64,000 bases of DNA from NCBI RefSeq assembly GCF_016432865.1, contig NC_067399.1, positions 1,674,001 to 1,738,000 of the forward strand, given 5' to 3'. The number at the start of each line of letters is the position of its first letter. The first letter of the stretch is position 1. Positions 1-64,000 of the stretch are shown here, piece after piece. Source of the DNA: Antechinus flavipes (Eukaryota). The translations under genes and the position numbers were made by a program. The notes under the pieces were generated by a model. It did no database searches. It saw only the letters and a list, made by a program, of their open reading frames with translations, and had not been told where the DNA came from.

Positions 1-1001
1 GTGAACTGAGGAGGTGGAATAGGAAATGTACGTACAGAGAATGGAAAATCAGGCCGGGTAAGGGCATAAATTCAAAGGTGGGGTGTGATCTATGGGAAGA
101 ATCTCAGGAGTGCCCCCTTGTAACTAGCCAAAGTGGGCAAAGAAAACCAAAAGTAATGAAAGGTTTCTATAAAATTGTGAGAAAGAAGCTCAGGGGAAGA
201 GAGAGAGGTCAGCCAGCTTATATCTGACACATATCTGGGTCACCAGGTGACCCAGAAAGCTAACAAGGTGGGAAAAGAGAAAAAATCACTTGGGGAGGGA
301 TTGTGGGAAGACAGGCACACAAATTCATGGGCAGCAATGAGCTTATTCAAAGAGTTAAAGAAAATTACTTGGAATTGTGCAAGAGAAGTCACCAAACTGC
401 TTGAGAAAATTGCTGACCCAAAGATCTCATCATGGAGTCTATACCAGAAGTAGGGAACTGTCAGCCAAAAACAAACCCTGAGTAAAGAAATCTCCATAGG
501 TTGTTCCTATCCTGGGATAGCAAAAAGCTAGAAGCGAAATTCACCTCCCCAGAAGCCCCTGCGCTGAGTCATCCCTGCCCACTTTCTGGCTCCTGACCCC
601 TTTGCTCTTGGTCAGCTTTCCTCTGCATCCCTCAGCCCAGCAGATCACACTAGCTCAGGTTCAGGTGAGAGAGCAGCCCTTTGTGTCTCCACACCCAAAC
701 CTGCTGAACCTGTTCTTTAGCTCATCCAAGGCGGGAGCAAACACCTACAGGCCCCAAACCCAGTGCCCTGGGGAGGTTTTCATTTCCACAGAGGACAAAA
801 ATCTAGAGCCCCAGAGGAACACCTCCCTGGTGCCCCTGTCCTGATCTGGCCTGCAAAGGAGCTGTTCCAATGACACAAATAAATGGAAGAAAAAGGGCCC
901 TGAGGAAGCTGATCTCTACTTGGACAAACGCAGGGCGGCCCCTGATCCCAGGCAAGTCCTGTCAGCCAGACCCGGCTTCAGTCTAAGAAGCCAAGTGGCA
1001 G

Positions 1002-2362
1002 ATGGAAGGACCTCAGCCAGTGACCCTTCCCTCCGGAGGGAACCCTCTCCCTCCCGAACTCCCTCCCGGGCAGTCTTTTCTGCCGGGAGAACGCGAATTC
1101 TCGAGATTCGTCCTAACATCAGGCCCAAATCCAGCCTCGGAAACGCCTCCCACTGCTCCTGGTTCCGGCACAGGACGCAGACCTGAGGAAGGAAGACAGC
1201 CGGGATGGGAGGTGGGGGGGGGGGGGGGCGTTGGCTGCAAACCTCGGGATGGAAGAAGCTTCCGATGCGCTAGAACACGGGCTGAAGCTCCTCTCATGGG
1301 GGGAAGGGGGGGGGGATCAGGGTAGAGCCCGGCATGGCTGCGGGCAAGGATTTCCCCATCACCGCTGGCTTCTGGACCCTGATGGGCCCCCCAGAGGTGG
1401 AGACGCCCCAGAGCCCCTTGTCTAGGGGACAAAAGAAGCGCCCGATTTCCGCTGACCCGGAATGTGCGGCTGCTCTGGGTTTCCCTTCTCTTCCAGAACG
1501 GTTTCCGCGACCGGGCTGAACTCTTGCCTTCGGGGCTATGGTCTGAGGGCCTGGTGCTGACCAGCCACAGACCCGCTCCCACCTCTTTGTCGCCTGGAGA
1601 CGTCCTTAGAATGAACTTGAGCTGCCCAGAGAGAGCCGCAGCCCTGCAGGGGGGCTCACAGAAAAGGAGAATAGAACCGGCGCACCGAGGGCAGGTCCTG
1701 GAGCTCACTTCTCCAGGGGGGGCCTGGACTAGCAGGGCAGGGGCCAATCTCCCCTGGGGGTGAGTGAGGGGCCCGAAGCATCTTTCCAATGTTCACGGAC
1801 CCCCACTTGTTGCTCCTCCAGCAAAGGACAATCAGCGGCACTAATTAGCCGATTAGTCTTAATTAGCCCTTGGGTCCCCTGAACATCTGGACACAGTCTG
1901 TAAAGGGCTGAAGCTCTGAGTGATGCACTGGGGTCGGACAACCCAGCACTTCAGGCTAGTTCCCATTGGACAATAATCTATTAGCATGTGCTTGGAAAAT
2001 GGCCCTTCCCACCATCCTGGGCTGGCTCCATGATTGGTGGATACAGAGAATTGTGGGAGGGACCAGGGGGAGGAGGAAGCCGGGCCAGGGTCACTTTGGC
2101 CGTGGAAGAAGAGGAGGTCCCGGAGATCCTCCCTCCATCCCCTTCACTTCTACCTCTAAAGACCGAGAATAAAGACCAAGGGCTTTTGCTTATCCTGACT
2201 CGGCCGATTCTGAGGCTTCCGGGGCTTGACACAGTCTCCCCCAGGCAGCTCCTGACCCCGGGAACGCAGACTGGAGGGGAAAGGGACCGATGGAAGCCCC
2301 TCCTCCCCTGGCGGAGTCCCCCGGCCCGGGGCAGCTCTCCCCTGGGCTCCTCACCTCCTTAA
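1002..2362 (+). CDS. Candidate uncharacterised Pro/Gly/Ser-rich spliced ORF, about 196 aa (exons 1002-1211, 1497-1759, 2245-2362)
   Basis: Exon 1497-1759 has a branch-like CTGAC, a strong acceptor (gggtttcccttctcttccag), a strong donor (GG|GTGAGT) and only one open frame. It joins in phase with donor GAG|GTGGGG at 1211. The terminal exon choice is ambiguous. No recognised homology. Confidence 0.25.
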
Positions 2363-2831
2363 TGTGTCCAGTTGTTCCGAAGCAACCAAAGCAGGGGCTG
2401 CTGCCCGGTCCCTGCAGTTCTGAAGGCTAAGTGTGGGGGAGGAAGAAGAGGATCAGGAGGAGGAGGGGAAAGAGAAGGAGGAGGGGGGAGAAGGAGAGGA
2501 GGAGGAGGAGACAGAGCAGCGGGAGGAACAGCGGGAGGAAGAAGAGAAGTCGAGTCATCCGACTCTCCCAAGTTCTCAGGTTCACTCTGGGCTTTGGGCA
2601 GAGGCTCTCGAACTCTTCTCCCACCCCAAGCAATTTTCTCTCAGGAGCTGGTGGCAACTGCAGCCCCATGGAAATGAGGGTCCGAGCCCAAACTGACCCA
2701 TTGGGGCTGGGTCCCTCACCAATCCCAATTCCCTTCCTGAGCATTATCACTGCCCCTTATCCAAGAGCCTCGAAAATGGCCGAGACCTCTTTCTAACCTC
2801 GTGGAAATGCCCCTGATTAGTAGATTGACTT

Positions 2832-2883
2832 AATAAAGGTGTTTTTGCTGAATTAGACTCACTTTATGGGGCAGAAAAATAAA
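2832..2883 (+). terminator. Candidate polyA signal AATAAA (2832-2837) with GT-rich downstream element; second AATAAA at 2878
   Basis: taataaaggtgtttttgctg. Confidence 0.4.
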
Positions 2884-3175
2884 GCAGGAGACAGAGCTAG
2901 AGGAGGGGGAATGATGGGACGGGGGAGAGGCTTCCCAGCCCTGGGGGCCTCCCCAGCACCGCTGTCCCAGGGAGTGTGTCCCAGCTGCCCCTCCCTACAG
3001 TTGGAGCATCCAACAGTAGACCACAAAGGGCAGGGGGCTCTGGGAGGGAAAGTAGGGGCAGCCCAGTGAGATCCCGCTCACCCTGCCCCCTCCTTCTCCA
3101 TTTGTCCCTGCCTCTTTGTCTCTGGGTCTGTCTCTGTCCCCCTCTGTCTCTCTCTCCGTCTCTGTCTCTCTGTGT

Positions 3176-3715
3176 NNNNNNNNNNNNNNNNNNNNNNNNN
3201 NNNNNNNNNNNNNNNNNNNNNNNNNNNNNNNNNNNNNNNNNNNNNNNNNNNNNNNNNNNNNNNNNNNNNNNNNNNNNNNNNNNNNNNNNNNNNNNNNNNN
3301 NNNNNNNNNNNNNNNNNNNNNNNNNNNNNNNNNNNNNNNNNNNNNNNNNNNNNNNNNNNNNNNNNNNNNNNNNNNNNNNNNNNNNNNNNNNNNNNNNNNN
3401 NNNNNNNNNNNNNNNNNNNNNNNNNNNNNNNNNNNNNNNNNNNNNNNNNNNNNNNNNNNNNNNNNNNNNNNNNNNNNNNNNNNNNNNNNNNNNNNNNNNN
3501 NNNNNNNNNNNNNNNNNNNNNNNNNNNNNNNNNNNNNNNNNNNNNNNNNNNNNNNNNNNNNNNNNNNNNNNNNNNNNNNNNNNNNNNNNNNNNNNNNNNN
3601 NNNNNNNNNNNNNNNNNNNNNNNNNNNNNNNNNNNNNNNNNNNNNNNNNNNNNNNNNNNNNNNNNNNNNNNNNNNNNNNNNNNNNNNNNNNNNNNNNNNN
3701 NNNNNNNNNNNNNNN
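3176..3715. other. Assembly gap (N run) next to a CT/GT low-complexity tract
   Basis: 540 N. Confidence 1.
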
Positions 3716-4536
3716 ACTTGTTCCCTTCTCCCTCCCCCCCACTAGTGCAGGGAACAGGCTGCACCGGACCCCCCCCCCCCACCAGTGTGTCCACCTGTCT
3801 TCTTGCCCCTGGGCCTGGGCTTCCCTCCCTTGCTCCGAGGGGGCCCTGGAGGAGGAGCAGAAGGTCCGAGAGCCTGCGATGACCCGCCCCTTCCGGCTCA
3901 GTCACTGCTCGGGACAGAGCAAGAGAAGCGGCTTTTTCTCAGGAAGGGGGGGGCGGGTGCAGGGAAAGACCAGCAATGACCTTGACGGGGTTAAGTTCTC
4001 AAACTCCGCTTCCCTCCCCTGGTTCCCCCTTTGGTTTCCAGCTTGAAGCCCCCCCCCCCGGAGGTCCCGGGCAGGGGAGGAGGGGAGACGGCCAGAACCT
4101 CCCTGAAGGGCTTCCCACTTAAGCAGTGACCCCGTTTCTGCAGATCCCGGAGCTGGTCCCGAGGGGGTTAATCCCGGAGCCCGGCTGCAGGAAGAGCCTC
4201 ATTAACCCGCTGGAATTCCACGGCCTGGGGCCTCCGGGCACCCGCAGAGGGAGAAATCGGGAGAAAAGTCCAGAGCTGGGGGGGCAGAGAGGGCCGCGAA
4301 GGGTCCCGGAGGGGGGAGAGGGAGTGCGGGGGACACACCCGAGGTCCTTCAGTCCTCAGCCTCGGAGCCGGCACAGAGAAAGAAGAGGAACCATAAGGGA
4401 GGCTCTTTCCTGTCGGATCCGGTGCCTTCCTCTGGGACAGTCCCCACCCTAGTACAGACCCCATCCCTCCTCCCTGAACCACAGCCCCAGAACCCCAACC
4501 CCTGGGCCACAGTCTCCAGCACCTTATGACTGGACT

Positions 4537-5127
4537 ATGGCAGTAGCCAATGGGTGTCCTTCCAGCCTCCAGCCTCCCCCCTCCTCAGTCTATCCTGCAT
4601 CCCCCAAAGGGATTTCCCTAAAGCTCCTGTCACCCCTCCCCAACCCCATTCAGTTCGCCTCAGCGGGTCTGTATCACTTCCAGGGTACAAATTACTTTTG
4701 GGGGCCTCCCCTGCCCCCACCTCCCCACTCTCTCTTCCCTCCTTTGCCCCCTGGGTCACCTGATTCATTGCAGCCACCAGTCTCCCCACTGGCCTCCCCG
4801 AGTCCTCCTCCACTGGCCTCCCCACCAGCCTCCCCACCAGCCTCCCCACCAGCCTCCCCACCAGCCTCCCCACCGGCCTCCCTGAGTCCTCCTCCACCAG
4901 GCTGCCAAGAGGGGCTTCCCTTTCTGCCCCAGAGGTCTCGGAGGCTCCCCGGGGGCTGCCTCCCCAGCACTCCCGCTCTGGCCTCCATGACCTCTCTGTT
5001 CCCCTCGGCCCCTCCGACCCAACATTGGGGGCCCCGGCGCTCACCAGGAGACCCCGGCCACAAGCAGACTCATTTTCTCCCCCTTTTTTCCGTAGGGAGG
5101 GAAGTAGGAGGAAGAGAAAACCAATGA
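4537..5127 (+). CDS. Candidate proline/serine-rich ORF, 196 aa, with in-frame SPPA repeats
   Basis: ATG in strong Kozak context (actATGG) and a frame-preserving 12-bp repeat. No recognised homology, and it could be a chance ORF in C-rich DNA. Confidence 0.2.
   Translation: MAVANGCPSSLQPPPSSVYPASPKGISLKLLSPLPNPIQFASAGLYHFQGTNYFWGPPLPPPPHSLFPPLPPGSPDSLQPPVSPLASPSPPPLASPPASPPASPPASPPASPPASLSPPPPGCQEGLPFLPQRSRRLPGGCLPSTPALASMTSLFPSAPPTQHWGPRRSPGDPGHKQTHFLPLFSVGREVGGRENQ
4791..4895 (+). repeat. 12-bp tandem repeat (ccagcctcccca, about 6 copies) bracketed by a 22-bp direct repeat
   Basis: Read directly; flanks are ggcctccc(c/t)gagtcctcctcca. Confidence 0.9.
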
Positions 5128-7834
5128 CTTTAATTTTTAAGTTTAAAAGGGTTTAGAACCTGGGGATTAATGGGAGGGCACACCCCATGTTTGTGTTTCC
5201 GTGACAACCGGGGGCTCATCTTCGCGGGCGTCGGGGGGCGGGGCCTGTCTCACAGGCAGCTGCGCAGCCCCTGAGTGGGTGTGTGTCCCTGTGCCCTGTG
5301 CCAGGGGCACCGAGGCCGGCTTCACGACGCCATTGATGGATGGATCCGTGGGCCTGCTAAGGTGGGCACTTGGGGGAGGGAGATGCAGGCAAACTGGAGC
5401 CGTGCTTGGTGACGTCCGGGCGGGCTCTGGGGCCCTGATAGAGGCCCTGGGGGTCCCCGTGGGGGCCACGAGGAAGGGCCAGGCTCGATGACCGCTGGGC
5501 CAGGGCCAGCTGGACAGGGATGACGATGCTGGGGAGGAGAGCCGGGCCTGGGCCTGGGCAGAGCTCCGAGGGCGGGGTCATGGTGGGAGAAGGGGGCCCG
5601 GGGAGGTGGCAGACCCCCCCAAACTTCTGGATGGAATCCTGTGTGGGCTGGCCCCGGCCCAGGTGGCCTCCCAGCCGCATCCGGGCCACAGCCTGGCTCT
5701 GGTGGTGGGTGGTCCCGGCAGCTCCTTGCCAAGCCCAGCCCTGCAAGGGAGAGTGGGCGGCCCCCTCCTCCATCCCAGGAAACGCGGAGCCTTCCTGCTG
5801 AAAGCTGAGGCTGCCTGGACTCCGAGGGCCCCACCACGGGGTCCCCGCCGGGGAACCAGCACAAGTCTCCCTGTCGGGAGCAAAGGTGGCAAGAGTATTT
5901 CCAAGAACCCGTAAGGGATGCTCGGACGGGCACCGGGGTGCAGAAAGCCGCCTGCCCCCCCGGGGTCCCGGCCATTTCTCCTACGGGCGGAGGGCGGCGC
6001 TTACTCTCCTCAAACTTCCCGCGACGCCCCTCGCTCCGAGGCTGGAGGCCCCCAGACCCTTCGGAAGCTTCTCTCACTTTTGCCTGAATCTCAGCCCAAA
6101 CCCCTTTGGCTTCGAAGTGCGGAGTCCCCTGGTTTGCCTGGGACTGGCGCCCCTGGGCCGGGGTCCTGGAAGGAAGGAGCCGTCAGCCAACAACAGTCTC
6201 CCCCGACTGAGAAACATCCCCAAAGGGCTGCGCCCAAGGAGGGCCAAGAAAGAGGGAAAAGGCGCATGACACGCACAGGAGCAATCGGTGGCGAGGAGCC
6301 GGCAAGCTTGGCCAGGCTGAGAGCCCTGGCCCCGAGCAGTGAGGGGGAGGATGGTTCTGGCCAAGGAGGGGACGACCAGAGCCGGGACCAGGCCAGATAG
6401 TGGGCTTGGACAGACAGGAAAGGAACCGTCCAGTGACCGGCAGGGAGCCAGAGGGCTCGTGCTGCTCCCCCCCCAGAGGGAGGAGGACTCGGCCCCCGCA
6501 GCCTCTTCTCTGCCCTCCTTTTTGGGGAGGGGAGGGGAAAGGTCCTGCAGGACCATTCTGCAGAGACGACTACACTCATTTCAATAAGCTTGTTTTCCTT
6601 GGCTGCTCCCTGGCTAGAGGAGGGGGAGGAGGAAGAGAATTTGAAGTCTCTGTGCTTTAAAAAGTAGAGGATCCACAGCCATAAGGAGGTGGCCGCTGGC
6701 TGGGTGCGCCCCTTACGGGACAATCTCTCCTTGGAGGGGAGCGATGATCTGCCCGGGGCGAGGAGGAGGGGGACGCCCCCCCCAAAAGCAATCTGCCACC
6801 GTATCAAAAAAGCCAGCCCAAATGGGGTCTCAGAGGCCGGCATCCTTCCCAAAGCAGACGGAGAAGTAGGTCCCAGGCTCAGGGGCTGGTGCTCCTCGGG
6901 GAGCTCCCCGGGGAACAGGCCGTCAGCTTCCCGCCGACTCGCAGCCCTGCGCTTCCCCGGCCTTGCACTCCACGTGCAGCAGACTGCATCTGGGGCCCAG
7001 GAGAATCTGGGACCCGCTCAGGCCCCTTCCGCGGAGCCTTCCAATCCACCGGAGCTTCGACAGGACGTTATCAGGGCCTCCTGTCTCCGCACTGAGTTCC
7101 CGAGCAGTCATAGCAGAGCCCGAGGGAAGATTTGCTGGGACTGTTCCTGCCCCTGAACCTGCTAAACCTGCTAAAAAATGGGACAGGAAGGCTCTGCTGC
7201 AGGTCGGAAACAGTCAGACTGAGAGCCCGGGAGGGGGCTGAGGAAACCAGACTGAGATTCCCCGGGGTCTCCACTAGCCGCTGGCTGGGGGCGGCCGGCT
7301 GGTCTGCACCCCAACAGGGCCAGCGGGAGCCCTGAGCTCTACAAGCCCAGGCAGCTGAAGGGAATGACCAGCCCGGGGATGGAGACTGGCCAATGGCCCC
7401 GAGAGGCTGGGCTGAGAGCAGCCCGGGAAGGGCAGAGCCCAGACACCCGGGGACATTCCCAGAGAACACCGGCTGCTCTTCAGAGGTGCGAGGGGTTCCC
7501 CGAGCGCACACTTACCCGTTCTGCCCCCCCCTCCCCACACGTTCCCCACGCGCCTGCCGCTGTCAGCGCGGACCCTGGAGGAGAGGGCAGAGCGTCTCCT
7601 CTCTGCCCCACCCGCTCATGCTGCCCCGCGCTTTGGTAAAATGAGTGTATGTCACGCGTTCCTGGGGCTGATGAGCTGCGTTTTGAGAGGGTCTTGAGCT
7701 CTCAGATGCAGGAGCCCTTATGGGGGGAGGGGGATCGGGCGCTACATATACGCCACCCTTGTTTGGTAATGTCTGTCTGCAGATGTGACGTTCTGAACTG
7801 AGCACAATCATTCCTGATTTCTAAATCCAATCCC

Positions 7835-7935
7835 ATCGACCACAACTGATCAGCATCTGCTCTGAGAAAGCCAGAGGGGATAAAAAGACAAAATGACTCC
7901 GCAGTTGCCCTCAAGGAGCTTGCTGTTCTATTGGG
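7835..7935 (-). mobile_element. L2 3' tail fragment
   Basis: ggggataaaaagacaaaatg...gccctcaaggagcttgctgttctattggggg. Confidence 0.6.
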
Positions 7936-8625
7936 GGCTGTGGCGCCCAGACGGGTCACTGTAAGGGAGGGCAGAGGTAAGGAGACGTCAGAAAAAGTGC
8001 TCCTGGAAAATCAGAGAACGCACTTCCCTCCAGGGTGGAGTCTAAGAGAACAGAGACCCTCAAACCATCCCTTATTCCGGACACCAGGACACTCCCTACT
8101 TCCCTCAGAGAAAAAAGATCCTTCTGTCTTGGACCTCTGGCCACTGACCCCTCCCATATGCAATGCTAGGAATCTGTGGCCCATCCCTCTGTAAACCTGG
8201 GAGCTCCCAGAAGACATCGGGCTGGGTAGCCCCAAGATGGGGCGGGTACTTAATAACACCGCAGAGAAAAAGGGGGAACCCGCTGAAGAAAGTTTGGGGG
8301 GTTGCTTGAGGGAGGGAGCACAGGGGAAGGAGGAGGAGAAAGAAGAGGGAAAGCAGAAAAGGAAAAGGGAGGAACAGGAAAAAAGGCAAGAAGAAAGATG
8401 GAAAATGGAGAGGGAGAGGAGGAGGGACACCCCTTCCCCAGTGGGTGACCTTTCTGCCATGGGCCTTTAACCTGAGGCTTCTTCAGTACAGGAACTCAAC
8501 CACCTTGCTTCGGGAGGGACTGAGGGGGGGAAGGGTGTCTTTCCCTAAGGATAGAGGGGATACCATATGTAAAGGGATGGGGTAAGAGAGGGTGGACTTC
8601 CTGGCTAAAGCCCCCACGTCCTTTA

Positions 8626-8673
8626 AATAAATACAAAGCCTTTCTTGGCTGATTCTGATTGTTTTTTAATAAA
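8626..8673. terminator. PolyA signal cluster: ATTAAA(-) 8670-8665 (probable EVA1A 3' end), AATAAA(+) at 8626 and 8668
   Basis: AT-rich island about 1 kb past the EVA1A stop codon. The hexamers are directly visible. An N gap lies in the intervening UTR. Confidence 0.55.
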
Positions 8674-8788
8674 ATATATAAAACAATGTGCATTTGTATT
8701 CATGGAAGACTATCCTGGAACTAAGGCACAGAGGCTGACTGGCTGGCCCAGGGCATCCTCAAATATCTGTGTATTCATAGGTGTTCTT

Positions 8789-9064
8789 NNNNNNNNNNNN
8801 NNNNNNNNNNNNNNNNNNNNNNNNNNNNNNNNNNNNNNNNNNNNNNNNNNNNNNNNNNNNNNNNNNNNNNNNNNNNNNNNNNNNNNNNNNNNNNNNNNNN
8901 NNNNNNNNNNNNNNNNNNNNNNNNNNNNNNNNNNNNNNNNNNNNNNNNNNNNNNNNNNNNNNNNNNNNNNNNNNNNNNNNNNNNNNNNNNNNNNNNNNNN
9001 NNNNNNNNNNNNNNNNNNNNNNNNNNNNNNNNNNNNNNNNNNNNNNNNNNNNNNNNNNNNNNNN
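8789..9064. other. Assembly gap (N run) inside the putative EVA1A 3' UTR
   Basis: 276 N. Confidence 1.
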
Positions 9065-9653
9065 AGAACTTGGGATTTTGCTCTTTGAGGTTAACATTCA
9101 ATGACCATTGAAAGCCTTCAGGAGAAGTGAGAAAAGAGCCAGCACTGGAGGCCTCCAGACCTGAGGCCGAAGTCCCAAAGTCGAGGGAGTACCGGGACTG
9201 GGGGAGGGGGAATCTCTGGTCCTGAGAAAGAAGTCTTCCTAGGGGGGTCCCCGGCACCATTCCCGGCATCTCTTCATGGCAGAGCCCCCGGGGGGCTCCG
9301 GGCCCAAGGGCCGGGTGATGTCCATCTCAGAGGGCAGCCATCACCCGCCTGGGCAGAAGAGCAGAGGCTGGAGTGGGGAGCGAAGGGGGAGGGGCTGGAG
9401 CCAGGCCCGCTCACCCACTGTACCCTGAAGAGGGGGCCCGGAGGAGGAGAGAGAATGGGGGGCAGAGCCATGAGCCCCTTCTCCCGCCCTCTGCCTAGGG
9501 GCCGCCTCCGAAGGAGAGGCTGACGGCCGAGGTCCGCTCCCCGGCCGGAGCAGAGGCGGGCCGCCTAGCACCTGGGACAGAGGCCCGCGGGCAGGCCGGT
9601 CTCCCGGCCCCTCCCCCCACGCCCGCGGTCCGCCGGCTCTCCCCGCGCCCCCC

Positions 9654-12600
9654 TCAGTAGTAGCGGTTCAGGCTGCGGGTGGCCGGGCCGGGGCCGTCGG
9701 GCTGCCCGTTCAGCCAGATCTCGCGGATGATGCGCTCCCTCTCCTCCAGCCGCTGAGCCCGCTCCAGCTCCTCGGCCGACGTGAACACGTTCCTGTGGGG
9801 CGGCCGCTCGAAGAGCCAGGGCCTGCGCACGGAGCCGGCCGAGGAGCAGCCGTCGCCGCTGTCCCCGCTGTCCCCGCTGTCCTCGCTGTCGCTGGCGCTG
9901 AGGTCGCCGCTGCCCCCGCGGCCCGCGCCCTTCTTCCCGCGCCGCGGCCGGCAGTCCGCGCGGCAGGACACGGTCAGCACCAAGGCGGCCAGCGTGAGCA
10001 GGAGCCCCACGCACACGCCGGACACGAAGCACAGGGCCGCGCGCTCAGGGTGCTCTGCAAGAGGAGGGGGCGTCAGAGGCTGGGTCCCGGCTCACCCGGG
10101 CAGCGCGGCGCGGGCAGCCTCCCCGCCCCCTCCCCATCCCCTCAGCCCGGAATTTCTTTATATTCCGAGAATATCGTCAGAGGCGGCTCCTAACCCACTG
10201 CGGAAGCCCCCAAGCCTGCGCGGGGAGCCCCTGTCTCTCACTGCAGGAGGGCCGCTGGCCCAGAAGCTCCTCAAGCAAAGGGGAAGCTTCCCGCCTCCCT
10301 GTGAGCCTCTTTATTCGCGTCCAGGTAGTTAAGGCTTGGGAAACCAGGGCCCGGACCCTGCTTGCTCAGAGACCCCGCTCTGGGCTGAGAGCAGCGACAG
10401 CCCGAGCCAGGAGAAAGCTGGGGGGGAGGGGGCTGCAGCGTGGGGGGCCTGGAAGGAGGCCCAGAGAAGGGGCACCAGGCAGTGGCCACCTCTCCCCTCT
10501 CCTCGGGCTCCTTTCTCTTTTGAGGAGGGAGCGATAAAAGGAGAAGAGACTAAGGGGGGGGGAATGGACCATTAGCAACTGTGATTATGAAAAGATTAGG
10601 AAAATTATGAGAATTTTGCAATGAGTTGCTCTGATGAAGGTCTCCTCTCAAATGTAGGAAACTGAGGGAAACGGATCCCCCAAGAACAGGAGCCGGTCCC
10701 TTCTTGCCTCTTCATAGAGGGGGGAACATGCAAGCAGGTGGCAGATTTATGGAAACCCACAGGGTAATCTTAGGGACAGCTGGGGGAGCTCCAAAGGGGC
10801 GCCTGCTCCCACGGCTAACGCACAAAGACTCCCTGAGCAGGGAGGGTTTCAGCCGGTTAGGGACATGAGGGAGTCTGGGGAGAGGCTCCATGAGCTGGGC
10901 TCAGATCCCAGGCTGGGTGGCCCTGGGCCAGGCCCCCAGTTTCTCTGTGTCCCAGGTAACCCCTGAAATGTGTGCAGCCCATGCCCATCTGCACCAGAAA
11001 GGGAGTAGTCAATAAGGCCCAAAGGAGCAAAGGAGCTTGCAAGGACCCAGAACAGGCCAGCATTTCCCCATTTACAGATGTGAGACTCAGAGCCAGGCTG
11101 TCCACAAAGGCTGGATCTGCCCCTGCAGGAGGGGTGGGCTGCCCTGGGGAGGCTGAGAAGCTGACCAAAGGGGCCCCTCCCTGGGAGGAAAGGCTGCACT
11201 GGGGCAGAGGGACTGAGCCAAGCTCCGGTTCCTTCCTCCCTGCCCAGGCAATCCACTCTCCTCTCAGAGCAGCTGCTGGGCCTTTAAGGGCCAGCAGCAG
11301 AGTCCACCACTCAGAAGGGAGGTGACCACAGGCTCCAACCAGTAGTCCTCCCCCTCAGGGGCTCCAACCAGTGATCCTCCCTCTCAGGGGCTGCAGCCAG
11401 TGGTCCTCCCCCTCAGGGGCTCCAACCAGTGGTCCTCCCTCTCAGGGGCTACAGCCAGTGGTCCTCCCCCTCAGGGGCTCCAACCAATGGTCCTCCCTCT
11501 CAGGGGCTGCAGCCAGTGGTCCTCCCCCTCAGGGGCTCCAACCAGTGGTCCTCCCCCTCAGGGGCTCCAACCAGTGGTCCTCCCCCTCAGGGGCTCCAAC
11601 CAGTGGTCCTCCCCCTCAGGGGCCCCAACCAGTGGTCCTCCCCCTCAGGGGCTGCAGCCGGTGGTCCTCCCCTTCAGGGGATGCAGCCAGTGGTCCTCCC
11701 CCTCAGGGGCTCCAACCAGTGGTCCTCCCCTCAGGGGCTCCAACCAGTGGTCCTCCCCCTCAGGGGCTCCAACCAGTGGTCCTCCCCCTCAGGGGATGCA
11801 GCCAGTGGTCCTCCCTCTCAGGGGCTGCAGCCAGTGGTCCTCCCCCTCAGGGGCCCCAACCAGTGGTCCTCCCCCTCAGGGGCTGCAGCCGGTGGTCCTC
11901 CCCCGCACCGGCCCTTCTTATCTTCCCCTGCCACGAAGGGATGCTTCCTCAGACTAGCCTCCGAAGCCCCTTCCAACTCATGGGCTCTGGCTCTCTTTGG
12001 GTCCCCCCAAACACCTCTTGGACAGCCGTTCAGAGGCTTGATGCTGTGGCAGGGAGCTGAGGGAAGCCTCTGGCCTGGCGCACCCGAGTGATGGCCGCCC
12101 GGAGCAGCTGAGAGCCTTTTCCCCTAGGACGGCCCTTGGGTGGCTGCAGCCCATAGGAGCTCCGGCCGATTACTTTGAGCACAACCCAACCCCCCCGGGC
12201 AGAGCCAAGGTACAGAGGAGGCCCACTGCTCCTGGCTCAATCTCTCCACTAGAGGGCTCTCCCCGCCGGCCATGCTGGGTCCCCCTGGAGCCAGGCTGAT
12301 GGGAGAAGGTCCAAGGTCCTTCTTAAGCCTTGGTGGCCAGAACCGCCTGTCCCCTCCTTCCCGAGCCCTGAGCCTCCCTGAATGCGCTGACCACTCGTGG
12401 ACTTACTAAAAGTGGCTTAAAAAAAAGAGAGAAAAAATAATGAGCAGAAGAGACAGGGCGGATGAAACGGTTTAACCCTGAACTCCTGGAAATCAAATGA
12501 CCAACGGGCCGGATGCCAAATGGCATGGTTTTGTCGAGATTCCCCAACTGTGAATCCGTTCCCACAGCGGGGACCCCAGAAAGGACCCGAGGCAGCAAAC

Positions 12601-14875
12601 CCCTGCTTTACTGGCCAGCCCGGAGGGAGACCTCGGTCAGACTGACTCATCTGAAGAATCCCGAAAAGGGACCTGGATTGTTGCCCTTCTCATCGCGCAG
12701 GCAAGAGGCAATCCTGGTTAGAGAAGGCTCAGCGAGACACTCAACTAAGCAAAGGCATCAGGAGCACACGGAAGCAAGAACTGGGGACGCAAACTAGAAG
12801 AAAATGGAAAAACTTGCAAAAATCATTGGATCAAACATTTCTCCATCAAAGATGGCAATCCACTCGGACCCTCAGAGGGTCAATGATGAGCTAGTCTGTC
12901 TGCCTATCAATCACCTGTCTGTCTGCCTGCCCGTCTGCCTGCCCATCTGCCTGCCTGTCTGTCTGCCCATCTAACTGCCCATCTGCCTGCCCATCTGCCT
13001 GCCTGCCCGTCTGTCTGCCTGTCTGCCTGCCCGTCTGTCTGCCTGCCCTCTGCCCATCTGCCCGTATGTCAGCACTGTGCAGACTGGAGGAGGAGGGTCC
13101 CAGAGGAGTCCAGCCAGTGCTTGTGACTGGGACCCCTCGTCTCCGCTCCGCTCCCATGGGAACCATGAGGCTGCAGGTCTTTTTCTTGCGACAGACCGTG
13201 CCCACGGCTAAGGTCGGGCTCTGCCATTTTCCTAGGAAACGTCCGTCACTAGGGCAGGCGACGCTGGGCTCTTTTCTTGCCCAAATAAAAATAAACACTT
13301 GGCTCTGGGGAGTTTCCTGCCATCCTGCTGGGAGGGGCGGCCCTTCGCCGAGCTGGGAGGGCAGCAGCCTGGCCCCGGCCCCAGACAGACTCTCAGACTG
13401 CCCAGGTGGGAAAGAAGGGGAAAGGGGCCGTGGCTGCTGCCCGGCCTCTGAGGGTGGGCAGAGGGGAGAACACCCGGGTTCCTTCCGTGGGACCCAGACT
13501 CGTCCGGGCCGGGCACACACGGGCCTCCTGGGAGGCCCTTCCTGGAGCCCAGGAGGAGGGCAGGGACCCGCTAGGCTGCCCATTTCTCACCGGGTCTCAG
13601 GGTGCCGGCTCGTCCCCCAGAATCACAGCCTTGCAGACATGCTGACCGAGGGTCCCTTGCCCAAGAAGTGGTCCCCAGATCCTGCCGGAAGCCCTCTGGG
13701 TGGGACCGCCTCCCGAGGCCGCCTCTCCGCACGGGCACAGCCCTGATGGGGAGTTTTTCCCCAACTTCTGTGTCTCTGTGAGTCTCCCCGTCCCTCCCAA
13801 GGGGGGCCCAGGGGCCAGGGGGACGAGGCTGAGCCCGCTTCCCGCCGCCGGCCCCCCCCGCTCCCCACCTGCCCGCCTCTCGGTTCGCTCTATGAAGCGC
13901 GCTTTGTTCCCTTTTGGGTTCAGGTCCCGGAGGCCGGGAGGGGCAAAGTCTGACACAAGACAAACAGAAGCAGCTGAGGGCACCTGAGGGACGGTCCAGA
14001 GGCCAGCCCGGAGGAGGCAGAGACCAGGCCTGGGGGCCGGGACTCCTCGCCCAGCCTCCTCCCGGCGCCTCCAGACACAGCCCAAGACAAAGTGTCTGGG
14101 ACCAAGCTCCATCAGTGAGCTCCGGAACCCGAGCGCCCACGGGCAGCTGCTGGCCCTGTGCCGCAGCCCTCCCCCTCGCCCCCCCGCTGCTGGGCACCTC
14201 TGAGGGGGCAGGGACACACGAAAACCTGAGGGGCCTTCTCCTGCCTCAGCCCCCCAGCCTCCGGCCCTGACCTCCTGTAGGGCCGGGTCCCAGGCACCAA
14301 AGTGCCCTCCCCTCAGGCCCCGGCCAGGGTAGAAGGTGCCTCAGTCCCCAGTCAGAGCGTTAGGGGCACTGGGGCAGAGCCCAAGGCCAGGTTGCAGGCT
14401 GGCATAGAAAGGGGCAGCCAAGTGTGAATCCTGCCCTGGTGAGACCTTGGCTCCCCTTGGCACCCTGAGCCAGGTCCTCCCAATGCCCCATCTGGCTTCC
14501 TCTCCAGCACCCTCTCCCCAGACTCCAAGGCGGCTCCCCCAGCACTCCGAGGCAGCTCCCCTGGCACCCCGAGCCGGCTCCCCCGGGCACCCTGAGCCAG
14601 CTTCCCCCGGGCACCCCGAGGCGGCTCCCCTGGCACCCTCCCCTGGTACCCCGAGCCGGCTCCCCCGGGCACCCTCTCTCTGACACCCTGAGCTGGCTCC
14701 CCGGGCCACCCTCCCCTGGCTCCCCGAGGCGGCTCCCCCGGGCACCCTGAGCCAGCTTCCCCCGGGCACCCCGGGATGCCATGACCGCTGGGCACCTACC
14801 GCTGACGAAGGAGTAAGCCGCCAGCAGATTGCTGAGGAAGGCCATCTGCCCGGCGCCCCGGACGCCGGGCTCCAT
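9654..14875 (-). CDS. EVA1A: EVA1A (FAM176A/TMEM166), single-pass membrane protein, about 158 aa; coding exons 14875-14800 and 10054-9654
   Basis: Spliced translation MEPGVRGAGQMAFLSNLLAAYSFVS|EHPERAALCFVSGVCVGLLLTLAALVLTVSC...NVFTSAEELERAQRLEERERIIREIWLNGQPD...TRSLNRYY* matches recalled EVA1A, including the RSLNRYY end. Donor GCG|GTAGGT at 14800, acceptor ctcctcttgcag at 10054, phase 1 consistent. In-frame ATGs at 14920, 14875 (best Kozak) and 14845, so the start is uncertain. Adjacent to MRPL19 and GCFC2 as in other vertebrates. Confidence 0.95.
11331..11905 (+). repeat. 29-bp minisatellite, about 20 copies (ggggctccaaccagtggtcctccccctca and ggggctgcagcc variant), in the EVA1A intron
   Basis: Period read directly. 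Confidence 0.95.
12893..13065 (+). repeat. Degenerate tetranucleotide microsatellite (GTCT/GCCT/CCAT)
   Basis: Read directly. Confidence 0.9.
14521..14775 (+). repeat. About 22-23-bp degenerate minisatellite (gagccggctcccccgggcaccct) abutting the EVA1A donor
   Basis: Read directly. Confidence 0.85.
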
Positions 14876-16065
14876 GCTGGGCTGTCGGCCGCTCACACCG
14901 GCCCTGGAAGTCTCGGGCATCCGCGGGCGCCCAACGCCCACTTCTCTGTTAGGAAAAACAAAGTCAAGGGTGAGCTCAGGGGGCGCCCCACTGGCTCCCC
15001 GTCTTCAGCAGTCTCAAGGTCATTGGGGGCTCGGGGACTGCCAGCCCCACTGGACAAATGGAGAGACTGAGGCCCAAGCAGGGGCCGGCAGCGCGAAGCT
15101 CCGGGGGCTCCGGAGGCTCCTCCCTGGGGTCTCCAGCCCCCCGTGGCTCCTGCACCCCCTTCTCCCCCTCTCTGCTGCTTCTGCCCTTTCTCCTTCCTGC
15201 CAACGGCACTAAGACACACCCACGGGCCGGCCCAGGAGGCCAACCTGTAACCGGAGACTAAATTCGCGCTGGACGACGCCTGGGGGCCGGGCTCTGCGGC
15301 CACTGCCCCGTCCAAGGGCCAGGCTGGGGGCGGCTGCAGCCCAGGCCCCCCTCCCCCACTCTGGTCTGCTGGCCCAGCTCCAGGGCCTGCCTGCCCTTCC
15401 CCCAGAGACTCGTCCCCCCAGTGGGGGCCCCAGCTTCCCAAGGACCCCGACCACACGGCAGCCTGAACTCTAGGTCACAGTCGGGGGCCGGGCTGGGGGC
15501 CGGGGGCCGCCACCTCCTGGCCCAAGTGCATTGGAAGGGCTCCCCACTGTGGTCAGCTGTTTGGGGGGGGTCTCATCTGGGAAGAGCATGGGGGGACCAT
15601 GGCGGGGGGTATGGGAGCGCAGGAGTGGGGGGTTCACACGACAAGCGCGCGCAGGGACCAGAGGCTCTGCCCTGGAGCTATCCCCCCACTGCCTCATGGG
15701 CATCTCCACCTGCACGGCCCCGGGCCAGGGGTCCCCGCTGCAGCCCCCCACCCTGGTCCTCCCCCGAGTGACTTCCCTCCACCTTCTCTCCGAGGGGCGC
15801 CCCCCCCCCCGACCTCCCCTCCCCGACCTCTCTCCACAGCTGCCCGGCAAAGGGCAGAACCAGCAAGGGGGCGCGGCCTGGCTGATGTCCGTCAGTCCGT
15901 CCATCAGGGGGGTGGCCGCCAAGCACTGGCCCCATCCCAGGCTCTCCGCCCTGCTGGGGGGGGGGGGCTCCAGCAGCGGGTTCTGCCCCCGGCCTGAGGT
16001 CCGGCCTCCCCTTGGCCTCCTGGGGCCCCCCCACCTGCTCTGAGGGACCCTGAGCACCCACGTAC

Positions 16066-18500
16066 CTTCGGCCCACGGTCTGCGGCTGGGCGGGGGTCCC
16101 GGGTCAGGGATGAGGAAGCAGCCAGAGACGTTTCTCCCCAGGGGATGGAGCGGGCCGAGCCATGGGGCCGCCCAGGAGCGAGGGGAGGTCAGGGGGAGCG
16201 AGCCCGTGCTGGCGCCTTGGATCTGGAAGGAAAGAGCGTGAGCTCGGTCAGGGGGTCCGGCAGGACGGGGGGAAGTGGGGTCTGCAGGCGGGGGGGGCCA
16301 GAGATGCCCCAGCCCTCTCGGGTCTCCCTCTCTGACCCCCCTTCTCTCTCCTGGCTCCTCATCACCCTCAGGCCCTCTAAGCCAAGCCGAGCAGCGGCCT
16401 GGGCTCTCTTGGGCGTCTCCCCAGCTTCCCGGGGCCCATCCTTTCCCGAGGAGTCAGCGACCATCTCTCTGCTGGCGATTCCTGCCTCGGTCTCGCTGCC
16501 TTCGGTCCCACATCTCCAGACGGACGTCCAGCAGACATCTGAACCTCAGCCTGCCCGCCGCAGAGCTCGGGAGCTCCCCCCAATCCTTCCAGCATCTGCC
16601 TCCCAGTCCCCCCGGTGAGGGGCAGCCCCCCATCTCACCTCCCGTCCTCATGGTGACAAGGCCGGGGCTCTCACCTCCCCCCCGTCTCTGCATCCCCCCC
16701 CCCCAGCGCAAACCCTCCTCTCCTCACCCTGGGCTACAGAAGCGGGCGAGGGGCCGCTTGCCTTCTTCCATCTGCCCCTCAACTACTGGTGTTTCCCTAA
16801 AGTGTGAGTCTTAGCCGGCACCACTCCCCCCACTCAATCTGCTCCAGGGGCTTCCTTGGGCCTGCAGGGTCTCGTCCCAAACGCTGCCCAGCATCCGGAG
16901 GCTCCGGCCCTCCACGGCCGCTGCCCTGCAGCTACCCCCCCCCCCCGCTGCCTCATGGGCATCTCCGCCTGCACAGGCCTCTTTCCAAAAGCCCCCGTTT
17001 CTGCCCCGAACGCCCCAGGTTCAGGACCCGAGCATCCACCGGGAGCCCCTTCTCCCTCACACTCGCCAAGCCTTGTCTCAGCTCTCCCAGCGCATCCCAT
17101 TCTCTCCAATGATGAGACCCCGACCTCATGACCCCGCACTGGACTCCATCAGAGCTTCCAACCCTGGTTGCCCACCGTGGGGCAGCAGCTCCTCAAGACC
17201 CCCCACACTCTGGCTCCCACCTTCCTGCTGGTCTCTCGGCCAGCACTGGGTCTCCATCCGCCCTCCCTCACACCTTTCAGACTCGGATTATCCTTCAAAG
17301 CCCGGCTCTGGGGGCCTCTGGGCCTGAGCCCTCCCCAGGTATTGCCAGCGGGGGAGGGGTCCTTAATCAGTGCTTCTGCCCTTCCCCTGTGGTCCAGGAA
17401 CCCACCGGCAGACCTGAGCAGGCCCCTAGTATCTCTCAGGCAAGAGCAGCGGGAAGGGATAGGGGAGGAGCAGACCTGATGGGACCGGGAAAGGGGCTCC
17501 TGGAGGAAGAGAAGGAAAAGGAGGAGGGGGAGAGCAGGAGAGCCGGTGGAAGAGGGAAAAGGGGAGGAGGGAGCAGGGAGGAGGGAGAAGGAAGAGGGGG
17601 AAGGGGGTGGAGCAGGGAGAAGGGGAGGAGGGAGCAGGGAGGAGGAGGAGAGCCGGCGGCCCCATTTCCGAAGCAGGGAGGGCCCAGGGACTGGGCCGGG
17701 CTTTCCAGGAGAGAACCTTTGCCAAGTACTGGGAGCCGCCGGGCGGGTCTCGGGAGGAGCGGCTGTCGAGGACCCGCCCGCGGGGCGGGAAACTGGAGGC
17801 AGTGGGAGGGCCGGAGAGGAAGCTCCGCCAGGAGGCGGGAGACGCGAGCCGGACAGGCGCTGGGCACCGGGAGGGCGGGCCTGCGGGAGGCGGGTCCGGG
17901 CGCCAGGGATGCCAGGGGTGGGCTGGGAGGAGGGGGCGGAAAGACCCGGCGAAGCAGGAGCGCGGGGGCCGGGCGGGCGGCCTGCGGGGACACGTCGGGC
18001 CGGCCCGGGCGGCCCGGGACAGGAGCCGCGGCTGCCCTGGGCACCCTGCCAAGAGCGTGTCGGGGCTGTGCCCACCCCTCCCCCAGTCCCAGCCCCCCAC
18101 CCCCGAGAAGACAGACTCGCAGACAGACGGGGACAGAAACTGAGTCTGGGACAGGGAGCTGCCCCTGCATGGGGGAGGGGAGGGGCGGGGGGAGTGAGGC
18201 GAGAAGCCCTCCCTTACCTGGCCGCCCGGGCCGCGGCGGGACTGCGGGACTGCCCCGGGCCCGGAATCTCCGGACTTTGGCGGGTCCGGGCTGGCGGCGG
18301 GGGCCTCGGGAGCCCGGCAGACGCGGGACAAAGCAGCTGAGGCGGCGGCGCCCGGGGTTCGCGGCCGTAGCCGAGTCGAGGAAGCAGGGCGAGAAGCCCC
18401 CCCAAGGTCTCCCTCAGCCGGGCCCTCCCGAGCTCGGTCTGCCCAGCCCGGCCGCCGCCTTCCCTTCTCCTTCCTCCCGGCCCGGGCTCCACCGGGCCCC
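16066..18500 (-). other. EVA1A: Predicted non-coding 5' UTR exons of EVA1A: exon 1 about 18500-18218, exon 2 16222-16066; the first coding exon begins at acceptor 14945
   Basis: Minus-strand donor CAG|GTAAGG at 18218 inside a CpG island. Acceptor ctctttccttccag at 16222 and donor AAG|GTACGT at 16066. Acceptor tttgtttttcctaacag at 14945. Based on splice signals only. Confidence 0.5.
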
Positions 18501-18950
18501 GCACACACCGGCGTCTGCAGGAGGAAAAGGTTGTCTCATTTCCTTCAACCTCCAGTCACCCGGCCCCCCCTCCCCGCCCCAAGCCTGCCCCCCACCCCCC
18601 GGAAAGATTCCCCAGTGGGAGGGGGAAGGGAGGGGAGCCGCCCCCCGGAAGACTGGGACCGCCCGCCCGACATGAAGTTCAAGCTCACCGAGCAAAGGAG
18701 GCGGGAGGAAGAGGAAACCCGAGAGAGGAGGGCGGGGGAGCGGAGAGGGACCAGACTGTGCCCCAGAGACTAAGAGGTTGGGGCGCCGGAGGCGGCTCCC
18801 TCGCCCCCTCTCGTTCGGCTTGGCTGGGACCGCGGGGCGCGCGGGGAGGGCCGGACTCGGACAAGGGGAGAACGGACCCGGGCGCCCCCCCCCCCCAGGC
18901 TAAGGAGGCAGCTGACCCTCAGCAGCGGCGACGGGGGCTCCGGAGAGTGG
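17600..18950 (-). promoter_or_regulatory. CpG island, probable EVA1A promoter
   Basis: CpG-dense with GC boxes, and contains the strong minus-strand donor at 18218. Confidence 0.7.
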
Positions 18951-19164
18951 GGGGGGGGGGGTCTCGTTCCTGGCCCGGGCTGGGAGGGCCTGGACCCGGG
19001 GAGAGCGAGACGCGGACGGGACGGCCGGCACCACAGACACCCCCCGGGGTAGGGCCGCAGGTCCCGGCCCCGGCCCAGCCCCAAGTTCTCGGCACCATCG
19101 TTTCCAAATTAGGCTTGGAGAGGCTTCCGCCGGCACCCCTCGCGGGGAAGGAAGGAAGGAGACA

Positions 19165-19705
19165 GCAGAGGGAGGGAGGGCCCGGGGCGGCTTCCCGAGC
19201 AAGGGGGTCCCGACAGAGGGAGGGAGGGCCCGGGGAGGCTTCCCGAGAAAAGGGGGTCCCGGCAGAGGGAGGGAGGGCCCGGGGCGGCTTCCCGAGAAAA
19301 GGGGGTCCCGGCAGAGGGAGGGAGGGTCCGGGGAGGCTTCCCGAGAAAAGGGGGTCCCGGCAGAGGGAGGGAGGGCCCGGGGCGGCTTCCCGAGAAAAGG
19401 GGGTCCCGCAGAGGGAGGGAGGGCCCGGGGCGGCTTCCCGAGAAAAGGGGGTCCCGGCAGAGGGAGGGAGGGTCCGGGGAGGCTTCCCGAGAAAAGGGGG
19501 TCCCGGCAGAGGGAGGGAGGGCCCGGGGCGGCTTCCCGAGAAAAGGGGGTCCCGGCAGAGGGAGGGAGGGCCCGGGGCGGCTTCCCGAGAAAAGGGGGTC
19601 CCGGCAGAGGGAGGGAGGGCCCGGGGCGGCTTCCCGAGAAAAGGGGGTCCCGGCAGAGGGAGGGAGGGCCCGGGGAGGCTTCCCGAGAAAAGGGGGTCCC
19701 GGGTT
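19165..19705 (+). repeat. 49-bp G-rich minisatellite, about 11 copies
   Basis: Unit ggcagagggagggagggcccggggcggcttcccgagaaaagggggtccc; units start at 19261 and 19310. Confidence 0.95.
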
Positions 19706-20744
19706 CTCAACGGCAGGCTCTTCAGCCTTCAATCCCCGGACCAGCCAAGTCTCACTCGGAGCTATTCCCCTGGCAGCCAACCCACCCAGGGCAGCGTTAC
19801 ATCTCCAGCTTCCAGACCTTTGTCCCAGGCTCCCCGCGCGCCTGGAAATTTACCTTTGCATCTCTGACTGTCTCCTTCAAGGCTCCTCAGCGCCGCCTCC
19901 ACGAAGCCCGCAGGGATTCAAGGAGCAGCTAGCTCCACTGCCTCCCCAAACTGACCCCATGATTTCTGTTTCCTTTGGGGGACCCTCTGGGGCAGGAACT
20001 GTCTCATGTGTGCGCCCACACAGCGGGGCACCCGGGTTGTAATACAGGTCCCAGGGCCCCAGCGATCTACCCCCAGGCCTTTCGGGTGGAGCGGGATAAG
20101 TGTTTGTTCATAAATAAGTAACGGGCGCTGGTAATGGGAACAGAACAAGAGGCGCCATAATGAAAAGACGTTCGCCCTCGCCTCCTGACCCGGCGCTGTC
20201 AGAGACCCTAGGGGCTGATGAAGCCCCTCTCGGCCCCAAGCAGCCAAGCAGGACTGGCTGGCCTCCTCCCCTCCCCCAATGCACCTTGCCTGCCTGATGG
20301 GGTTGGGGAGATCGGTGATCCAGGCGGAGGGATCTCTGCCCCCGGCTTGGGGGGGGGGGTAGCAGCTGCCCTGGGCCCCGAGCTCCAGCCGCACTCTCCT
20401 CCTAGAGCCCTTCTCAGCCTCTGACTCGGGCCCTTTTCCCGTTTAGACTAAGCCGTCCTCCCCCAAGAGCCTCCTCAGCCTTCCTTACTCCCGCTCCTCT
20501 GCCCTCCAAGCCCCTCAGGCTCCCTCCCCCTTTAAGGGCCTCCACTTGTCCCGGATGGTTCCTCAGCGAGGAAAGATCCCCAAGCCGACCTCCTGTTCCT
20601 CCCCGTCCCCCCTTTCTGCCTTGTAGCATTTTGTTACTTGGTTTTTGTCCTGAACCTTCTGGACGGAGCCGCCTCCCTTGGCTTCCATTGCTCTGCTGGT
20701 TTGACTCTCCCACCTTTCTGACCACTTTCTGCCACTGCTCTCTC

Positions 20745-22285
20745 CTCCCAAAGGCCGGAGTGTCTGTCTCTCCCTCCCTTCTTCTCTCTCTGTCTCTCTG
20801 TCTCTTCCCTTCCTCCTCCTCCTTTTTCTCTCTCCCTCCCCCCTCCTCTTGTCTTCTTTCTCTTTTTCATCTCTTCTCTTGTCTTTTTCTGCCTCTCAGA
20901 ATTTCTCTTTTTCTCACCCTCTGTCTCTTTCTCTTGTTTTCTCTGTATCTCCGTCTCTCTCTCTGTATCTGTCTCTTTCTCTATCTTTTTCTGTATCTCT
21001 CTTTTTCTCTGTATCTCTCCCTGCCTCTTTTTCTCTGGATCTCTCTGTGTCTCTTTGTCTGTCTCTCTTTTTCTCTGCATCTTTCCCTCTGTCTCTTTTT
21101 CTCTGGATCTTTCCCTCTGTCTCTTTTTCTCTGGATCTTTCCCTCTGTCTCTTTTTCTCTGGATCTTTCCCTCTGTCTCTTTTTCTCTGATCTTTCCCTC
21201 TGTCTCTTTTTCTCTGGATCTTTCCCTCTGTCTCTTTTTCTCTGGATCTCTCTGTGTCTCTTTGTCTGTCTCTCTTTTTCTCTGCATCTTTCCCTCTGTC
21301 TCTTTTTCTCTGGATCTTTCCCTCTGTCTCTTTTTCTCTGGATCTTTCCCTCTGTCTCTTTTTCTCTGATCTTTCCCTCTATCTCTTTTTCTCTGATCTT
21401 TCCCTCTGTCTCTTTTTCTCTGGATCTTTCCCTCTGTCTCTTTTTCTCTGGATCTTTCCCTCTGTCTCTTTTTATCTGTATCTTTCCCTCTGTCTCTTTT
21501 TCTCTGGATCTTTCCCTCTGTCTCTTTTTCTCTGATCTTTCCCTCTGTCTCTTTTTCTCTGGATCTTTCCCTCTGTCTCTTTTTCTCTGGATCTTTCCCT
21601 CTGTCTCTTTTTCTCTGGATCTCTCTGTGTCTCTTTGTCTGTCTCTCTTTTTCTCTGGATCTTTCCCTCTGTCTCTTTTTCTCTGGATCTTTCCCTTTGT
21701 CTCTTTTTCTCTGGATCTCTCTGTGTCTCTTTGTCTCTCTTTTTCTCTGTATCTTTCCCTCTGTCTCTTTTTCTCTGGATTTTTCCCTCTGTCTCGTTTT
21801 CTCTGGATCTCTCTGTGTCTCTTTGTCTCTCTTTTTCTCTGTATCTTTCCCTCTGTCTCTTTTTCTCTGTATCTTTCCCTCTGTCTCTTTTTTCTCTCTC
21901 TCTCTCTGCATCTGTCTCTTTCTCTCTTTGTCTTTTTCTCTCTTTTTCTGTATCTCTCTTTTTCTCTGTATCTTTCCCTGCCTCTTTTTCTCTGTATCTC
22001 TCTGTGTCTCTTTGTCTGTCTCTCTTTTTCTCTGGATCTCTCTGTGTCTTTTTCTCTCTGTCTTTCTCTCTTCATGTGTCTCTTTCTCTCTATCTCTATA
22101 AGTCTCTGTATCTCTTTCTTTCTCTGCGTGTCTTTCTCTCTTTTTCTCTGTAACTCTCTGTGTCTGTCTTTTTTTCTCTGTTATTGCTTTCTCTCTTTCT
22201 CTTTGTCTCTCTTTTTCTCTATATCCCTGTCTCTCTGTATCTCTTTCTGTCTCTTTCTCTTTTTCTCTGTATTTCTCTCTCTCCC
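20745..22285 (+). repeat. 1.5-kb pyrimidine tract with a core 28-bp array (ctggatctttccctctgtctctttttct)
   Basis: Read directly; period 28 from 21131 to 21159. Confidence 0.95.
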
Positions 22286-22324
22286 TTCAACCCCCCCCCC
22301 CCACACACACACACATACACACAC

Positions 22325-23070
22325 ATCACCAACTGCTTGTTGGACAAGTGGATTTGTCTTATAGACATCTCAAACTAAGTCTAAAGTAGAATTAACTGTC
22401 TTTTTCTGGAAACTCAGCCCTCCTCCAGCTTCTCCACTGCTATGGAGGCGTATCATCCTTCCAGTGACACAAGACAGTGAGAATGTTGGCCTTGACTTCC
22501 CCTCCTCCCTTTGCCCTTCCAGCTGCTCTAAGGCCAAGTCTTGTCAGTTCCATCTCAAACTTCTCTCCCATCCATCCTCTCCTCTCCCTCACACAGCTTC
22601 TGCCCTAGCTCAGGTCCCATCCCTTCTCACCTGGAATATGGCCGGGGCCTCCAGTGTCTCTCTTTTCCAATCCCATTAACCTTCCTAAGGAGCTGTTCTC
22701 AACATCTTCCTCCCTCACCCGGAAAGCCACTCCCTTTCCGTCACCCTCAGACTCTCCACAGAGCACTCCTGCCTTACACAGTCTGGAAGTCTGGGAGACT
22801 TCATTGCTCTACTAATCATCTGCTTCTCATTCTCTGGGCCCACACCCACTGTCTCCAGCTCACACTCATTGCCTCCAGTTCACACTCATTGCCTCCAGTT
22901 CACACTCATTGTCTCCAGTTCACACTCATTGTCTCCAGTTTACACTCACTGTCTCCAGCTCACACCCACTGGTGTGACTGTATTCCACCTAGTGACTGTA
23001 AGCTCCCTGAGGGCAGGAACTGAGGGCCCCCTCCCCACCCTCTCCCCATCTGGCACTTAAGCAATGTTGC
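22325..23070 (+). mobile_element. LINE-2 3' fragment
   Basis: accaactgcttgttggacaagtggatttgtc...catctcaaact and the terminal gtgactgtaagctccctgagggcagg pattern. Confidence 0.65.
22841..22970 (+). repeat. 20-bp tandem repeat (cacactcattgtctccagtt), about 6.5 copies, inside an L2 relic
   Basis: Read directly. Confidence 0.9.
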
Positions 23071-24859
23071 CTACTGTCCCCAGGTGTCCCAGGAAGCAGA
23101 AGCTGCCAAGGACAGAGGCGCTGCCCATTTGCCACTCTCCTGGGGATTCCACTAGAAATGCTTGACCAAGAGTGAAAGCTGAGATTGAGCCCATCCCCAC
23201 AGATCAGTGGGAGGGGAAGGGGCCCATGCAGGGCCGGCCCAGAAGTCCATCTGCCCTTAACGTTGGTGCCAAGCTAGGCCGCCTGGACTGTGATCACTGC
23301 CAGCTTGTCTGTGACCATTCCTCTTGGGAAGAGGGCGAGAGCTGGAAGGTATGTGGAGGGAGCCAGCCGCCACTCGAGGGGGTTAATGTTTAACTCCACT
23401 GGCCTTGTGGAGGGGACCATGGGGACTGTCCCGGCCCTCCTCCCACCCCCGCTTTGGGGCCCTACCAAGCACAGACTGCCAAGCCCTCTTCTCCAGGAGT
23501 GGGGCTCGGTCACCCTGTTGCACATTCTGCCCCAGACACACTCCTGGGGCTACTTGTGGCCCCATCATGGTCCGGCCGCGCCTGTGTGGGCTGCTCCTGA
23601 CCCCTCCATTCTCCTGGGGCTGCTTCTTGGGTGACTGAGAAGGGCTCAAGGGTCTGAATTTGGCCCCTGACTCCTGGCCAGGTGGCCCCAGGCAAGGGAC
23701 TCCCTGAAAAGGGTGGGGGCACTGAGCTGGAAACCAAGCTCAGGGAGAAGCCCTGATAGCAAAGTTAGGGAGCTCTGTTTCAAGATGGAGACAGAGCTCC
23801 TAAGTGCCAGGAAACCTTCCGGGGGAGGAAGCCCCATGGCCCAGCTTTAGGGGCAGCGGGGAGTCTCTGAGATAAAGGGGGAAGGGAGACCTGCTTTGCT
23901 CCTCCCAGCGGCCCTCCCCCCACTTCCATTTCATTAAAAAAAGTCCCAGGCTCCCGGGGAAGGGGTGACTGAACCCAGTCCACGTGCGAGGGTCCCAACC
24001 CCGGGGCGCAACCCCGAAAAGCGGAAGGCACAGGAAGGGGAGGGAGCGCATGGGACACAGAGAAGAGTGGACCAAGGAGGGGGGGTGGCGCTAGCCGAGG
24101 GCTCGGGGCTGCAGCCCAGCCGGAGCAGGGGTACAGTCTGTGAGACTCACGAAGCCTTCACACCTCCGGCGGGGGCGGCGGCTGCCTGCCCGAAGGCCGG
24201 GGGAGAGGGGGGCTCCGTCCTGCCACTTGCTCTCCCTAGCGCCAGGCCGACCGGGCCGCCCTCCCACCCCCACCCTGAGGTGGCCGCTGGGCTGTTCACG
24301 TCCCCGCCACGGGCTCCCGCCTGCTTTCCAGCGCTGCGCCCCAAGGTTGGGACTGGGTTCGGTCACCCCTTCCCCGGGAACCTGGGACTTCTTTAATGAG
24401 AGGGAAGGAGCGGAGGGCCACCGGGCGAGCCAAGCAAGCTCCCTTCCCCCTTTGTCTCAGCCCCCGCGCTGCCCTCAAAGCTGGCCCCGGGAAGCCCGTG
24501 AGACGATGAGGCTCTCGGTGAGACAGTGAGAGGGCGGGGGCGGGAGAAGGGCGGGAGAAGGGCTGGGACGCAGAAACGCGGCCCTGGCCCTCCGGGCATC
24601 AGAGGGAGAAGGGAAGGGCGGCTGTCCGCAGAGGGGAGCAAACTCGGAGCAGGAGCCTGCGGGGCAGAGCGAAGGGCCCTCTGGGGGCCGGGTGGCCCAG
24701 GGGAGACTTCCAGCAGCGGGGAGCGAGGGAGGGAGGGAGAATGGCCGGGGGTGGGGGACGCAGAGAGAGAGGGGAGCGGAGACCGAGAGAAAGGACCAGG
24801 ACAGCCTTGGAAACAGGCAGGAAGCCGGCAGGACCTGAAGGAAGACCAGGACTCACTCA

Positions 24860-24869
24860 TTCTCTCTCT

Positions 24870-24945
<76 letters not shown>

Positions 24946-25150
24946 TCCTCCTCCCTCCCCTCGCCCCCTCCCCCCCAGGTCTATCTCTGCTTCTCTTTGT
25001 CGCTTTCTCTCTGGCTCTATCTTTGTCTCTGTTTCCATCTCTGTTCCTGTCTTTCTGTCTGTCTCTGTCTCTGACTTTCTCCATCTCTCTGTGTCTCCTT
25101 CAGTCTCTCTGTCTCTGTCTCCATCTCTGTCTTTCTGTCTCTGTCTTTAT
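24860..25150 (+). repeat. (CT)n microsatellite plus CTGT/CT low-complexity tract
   Basis: Read directly. Confidence 0.9.
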
Positions 25151-25506
25151 CTCTGGGGGTGATGATCATTGTCCAAAGTCACAGATGCCCCAACCAGGAG
25201 GAGAGTTGGGAAGGCAGCCCAACAGAGGATGAACAGAGGAACAGAGATGAGCCTGGGCCAGGAGGAGCCCAGCGAGGCAAGGCCAGAGGTACTTCCAGTG
25301 TGAGGGAGCTCCCCGGGAGGAGATTTCTGGGATGGGGAAGAAAAGTGTCCTTCAGGCCATTCAGAGCCCTGCATCCAAAAAGCCCCCCCTCCCCCCTCCT
25401 CCCCAGCTTCCCCCACAGTTTGAGTGTGTTGAACAATTCAAATTGTGGCTGGGGCAGTGTGGGCTAAGGAGAAGAACCCCAAAGTTAGAGTTAAAGGTGG
25501 GATCTG

Positions 25507-25510
<4 letters not shown>

Positions 25511-25574
<64 letters not shown>

Positions 25575-25590
25575 CAGAGAGAGACACACA
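25511..25590 (+). repeat. Compound microsatellite (GT)n(GA)n(GACAGA)n
   Basis: Read directly. Confidence 0.9.
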
Positions 25591-27399
25591 GTGAGCAGGC
25601 TCTGCAGTCAGGGGATAATCTGGGGGGAGCTGGAGGCACTGGCTCCCCTTGTCCTCCAGGCTGGGTGAGCCCCTCTGCCTCCAGGACTCCACAAGGGTTT
25701 TCTTGTGACTTCGAGCCTCCGCAGTGCAAGGGGCCTGGAGCGTGGCAGGCTAGTGTCTGAGCCTCCCTCCCCCCAGCTCTCTGGAGTTGGGGAGAAATGA
25801 ATTCTAGGTGATGGGGGGAGTGTGAGGGGGCCAATTCCCCCAGTGCTCCATCCTGGGAGTGCCAAGGGCCCCCCCATAGAACATTCATGGTGCTGGGTCT
25901 GAGCCCCACGGCTTCTGGGAGCCCCCTCCCCCAGCAGGCCCCTCACACTGTGGCTCTGGACATGAGGGCAGGAGTGACTAGAGGTCCCTGGCTGTGTCAG
26001 GGGCGGTTGGACGGAGACCACGTCCTGCCCCCACTTCTGTTTCTCCCCTTGGGCTTTGGCACGGAAGGTAATCTGCCACAGTGACCGCTGCCAGGAGGGC
26101 CCCGGGAACAGGTCTGAGTACACGGGGACTGGAGAGGCGCCGGACTCAGCAGCTCCACCAAGTGCTTCATGTTCTCAATGGTCAAGTGTTTGCTTTCCAG
26201 GAGAGCATCATGGGAGCCGCGGCCTCGCGTTTGAAGCCCTTGTCTGCATTCTTGGAAACCGTTTGTATTCTAGGTGTAACTGGGCTCATCCAGAGTCTGC
26301 TGGGCCGGGGCCTGGGGGGCAACCTCGGGAGTTCCCCGTGGGGAGGGGCCCACGGACTGGTTAACAGCCAGTCAGAGACAGAGACTGTGGTTAAGAAATG
26401 AGGAACTGTCCCCGCCCCATCTCCTCTCCAGAAGGAAGAAACCCTGGGAGCTTTTAGGGATGGGAGAAGTGCTCCCTTTTTTTGTTCTAATCGGCACTGA
26501 GCCACTTGACAGAATCCCAGCCCATGCTGGCGAAAGGCCCCAGAGCTGCAGAGTTCGCCCACTGGCTAAGAGCCCCTACCCTCATTTTGCCTTGTGATGG
26601 CCGGGAGGTCCCCCCAAAACAACTTTGTCTGGTAGGGGCGGGACCCTCTCAGGACCCCTTGGGGCGCCAGCATTTCCTCTGTCCCACCTAAGGAGAAGCC
26701 GGTCCACCTCACGTGGTGGTGGCGTTCCACCCAACCTGGGACCCTGCTGACGGGGACGGGCTTCTTCCGCGGGCGGTTCTACATTTGGTCTAGCTGTTCT
26801 GGAAGGGCCGAGCCCTATAAAAATGGGGCCCTGGAAGGGGGAGGAAGGTTAGAGGGGGCCAGGGACTCTTGGGTGAAGGGCCCTTGGCTCGGACCTCTGC
26901 CCCAGGCTCTCACTCTAGTGGGATAAGTTTAATTTCCATGGGGGGAGGGGCAACACGGACACTGGAGACGCTAAGTTTTAGATATTTTTCCGCAGTTCCA
27001 CTCTGGGCTCAAGAAAAGTTCCCGAAAAGCCTCCGGCCCCCATTCTGATCTCATGTGCTTATCCACCCCCAGCTGGGTCCCTCTCGGTGGGATCTGAAAC
27101 TCCTTGTTCTCCAAGGAATGAGGGTTTGTAGGAGAGATTTTCTCTCTCTCTTTTTTTTAATTAAAGCTGCTGATTTTCACAACATCTTCATGGATAATTT
27201 TTCAGCACTGACCCTTGCAAAACCCGGTCCAACTTCCGAGAAGGCAGATAGTCCGATATGTTAAACATGTTTTAATCTATGGTAAGTCCGATGTATGTGA
27301 ACATCCATCCAACAGCCTCGCTGCAGAAGAAAAATCTGATCAAAAAGGAAAAAAGACGAGTAAGAAAACCAAAGGCCGGTGAACAAGGACAGAGAGAGG

Positions 27400-28600
27400 A
27401 GAAAGCTGCGCCGCGGCCACGTTCCGTTCCCACAGGCCTCTGGGAGAGAGGTTTTTCTCAGGAAGGATGAAGAAGAACCGCGGCAACGATTGCAACAAGG
27501 CAGGTCTGTGCGGCTCCGGACACGGCCGGGATGTGCCGGGACCCGGGCTCGGATCGGGGCCAGGCCGTCCCTTCGGGCACAAGGGACAGAACAGGCTGGG
27601 CCAAGAATAGAGACGCGGGGGCCGCTGCCAGTCCAAGGGCAGTGGGGTCCAAAGGCCGGAGGCAGGGGTGGGAGTGAGAGGCCGCGGGGGAGGAGTGTCT
27701 GAGCGCTGGGCCGGGACCGGCTCACGGGGGGGAACGGCGGCCCCTGACGTCACAGGGCGCTGTCCAGAGTTGGCTGGAAGTTGGGAGGGAGGCCGGAGCG
27801 CCCTGTTCTCTCTTTCTGAGCCCCGAAGCCTGTGGGACCGACACCAGGAAGAGCCGGACGGCTGGGGACCCCCGGGGCCTCTCCCACGCTCCGAGCCTCC
27901 CCACGTCCGAACAAACTGTTCTCCGCCCACCAGGGACGTCTTCCCGTGATAGACCAGGGACTGGGCTGGGGGGGAAGGGAGGGGAAAGGGGGGCTCCCCA
28001 CCTAAGAAGGGTCATCGCCTGAAATTTCATCCAAAGGGCTTGAACCCGAAAAGGAGGAGAGGGACAAAAAAGGCCGACGTGGAGGCACCCGCAGGCCGCC
28101 CCAGTGAGGAAAGGAGATCGGCGAGGGCCCCGTGAGGCCCCTGAGCCCTTGGTTTAAGAAAAGTCAGGGGCCGAGAGCCCGAGCTGTTCCAACAATCCAG
28201 GCGGGAGGCAGGGCAAGACCAGCGAGAGAACCTCCCCCGGGAGCGGGACCCCCCAGGGGCGCCGTCGTCGCTGCGGAATGGAAGCCGCGAGCCACCGAGG
28301 GCTCTCTGCTCCCGGAGAACAGGCCCGCGAGCCGGCTCCAGCCTAGCTTTCCTCATGCTGCAGCCCGGGAGGGGAGGGGGCTCCGAAGGAGAGCCTGGGA
28401 GGGGAGAGGCGGGGCACAGACGGCCCGCGGGAGGGTCTGCAGAGCCGTGTGCTGGCCTGGGCGCTCCCACCAGCGCCACAGCGAGAAACGGCAGCGCGCG
28501 TCGGACGGGCCGAGGAGGACCCTGGAGCTGCCGCGGGACGAGACCCGGCCCCGGGGCCTGCTGCCGAGAGCCCCGCTCCGGGGCGCCCACAGAGCCTGGC
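27400..28600. promoter_or_regulatory. CpG-rich segment with a full CRE palindrome TGACGTCA (27745-27752)
   Basis: CpG density and motif visible; target gene unknown. Confidence 0.4.
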
Positions 28601-28777
28601 CCCCAAGGGGACTTATGGAGAGCTCACCCACGGCAGGCGCTCCCAGGGCGGCCAGGAAAGGGACCCAGGGACGCTCGAGGTCCAGGACCACCTGGCCTGG
28701 CGTGTCCCCCTCAGAGAAGGGGCTGGACACTGGGAGCAAAGAGAGGAGGTAGCCCAAAAGAACCGCCAGACGGGCCC

Positions 28778-29301
28778 CTCCCCCACCTGGCAGCCCCCCT
28801 CCCCCACCTGGCAGCCCCCCCCCCCCCCTGGCAGCCCCCCCCCCCCGCCTGGCAGCCCCCCTCCCCCGCCTGGCAGCCCCCCTCCCTTCTGGCAGCCCCC
28901 CTCCCCCACCTGGCAGCCCCCCTCCCTTCTGGCAGCCCCCCTCCCCCACCTGGCAGCCCCCCTCCCTTCTGGCAGCCCCTCTCCCCCCACCTGGCAGCCC
29001 CCCTCCCCCACCTGGCAGCCCCCCTCCCCCACCTGGCAGCCCCCCTCCCTTCTGGCAGCCCCTCTCCCCCCACCTGGCAGCCCCCCTCCCCCACCTGGCA
29101 GCCCCCCTCCCTTCTGGCAGCCCCCCTCCCCCACCTGGCAGCCCCCCTCCCCCACCTGGCAGCCCCCCTCCCCTCTAGCAGCCCCCCTCCCTTCTGGCAG
29201 CCCCCCTCCCCCACCTGGCAGCCCCCCTCCCTTCTGGCAGCCCCCCCCCCTTCTGGCAGCCCCCCTCCCCCACCTGGCAGCCCCTCTCCCCCCGCCTGGC
29301 A
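28778..29301 (+). repeat. About 19-22-bp C-rich minisatellite (cctggcagcccccctcccccca / ttctggcagcccccctccc)
   Basis: Read directly; lies about 500 bp upstream of the MRPL19 ATG. Confidence 0.95.
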
Positions 29302-29479
29302 GCGTCTCCGGCTCTCTGGGGGTCCCAGGGCGGGGTCGGCCCGCACCAGATGCTGCTCTTAGGTGACTCCCCGTTGGCCATTTGCAGCCTCTGTCCCCAT
29401 CAATCTAAAGGTCCTTCTCCGAGAGAGGAACAAAACAAAACAAAAGCAGAAGAGCTGCCTCCTCAGGTAGTGAGCTCCC

Positions 29480-29830
29480 CACCCAAACGGAGGCTCAAGG
29501 TGCGGGCCGGACCCGCAGCCACGCTCCCCTCAGCGGGACCCGAAGTGCGCGCTCGCAGGCTGCCTTCGGGCGGAGAACCCCCCGTTCCCCCTCCCCCGTT
29601 CCCCCTCCCCCGCCCCCCGCAGTGCCCTCCGATGGGGGGCGCTCGGCCGCAGGGACTACGCGGGACTGGGGCTCCGGCTTCTTGCGCAGCAGCGCCCCCA
29701 ACTGGCCGCTAACCCGATGGAGTTAGTCTGGCGCCGCCTTCGCGGAGAGCGGGATTTGGCCCTCGGAGGCCACCGTCCAACCAGTCACGTGCCGCGCTCT
29801 TCTTCCCAATCTAGGAAACATGGCGGCGCC
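29480..29830 (+). promoter_or_regulatory. MRPL19 CpG promoter with E-box GTCACGTG (29784-29791) and a YY1-type AACATGGCGGC overlapping the ATG
   Basis: Motifs read directly from the sequence; both are typical of nuclear-encoded mitochondrial housekeeping promoters. Confidence 0.7.
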
Positions 29831-31102
29831 CATGAGCTTGGCTGTCGCTCTCCGTCTCCGCCTCGGGGCCGCGCCCCGCGTGCCCGCCTACCGTAAGACC
29901 TAGGGGGGAGGGAAGTGGGGTCACCCGAGCCCCCCGACTGCCAGGGTCCTGCCCCGCCCCCCCCTCACGCAGGACCTTTGCCCCGCAGGCTCCCTCTCCA
30001 GCCCCGGGGGCTTCCAGCCCCCCCCCAAGCCGGTCATCGTGGAGAAGCAGCAGGAGCCGGAGCCGGAGCCGGAGCGCAGGTGAGGGGCGGCCGGGGTCCC
30101 CCAGCTGCGGGGTTAGAAAGCGGTCCTGCGGCCCAGCGCACCCACCGGCTTTGGCTTCCCCAGGTTCTTAAGCCCGGAGTTCATCCCTCCCCGGGGGCGC
30201 ACGAAGCCGCTCAAGTTCCAGCTGGAGCGCCAGGACATGCTGCGCCGGAGGAAGGTCCTCCCCATCCCCGAGTTCTACGTGGGTGCGTGGGGCGCGGGGG
30301 GAGGGGGGGGCGGAGGGGCGGGGGAGGGGCGGCCCTGACGCCTTCTCCTCCCCCGCAGGGAGCATCCTGGCGGTCACTTCGTCGGACCCTCACACCAAGG
30401 GCAAAACCAGCCGCTTCGTGGGCATTTGTATCCAGAGGTCGGGGAGCGGCCTGGGGGCCACCTTCGTGCTGCGCAACACCATCGAGGGCCAAGGTGGGCG
30501 GCTCCCAGCGGAGCCCTGTGGCGTGCCCCCGGGGCTCAGCGGGGGGGGGGGGGGGCGGGCCTTGGGGCTCCTGGGGGCCCCTCCCCCACCCTGACTGCTG
30601 CTCCTCCCCCCAAGGCGTGGAGATCTGCTTTGACCTGTACAGCCCCCGCATCCAGGAGATCCAGGTGCTGCGCCTGGAGAAGCGGCTGGACGACAACCTC
30701 ATGTACCTGCGGGACGCCCTGCCCGAGTACAGCACCTTCCCCCTGGACATGAAGCCCGAGACCCTGGACCCGGGCCAGGAGGTCCCTGTGAATAAGGTGG
30801 GGGCCGGGCCTGGGGAGGTCCTTGGGGGGCCACGGGGAGGGAGCCGGCCGGGCCCCCCTCACGCCGCCCTGTCCCCCCAGCTCCAAGTGCGCATGAAGCC
30901 CAGGCCGTGGTCCAAGCGCTGGGAGCGCCCCCAGTTCCGCATCCAGGGCATCCGCTTCGACCTGTGCCTGAGCCCGGAGCAGCTGCAGGAGGCGCAGAAG
31001 TGGGCCCGGCCCTGGGAAGAGTTCGACATGATGAGGGAGAACCGCACGGCCCGGCTGGAGGCCAAGATCTGGCAGGAAGTGGAGGCCGCCCGCAAGTCCT
31101 AG
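29820..31102 (+). CDS. MRPL19: MRPL19 mitochondrial ribosomal protein bL19m, 273 aa; exons 29820-29892, 29989-30079, 30164-30282, 30359-30493, 30615-30796, 30881-31102
   Basis: Spliced ORF of 822 nt, all introns GT-AG and phases consistent. Peptides [99 protein letters not shown] and PWSKRWERP match recalled MRPL19. The N-terminus is Arg-rich and acid-free, like a mitochondrial presequence. Confidence 0.98.
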
Positions 31103-31171
31103 GGCGCCCGCCCGGCTCTGGGGGCTCAGAGGCTTCTGGGGGGGGCTCAGGGAGCACGCACCGAGCTGTAC

Positions 31172-31185
31172 AATAAACATTTATT
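31172..31185. terminator. Bidirectional polyadenylation signal: AATAAA(+) 31172-31177 for MRPL19, AATAAA(-) 31185-31180 for GCFC2
   Basis: Sequence aataaacatttatt lies in the 117 nt between the two stop codons. I found no other hexamer nearby on either strand. Confidence 0.85.
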
Positions 31186-31219
31186 AAGCACCGACTGGCT
31201 ACAGGGACAGGGGTGGGGG

Positions 31220-34200
31220 TCACCGCGGCCCGTTCAGGCAGGCCCTCAGCCGCTCCAGCCCGTTCCTCTCCACGAAGGCTCGGGCCTGCGCCGCCGCCCT
31301 CATCTCCACCAGGAGAAGCACCATCTCTCGCACTTCGGACCTGGGGGCAGAGGGGTCTCAGCGGGGCACACACACGTGCCCCCCCCAGCCAGGGCCCCCC
31401 GGCTCCAGCACTCACCCGAGCTCGTGGTCATGCAGCTGCTGGGCCGCCCGCACCAGCGCCAGCACCAGGTTGGCCAGCTGGGGAACGGGGGGCCCCGCGG
31501 GGTCCCCGCCGAGCCAGCTCTGGGGGAGACTCTCCACCACCTGGGGGGCCACACACCTGTCACCCAGGCTCTCCTTCCTGGGCCCCCCACCTCACTCCCC
31601 AGGCGGTGGTTCTCTTCCCTTCCTCCTCTGCAGCCCGCCCCCTCCCTCAGCTCGGCCCCCCCCCCCACAGACCGCCCCCTCCCTCAGCTCGGCCCCCCCC
31701 ACAGACCGCCCCCTCCCTCAGCTCGGCCCCCCCCACAGCCCGCCCCCTCCCTCAGCTCGGCACCCCCCCCCCCGCTCACCCCACGGTACTTGGCGGCCAG
31801 CCCCGGCCCTGGGCATGTGCTGGAGAGGCCGATGACCAGGTAACGACTCAGCAGCTTGTCCAGTGCCAGCTCCCGCAGGGCGCCCTCCGGGACCAGGCCC
31901 TCCCACAGGACCACGTTGCCCAGGAGCTGGAAGCGGATCAGAGGAGGCCTGGGCGGCCGCGCCCTCCTCCCCCTCTGCCCCCACCCCGGATCCCTCGGGC
32001 CAGGATGCCCCTTCCCCCCCATTTGGGAGCCATGGCCCATCAACCGGAGGCCAGAACCCCACCCCACCCCCCCCACGCGGGGGACCAGGCCGAGGGTCCC
32101 TCACCTTCACGGCCAACTGGAACTGCCGTTCCTGGAACCTGGAGTGCGGGGACTCTCTGTCCTCCAAGACCCTGATCACAGGAGCAAACAGTGAGCCACC
32201 CCCCGGCCAGCCCTACCCCCACCCGTGATAAAGTCTGGCGGCTCCTGTGGGCACAAAGGTCAAGACAGAGACAAAGACGGCTGGGGGCGTGAGCAAGAGT
32301 GCGTGTGTCTGTGCACGTGTGTGCGGGACCGGGGGCGTGTGCGTGTGTAGGGCCATGTGTGCACATGTGTGTGGGACCGGGGGCGTGTGCGTGGGGGGCC
32401 GTGTGCGTGCGTGTGCGGGACCGGGGGCGTGTGCGTGTGCACATGTGTGTGGGACTGGGGGCGTGTGCGTGCGTGTGCACTGTGCACCAGCCAGGACCCC
32501 ACCGGGCCCCAGAACCAGCGCCTGGCGGCTTGTGATCCCAGAAGGGTCATTTCCCGCCTCTTTCTCAGTCGGGGGGGGGGGGGGGGACACAGGGAGGCAG
32601 GAACCGCTCGGCCTCTGAGGTCCCTTCTGCCTCAGACTTCCGGGAAATGACGGGTTTCCTCACGAGCCCTGATTAAGCGCCTGCTGTGTACTGGGCACCA
32701 GGCCCGCCGCGCTTTCCCGGGGAAGGTGCTTAATCCTGGAGGGAAGGGGGAGTCAGGACAGGGGAGCTTGAGTTTGGGGGGCTGAGGGAGGAGAGGCTGG
32801 AGGTCCCCAGTGCAGACGGGAGGGGCCCTTGTGAGGGCAGCCAAGGCTAGCCCCGCACCCCCCGGGACGCGCTCTGAGCGCCCTCTTCACCCGTGACGGC
32901 AAGAGAAGGAATCCTCTGAAAGGCGCCTTAGAGCATCTCAGGTTAAAGCCGCGCCGGGCAACGGCCGCCGCGCTCTCGGACCTTCGCCGTCGTCCTCGCT
33001 TTCAGAAACAGAGACTAATTACAGTAAAACTGTATCTGAAAAAGGGGTTCTGGTGGAACCTGGAGGAGTCCAGCAGAGCTGGTAAGTGGAGGCCCCAGTG
33101 TAGACAGCCCTTTCCCGGGAGCCGCTAAAGCCACAGGACGAGGATGACGGAGGGAGCACGTGGAGGATGAGGGAGGGGAGGAAAGGAGAAGGGGGGCTCA
33201 CGGGGAATGGCCGCCGCTTCTTCAGTAAAGCACAGCGGGGCAGGGGCTGAGCCGGGAGCCCCAGGAGGGTCGGAGAAGTGCCGGCGCAAGGGGGGATAAG
33301 GTTGGGGGAGGGAGACTGGGGGCCACTCCTCCTGCGCCCCCTCACCTCTTTGGATAGAGGGGAATAAAGACGTCATCCTCCACCGCCTTCTTCAGCCTCG
33401 AAACGACCGAGTCCCTCAGCTCCTGGAGTCACAGGGGAGACCTTGACCCTTTCAGAAGGCCCTGATCGCAGCTCGCGCCCCCCAGCCCCGCTTCCTGGGA
33501 CCTTCACCTCGTCCTAGGCCGAGGGAAGAGGCGGGAGCCCGCCCCCGGCCGTATCCCACCCCCAACTCACAGCCTGACCCTGAGAACCCAGACGGGCTGT
33601 CCCCTGGGACCTGAGCTTCTCTCCCTTCCCGTCCCTCTGGCCTCTTGAGCCCAGGTCCTGCTCTGTGCTCTCCACGGTCCGGCCAGAACGTCCCCCGCAC
33701 AGCCTCCGTGCCCCGACCTGTCCGCATCCCGAGCTCCCCCGGGGCAACAAGGACACCCTGCGTCCACCATGACCCCAAAAGGCCCAGGCACGAAGCCCAC
33801 CCACCTGCGTGGCGTGACCCTTCCTGCCCCTCGGAGCTGGGCTCAGGCTGAGGACCTCCCTGCAGCGCTCCACGAGGCTTCTGGTCTGCGGCGTGGACAA
33901 AGGGTCCCAAAGGAACTGGACAAACCCTGAAAGAGCCGGGCTGAGAGTTGGCCCGGCCCTGCTCCCTCCAGGAGTGCTGGACCCATTCACGGCCGGGACC
34001 TTTAACCTCCAGAGGGGCCTGGGGGCGTCTGGTTCATCCCCTCCCCATCCCTATCACCAGAGGATCAGACTCCGGGCACGTTGGGGCTAAGAAGGGAGGG
34101 AACTAACCAATGCCCCGGAGCAGAGTCCGGAACAAAAGGGGGACACGGGAAGGTGGGAGGAACATGCTCTGAGCGGGTCCTGTAGAAAGGGCATCCCAAA

Positions 34201-37200
34201 TGAGCTGTTCCTCAGGTCTCCAGGGGCACCCCGACCACCCCCTCGCCTTGGTCCCTGCAAGGGAGCTCAATGCAGCCCAGCGGTATCCAAGGCAAGAAGG
34301 TGCCTACCTGCCCTTGGCTCCGGCCCCACCTTGGGCGCCTCCCTTCCAGAAAGTCTCTACTCAGCAGCCAAAAAGGAGCCACCTGAGCCCACGGACCCAC
34401 CCCCACAGCTCTGTCCCTGCCCGAGACGTGGGCTAGACAGCGGGGGGTCATCCCGGTCAATGCCAGCGGCAGCCAAGGGCACGGGCTAACGCTTCAGAGA
34501 CATGCCCTGGCTTGGGAGCGGGGGACCCCAACTCTATTCGAACCCCAAGGATCCGACAGACAGCAAGAGGGGAGAACCCAGGTCGGCTGAGGCCCAGGAT
34601 CCTGGGGTCCCAGGCCGACGGCCGGCCTCCCCTCAGGAACCTCGCCTGCCCTGCAGCCGGCTTTCTAAGAGAACCCCCGAGAAAGGAGGGGATACAGGCC
34701 ACTGACTCAATGCCACCTGTGGATCCCTGTGCATGTGCTGGGAACAACAGAGTTCTCCGAATCAAGACAGAGTCAGTACCCGTGATGTGAGGAAGGACGG
34801 TCTTGTCCAGAGCAGCTGGCAGGATCTCCTTGTCAGGGCTGTCTCTCTGCACCACCGCCCCGCTGTTGGCAAACTCCTCCAGGGATTGGAACCAGGGCAT
34901 CCGCTGCAGACTGACGCAGTCCGGCTGCAGAGGAGACAAAATGTGAAAAACACCTGTCCTCAAGCAGAATCCCCCCAGCTGCCCCAAGGCGCAGATCAAT
35001 GCCCGGCACAAAGCCTGGAGCAGCAAGGCAGGAGGAGCACGTCCCAGCCCGGACTCAAACACTCCTGCCACTTCTCCTAGCTCATATCCTCACGGGTAAA
35101 GTGGAAACAAAAAGAATCATTCTGACTCAACATGAAGCCAGAGCATGCTTATCAGCTCTCCTCCAGCTCCCAGGTCCAGAGCTGAGCACAGCCCTGCAGG
35201 TGGGGCCCTCGCACAGAGGATGAGGCCTTCAGGTGGGGCCCCTGAATGCTGCCACGTCCTCCCCAGCCCATTCTGGGGATCGCCCCCTCCTCACTGGGCC
35301 TAGTTTCTCTCCATAGTCTCATCATGCCATTCTTCTTGGTCAGTGAAGCAGTCAGTAAACACTGATTAAGTACCTATGATATGTCAGGTGCCGTGTGGGG
35401 AATACGATGAGAGGCAAAAAAGACTCCTTACCCTCAAGGACCTCAGTTTAATGTGAAAAACACATACACAACTAAAATAAGCTACATAAATGGGAAATGA
35501 AGAGGGACCGGGACAAAAAGGAGGCGAAGAAGGAAGGAGAGCATTCTGAGTATGGGAGACAGAGAAAAGGGAAGGTCCTGTTTGTGAGAGTGGGACCATT
35601 GGATCCAATTGTATATGGTAGGAAATGTAAGGTATAAGAAACCTGAAAAGGTAGCAAGGGCTAGGCTACAAAGGACTTTGGAGGCCAAGCAGAGCATTTT
35701 GTTTTTGACGCTGGAGGCAATAGGAGCCATTCAGGTTTACTGAGAAGGGGGTGTGACATGATCAGATCAGTGCTTTAGGAAGATTAATTTGGCATCTGGA
35801 TGAAGAATGGAATACAGGGGAGAGAAACTGGAAACATACTTCTCAACCCCCCGCCAGCAGCTGCTGCCATAGTCCAGGGTGAAGGAGAGAAGGGGGCATG
35901 TGGCAGAGGTGCTGCAGAGGTGAAACGGACCAGAGATGCTGCAGAGATGAAACTGACCAGAGAAGTGCAGAGGTGAAACGGACCAGAGAAGTGCAGAGGT
36001 GAAATGGACTAGAGATGCTGCAGAGATGAAACGGACCAGAGAAGTGCAGAGGTGAAATGAACCAGAGATGCTGCAGAGATGAAATGGACCAGAGAAGTGC
36101 AGAGGTGAAATGGACCAGAGATGCTGCAGAGATGAAACGGACCAGAAAAGTGCAGAGGTGAAACGGACCAGAGATGCTGCAGAGGTGAAATGGACCAGAG
36201 ATGCTGCAGAGATGAAACTGACTGGAGGTACAAAAGTGAAATCATTAGGCTCTGGTCCATAGTAGATAAGGGGGAACGGGGCAGAAAGCATGAGGAGCCC
36301 AGGATAGCTCTTAGGTTAAGAGCCTGAGAGACTGGGAAGATATTGGTGGCACAATAGATAGTATGTCAGGAAGACCTGAAGAAGAAGTTTCAGTTGAAGG
36401 ATGAGAGGGTGGAGGGTCAGAAGTCAGATGGCAATGAAGAAGAGAATGAACAGAAAGGGGGGTCCCTAGTATAGATAGCCTTCTCAAGGGATTTAGCCAC
36501 AAAAGACAAGAAAAATATCAGATGGCAATTAGGGAGGTGGGTGGACCAAAGACATGTTATTGAGGTTTGTTACTGACATATTTGTAGACAGGAGAGAAGC
36601 AGACAGAAGGATAGAGAGAAAATAAGGGGGAGAGGGATAAGAGAGGGTGATTTGTTGGAAAAAGGTGGATCGAATGAGATCCAGCTAGCAGAATTTGACT
36701 TGATAAGGAGGCACCTCTTTCTATGGGCTGGGGGTGAGCTCCTCAAAGGCACAGCCCATCTCCCTATGTCTCTGTCCTGCCATGTCCAGCAGAGAGCAGG
36801 CCCACATCAAGTGCTCCCCAGACTCCAAGCTGTCCCACCAGACTCATCTGAAAAGCCATCAAGGTCCATCTGTCACTTCTAGAATCAAATCAATCTCAGG
36901 CCTGAGGTCCCAGCCCCCATGCCGCTCTTGATTAGTCATTCAGCCCTGTTCACTATCCCGCTGTTCAGTGTCTCTGCCACAAAGAATCCTCTCCACCCTA
37001 TGGCCTACAAAGAATCCTCCCACTTGGGTTGAAGGCTCTCTAGGCCCTGTGTTTAAGGCTGGTAATCAGCACCTCCTCTCCCAGAACTCCTGGTTCTAGT
37101 CTCTGGGGTCAAGCAGACCAAGAACGATCACTTGTCCCATGGCAGCTCTTCAGATTTAGATTCAGAGGGTTCCACCTTTCCCAGAGCCTCTTCTCCTGCA

Positions 37201-40200
37201 AGCTCAGCATGCCCATTCCTATGGCTGATTCTCACTTTAAACAGACCTCCTCCAGCCAATCCCTGACCCTGGATTATGATGAAGGCCTTTCCCATCCTTG
37301 AGGCACACTTCTTTGGAACTTCCATATTGGCTGGTTCCATTCACTTTGCCCCTAGGTTTGCATTAACTCATTGCTTCCTGAAATCTTTTTCCCACTTTAA
37401 GGACCCAGGCCCAGGGTCTCTGGCCCCTGGAGCACCTGCCTGGGATACAGCTGTTATTTTATTTTGGGCCTACAATTGGCTGAGGCCAGAGTTATATACA
37501 GTACAGGGGAAACAAGAAGCCCCCAGGCTGGAGACCACCCAATCACTAAGTCCCTTAAGAAGCACAGATACCTTAAGAGGGTTCCAATCCATCATTTGAA
37601 TCCTTATGAAAGGACTCAAAAGTTTGGGTAAGCAGAGACTGGCATAAGCTTCATAATAGGAATCAGGAAACTGCTCTCGCCATTGCTGGAATTTCAACAA
37701 AATCTTCTGGACGTCAGAAAATTCCTCATTGACATCTTCAAAAATACTGTGGCAGTTTTGTAAAATAGCCCCTGCGGATCAAAGGACAAAGCGGGCCACA
37801 GAGGATGAGCAAGGCAGTCTCCTTAGTTATGTCCCATTCGGGAGGGGCCAACAAGTGTCCCCCTAAACCTCCCCAGCCTCTTTTGTCCACCACCCAATTC
37901 TAGGTCCCAGGGTGGATTGACAAAGGGACCTATGCTGCACCACCTTCCTACACTAGGCAGTTAGTCTACTGAGAAAAAAGCCAAGTTCAGAAGCCAGCAG
38001 CTACAATGTGCCTTGGACCCTTAAAATCTGAGCACGGTCTCAGTTTCTGCCTTTAACTTAGTCTGATGCTGACAGGGGAGTCACAGGGACCCCAGACCAA
38101 AGGGGAGCTGGCACTTCTGTCCTTCTAAGTAGCAGAGCCTCCCAGCTTGCCAAAGAGGGCTGACTCCAGGAATATCTTCTCCTGTTCACAACCAAAACTA
38201 GTTCAGGAACTTGCAGAGCTCAGAGCAAGGGGGCAGCAGTTCCTTGGACCTGGATCAGATCACTCTGAGGTTATTTTATGCTTTCAAATACCCAGCCTGA
38301 GCTGTCCTTAAGATCACAGAATAATATCACACTCAACTCTCCCAAGAAAGGAGCAACAGAACCAGCACAGACCTCTCCAGAAGTGTGCAGAGACTAAACT
38401 ACTATCAAATAGGAAAATGAAGAATTCCACTATAATAGTGGATATTTAGGACACAAAAGAAAAAGAAAAAACTGATGTTAAAACATCTACAAGCAAAGCT
38501 TCAGAGAAAAAGAGAGCTTGGGCAAAAATTCTATTCAAATTCCTGGAACAATGGGGAAAAAAAGCTTAAAAATGTTTTTTAATGATAAAATGAGAGCATT
38601 GGGGGGAAATGGAAAATAAATGAGAGTTATGATAATGAGAAAGAACTGGAAAGATATTACAACAGCTTGGCACAAGGAATAAAATCTGTCCAAGCAACTC
38701 CCTGAAAATTGGAATGAACCAAATAGAAATCAATGGCTCCAAGAGGCAACAAGAAATATTAAAATAAATTCAAAATGCTTAAAAGAAACTTAGAAAAAAA
38801 ACCCATAAAAATAATTGCTCTGGAAAATAATTAAGAGAGGAAAAAAGATAAAGAATCTATCTGAATGATATGATCAAAAAAATAAAAAAGGAGCCTGGAC
38901 ATCCTATTTCAAACAATTTTAAAAGAAGATTGCCCAGAGTTCCTACAACTAGATGGCAGGCAGAAAAGAGAAAGAATCCACCAATCACTTTCTGAAAGAA
39001 AAGCCAAAGTAAAAACTTCCAGAAAGATGAGAGATGAATCAAGAGCTTCCAGATCAAAAAATAAATCCTCAAGCAGTCAAAAAGAAAGAATTCCAGGATC
39101 CCGTCTGACTTAGCAGTCACTACCATAAAGAAAAAGAAACAGTGGAATATACTATTACAAAAGACAAAGGATATGGGCTCAAACACAACAATAACCAACC
39201 AGTGAAACTGATTATAATGCTATTGGCAGCAGGGGAAGGTGGGAGTGGGGGTGCTGAGAAGGAATGGACCTTTAATGAAATAGGCTTTCCATGAAAAAGC
39301 CTTGAAGTTCAAATATAGCAGTGAAGAGAAACAAAAAGGTAAAAATGAACAATTACATGGAATTAAATAGAGATAATTAATCAACGAATCAACATTTAAA
39401 CATCCATTATATGCTAGGCATTATCTTAAGTGCCAGGGACACAAAAAGAAGTAAAAGATAGTTCCTGCTTTCAAGAAGTTTATAATCTAATGGAGGAAAT
39501 AACAAGCAAACACATACAGACAGCTATTGACAAGATAACTAGGAAATAATGAAGATGAATTTGAGGCTTCCTGTAGGAGATGGGATTTTATTTGGAACTT
39601 AAGGGAGAATTCAGAGATCAGCAGTTAGAATGGAGGAGGCAGAGACGGCATGGGGAACAGCCAGAAAAAATACTCAGAACTGGATAGAGACGGGGGGAGG
39701 GGGGTGGGGTCTTGTTCATAGTCAGGAGGCCAGTGGCACTAGATCAAAAACTACCTTTGTAGTGGGAGTATAGTAAGAAGACTGGAAAGGAATAAGGTAT
39801 TCTATGACATGAAGGGCTTTGAATGCCAAAGAAAGCATTTCGTATTTGATATTGAAGGTCACGGAAGGAGTAGGGGTGTGTGTGACATAACTGGACCCGT
39901 GATTTTATCACTTTGGTGGCTGAATGAAGGATGGACTAAAGTGGTGAGAGACTAAAGGCAGGTAAACCACCTTAACAGGTTATTAGTCTAGCTATTGGGT
40001 GACGTAGGCCTGCACCAGGGAGAGGGAAATATCAGAAGAGGGAGAAAGGGAGTATATAGGAGAGATGCTACATGAAATTAACAAGAAATGCTACAGAGGT
40101 GAAATGGACCAGAGGTCCTGAAGAGATGAAATGGACCAGAGATGCCACGCTGAAACAAACCAGAGATGCTGCAGAGGTGAAATGGATCAGAGATGCCACG

Positions 40201-41523
40201 CTGTAACAAACCAGAGATGCTGCAGAGGTGAAATGGATCAGAGATGCCATGCTGAAACAAACCAGAGATGCTGCAGAGGTGAAATGGATCAGAGATGCCA
40301 CGCTGAAACAAACCAGAGATGCTGCAGAGGTGAAATGGACCAGAGATGCCACGCTGTAACAAACCAGAGATGCTGCAGAGGTGAAATGGATCAGAGATGC
40401 CACGCTGTAACAAACCAGAGATGCTGCAGAGGTGAAATGGACCAGAGATGCCACGCTGTAACAAACCAGAGATGCTGCAGAGGTGAAATGGACCAGAGAT
40501 GCCACGCTGTAACAAACCAGAGATGCTGCAGAGGTGAAATGGATCAGAGATGCCACGCTGAAACAAACCAGAGATGCTGCAGAGGTGAAATGGACCAGAG
40601 ATGCCACGCTGTAACAAACCAGAGATGCTGCAGAGGTGAAATGGACCAGAGATGCCACGCTGTAACAAACCAGAGATGCTGCAGAGGTGAAATGGACCAG
40701 AGATGCCACGCTGTAACAAACCAGAGATGCTGCAGAGGTGAAATGGATCAGAGATGCCACGCTGAAACAAACCAGAGATGCTGCAGAGGTGAAATGGACC
40801 AGAGATGCCACGCTGTAACAAACCAGAGATGCTGCAGAGGTGAAATGGACAGAGATGCCACGCTGTAACAAACCAGAGATGCTGCAGAGGTGAAATGGAT
40901 CAGAGATGCCACGCTGAAACAAACCAGAGATGCTGCAGAGGTGAAATGGATCAGAGATGCCACGCTGAAACAAACCAGAGATGCTGCAGAGGTGAAATGG
41001 ATCAGAGATGCCACGCTGAAACAAACCAGAGATGCTGCAGAGGTGAAATGGATCAGAGATGCTACAAAAGGTGAAGCAGACTAGAGATCCTGCAGAGATG
41101 AAATAGATCAGGGAGATGCTGCAGAGATGAAATGGACCAGAGATGCTGCAGAGGTGGAATGGAAGGGCCTTGGTATCATACTGGATATAAGAATTCTTAT
41201 TTCTACCCTAATTACACACACAATACGTTATATGCACACATCTTCCAAATATATATACATCACATACGTGTACACTACACAAATATGCCCTCACGTATAC
41301 AAACACCATACACATACATAACACGTGCTGCATACTTACACCACACATAACTATGTACACAACTCACACACAGCCCACACATTCACATATAAGCCCCGTG
41401 CATGTGTGTATAAATTATACACACATTGATAAACATTTACAAGCACATACAATATATGTACACATACGCTTCATATACACATATACAAATTACACGTGCA
41501 CACATATGCCATAAGTATATACC

Positions 41524-41561
<38 letters not shown>

Positions 41562-44500
41562 CCCACATAGGTACATACAGAGAGAACTGGTTATAGAAAA
41601 ACATTTTACACAGCAGGAAAACTGGAGAGAAAAGAGAAATTTATCCTGAGCCAAAGCTTAATCCAGAATGTACAGCAGCAGCCTAAATTCACACTCAGTC
41701 TGAAGAAATGAGGACGGGGAGGGCTCCAGAGAGGACAATGAGCTGATGATCAGGGGAATGACTGACTGACTCCAGGAAGCTCTTAAGGATATTATGGGAC
41801 ATAACAAGGCACGTGTTTTGGGTGTGCCAATGGCCAAAGTTGTGTCTCGTGATGGTACGTGTTGGCAAAAGAGGTTTTGTTTTTCTCTCTTTCTCTATTG
41901 GGAGGGGACAGAGAGCCAGAGAAGGCAGACCTTTTGTGGACGGGTTGAAAAAAAAACTGAATTAGCACAGTTATACAGAAAACCAAACACTAATAAAGGC
42001 TGGGCAGGAGGGAAGGGACACAGGTGGAAGTTCACCGCACACACAGAGCACCAACCTCGTCTCTCCCGGAAGTCTGCTCCCTCTGACGGAGTCCCACTGT
42101 ACTCGTCATCACTACCGGACGCACCTTCCTGATGCCGAGATGTGCCAGGGCTCTCAGTGGCTTGTGTTTTCTGCATACTGCATTTTGGAATAAGTATTAG
42201 TCTTTTCTCAACAAGGGACCAAGAGCAACATTAGAGCTGGAGAAAATCGATCTGTCCCAAGACCTCAGCCCACACCAGAAGCCACCCTAGGGCCTGTGGG
42301 GACAAAGAGCCCTCCCCCTGATTTCAGAACAGTCACTAAGAAGATATTCAGGTCCAAAGAGGAGGCGGGCTACCTCCAGACAGCGGGCTCTCCTAGGACA
42401 TCCTGAGTTCCAACAACACCCTCTGCCAAGCCATCGGGCGCCGGGGCGTCGTCCGTCATGCTGGCTGATGATTGACAAAGTACAGTGCTATGAGATGAGG
42501 GCTCCAGCCACCCGCTGGTCAGTGAGGCTCATCCCTGGCCCCCCTCCCTACAGTCTCACATTGTCCCTGTGGAACCCGGACCAGTCTCTCCCTCCCTCCG
42601 TCCTTCACTCCACATGACACAAGCCAGCCCTGCCCCTGCTCCCACACTGGGCACCAGGTCCGCTGGAAGCTGGAGGGGAGCCGCACCAGAACACAACACA
42701 AGTCAACTGACACCGCTAGGCCCGCGTCTGGCCCTTCCTTCAGGAAAATGGCTACCTCCCAACAGGTACTGCCTCCTGGACCTCCCCAGAGGCATCCAAA
42801 ACAGAACTCATGACCTCTGCCCCCTCCTACTTGCCTGCCCTGGAAAGGGCACCTCCCTGCTCCCGCCCCCTAAGCTCCTCAGCCTGGACTCCTCACTCTC
42901 TCACCAAAGCCTCACCTCAACAGACACGCCCCTCGTCTCCTCTGACTCCTCTCCTGCCCAAGTGCAGACCCCCATCCCCTCACACCTTGAGGGGGGGAGG
43001 GGAGGTCTGCCTGCCTCTGGTCTCTCCCCACTCCCACCCATCCTCCACGCAGCCCCTGATGTGAGCACGGCGCCCTGCCCCCGACACACTGTAAACAGCA
43101 GGGAGCCCTCAGAATGCAACGCGCTCCCCTGGGTGGCGCCCCAGTATCTCCACAACTAGACACTATCCCCGTTATCCTACGCGATTCCCCAGGACACGCC
43201 CCTGCCTCCCCCCGGTCACTGGTGGCGGCTGCCAGGCCTTCTCCCTGTCTTGTTTCAGGGGCCTGGCCCTCCCCGAGTGAGGGAGCCCCCAGGCAGCCCT
43301 GCCCCCCCCAAACGGCCCCGGGACGACATCCTCCCCGACCCCCGGAAGCAGTTTCTCGCCTCTAGTCCACAACTGAGTCTGAGCTGAAGCAAATTCCGGC
43401 CTCGAAACCTGGTTTGAGGCATTTTCCCCCGAGTGGCCGAGGACGTTTTGCTCATTCTGAGCTTTCCGACGCGAGAAGCTTCCTGCCAGGGGCCTGAAGG
43501 CCTGGGACCCCCCAGGCTGACAGCGCCCTCACCTGCCAGCTGCTGTAAGCGCGCGGCTTCGCTGCGTAACTCCGCCTGTCGCCGCTTCCACAAGGCGGCG
43601 GCGCGCTCCCGGAGGAGCGACTGCATGGCCGCCTCGAGCTGCTGAATGTCCCCGATCTGAAACGGCATCCGAGGAAACCGAAGCCAAGTGAGCGCGGGAG
43701 CCCGCGCGGAGGCGCCCTTCCCTGGGAAAAAGCCCGGCCGGCCTCCCGGGACCCGTCTGAGGCTGCTCCTCCCGTCAGCGGGCGCGGCCCCGCGTCCAGA
43801 GCTCGCGGCGGCTCATGGGCGGCCCGAGAGCTTCTCAGACGGGTCTTAGTCTCCGGGCTGGACGAAGAGCCCCCCGAATTATCGCTGCCCCGCGGGTCCC
43901 GCTCTGTGCCATCCCGAGGCGAAGCCCGAGAGCCTGGACGCCGCAGGGAGCCCGGCCAGCTTTCCCCTCGTGCGGCCTCGGAGGCCCCGGGTCTCTCTGG
44001 GACCCAGCGCTGGGGCGCCCGACCTTCCCGAGCCACAGGCCGCGGTCCAGGCGCCAGGGCCCAGGGGGCGCCATACCTTCTCCCGCAGGCAGTCGACCAG
44101 GGCCGCCAGGTAGGCCTTCATGGCCCTGTAGAAGGCACAGGTGGGCGCGGGGTCTGGCGCCTTCTCGAGGTCCGCGACGGCGCTCTTGGCGCTGACCACG
44201 TCCTGCAGGCGTCTCTCGTACTCCCTCTGGTGGGAACGGTGCACGCCCTCCAGGGAGGCCAGCCTGAGCCCGGGGACCAGAGCTCGTCACTGCCCGCTGC
44301 GGGCCCCGGGGCCTCCCTCTGTCCCTGGCAGACCCGCGGGTCAGCGGGGAACCAGCCGGCCCCGAAGCCCCTCGGCCTCCACGTGCCCCGGACGGCGCCG
44401 TCTCCAGGCAGGACCGAGGGAGAGAGCCCCGACACCTCGGCCACCCCCCTCGGTGGGGACGGGAGGCAGGAGCTGCGTCCTCCGGGGCCTTGTGGAGACT

Positions 44501-47167
44501 GCAGGTTCTCTGAGACGCGGGCCGGGGCTGCTGGGGGGGGTCTCCTTCCCACCTCTGCTAACCCCTCTCCGACCTCGGGCAGGGAGACCCTCACTGAGCC
44601 CCCGCCCCGGGCCACCCCGGCAGGAAGGAGCAGACGTGGGGGGGCATTCAGAGGGACCTTTAAGGAGACAGTCAGGGAAGCTGGACCTGCCCCGAGCCCC
44701 ACTCCTGGCGGACCATGGCACAGCGGGTCAGGAGCTCCCAGGAGGTGGGTCCGGACCCCTCCCCAATCGGGGGGGCCTGCCGGCACCTGCGACGAGGCCC
44801 CGCTGCACCTAGCCACCCGGCACCCAGCCTGCGCTCAGAAAGCCCCTTCCCAGCTCCAGCGGAGGGACCCTGCGTTTGCCAACGGCGAATCCCAGTCATG
44901 CAGTTCAGCCCTGAGCTCCACCTGGGCCAGCCGTCCCCTCACCAGCCCCTTTTAGTGACGCCCCCCCCAGCCCTTCCCCCCCTCGGGGTCCTGCCCCCCC
45001 CCCAGCCCTTCCCCCCCTCGGTGTCCTGCCCCTCCCCAGCCCTTCCCCCCCTCGGTGTCCTGCCCCCCCCAGCCCTTCCCCCCCTCGGTGTCCTGCCCCC
45101 CCCAGCCCTTCCCCCCCTCGGTGTCCTGCCCCCCCCCCCCAGCCCTTCCCCCCCTCGGTGTCCTGCCCCCCCCAGCCCTTCCCCCACCTCGGTGTCCTGC
45201 CCCCCCCAGCCCTTCCCCCCCTCGGTGTCCTGCTCCTCCCCCTCAGCGACCCTCCCGCACTCGCCCCTTACCGACTGTTGAGCTGCCTCTTGATGATTGC
45301 CAAGTTCACGGGGGGCAGGGACACGGGCAGGTCCCACGTTCTCTTGCCCGGGGGCCGGTCGTGGGGGAGGCCGGGCTCGGCTCCCTAAAAGGAGGGAGAA
45401 CAGCGTCTCTTCCCGATCCCAGGAGGAGGGGGCGGCCTCCGGCCCCGGCCCCCCCCCCCCAGACGCACCGGGTCTGGGGCTCGCAGGGCTTTCCTCATCT
45501 GCTGCGCTTCCCAAGCGTCCTGGGCCTCCTCGCTTCCGCTGTCCGAGCCTAGGAGGAAGGGGAGGAAGGGCTCCGGCTCAGGCCTCCGCGGCTGCCGCCC
45601 GAGGAGGAAGGCTCTAGAGCTCCCTGCCTCCCACCAAAGGGAGCCAGGCGGGCACCTTGGATCTCTGCCGCCACGGGGGCAGGCTCCTCCTCGGAGTCAG
45701 TGTCGCCGGCGCCCCTGACGCCCCAGAGGGGGTCCCGCGGCCCCCCGCTCAGCGGCAGGTAGTCCTCCGTTGCCTCGGCCCGCCTCCGGCGCCTTCCTCG
45801 GGCCGGCTCCACCAGGCTCCCTGGGACACAGAAGGCGAGCAGTGACCGGGACGCCCCCAGACCAGGGGCTGCCCCTTCTCCTCCGTGGGCACTCACTGGG
45901 GGTGCCGAGGTGACCGCGTCTTGTCCCGCCCCCAGCCCGGGCCGCGGCAGCCCCCCACCTGACTGGTCGTCAGAAGCCCCTTCGCCGCAGGAGTCGAGGT
46001 CAGAGGCGCTCCCCGACGGGTCGCGGGGTCCAGCCTTGGCGTCCTCACGGAGGGCATCAGGGGCTGAAGCAGAGGAGCCGCGATTTAGCCCCCCAGGGGC
46101 CCCCTCCGCTCCCGGGAAGCCGGCCATCCTTCCCCGTGCCCTCCCCACGGGCAGTGTCCCTCCTGTGGGCTTCCTCGGGGAGACCCCCGCCCCAGGTCCT
46201 CAGAGGCTCAGCCACCCCTCCCAACAGCCCGGCCTGGGCCTCAGAGAGCCTGCGATTTCCAAAGGCCTCGGAGGACACGGCTCCTGCCTCCCGTCCCCGC
46301 CGAGGGCCCAGCTCTGCCCCGGGGGCTGAATGCCCCCCATCAGGAGGGGGCCCCGGCTCCCAAGATCTCACGCCCACAGCCAGACCTTCCTCCCCAGACC
46401 CCCAAGCCGCTCCTTCCCACCTGGGGAGTCGCCATCGGCTTCTGGAGATGTTGGGGGGCCTTCTCCCGCCCCGGACACATCTAGGGGGCCACGTCCAGAA
46501 TGGGAGGGGCCTGCGGAGCAAACCCCCACCTCATGCACGTTAATGCACAGAAAGGGAAACTGAGGCAGGCGGCGGGGATGGGCCAAGCTCGTGTGCTGAT
46601 GGTCGGGGCCTGTGGGGGAGGGGAGGCCCGGGCTGGGAGGGAGCCGATGGGAGCCTGTGTGTGGCGCTTGTGTGTGTGTGTGTGGGGGGGGCATATACAC
46701 GCCTCCCCCCTCCCCGCTCTCGGAGAGATCAAGGGCCAGGACTGGGAGGAGTCCCTGCACTTCCGGGGAAACTGAGGCAGTCTGCGCACGCGCACGCCTG
46801 TAGTGCTTCCTTCTCGAGCTCCATCCCCGCACCACCCATGGGCGGGACCTCTCCTCTCCCCAAGGAATCCCGGAGAGGAGAGAGCTCTCGGAGTACGGCG
46901 CGCCAAGACCGCGCATGCGTCAGGAATCCCTGCGCGTGCGCGGCCGGCCGCCCGCCCAGCCCCCGCAGCTCGCCGCCCCGACGGACCTTCGCGGCGCGAA
47001 GTCGCCCACACGCGGGCGCGGCCCCGATTCCGCGCGGCCCCGAGTGCGCGCTTGGCTGCGCGGCCGAGGCCCGAATCGGAGCTGGGCCTGGGGTCAGAGT
47101 CGGGGTCAGAGCTGGAGCCGGAGTCCGCCTGGCGCTGGCGGAAGTTCCGCGGAGGTCTCCGAGACAT
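31220..47167 (-). CDS. GCFC2: GCFC2 (C2orf3) intron-turnover/splicing factor, 723 aa, 17 exons: 47167-46987, 46063-45959, 45820-45656, 45548-45469, 45384-45272, 44263-44077, 43656-43533, 42464-42374, 42177-42056, 37771-37572, 34924-34780, 33926-33805, 33422-33346, 32171-32105, 31926-31780, 31540-31416, 31340-31220
   Basis: The 2172-nt spliced ORF closes in frame with all GT-AG introns. Motifs [105 protein letters not shown] and [11 protein letters not shown] match recalled GCFC2. The exon 1 donor (AAG|GTCCGT) and exon 8 are the least certain. Confidence 0.95.
31630..31770 (+). repeat. About 35-bp C-rich repeat, 4 copies, in GCFC2 intron 15
   Basis: ccgccccctccctcagctcggcccccccc repeated. Confidence 0.85.
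32299..32478 (+). repeat. GT-rich degenerate repeat (gtgtgcgggaccgggggcgtgtgcgt) in GCFC2 intron 13
   Basis: Read directly. Confidence 0.8.
35345..37000 (-). mobile_element. LINE-2 relic in GCFC2 intron 10, interrupted by a minisatellite
   Basis: Begins with an L2 3'-tail-like sequence (taaacactgattaagtacct...gaggcaaaaaagactccttaccctcaagga) followed by purine-rich L2 body. Confidence 0.7.
35905..36225 (+). repeat. 26/27-bp minisatellite (accagagatgctgcagagatgaaacgg / accagagaagtgcagaggtgaaatgg)
   Basis: Read directly. Confidence 0.9.
37850..39360 (+). mobile_element. Decayed LINE-1 (or HAL1-like) fragment: 5' UTR plus ORF1 relic, in GCFC2 intron 9, antisense to the gene
   Basis: A-rich. 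Segments such as cagtggaatatactattacaaaagacaaaggatatgggctcaaac and agagcttccagatcaaaaaataaatcctcaagcag resemble the ORF1 C-terminal WNxIFQKAKxLGL and FQSSQVKEKILQA motifs, with many stops. Confidence 0.7.
39375..41195 (-). mobile_element. LINE-2 relic in GCFC2 intron 9, interrupted by a 51-bp minisatellite
   Basis: aatcaacatttaaacatccattatatgctaggcattatcttaagtgccagggacacaaaaag is an L2 3'-tail pattern; the body continues up to and past the array. Confidence 0.7.
40085..41160 (+). repeat. 51-bp minisatellite, about 20 copies (gagatgctgcagaggtgaaatggaccagagatgccacgctgtaacaaacca)
   Basis: Read directly; gives the 17-aa periodic ORFs in the track. Confidence 0.97.
41200..41560 (+). repeat. AC/AT-rich low-complexity tract ending in (CA)n
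   Basis: Read directly. Confidence 0.85.
44958..45238 (+). repeat. About 33-bp C-rich minisatellite (cccagcccttcccccccTcggtgtcctgccccc), about 8 copies, in GCFC2 intron 5
   Basis: Read directly. Confidence 0.9.
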
Positions 47168-47530
47168 AGTCGTCACGTACTGCGCCGGCGTGAAGCCGTG
47201 CCGGCAATGCCAATGAGACGCTTTCCGAAGGAAGCGCCTGCGCCCTGGGCCGCCCGCCGCCATTGGCCCGCGGCCCTGCCTGGCTCCACCCCTGCCCCGC
47301 CTTCCCGAGCCTTGGGGCCCCGCCCCCATTCTCCTCCGCCCCCGGGCCGGGGCGCGCCCGTCGGGGATGGCCGCTTCCCCGCCTTCGGCTCTGCCTGGAA
47401 GTGACCCGGCGGAGCCCAGGAGTGGTCCGGCCAACTCCCGCCGCCCGAGCCCCGCGTCTGGGCCCGCCTGGAACCTCCGCAGGGCCACCCCTTTGGCACC
47501 GTGCTGGGCGGGCGCACAGAAGGGGCCTAA
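46780..47530 (-). promoter_or_regulatory. GCFC2 CpG island and promoter (CCAAT, ETS and YY1-like motifs upstream; NRF1 motifs in intron 1)
   Basis: gccgccattgg near 47257, ggaagtg near 47398, TGCGCACGCGCA 46783-46794, GCGCATGCGT 46911-46920. Confidence 0.7.
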
Positions 47531-47682
47531 TAAGTACTCGTGGACCCCCTGTATGGCTCAGCCTCCGGAGAACTTTTGGGTCCCTAAAGGGTGGGGGGGT
47601 CGGTGCCTGAGGCTGTTTCCTTCCCCCAGCCCGTGCTGTACCTGACCCATTAATAAGTCATGTGACCCTCCAGCTCCCCTGC

Positions 47683-48265
47683 TGCAAGGGCCCTTCTTTT
47701 TTTATTTTATTTTTCTTTGCAAGGGCCCTTCTTTTTTTTATTTTATTTTATTTTTCTTTGCAAGGGCCCTTCTTTTTTTATTTTATTTGATTTTATTTTT
47801 TTGCAAGGGCCCTTCTTTTTTTTATTTTATTTNNNNNNNNNNNNNNNNNNNNNNNNNNNNNNNNNNNNNNNNNNNNNNNNNNNNNNNNNNNNNNNNNNNN
47901 NNNNNNNNNNNNNNNNNNNNNNNNNNNNNNNNNNNNNNNNNNNNNNNNNNNNNNNNNNNNNNNNNNNNNNNNNNNNNNNNNNNNNNNNNNNNNNNNNNNN
48001 NNNNNNNNNNNNNNNNNNNNNNNNNNNNNNNNNNNNNNNNNNNNNNNNNNNNNNNNNNNNNNNNNNNNNNNNNNNNNNNNNNNNNNNNNNNNNNNNNNNN
48101 NNNNNNNNNNNNNNNNNNNNNNNNNNNNNNNNNNNNNNNNNNNNNNNNNNNNNTTTACTTTATTTTTTTTTTGCAAGGGCCCTTCTTTTTTTATTTTATT
48201 TTATTTTTTGCAAGGGCCCTTCTTTTTTTACTTTACTTTATTTTTTTTTTGCAAGGGCCCTTCTT
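47683..48265 (+). repeat. About 38-40-bp T-rich minisatellite (tgcaagggcccttcttttttattttattttatttttt) spanning an N gap
   Basis: The same unit occurs on both sides of gap 47833-48153. Confidence 0.9.
47833..48153. other. Assembly gap (N run) inside a minisatellite
   Basis: 321 N. Confidence 1.
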
Positions 48266-48449
48266 AACAGGATGCTCCTTCCCCAAAGAAGCTTGGCTTG
48301 GGACTGCCATGGAAAGGGTCCTTGAAGGGTGAGGATGGGCTGAGCCAAGAGGAAGGCCAACTGTCCCCGACTTGTTCCCCTAACCTGGAGTTTATTCCCG
48401 AGATTCCACTCTAGAAAACGCTTAGATGTGGCTCAGGGCCCTTTATTAA

Positions 48450-50290
48450 GTGTCCACTAGAGCGCTGGGTTTAGACTTAGGAAAACCTGATTTCAAATCC
48501 AGACTGTTGGGAGCTGTGAGACCCCAGCAGGCCTGTCCCGCCTCCGTGCCCTGAATTGTAAGGTGGGGGTGGTAAGAATGGCACCGGCCTTCCCAGGTGC
48601 TGGCCGTAGTTCTCAGCCTAATGCAGGAAACACCCTGCAAAATGCTGCGCGAAAAGAAGATCTAGCCTGGGAAAGGGACGGTCCAAGCGCTGACAAGGAG
48701 AAAAGGCTTCCCCTAGAAGGAATCTGGGCTGATGTCAGGCGGCGAGGAGGGCGGGGGAGAGCAGAGTCAGAGAAAAAGCCCTAGAGTCAGGGGAGGAGGA
48801 GAGAGAAAGGACTATGTGCCAGGCCCTGTACTCAACCCCCCACAGACAGCGCGTTGGGAGGTAGGGGCTAAGAGAGGCCCCATTTTGTAGTTGGAGAGAC
48901 TGAGGCAGAGATGGGGAGGGGGCTGATAATGGATGGACGTGGGGAGGGGAGGAGAGAATGAGTCCCAATATCCCTCAGCACTAGGAGGGAAGGGAGTGAG
49001 AGGGAGGGTTGGGGGCAAGGGTCCTGCATCCTGTTTGGGACATGCTGGTGGAAATGCCCACTGATTAGCCAGTTCAAGTTTGAGAGGCAGGTGCAGATTC
49101 AAGGTTGGGCGTCGGCAGATTGGGGACGGTAAAGGTAGACGTGACAATCATCAGCACTGCTCCACCACGCCGGCTCTTCATGACACCATTTGGGCTTTTC
49201 TCGATCCTGCAGCAATCTGCCGTCGTCTTTTCCTGGTACAGATGAGGAAAGTGAGGTAAAAAGGTTAAGTGACTTTGCTCCGAAGTGCCTGGGGCCAGAT
49301 TTGAACCCAGGAAGACAACATTCTAACCACTGTCCCACCTACTGCACCATTATCAGGACAGAAATGATACTTAAATCCACAGGAGCTGATGAAATCACCA
49401 AAGGAAGTAGTATAGAGGGAAGAGCACAGGAGAGGATCCAGGACAGAGCCCTGCAGGTCACTGAGGGTCAGAGGGTATGACCTGGAGGAGGATCCGGCAA
49501 AGAAGACAGGTGAGTCCGAGGCAGCTCAGGAGGTCACAGGTCACGGGTCACCTTGGAGAGAATGTTTATGGCAGAAGGATGAGGAAAGGGTTAAGAAGAG
49601 AGTTAGAGGAGAGAGTGTGAAGGCTGCTAGTGTAGATGCCTCCTTGGGGAGTTTCCCTACAAAGGGCAGAGGAGAAAGGATATTTAGCAGGGATGCAGTG
49701 GACAAAAGAGCCTTTTTTCAGGATTAAGGAGCTGAAGGCCTGTGGGGAAGAAGCCAGTGGAGGAGGATGGAGGGAAGATTCTAGTAGGACCGGATTCAGC
49801 ATAGAATGGCCTCTGGTGCAGGAAAGGTTTGCTTTGGTAAAAAATAGAGTCATTTCTCCTCATGAGGCACAGGAAACGGCACAGAAGGAACCTGAACGCT
49901 ATGAGATGAGGAGGAGAGGAGAAAAAGGAGCTCTCTTTGAAGAGCCTCTTTTTTTTCAGTAAAATAGGGGCAAGCTTCTGGGGCAAGAAGGTGGGACTGC
50001 AGGGAGCCGGGCCAGGTAGGAAGGGCTGCATTTATTCGTTAGTGCATTTGCGTCCCCAGGAATTAGCCCATTTGTTAGCCCTCTGGTGCTACGGGAGACA
50101 GACCAGATGCAAACGTGGAGCTTAGTGTGCTCTCGGACATATACTAGTCATGTGGTGAGCAAGTGAGTAAAAGCCTGGGTTTCCTCCCCTATAAAACAGA
50201 CCATAACCGCGCCTACCTCCCAAGGTCACAGCTGCAAAGTGGTGAGCACAGTGTCTGGCTCAGAGCAGGCGTTTAATAAGTGCTTGTTTG
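48450..50290. mobile_element. Cluster of MIR-type SINE and L2 relics (MIR about 48450-48570, 48790-48910, 49230-49330, 50130-50290; L2 about 49340-50030)
   Basis: Core-SINE patterns such as acagatgaggaaagtgagg...ttaagtgact...gatttgaacccagg and gcctgggtttcctcccctataaaac. Confidence 0.65.
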
Positions 50291-52799
50291 CTTCCTTTTC
50301 CGCTTCCATGTGAAACTGTTCGCTCAGCATTTTGCTTCCCTTCGAAAGCAGCGCCCGAGCCTTTCCCGCCAGCAGCGCCACCTGACCTTGGGAGGGTCAG
50401 GAGGAAATGAGGTATTTCTTGCCCTAGATTATCCCACCCCGGCTTGCTCCATGTGGCCGCAGATACTTCTGGCTGTCAGTTAGCACTGACGTGTTATCCG
50501 GCATCGCCTGTCAGTCAGCGATCACAGTTTCTGAGACTAATAAGCAACAAGCGTGAGATGCTTAAAGTTGAAGCAGGCACAAAACAAAATTGGGGGTCCG
50601 CCACTTGACCTAAAAATACACCTCTGGAAGGTTCTCCCCCCCACACCCCTCACCCTGAGTTTTGTCCAGGGAATTATGGGTACTATATCTGTGTACAAAG
50701 TCAGAACTGGACCACTCTTCCACTCTACCTTTAAGCCATAAAATGAGCAGATCAGTGACATGAAGCACCTGGTCTCTCCTATAATTTTACCTTCTTGCAT
50801 GTGGTTCTTTCCTAATTTCTTTTGGACTTAGCCCACTTTAATTGCAATTATAATAAACTTGGCCCCTTGACTTGGAGCTGAATCGAGCCTGCAAATGGCT
50901 CCGGTTGTGAGCCCCAACACCAAGACAAGATGATCAGCTCCAGCGTGCTCATGACATTCGTCATTCTTTCCCTTGAAAAGTCCACAGCTGTGAAAATCAC
51001 CTCCTCCCAGCAGGGCCCAGCATCCGGCTCCCAAGTCCCAGAACTCCAGCGCCACGTTCCTGCCGCCTGATGTTTAGGTCACGATTGCTCCTGGGGAGGG
51101 TGGAAGAAAGATAACTCCTTTCCTCTTCTCCCTGGAATTCCTTCCGGGCGGGGCCACTTGCCCTTAAGGCCTGAAAGACCTTGCCTTGGAATGACAAAGG
51201 ACATCTGAAGGCCGCCAGCCGCCGTGAGTGCCGGGCCCTGTACTCCCACCGAGCCTTCCCTTCCTGCTCCCACCGAATAGGAGGGGATTTGGGAGACAGG
51301 GCACGCCTCGTGTTGGGAGAAATAACTTGCTCTGGCTGCTCCATCTGCGTGGGATTGAGCCTTTGCTAAGGAACCGCGTCTGTTGCCTGACTGTTAAAGA
51401 AAGAGAGACTGGTGGGGGTGCGAAAGCCGGTGTCAGGAGAATAGCTACCCACAGGCTGCTCTTGTGATTCTCCTCTGCTGGTACGGGGCTGAGAGGGCCC
51501 CAGAGGGGGGCGAGGTTCTCCCGGGTTCCCCGATTACTTGCGAATTTCCCTAGGCCTGTTGCTGCGAGGACTGGCTCCTTACCAACCTCGCCTGTTGTGC
51601 TTTGGGGCCGACTGCAGGTTTCCACGACTTTTCTAACTTTCTGAAGGTTGGAAGATTTTTATCTGATCCATATCACCGATACAACAAGGTCAGAAAACAT
51701 AGGTTCTGTGTGTGCCCACATGGGGGCTCTGAATGAGGCAACCCAGAGGCGACTGCTCCGCGAGGGAGGGTACCTGTCTCTCCTCCTTCACCAGCAAAAG
51801 TCATTAGGGACTCAGCATTCTTTGGAGCCTTTGATTCCCATGCTCAGCGATGACAATGATTTTCCTCAGCCTAAAATAAGCGGACAGGCAATAGAGCTCC
51901 CCCCCCCCCCCCGCAAAAAGGCTCCCCGAAGCTTCTGGGGGAAGGTCACGGGTGCGGTCAGCTGCCTGCGCCCTCTTTGGCCGTCCCCAGGCCAGGCACT
52001 GGTCTTGTAGGGGGCCAGGAGAGCTGGATAACAACCGAATCACGGCCTTAGGAGGCACTCGACCCCAGCTGCCCAGGAGCAAAAGATCTGGAATGATCCC
52101 AGTCGTGCTCCCCTTGGGCCACTCTGGGCTCTGAAAGCCGGGTCCTTCCCATGGTTAGTGTGCAGGTAGACCCCATGACGCAGAGCAGTGGGCTGAGGGA
52201 TCCTGGCAGAGGAGTCATTGCTCTTTCTCGCTGGTTTGGAAAGGGCTGCCCTGCCAGGGCTCGTGGAACCCCGAGAAGGCCGCCCAGGAGCAAAGTGAGG
52301 GAGGCAGGGAATGGGGGCATCCCTCCCCCCCCGGCAGCTTATAAACCGGTGGAAGCCTGCGGGGACCGAAGAGACGCCCCCAGCACTGAGCCCCAGCGGG
52401 CGCTCCCTGACCCCAGGGACCTGGCTGGTGCTGGAGAGGGAGGAAGTCTGAGCAGCACGGGCTGAGCCATTGACTACAGCTCTGGCATCTTTCCCAGAGC
52501 CTCTGAAGTCCGGCACCAGGCTCCCCACCCAGTCCTTCCTAGAGGGCAGCCCTGGCCGTGTCCTTCACCTTGAACTTCAGCGGGCCGGTTACCACTAGAA
52601 TATCCCTTTTTATGTCCTTTGGGGCGTGTGTCCTGTGACCTCTAACAATAATTATAATTAAAAATACAGTGAGTTTCATCCCCTTTTCACTTTACTGCTA
52701 ATTTTTTCTACAAACCACAATTTTTCTATTTAAAATGTCTAGGTTATTTTCGCAATTGCAGTGTCGGGGCAGCCTTAAAGCACCACAACTGTCTGCCCG

Positions 52800-54200
52800 T
52801 TGGGGCTCGGGGAGACCCCCAAAGGCTGGGGCTCCAGGCGGGCTTGCGAGGCGCCGCCAAAGAATTCACAGCTCCGCCCACCCCCAAGCCAAGGGCGAGG
52901 CGGCAGAGCTGTCCCGGCGGGTCTGGCAGCAGCCGCCGCAGCAACGGCCGCACCTCGTTAGGGCCTCGGGAACGGCCGTCTGGCAGCCAGCGGCGCCGCC
53001 GCGGCGTCTCCCCGGGAGCTGCGCCCCTCCTACCTATTACGGTCGGCTGCAGGGGTCCGCTTCGGGGAAGGCCTGGCCACCGGCTCGGGGAGGGATTGCT
53101 CGCCTAAGGCGCTCGGAATTCTGGCCCGGCTCCGCCCCTCCCGGGCAGGCCCCGCCCACTCTCCTTGAGCAGTCTTGCTAGGCCCGCCCTTCCTAGCTTC
53201 GCCTCCCGCTTCATTCCCCGCCCTCTCGCTCTCCCAGTCTCCTTGAAAGGTCTCCTTGCTAGGTCCCGCCCTTCCGAGCCCAGCCCCCTTCCTGGCCTCG
53301 CCTCCCGCTTTTTGTCCCGCCCCCCTCCGGCCCCGCCTCCTTATTCTCCCTAGGTCTTTCCGGGTTCCGTCCCTTCCCCCGCCCCTCCTAATCTCGCCAG
53401 ACTTCATAGGACACCTCCCCTTTCCTATCCAGGCCCCTCGCTCTACCAGTCTCCTTGGAGAGGCTCCTTTCTAGGCCCCGCCCCTTCTGGTCTTGCCTTC
53501 TGCTTCCACGGTCCAATCTCCGCCCCCTCGCTCTCCAGGTTCCGCCCCCGGCTTTCCTCGGAAGGCCGTAACATGACGTTCTGGCGGGCGCGGCGACGTC
53601 GGGGTGACGCGCGGTGACGTCGGGGCGGGGCCGAGCGGAGCTGACAAGCGGCTTTGACAGGCGGCGCAGCAGCTGTTTCGCTCGCCGCTCCTAGTTCGTC
53701 AGCTCCTGAGCGCTGTCAGGACCCCTGCCGCGGATCCCCGCGGGCGGCCGGGGAAGCAGCGGAGGCGGAAGCGGAGGCAGAGGCGACGGGCGGCTGCAGG
53801 TGGGGGCGCGCGGGGGGGATGCGGGGGCGCACGGAAGCCGGAAGCAGGAAGGAGGCCCCTCTTCCGGTGTTGACTTCCTGGCCGCGGCGGGGACGGGGGA
53901 GGCGGAGGCGGCGGCGGCGGCCGCGGACGCCGAGCTCTACCGGCTCTCTGGTCTTCCCGCCTTCCCCGTGTCGTGGCTGCGGGACTGCCCACGCGCGGCT
54001 CGAGTGGGGGGCGACTGTGACAAGTCCGGCCCTCGCCACCGCCCTGCGAGGCGGGCGCTGTTGTGGGGAAGTTGAGGCGGTCACGGGGGCGGAAGGAGGG
54101 AGAACGTGGGAAGGCGGCAGCCACGGGGGCTGTGCCGTGTGCACCTTACGTGACGGGGCCCCTCAGGCTGTGCCGGAGCCTGCGGTCCTCCAGTGACCGG
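52800..54200 (+). promoter_or_regulatory. CpG island promoter and probable non-coding first exon (about 53650-53799) of an unidentified gene
   Basis: Four CRE-like motifs 53574-53622, GC box 53622-53630, donor CAG|GTGGGG at 53799, ETS motifs 53861-53880. No recognisable coding exon downstream in the window. Confidence 0.6.
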
Positions 54201-55609
54201 GGGAAGCGCTAGTCACGAGTCCGCGGGGGACGGAGCCGGAGGACAGAAGCGGGCCGAGAGTTCCCTCCCCCAGTGACTGGCCTGCGCTTCTGGGGGTGTC
54301 TGTCTGACCTCTTCCCCGTCCTCTCAGTTGCTGCAACCCGCAGCTTCTCCGCAGCCCCGCACTGGCTATTGCTGTAATGGGGGGAGGGGGAGAGGGCCAG
54401 GGATGTTCCCTCCCCCCGTAACTGGCCTGCGCTTGGCGGGGGGTGTCTGGCCTCTCCCCCCCCCCCCAGTCGCTGTAACGCGCAGCTTCTCTGCACCCTC
54501 TCCTTGGGCTGATGCAGTAACCACTGCGGGGCAGGGACAGGAGAGGGACAGCGCCGCTCCCTCCCCCAGTGACTGGCCTGTGCTTCTGGGAGGAGTCCCC
54601 TCCCCCCAGTCCCTGCAGCCCCAAGTGTCTCTGCACTCCCACTCCTTGGACTATTGCAGGAGCCACTGAGGGGCCGGGAGGGGCCAAGCCCCCTTGCCCC
54701 AGTAGATGCCAGCTTTCACCCCTGCTGTGATCCACACTTTGGGGTCCCTTCCCGGCTTGGGCCAGATAGACTTAGCCTCCCATCCTCAGGAAGGGTTTGA
54801 GTCGGGAATCCCAGCGGGTCCTTCCGTCCTTTGCCCTTTGGGCACCCCAGGAATCTCCCTTTGTGACCTGAGATGTGCTGACATCTGTGGGTGTCCTGGG
54901 GGTCCCCAGAAACCAAGGAAAAGCCCTCCCCCCGGGAGATTTCTACCTGTTATACTCGCATAGACAAGGTGCGTTCACACCCCGGCCTCCGGGACTCTGG
55001 AGACCATTGGGCTCTGAAGGCGCGGCCCCATGGGAGTGGAGGAGTGGGAATGGGCTTCTGGGCCAGAAGGGGGTGTGGGCGCCGCAGGGGGGAGGCACCT
55101 TGGAAGTTCTCAGGAATGTTGATTGTGAGGCCGGGGAGGAGCGGTGGCCCATCCCTGGTTCAGAATTGTTTCCTGAGGGCAGAGGAGGCCAGCTGCAGCT
55201 GTGCACTGCCTGTGGCTGAGGGCCGAGCCAGCTCAGCAGACCCTCGTCCAGAGGCCCCGGGTCGTGTCCAGTGGGAGCTTCCCCAAGGGGAGTTAGGCTG
55301 CGAGGCCTGCGAGCTGCCTCCGTTTGGTCCCCGAGGCTCAGGGAGGGGCCTCCCCCTCAGTAACAGCTGTCTGACCCCAGGTCCGGCGCCCTGCCCACCC
55401 CCAGGCTCTGAAGAAGCTCCTTAAAGTACAGGCAGGGCGTTCAAGGCCGTCCGCAGGCTGTCGGGGCCGCTCCTTTGGTCCTCCCTCTCCCCTGGCAGAG
55501 ACGAGCGGCTTGGCCTGAGTGCTCTTTGCTTTCATGACCCCCTCCGAACCACTTCCCAACCAAGACTCCGCCAGAAGCCTCTCCCCGAAGGCTCCCTTGG
55601 CCTGGCCGG

Positions 55610-55690
55610 TCCAGAAGCATTTCTAAGCGCCTCCTATGTGCCAGGCCCGGGGGTAGGAGCACAAGAAACAGAAAGACCCATGTGGGGGTC
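55610..55690 (-). mobile_element. L2 3' tail fragment
   Basis: aagcatttctaagcgcctcctatgtgccaggc. Confidence 0.6.
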
Positions 55691-55824
55691 TGGGAGAGGG
55701 ATCGTCGGGAAAGTCTTCCTGGTGAAGGTGGGGCTTGTGCTGCATCCTGGGAGAAGGGAGGGATTCCGGTGTGGTAGGCAGAGATTGGCAGAGATGTTCG
55801 TGATGGCGCTCGACAGATACCTCC

Positions 55825-56760
55825 TACAACAGAGGCCCTACAAATACCCCCGACAGAGGCTCCCTACAATCCCCCCACAACAGAGACCCCCTGCAAATAC
55901 CCCCCACAGAGGCTCCCTACAATCCCCCCACAACAGAGACCCCCTGCAAATACCCCCCACAGAGGCTCCTACAATCCCCCCACAACAGAGACCCCCTGCA
56001 AATACCCCCCACAGAGGCTCCCTACAATCCCCCACAGAAACCCCCTACAACAGAGACCCCCTGCAAATACCCCCCACAGAAACCCCCTACAACAGAGGCC
56101 CTACAAATACCCCTGACAGAGGCTCCCTACAATCCCCCCACAGAAACCCCCTACAACAGAGACCCCCTGCAAATACCCCCCACAGAGGCTCCTACAATCC
56201 CCCACAGAAACCCCCTACAACAGAGACCCCCTGCAAATACCCCCAACAGAGGCTCGCTACAATCCCCCCACAGACACCTACAACAGAGGCTCCCCACAGA
56301 TACTCTCTATGATGCCCCTATGATGCCTCTATAACAGAGGTTCTCTACAAATACCCCCAACAGAGGCTCCCTACAATCCCCCACAGAAACCCCCTACAAC
56401 AGAGGCCATGCAAATACCCCCCACAGAAGTTCCCTGCAATCCCCCCACAGAAACCCCCTACAACAGAGGCTCCCCACAGATACTCTCTATGATGCCCCTA
56501 AAGATACCCTCTATAACAGAGGTTCTCTACAAATACCCCCAACAGAGGCTCCTGACAACAGTCCCCCACACAGATAACCCCTACAGAGGCTTCCTGTAGC
56601 AGAGCCCCCTACAGTCCCCCCATATATATACCCGACAATCCCCCCCCATAGATGCCCCCTGCCATAGAGGTTCTCTACAAATACCTCCTACAGAGGCTCC
56701 CTACAAATACTCCCTATAACAGAGCCCCCCCCACACACACACAGATGCCCCCTCCAGAGA
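55825..56760 (+). repeat. A/C-rich degenerate minisatellite, about 53-bp unit built from two subunits (acagaggctccctacaatcccccc, acagagaccccctgcaaataccccc)
   Basis: Read directly. Confidence 0.9.
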
Positions 56761-59700
56761 CTCAGAGCTCAGGCGGCTTGCTGAGGATGCTCGTAAGGGG
56801 CTGGGGCCGCAGTTGAGATCCCGAGCCCAACCCAGGCCCACCTGAGTTGAGGCAGAGCAGACATCCCCAAGCTAGGTCAGGGCCTTCCAAAGCTCAGGAT
56901 GCCAGAGGGAATAGGCGTCCCAGTGTCCGTGAAGGACAGTTATGTGGTGACCTGGGCACGAGACAATCCCTTGGGCTACTGGGATGACCCAGAGTGGTCG
57001 GGATCCAGAGGCTGTTGGAGTGTTTCAGGAGAGAGATTGGGGGGGTCTTCTTCCCTTTCTTGAATAGCCCAGTTGTCCCCATTATCTAGTCACACTTCCT
57101 GAGAGCAGGGACTCCCCTGTGGCTCCCGTGTTTATGTTTCTAGTTTCACTGAGAAGTCCCACCAGCGGGTCCGCAGGGGTGCCCGGCACTTCCCTTCAGC
57201 CTGAACCCCCAGTTCCCCATGGTTCAAAATCCCGGCCCTTCTCTCAGCCCTCAGCCTCCCCTCTGTGCCGAGGCTTGGCGTCCTGCTTTCCGGCGTCTCC
57301 CATCTGATCCCTGTCTCCCACAGTGATCGTAGGGCTGGGCAGTGGCAGGTGCTCATGGGATCGCTGTTTGTAATGGGTTTTTAAAGCGCCTTCATGAACC
57401 CCAGGGGAAGGGCCCCTGGGCCTGCCCACCCCACGGTGCCACGATGTGATGCCCCCCAAGGCGAGTGTCTCCTTCCTGTGGCCTCGGCCTTGGGGACACA
57501 GTCGCCCTCCCATTCCCATGGGGAAGACGCGTGATACTTGACAGAATATCGCCTCTCTTTACCAGGACGCGTCCAGTAGCTGCGTCCGGCTCACGGCTTC
57601 CCGCCCCAACTGCTTCTGGCAGGCCGGGGGCACCTCTGCCCGCAGTTCATTTCGGTTCCCAGTGACTGAGTTGGGGAACGGGTGCGCGTCTATGTTCCTG
57701 CATTCTGTCTTGAATGAAAGGAGGCGTGTGCACGGCCGCAAGGAGCCTTTCTGCTTCTCGCTTGGGACTGTCTTTTGCATGCTTCCCTCCGCCGGGGGTC
57801 ACAGGCCGGTAGCGGGCCCTGAGTTCCTCCTCTCCTGTTTCCGCTCGGGCAGGGCCGGGCCAGCTGCTCGCGTGTCAGAAAGGCGAGGTGGCCAGCGCCC
57901 CCCTCGGCATTGGCCCGTTGCGCGCCAGCGGGATTAACTTTCTCCCCCATCCGTCGCCATTGACGTTCCTGTAGTGAGAATCTCGGCCTCTGGGAGCCGG
58001 TTTGGTCTGGGGCTCACACACCCAAATTTAGAAAATCTCCATAGGGAGGCCTTTGTGACTTGGTGCCCCTTGCCCAGTCCCTGTGGAAGAAGAAGGTTCT
58101 TCCAGGCCCAAGGACCAGCTCTTGGTTCGCTCTAGTTCCTGGGGCCAGGGCTGCGTGGGCCTCTCCAAAGGGAGTCAGTTGGGTTCTCTGCCCGCCTGTT
58201 CCGGGGTCGCCAGCGCCATCCTTTCCAGTGGGGACTCGTGGGTTTCTGGCATGGTTTTTGAGAGCCCAACTTGAGCCCCCAAGTGGGAGTGTTGTGGAGG
58301 GAGTTTTTCTTGAGGGTCATCGGAGCATAGATAGATGTGGCCGCCCTTTGTCCCCGTTTCTGCCCCGTGACGGGCCCCCTACCTTCATCTGTTGAGTGAA
58401 AGGACGGGCTCCTTCTCGCTCACGTGAGACTAGAGAACCCTGCATGTGCCTCCTCTGTGTGGGGCCTCTCTCGACCCTTTCTGTCAGAACCTTGCCAGCC
58501 CAATTCCAGATTAGGGTTCTTGGGTGGCCCAGAAAACCGGCTGTGTGAGGTTCTGATGGAAGAGAGGCTGTTCCCCCCGGCCGCGCTTTCCCACTGTGCT
58601 GGGATTTGAAAAGGGAGGAGGACCTTGATTCTCCTTTAGCTGTCTCCTTTTCTCTTCGCTGGGTCGGCCTGGTGCTAGTGGAAGCTGCAGCAAAGGATTG
58701 CAGTGCTCCCTTTTCCCAGGTCGCGTTGGTTGCCCTTTGAGGTTGGCTCACACTGGGCATCCAGGGGCTGTTTGTGGCCCCCCCGGGTTGTCCTGTGCCC
58801 AGCGCGGCATTTGGGTCTGAGGAAGGGGGGCTTCTGGGTGGAGGGGCCCGGGACTCGGACAGGTCATGCTTTTCTATTCTTTGGGGGCAGAGCGAGCCGG
58901 GCTCTCGGGAAGCATGCATCCGGAGAGAGTGGGGGGTTCTTCCCGGGCAGCTTAAAGGCCCCCGGAGTCAGCGCATTGTAGGTGCTTTGAGTGACTGGGT
59001 TCCTCCTTCCGAGAGCGTGCCTTCCTTCCCTGAGGCCTGACTACAACCCTTACATCAGCTTGAGAAGGGAGAGGAGATCTGCCTCGAAGGTCCGTTCTGG
59101 CTCCGACGTGTGTTTCAAGGTCGCTGCAGGCTCACGCAGAGGGCACTTATTTGGGAGGCACCTGCTGGGGGCAGAAGGAAGGCACGGGCCCGAGTGCCAG
59201 CAGCAGAGACAGAACTGAGAAAGGGCCCGGGCCTGCCCTCCCCCACCCGTGCCCAGTGCCCGGGGTCAGGCCGGCTGGCATGAGGGCCCCCAGCGGGGCT
59301 GGGGCGCAGTGGGCCGGTGAGCTCAGCGGGCCGTGTCCTCCCCAAGTTTGTTGCGGTCTCTCCTTGTTGTCAGCACCGGAAGCAGACTTGCAAGGTCGGT
59401 GGATCTGGGCCCCCGCTTGGGGCTTGTGGGCTGCAAGTCAGACTGCCGGAAAGACTGAGGAAGCTGGTCAGAGCAGAAGTGAGGGGGGGGGGCGCCCTGG
59501 GCTGGGGGGGGGGCCTAGGGAGTGGCAGAAGCGCCAGCTGCCGACTCCATTGCTCAGAGGAAATGATCACGTGGGGTTGGTCGGTCTTGCCATTATTTCT
59601 CCCGGTCTTTCTGTGGCCCAAATGTGTCCATTTGAGCCTGGGGGCGGGGGGGGTGGGGGTGGGGTGGAGCCTCCCCTCTGTCCCTTGGAGGGAGCTGGCT

Positions 59701-60669
59701 GGCCCGAAGCCCCCAGAGGAACAGCACGTTCTGAGCCTGGGGGGAGAGATGCGATTGAGTGACAGGGGGGCACTGGGTGGCCGCCATAGCCTCTGGTGCA
59801 GGGGCATCGGCCCGGGCAGTCACCGCAGCAGGCACTTGGCGTCAGGGCTGAGCGTGGACATTCCTCCCTCCTCGTGCCCGGCTCCCGGCCCCCCTGCCTT
59901 TCTTGGGGTGGACTGGGGGAGCGCGCCGGCTTTTGTTGTCAGAGGAGAGATGTGGTCAAGACCAAAGGGACAGCTCGCTGCAGTGGGTGGGGAGCCAGCC
60001 AAGAAAGGGCTCTGGGCAGGCCGCTGACGAGCTTGGCTGGGGAAGGGCCTCTTCGGGAGTCACAGACCCTGCTCCCATCCCCCGGGGAGCAGGGGGCGGG
60101 GGGAGCGCCCTGTGAGTCAGGGCCATGGCGCAGCCCCGTTCCCGGAGGCAGGGGTGAATCACGTTCCGGCCTTTGTGGCAGCAGGAAGGAAGCCCGCCCT
60201 GCTCTCAGGGCCATGGCAGGAAGGCCGGCTCTGCCCGGACCCTCCTCGGGGGGGCTCTCCCACCCGGGGAGGCTCTGTGCCAGGCAGGTGCTGGCGAGCT
60301 TACCAAGAACGGGGCTCGCCGCTCCTCAGGCCTGGAGCAGAGAAGGGGGAGAACTGGGAACTCTCAGCCGGAGGGTCTGGGCCCGGGCCGGAGTTCGGAG
60401 GAACGGCTCCGGTCCAGACTGGATCCCGGAAGTGACTGGAAGCCAGCGGAGTCCCGCGGTGGGGGAAGGGATGTCCCACGGGACCAGGCGGGAGGGTACT
60501 GGGGCCTCACAGAAGCAGAGTTTGCTTAGCTGGGCAAATGTTCCCCTTCGCTCGGGGTCCTCGTCCGCAAGCTGGGGCAGTGACGGCCCCGCCAGATGAA
60601 CCCGCGAGTCCTCGGCGCGCCGCCTGGCACGGGGCTGCCGCTGGGCCAAGACTCCATTCCTCTCTTCGG

Positions 60670-60750
60670 CTCGTTTTCCAGATGAGGAAACCGAGGAAAA
60701 CGCAGTTTAGGGACTTGCCCAGGGTGACACTAATAAGTATCTGAGGCCAG
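60670..60750 (-). mobile_element. MIR/MAR1-type SINE fragment
   Basis: ttccagatgaggaaaccgagg...gggacttgcccagggtgacactaataagtatctgaggccaga. Confidence 0.7.
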
Positions 60751-63324
60751 ACTGGAGGGAGGGAGGGAGCTGCTTGTGCACACGGCGGTCTGGGCCCCCT
60801 CCCTGGGAGCGAGGGAGGGGCGCAAGGTGAGAGGAAGCAGTGAGGGGGAGGCTGGGGGAGGCACCACAGGCCTGCATCCACTTGGAGCAGCAGCCCATGA
60901 GTTGGGAGGGAGGCCGGGCTGGGGCCTAGCAGGGGTCTTTGGGATAAGTGGGAGGGGGCTCAAGAAGGTGCTGAAGGGTCTGGATGCGGAAGGGGGGCAA
61001 GCGGGGAGGGATCGGGCAGAGTGGAGGGTGGGCGAGGCAGTCTGCCAGTCCCTGGGAACCGTCTCACTTCCACTGGCAGAAAGGAAACGGCCCCCACACC
61101 CAGAGCTAACTTTGCTTCTGTCTGGGGGTAACGTGCAGATCAAGAAGCGCCTAATGGTGGGTGTTCTGGGAGGGGGAGGCAGGAATCGGGGAGCTGTCTG
61201 TCCGAGCTGGTGCCGGAGCCCGGGGGTGCAGGAGGGAGGCTCCCAGGAGCTGCCCCGAGCAGGCACGGGGCAGATGGAGCCGGACCATGGCGTGGGGGAA
61301 GGGCCCGGACCGAGGTTTGCTGGCCCTGTCCTCCAGACTGGCACTGCCCAGCGCGGTGGCCTCCTGGGGCCCGGCACCGTCTGCCTTTCCAACCCGCTTA
61401 GCCACCTGACTGCAGACCGGCCGGGCAACGTCGGGGGAGGCAGGGCCCGACCCTCCGGCCGCGCCAGCTCGCTGCTTTTGGACTACCTGGCTCTGTGGGC
61501 CAGCGTCCCCCACGGCCCTTGCACTGTTTCAGATTCTGGGCCTCCTTTCTGCTCCCAGGGTTCAGCCCCCTCCTCGTCAAGGCAACTTGCATTTCCATCT
61601 GGGTTGTGCGTGTTTCCCTGATGGAACATAAGCTTCTGGTGGGCAGCCAGGTTCCCATAGTGCACCGGGCCATTTGGCTTAGGGAGGAGAGAGCTGCTCC
61701 CTGCCAGGAACGCCTGCTGGCCTGGCACTGCCCGAGAGGGGGGAGGGGCTGCTGCCCCCATTTTGCCTTGGATCAGGAAGGTAGAGGAGTGTTCCCGTTA
61801 CGCAGCGTAATGAAGGGGGCAGGAGTCGAGGGCTGCCAGCCTTGGGCCCCAGGTTAGCCAGGGTCAGCCCCAGGGGCCTCCAGTATTTCAGGCCAAGCTT
61901 TCCGTCAGTGTCATGCGCTCCTCTCCTCGGCTGGGCTTCTGGTTGCCTTTTGTTTTTACTGATTGCCTTCTTCTGAATCTATGGCCTGCCCCTCCCTGCC
62001 CAGATCCCCCTCCCTGCCCAGATCTCTTTCTAAAAGAAAGAAAACATCAGGAAAGGAGCCGGGTGGCCCCCAGGACAGCCACGCATGGTCCTCCGCCCCT
62101 TCCCGCCCCCTTCCAGGGCCACGTCCTCCACCCCTGGGGGCCAGGCTTCTCGGTCAGGGTCATCGTTCCTCCGCGCCGTGTTTCCCTGCTCTCCTTATTG
62201 CAGAGACCGCGGTGGAGAAGCGGGGAGTGAATGGCAGGGAGCCTTGGTACTAGAAAGCCGGGATTCCCCTCCTGCCCCGGGGGGCCCCGGCCCGGGCAGA
62301 AACCCCCCGACCCTCAGAATCAGGACCCGAGCCAGAGGCGGAGGAAGCGGGCCCAGGGCCTTGTGAGACGTCTGGGAAGCTCTGTGACTCTCGCCCGGGG
62401 GCCGGCGGGAAGCGTCTGCCTCCGAGGGGAGGGGGCAAGGGACAACTCTTCTTGATCCACAGCAGAAACCCCGCGGAGCCCTGGGTGCCCCCGCCCCGTC
62501 ACCCCGTCACCTTCCTGGTCCTGGGCAGCACCTTGGCCAGCCGTGGCTGTGCTGGGGGTCCCAGGCAGCACAAGTGAGGTCCACCTTATTGTCCCAGTGT
62601 AAAGGGGGAGCAGTGGTACCTTTCCAGCGCGCAGTTGAGCAACACGGACATGTCACTGCCCTCTGGGAGGGCAGCCCGATGGCGTGGTGACTCAGAACTG
62701 ACCCCCACCCCAGAATTCTCCTGGGCCCCCTGCATTCTGGCCTAAGAGAAACACAGCTTTCCCTCTGTCCTTAGGAGCCCTTCCCTGTGCTGCTGTTTTG
62801 TTTTTTCCACATTTCACCTTAAACCTGACTTATTAAAGGGCTTGGGCTGGCCCAGGACCCTCCCCCCCAAGCATCAGCAGGCCTGCCCCAGAGACCAAAA
62901 GGAGGCGCCCCTGGCCTCGGGCTTCCCACCGGAGCCTGTACGAGTATGAGGAGGATCCCCTGGAAGGGGAAGCTTTAGCCGAGGGTTCTGAAACACCCCC
63001 TGTCTTCCCAGGGAGCACACAGGCCTTTCCTTCTCGCCTTTTCTCCTCTGGGAAAGAGATCAGACTTGGGGTCTGCACTCGCTTACTCCCGGTGCCAACT
63101 TCAGCACCTGCCCCCCGGCCGCCATCTTCGGACCCAGCCCTCCCCCGCCCTCAGCACCCTTCGCAGGGTTGCCACAGGGCCCCCGTGTCTATAAGTGACC
63201 CCGAAGATTTCAGCCCACAAAAGATGGTTCTGCTACAAAGGCTCGTCCCTGAGGTGCCCCCAGTCTGAGGAGGCCTTGAGGGCCCTCTTCCTTCGTGAGT
63301 GTTTGCCCATGGTAAGGCCTTCAG

Positions 63325-63530
63325 GATCCATTTTTTAACATTTGTTTTCCCGATTACATCTTAAAACACTTTTTTTGGTTTGAGTTCCACGTTTTCTCTC
63401 TCCCTCCTCTTCCTCTCCCTGAGGCGGGACCAGCAGTTATCCGTGTGCGGTCATGCACAGCACTTGCATGTTAGCCATTCCACACAGGAACATTCAAATG
63501 AGAAACAGAGAAATGGGCGCTCCAAGCCAG
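63325..63530 (-). mobile_element. Decayed marsupial-type L1 3' UTR fragment
   Basis: ttttttaacatttg...tttgagttccacgttttctctctccctcctc...gtcatgcacagcacttgcatgttagccatt resembles recalled marsupial L1 3' ends. Confidence 0.5.
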
Positions 63531-64000
63531 CCCCGAGTGCGAATCTTCCTTTTGATTCCCTGGGGGCGCTAGTCTAATGTCTGCCCTGGTTACTTCTTGG
63601 AAGATGAGGGAAACACTTGCCTCAGCTGCCCAGGGAGAGTGAGAGGACGTGGGGGGTCCCCAGATGCCACAGCAAGGGGCACTTTTCTCTGACTCTTAAG
63701 AAGGGCTGGGCCGAGGGGGCCACTCTGGCTCTTTCTCCTTCCCCTCCTCCCCGCGGTTACTGCTTTCAGTACCTCGGAGAGCGCTTTCCTCCCTGCTGGG
63801 GGGGCCCATGGCCCACTGTGTGCTTCATCCTTGTTACCAGCGGACCAGTTGTCCAGTCCCACTTCTGGATTGTCGGCTTTTGGGTGGGTCTGTTCGTTTT
63901 TACCTCCAGCTGGTGGGGTCAGTGGTCAGATCTTTCTAGGCAAGGGGCCTTCTGGCCAAACTTGGGGCCGTCCCCTGCTGACTGATTTCACAGCTGTTGT

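What the first reader, a model, noticed from the sequence alone, without database searches (positions are those of the whole stretch)
31103..31219. MRPL19 and GCFC2 share one bidirectional polyA element that looks like a fossil L2 tail
Seen: only 117 nt separate the two stop codons, and caataaacatttattaagcacc provides AATAAA on both strands 2 nt apart. Its reverse complement, gtcggtgcttaataaatgtttattg, is almost the recalled L2 3' terminus gtaggtgcttaataaatgtttattg. Established: L2 3' ends are a known source of polyA signals in both orientations. Inference: a 25-bp transposon remnant terminates both housekeeping genes, forcing their 3' ends to overlap by about 30-50 nt and leaving both with UTRs of about 100 nt or less. 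The rest of the L2 appears deleted or GC-eroded while the dyad is retained, which implies selection.
Basis: partly seen in the sequence, partly recalled or inferred. Interest (0 to 1): 0.7.

Follow-up and report, generated by a model that had tools for sequence, protein, structure and literature searches.

The report
Shared two-way polyA signal from repeat tail
Two housekeeping genes that run towards each other in a marsupial genome are separated by only 117 bases, and the gap holds one small mirror-image "end of message" signal derived from an ancient mobile-element tail; this is a neat, well-conserved example of two known phenomena, not a new kind of element.

Summary
MRPL19 (+, stop 31100-31102) and GCFC2 (-, stop 31220-31222) are convergent and 117 nt apart. 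The dyad AATAAA-CA-TTTATT (31172-31185) is unique in the window. It is the only canonical poly(A) hexamer on either strand for 2.2 kb (+) and 3.9 kb (-).

The window matches Antechinus flavipes MRPL19 exactly in the last two exons. The dyad block is 95.6% identical to Sarcophilus, like the coding exons (92-94%) and unlike the introns (61-73%). It also survives in koala, a second diprotodont and Dromiciops, inside otherwise poorly conserved 461-486-nt gaps. It is absent from the bat (4.7 kb) and echidna (1.35 kb) gaps.

A profile built here from dispersed L2/MIR-type tails, with the dyad loci left out, hits the locus in the same orientation in every marsupial (koala E 1.9e-5, Dromiciops 7e-4, window 0.03). 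The repeat's sense strand is the GCFC2 strand. L2 proper cannot be told from MIR.

Use of the site by both genes is inferred from anatomy, conservation and one RNA contig that bridges both 3' ends. I class it as a new member of a known kind, of moderate interest.

The parts
30611..30796 (+). MRPL19 penultimate coding exon (start approximate)
   Evidence: Pfam Ribosomal_L19 E 7.5e-6; tblastn of Antechinus, Sarcophilus and Sminthopsis MRPL19
30881..31102 (+). MRPL19 last coding exon with stop TAG 31100-31102
   Evidence: All aligned residues of the last two exons match Antechinus flavipes P0127; 92% identity to Sminthopsis and Sarcophilus
31103..31219 (.). 117-nt stop-to-stop spacer that holds both 3' UTRs
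   Evidence: Orthologous spacers are 120 nt in Sarcophilus, 104 and 115 nt by annotation in two didelphids, and 461-486 nt in diprotodonts and Dromiciops
31153..31164 (-). GU-rich stretch (reads ucggugcgugcu on the - strand), the candidate downstream element of the GCFC2 site
   Evidence: Read. The GU-rich character is kept in Sarcophilus, koala, Dromiciops and the second diprotodont. Function is inferred
31167..31170 (+). TGTA just upstream of the + hexamer. The same bases give the first CA (31168-31167) downstream of the - hexamer
   Evidence: Read. Invariant in all four aligned marsupials
31172..31177 (+). AATAAA for MRPL19 (antisense to the repeat tail)
   Evidence: It is the only canonical + strand hexamer from 27160 to 33363
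31178..31179 (.). Centre dinucleotide: CA here and in Sarcophilus, TG in Dromiciops and the second diprotodont, CG in koala
   Evidence: An ancestral CpG decaying on either strand is the simplest reading (inference)
31180..31185 (-). AATAAA for GCFC2 (the repeat tail's own hexamer, in sense orientation)
   Evidence: It is the only canonical - strand hexamer from 31185 down to 27271
31171..31192 (-). Recognisable remnant of an L2/MIR-type 3' tail
   Evidence: Profile built from dispersed tails with the dyad loci excluded: window E 0.03, Sarcophilus 0.05, Dromiciops 7e-4, koala 1.9e-5, same strand and same model positions. Flank shuffles with the dyad held fixed reach the real score 0-3 times in 1000
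31200..31203 (-). TGTA upstream of the - strand hexamer
   Evidence: Read
31210..31219 (+). G-run (ggggtggggg), the candidate G-rich downstream element of the MRPL19 site
   Evidence: Read. A G-run stands at the same place in Sarcophilus, Dromiciops (more than 20 G) and the second diprotodont. Function is inferred
31220..31340 (-). GCFC2 last coding exon, stop at 31220-31222
   Evidence: The orthologous CDS end is annotated in Sarcophilus and koala

Best explanation
The spacer between convergent MRPL19 and GCFC2 in this dasyurid (Antechinus or a very close relative) is a minimal shared bidirectional polyadenylation unit. Its core is the last roughly 25-40 nt of an ancient L2-type 3' tail, from an L2 or from a SINE such as MIR that carries the same tail. 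The tail lies in sense orientation on the GCFC2 strand.

The tail's own AATAAA (31185-31180, - strand) signals cleavage of GCFC2 mRNA. The T-rich run just 3' of it has become TTTATT, which reads AATAAA on the + strand (31172-31177) and signals cleavage of MRPL19 mRNA.

Each strand has a TGTA upstream and a CA 12-13 nt downstream. The - strand has a GU-rich stretch further downstream and the + strand a G-rich run. Cleavage is therefore expected at about 31189-31203 on + and about 31167-31150 on -, so the two mRNAs would be complementary over at least some 24-37 nt.

Shown here: the anatomy, the uniqueness of the dyad, its conservation, and the homology to the repeat tail. Inferred: that both hexamers are the main signals in vivo, and where cleavage occurs.
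For: 1. Position and lack of alternatives. The dyad is the only AATAAA/ATTAAA on either strand in the whole spacer in the window, Sarcophilus, Dromiciops and koala. In the second diprotodont contig L006 there is one extra ATTAAA on the + strand, 5 nt downstream of the AATAAA and within the dyad block. In the window the next + strand site is 2.2 kb on and the next - strand site 3.9 kb on. No common variant hexamer lies on the - strand across all of MRPL19.

2. Constraint. Against Sarcophilus, the block 31161-31205 is 95.6% identical. Coding exons are 92-94% and introns 61-73%. Across Dromiciops, koala, the second diprotodont and the dasyurids, only the block around the dyad aligns well. All dispersed L2/MIR-type tails found in the dasyurid loci have lost their AATAAA.

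3. Repeat origin. The profile of dispersed tails, with the dyad loci excluded, scores koala L007 5749-5714 at 21.3 bits (E 1.9e-5) and Dromiciops L003 7631-7594 at 16.3 bits (E 7e-4). The window scores 11.3 bits (E 0.03) and Sarcophilus 10.6 bits. All hits are on the same strand and register. Flank shuffles with the dyad held fixed reach the real score 0-3 times in 1000. None of the other roughly 130 AATAAA sites in the searched DNA reached these scores.

4. Literature. The last 50 nt of L2 and MIR are homologous. [quoted passage not shown] Koala and the second diprotodont still have TGTGTGG / TGTGTGG-like sequence downstream of the + hexamer.

5. RNA. Logan contig L006 carries a spliced MRPL19 CDS, so it derives from RNA. 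It runs through the dyad into the GCFC2 last exon and ends 3 nt past that exon's acceptor. This is as expected if the two mRNAs' 3' ends overlap or abut.
Against: The bridging contig is from another marsupial with a 461-nt spacer, and read-through transcription would explain it equally well.

The + strand lacks a classical U/GU-rich downstream element in dasyurids and has only a G-run. The repeat match in the window itself is marginal (E 0.03), so the case rests on the orthologues.

I had no Dfam or RepeatMasker and no printed L2 consensus. The profile seeds were recognised by me and by their likeness to the high-copy echidna Mon-1-type family. Didelphid DNA could not be fetched, so presence in all marsupials is not shown.
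Confidence: 0.6

Rival explanations
1. Only one gene (or neither) mainly uses the dyad. The other transcript reads on into its neighbour and is processed at a distal or non-canonical site, and the conservation reflects one-sided use or some other 3' UTR function.
For: No mapped poly(A) ends are available. The + strand downstream region in dasyurids is G-rich and not U/GU-rich. The RNA contig L006 is continuous across the dyad, which read-through would also produce.
Against: Both hexamers are intact in all five marsupial lineages read, while the centre dinucleotide varies freely. The nearest alternatives are 2.2 and 3.9 kb away and lie inside or beyond the other gene. Conservation is symmetric, with a conserved downstream block on each side.
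Confidence: 0.2
2. The dyad is an old, purpose-built poly(A) region, and its likeness to the L2/MIR tail is coincidence or convergence on poly(A)-site motifs.
For: Only 22-38 nt match. The window's own score is marginal (E 0.03). Part of any such match comes from AATAAA itself. No homology to the repeat body was found.
Against: With the dyad held fixed, the real flanks beat 997-1000 of 1000 flank shuffles in four lineages. Koala shares a 19-nt identical run (acacagtaggtgcttaat) with a dispersed copy in a GCFC2 intron. Koala scores E 1.9e-5. The roughly 130 other AATAAA sites in the searched DNA do not score. The block is absent from the bat and echidna spacers.
Confidence: 0.1
3. This is a naming rival and does not exclude the best explanation. 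The remnant comes from a MIR or another CORE-SINE that carries the L2-type tail, and not from an L2 element itself.
For: L2 and MIR tails are homologous over the last 50 nt (PMC2553571). Most profile seeds look like MIR further upstream. SINEs far outnumber LINEs. CORE-SINEs stayed active in marsupials (PMC4408412).
Against: The bases 3' of the hexamer (tgtttattgta) resemble the L2-like copies seen here (tgtttactgactg, window about 35350) more than the MIR-like ones (tgcttgt, ttctgcg). Nothing upstream of the tail matches a MIR body.
Confidence: 0.35

Closest known systems
Poly(A) sites derived from the 3' ends of L2 and MIR (Lee, Ji and Tian 2008, PMC2553571)
   Same: The last part of the L2/MIR tail supplies AATAAA and TGTA in sense. 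In antisense it lies downstream of a cleavage site with a TGTG element. Such sites make up about half of the conserved repeat-associated poly(A) sites.
   Different: Here one remnant serves two genes at once. The antisense strand has gained a full AATAAA that the dispersed tails lack, which makes a 14-nt dyad (a perfect palindrome with a CpG centre in koala).
Convergent gene pairs that share a polyadenylation region or bidirectional termination zone (Arabidopsis PMC3032780; yeast bioRxiv 10.1101/2022.11.02.514956 and PMC3900390). From my own knowledge: the back-to-back early and late poly(A) signals of SV40.
   Same: Two opposed transcription units end in one short shared stretch, with overlapping or abutting 3' ends.
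   Different: Those cases are in compact genomes. This one is in a 3-Gb mammalian genome, has a repeat origin, and has hexamers only 2 nt apart.
Mammalian tail-to-tail overlapping gene pairs (3'-3' cis natural antisense transcripts; for example PMC3787269)
   Same: The coding genes are convergent and their mRNAs are expected to be complementary at the 3' ends.
   Different: The overlap here is forced to be very short and is centred on the signals themselves. The overlap has not been measured.

Membership tests
L2-type 3' tail (L2 / MIR / related SINE tails) | Sequence homology to the last ~50 nt shared by L2 and MIR, including the AATAAA | tested here: met
   Profile of 8 dispersed therian tails plus the echidna Mon-1-type consensus, dyad loci excluded: koala E 1.9e-5, Dromiciops 7e-4, window 0.03, Sarcophilus 0.05, same strand and register. 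Flank-shuffle control: 0-3 of 1000
L2-type 3' tail (L2 / MIR / related SINE tails) | Homology continuing upstream into the L2 3' UTR/ORF2 or the MIR core, which would say which element it was | tested here: inconclusive
   Matches start only 22-35 nt upstream of the hexamer (model positions 14-50). Beyond that Dromiciops has a poly-C/G run, and dasyurids run into the GCFC2 stop codon
L2-type 3' tail (L2 / MIR / related SINE tails) | Terminal short tandem repeats of the TGAA type after the hexamer (recalled feature of L2 ends; seen here in bat copy L005 about 2090-2140) | tested here: inconclusive
   The window has tgtttattgtacagc and Dromiciops has catttattgtactgcatcatg. These give only a faint likeness to tgtttactgactg / tgaatgaa forms
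L2-type 3' tail (L2 / MIR / related SINE tails) | Call by a curated repeat library (Dfam/RepeatMasker) | not testable with these tools
   No repeat library is on hand. Rfam holds no such family, and the region gave nothing at gathering score
Canonical mammalian poly(A) site, + strand (MRPL19) | AAUAAA, upstream UGUA, CA 10-30 nt downstream, and a U/GU- or G-rich downstream element | tested here: met
   AATAAA 31172-31177; TGTA 31167-31170; CA at 31189-90, 31202-03 and 31208-09; a G-run at 31210-31219 only. Koala and the second diprotodont also have TGTGTGG-type sequence
Canonical mammalian poly(A) site, - strand (GCFC2) | AAUAAA, upstream UGUA, CA 10-30 nt downstream, and a U/GU-rich downstream element | tested here: met
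   AATAAA 31185-31180; TGTA 31203-31200; CA 31168-31167; GU-rich stretch 31164-31153, conserved in the other marsupials
Canonical mammalian poly(A) site (both strands) | Mapped cleavage sites with untemplated poly(A) tails | not testable with these tools
3'-3' overlapping convergent gene pair | The mature transcripts of the two genes share complementary sequence | tested here: inconclusive
   RNA-derived contig L006 from a diprotodont joins spliced MRPL19 to the GCFC2 last exon across the dyad. This fits an overlap of about k-mer length or more, and it also fits read-through

The most novel reading that the evidence does not exclude
A single palindrome with an ancestral CpG centre, born from one L2-type tail, has been the obligatory shared terminator of two housekeeping genes for the whole australidelphian radiation and probably for all marsupials. 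It has been kept while everything around it was deleted down to 117 nt. The forced antisense overlap of the two mRNA ends, or polymerase collision at one point, couples the expression of MRPL19 and GCFC2, a pair that has been reported as co-regulated in human (cited in PMC3509064).
Probability: 0.15. Interest if true: 0.6.

Novelty: new member of a known kind. Interest (0 to 1): 0.38.

Why it matters
This is a compact natural example of how a few bases of a dead mobile element can become essential. One remnant ends two genes, and selection has kept an all-A/T 14-mer intact in a 72% G+C subtelomeric domain where sister copies of the same tail have decayed.

It gives a small, well-defined object (about 60 nt) for testing how closely two opposed poly(A) sites can be packed, and whether a forced 3' overlap couples neighbouring genes.

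It does not change what is known about L2/MIR-derived poly(A) sites or about convergent overlapping genes. Other first-stage notes in this genome report similar back-to-back elements (s1-193748, s1-200993, unchecked), so the kind may be common.

Tried and rejected
I did not resend, trim or move the stretch, so there was no read-laying run and no RNA evidence from the window's own species. Because no reason was given, I sent no typed DNA from this stretch to the collection or paper searches. I worked by reference and locally.
- Look-ups without DNA. Monodelphis, wallaby, Gracilinanus, elephant and armadillo returned gene tables but no DNA. Sminthopsis P0002 was not on record. Didelphids are therefore untested.
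- Search for short RNA-contig products. A search with the MRPL19 last exon gave one unrelated hit.
- Echidna profile alone. The echidna Mon-1-type profile was too diverged (E 0.61 on Dromiciops). It was replaced by a profile of therian tails.
- Exact or near-exact copies. None were found in any locus with up to 7 mismatches over 28 nt.
- RNA structure or known RNA family. Folding z-scores were -0.3 to +1.2, and nothing in Rfam came near gathering score. I rejected this reading.
- Micro-inversion of the palindrome as the cause of CA versus TG. I dropped this once koala showed CG.
- Spliced protein models. Searches used single exons, or the window's own open frame 29915-31099, which reads through short in-frame introns, by reference.
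- Exclusions. No human sequence was fetched or compared. The N runs were left alone.

Full report
**What is there**

The + strand frame of MRPL19 ends at TAG 31100-31102. The - strand frame of GCFC2 ends at 31220-31222, which leaves 117 nt between them. In the middle lies AATAAA (31172-31177), CA, TTTATT (31180-31185). Both the 22-mer around it and the pattern AATAAA-NN-TTTATT are unique in the 64-kb window, with none expected in shuffles.

The + gene is MRPL19. Its penultimate exon hits Pfam Ribosomal_L19, and the best database matches are marsupial MRPL19. Every aligned residue of the last two exons matches Antechinus flavipes, against 92% for Sarcophilus and Sminthopsis. The window is therefore Antechinus or a very close relative.

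The - gene is GCFC2. The convergent neighbour of MRPL19 carries Pfam GCFC in six marsupials, echidna and a bat. The window's - strand has exons colinear with the echidna gene and one weak GCFC hit of its own. GCFC2 is the former C2orf3 (PMC4521290). One paper calls the human pair "head-to-head" (PMC3509064). In every non-human locus read here the pair is tail-to-tail. I did not look at human sequence.

**Is the dyad the poly(A) signal of both genes?**

The dyad is the only AATAAA or ATTAAA on either strand in the spacer of the window, Sarcophilus, Dromiciops and koala. In the second diprotodont contig (L006) there is one extra ATTAAA on the + strand, 5 nt downstream and within the same block. 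In the window the next + strand hexamer is at 33363, inside GCFC2. The next - strand hexamer is at 27271, beyond the whole MRPL19 gene. No common variant hexamer lies on the - strand between 29900 and 31219.

Each strand shows the usual layout (read):
- + strand: TGTA 31167-31170, the hexamer, CA at 31189-90, 31202-03 and 31208-09, then a G-run at 31210-31219.
- - strand: TGTA 31203-31200, the hexamer, CA at 31168-67, then a GU-rich stretch at 31164-31153.

This predicts 3' UTRs of about 90-100 nt for MRPL19 and about 55-70 nt for GCFC2, and an antisense overlap of about 24-37 nt or more. These are predictions only.

The one piece of RNA evidence is indirect. Logan contig L006 comes from an unnamed diprotodont whose MRPL19 is 95% identical to wallaby. 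It holds an intron-free MRPL19 CDS, then the 461-nt spacer with the dyad at 1282-1295, then the GCFC2 last exon in antisense. It stops 3 nt past that exon's acceptor. That is what an unstranded assembly would give if the two mRNAs overlap at their ends, but read-through transcription would give the same result.

**Conservation**

Against Sarcophilus, the block 31161-31205 is 95.6% identical. Coding exons are 92-94%, the left part of the spacer is 81%, and introns are 61-73%.

Koala, the second diprotodont and Dromiciops have spacers of 469, 461 and 486 nt. Only the block around the dyad, the GU-rich stretch to its left and the G-run to its right align with the dasyurid spacer. The dasyurid spacer therefore looks like the long form with about 220 nt removed on the MRPL19 side and about 130 nt removed on the GCFC2 side, the core being kept (inference).

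The two centre bases differ: CA in dasyurids, TG in Dromiciops and the second diprotodont, CG in koala. The simplest reading is an ancestral CpG, which would make a perfect 14-nt palindrome, decaying on one strand or the other. The free variation at the centre, next to two invariant hexamers, is what selection on the hexamers would predict.

The bat spacer (about 4.7 kb) and the echidna spacer (1,347 nt) have no such dyad and no detectable homologue of the block. In elephant and armadillo no GCFC gene was called within the 8-kb flank downstream of the MRPL19 CDS. The two didelphids have annotated spacers of 104 and 115 nt, but their DNA could not be fetched.

**Repeat origin**

The echidna locus carries about 80 copies of one SINE-like family whose consensus ends in ...cacagtaagcgctcaataaatacgattgattga. 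I take this to be Mon-1, from my own knowledge. Its profile picked out L2/MIR-type tails in the marsupial and bat loci.

Eight such therian tails plus the echidna consensus, with the dyad loci left out, gave a second profile. Searched against the window and five loci, it finds further dispersed copies and then the dyad locus, always on the minus strand and at the tail end of the model:

| Locus | Bits | E-value |
|---|---|---|
| Koala | 21.3 | 1.9e-5 |
| Dromiciops | 16.3 | 7e-4 |
| Window | 11.3 | 0.03 |
| Sarcophilus | 10.6 | 0.05 |
| Second diprotodont | 7.1 | not significant |

With the 14-nt dyad held fixed and the flanks shuffled, 0-3 of 1000 shuffles reach the real score in each of four lineages. 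The roughly 130 other AATAAA sites in the searched DNA do not score. Koala shares the run acacagtaggtgcttaat with a dispersed copy in a GCFC2 intron.

The repeat's sense strand is the GCFC2 strand. Its own AATAAA would therefore serve GCFC2, and the antisense strand would serve MRPL19.

This fits Lee, Ji and Tian 2008. [quoted passage not shown] Koala and the second diprotodont still carry TGTGTGG-type sequence downstream of the + hexamer.

No dispersed tail that I read has TTTATT after the hexamer; they show cttgt, tttact, ttctg and similar forms. The second hexamer is therefore a local acquisition. My own recollection of the L2 consensus (…aataaatgtttgttgaatgaa) would need one G-to-A change, but that consensus is recalled and was not checked here.

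L2 and L3 are said to have stopped moving more than 100 Ma in therians, while CORE-SINEs stayed active in marsupials (PMC4408412). With only 22-38 nt left, L2 proper cannot be separated from a SINE with the same tail.

**Other readings excluded**

The spacer has no unusual RNA fold (z-scores -0.3 to +1.2) and no Rfam family near gathering score.

**Verdict**

It needs these corrections:
- The tail is L2-type and cannot be assigned to L2 itself.
- The antisense hexamer is a local gain and not an L2 feature.
- The element is shown only in marsupials (three australidelphian orders).
- Use of the site and the overlap are not yet measured.

Repeat-derived poly(A) sites and shared poly(A) regions of convergent genes are both known. 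Other first-stage notes in this genome report similar elements (unchecked). I class it as a new member of a known kind.

**Limits I kept to**

No human sequence was fetched or compared. The N runs at 3176-3715, 8789-9064 and 47833-48153 were left alone.

Noticed in passing
window 29820-31102: The whole MRPL19 coding span is only about 1.3 kb here. It is 1.35-1.6 kb in Sarcophilus, Dromiciops, koala, wallaby and Monodelphis, against 5.4-10 kb in armadillo, bat, echidna and elephant. The last intron is 84 nt, in frame and without a stop, so the genomic sequence gives a 395-aa open frame (29915-31102) that reads through introns. The locus lies about 0.3-0.6 Mb from a chromosome end in Sarcophilus, koala and Dromiciops, in a domain of about 72% G+C.
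   Followed up: partly
L004 16340-16470 (echidna spacer): The echidna MRPL19-GCFC2 spacer holds an unrelated young Mon-1-type SINE in the same orientation (sense on the GCFC2 strand). Its AATAAA lies about 790 nt downstream of the GCFC2 stop. This may be a parallel use of an L2-type tail. About 80 copies of this family lie in the 24-kb locus.
   Followed up: partly
window 20904-22282: A polypyrimidine (TC-rich) minisatellite of about 1.3 kb, with 14/56-nt units and about 24-97 copies. It causes the extreme strand skew seen in the composition profile (GC skew -0.38, AT skew -0.68).
   Followed up: no
window 29000-29303, 19500-19702 and 31631-31769: G+C-rich minisatellites: a 21-nt unit x15 upstream of MRPL19, a 49-nt unit x4 at 99% identity, and a 34-nt unit x4 in the second-to-last GCFC2 intron (between the exons at about 31412-31552 and 31768-31932).
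   Followed up: no
window 32655-32719, 35343-35398, 47493-47554, 50221-50295, 55605-55657: Dispersed L2/MIR-type tails. All have lost their AATAAA (to AATCAG, AATAAG or AGAAAT) and gained G+C. Two have orthologues in Sarcophilus (L001 8689-8743 and 11659-11708). They contrast usefully with the intact dyad.
   Followed up: partly
L005 10763-26838 (Myotis brandtii): The called GCFC gene model overlaps the whole MRPL19 gene, whereas the exon homologous to the marsupial GCFC2 last exon lies at about 21541-21666. The model probably has a spurious or alternative 3' exon inside MRPL19.
   Followed up: no
PMC3509064: This paper describes human MRPL19 and C2ORF3 as transcribed head-to-head. Every non-human mammal locus read here has them tail-to-tail. 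I did not check this in human.
   Followed up: no
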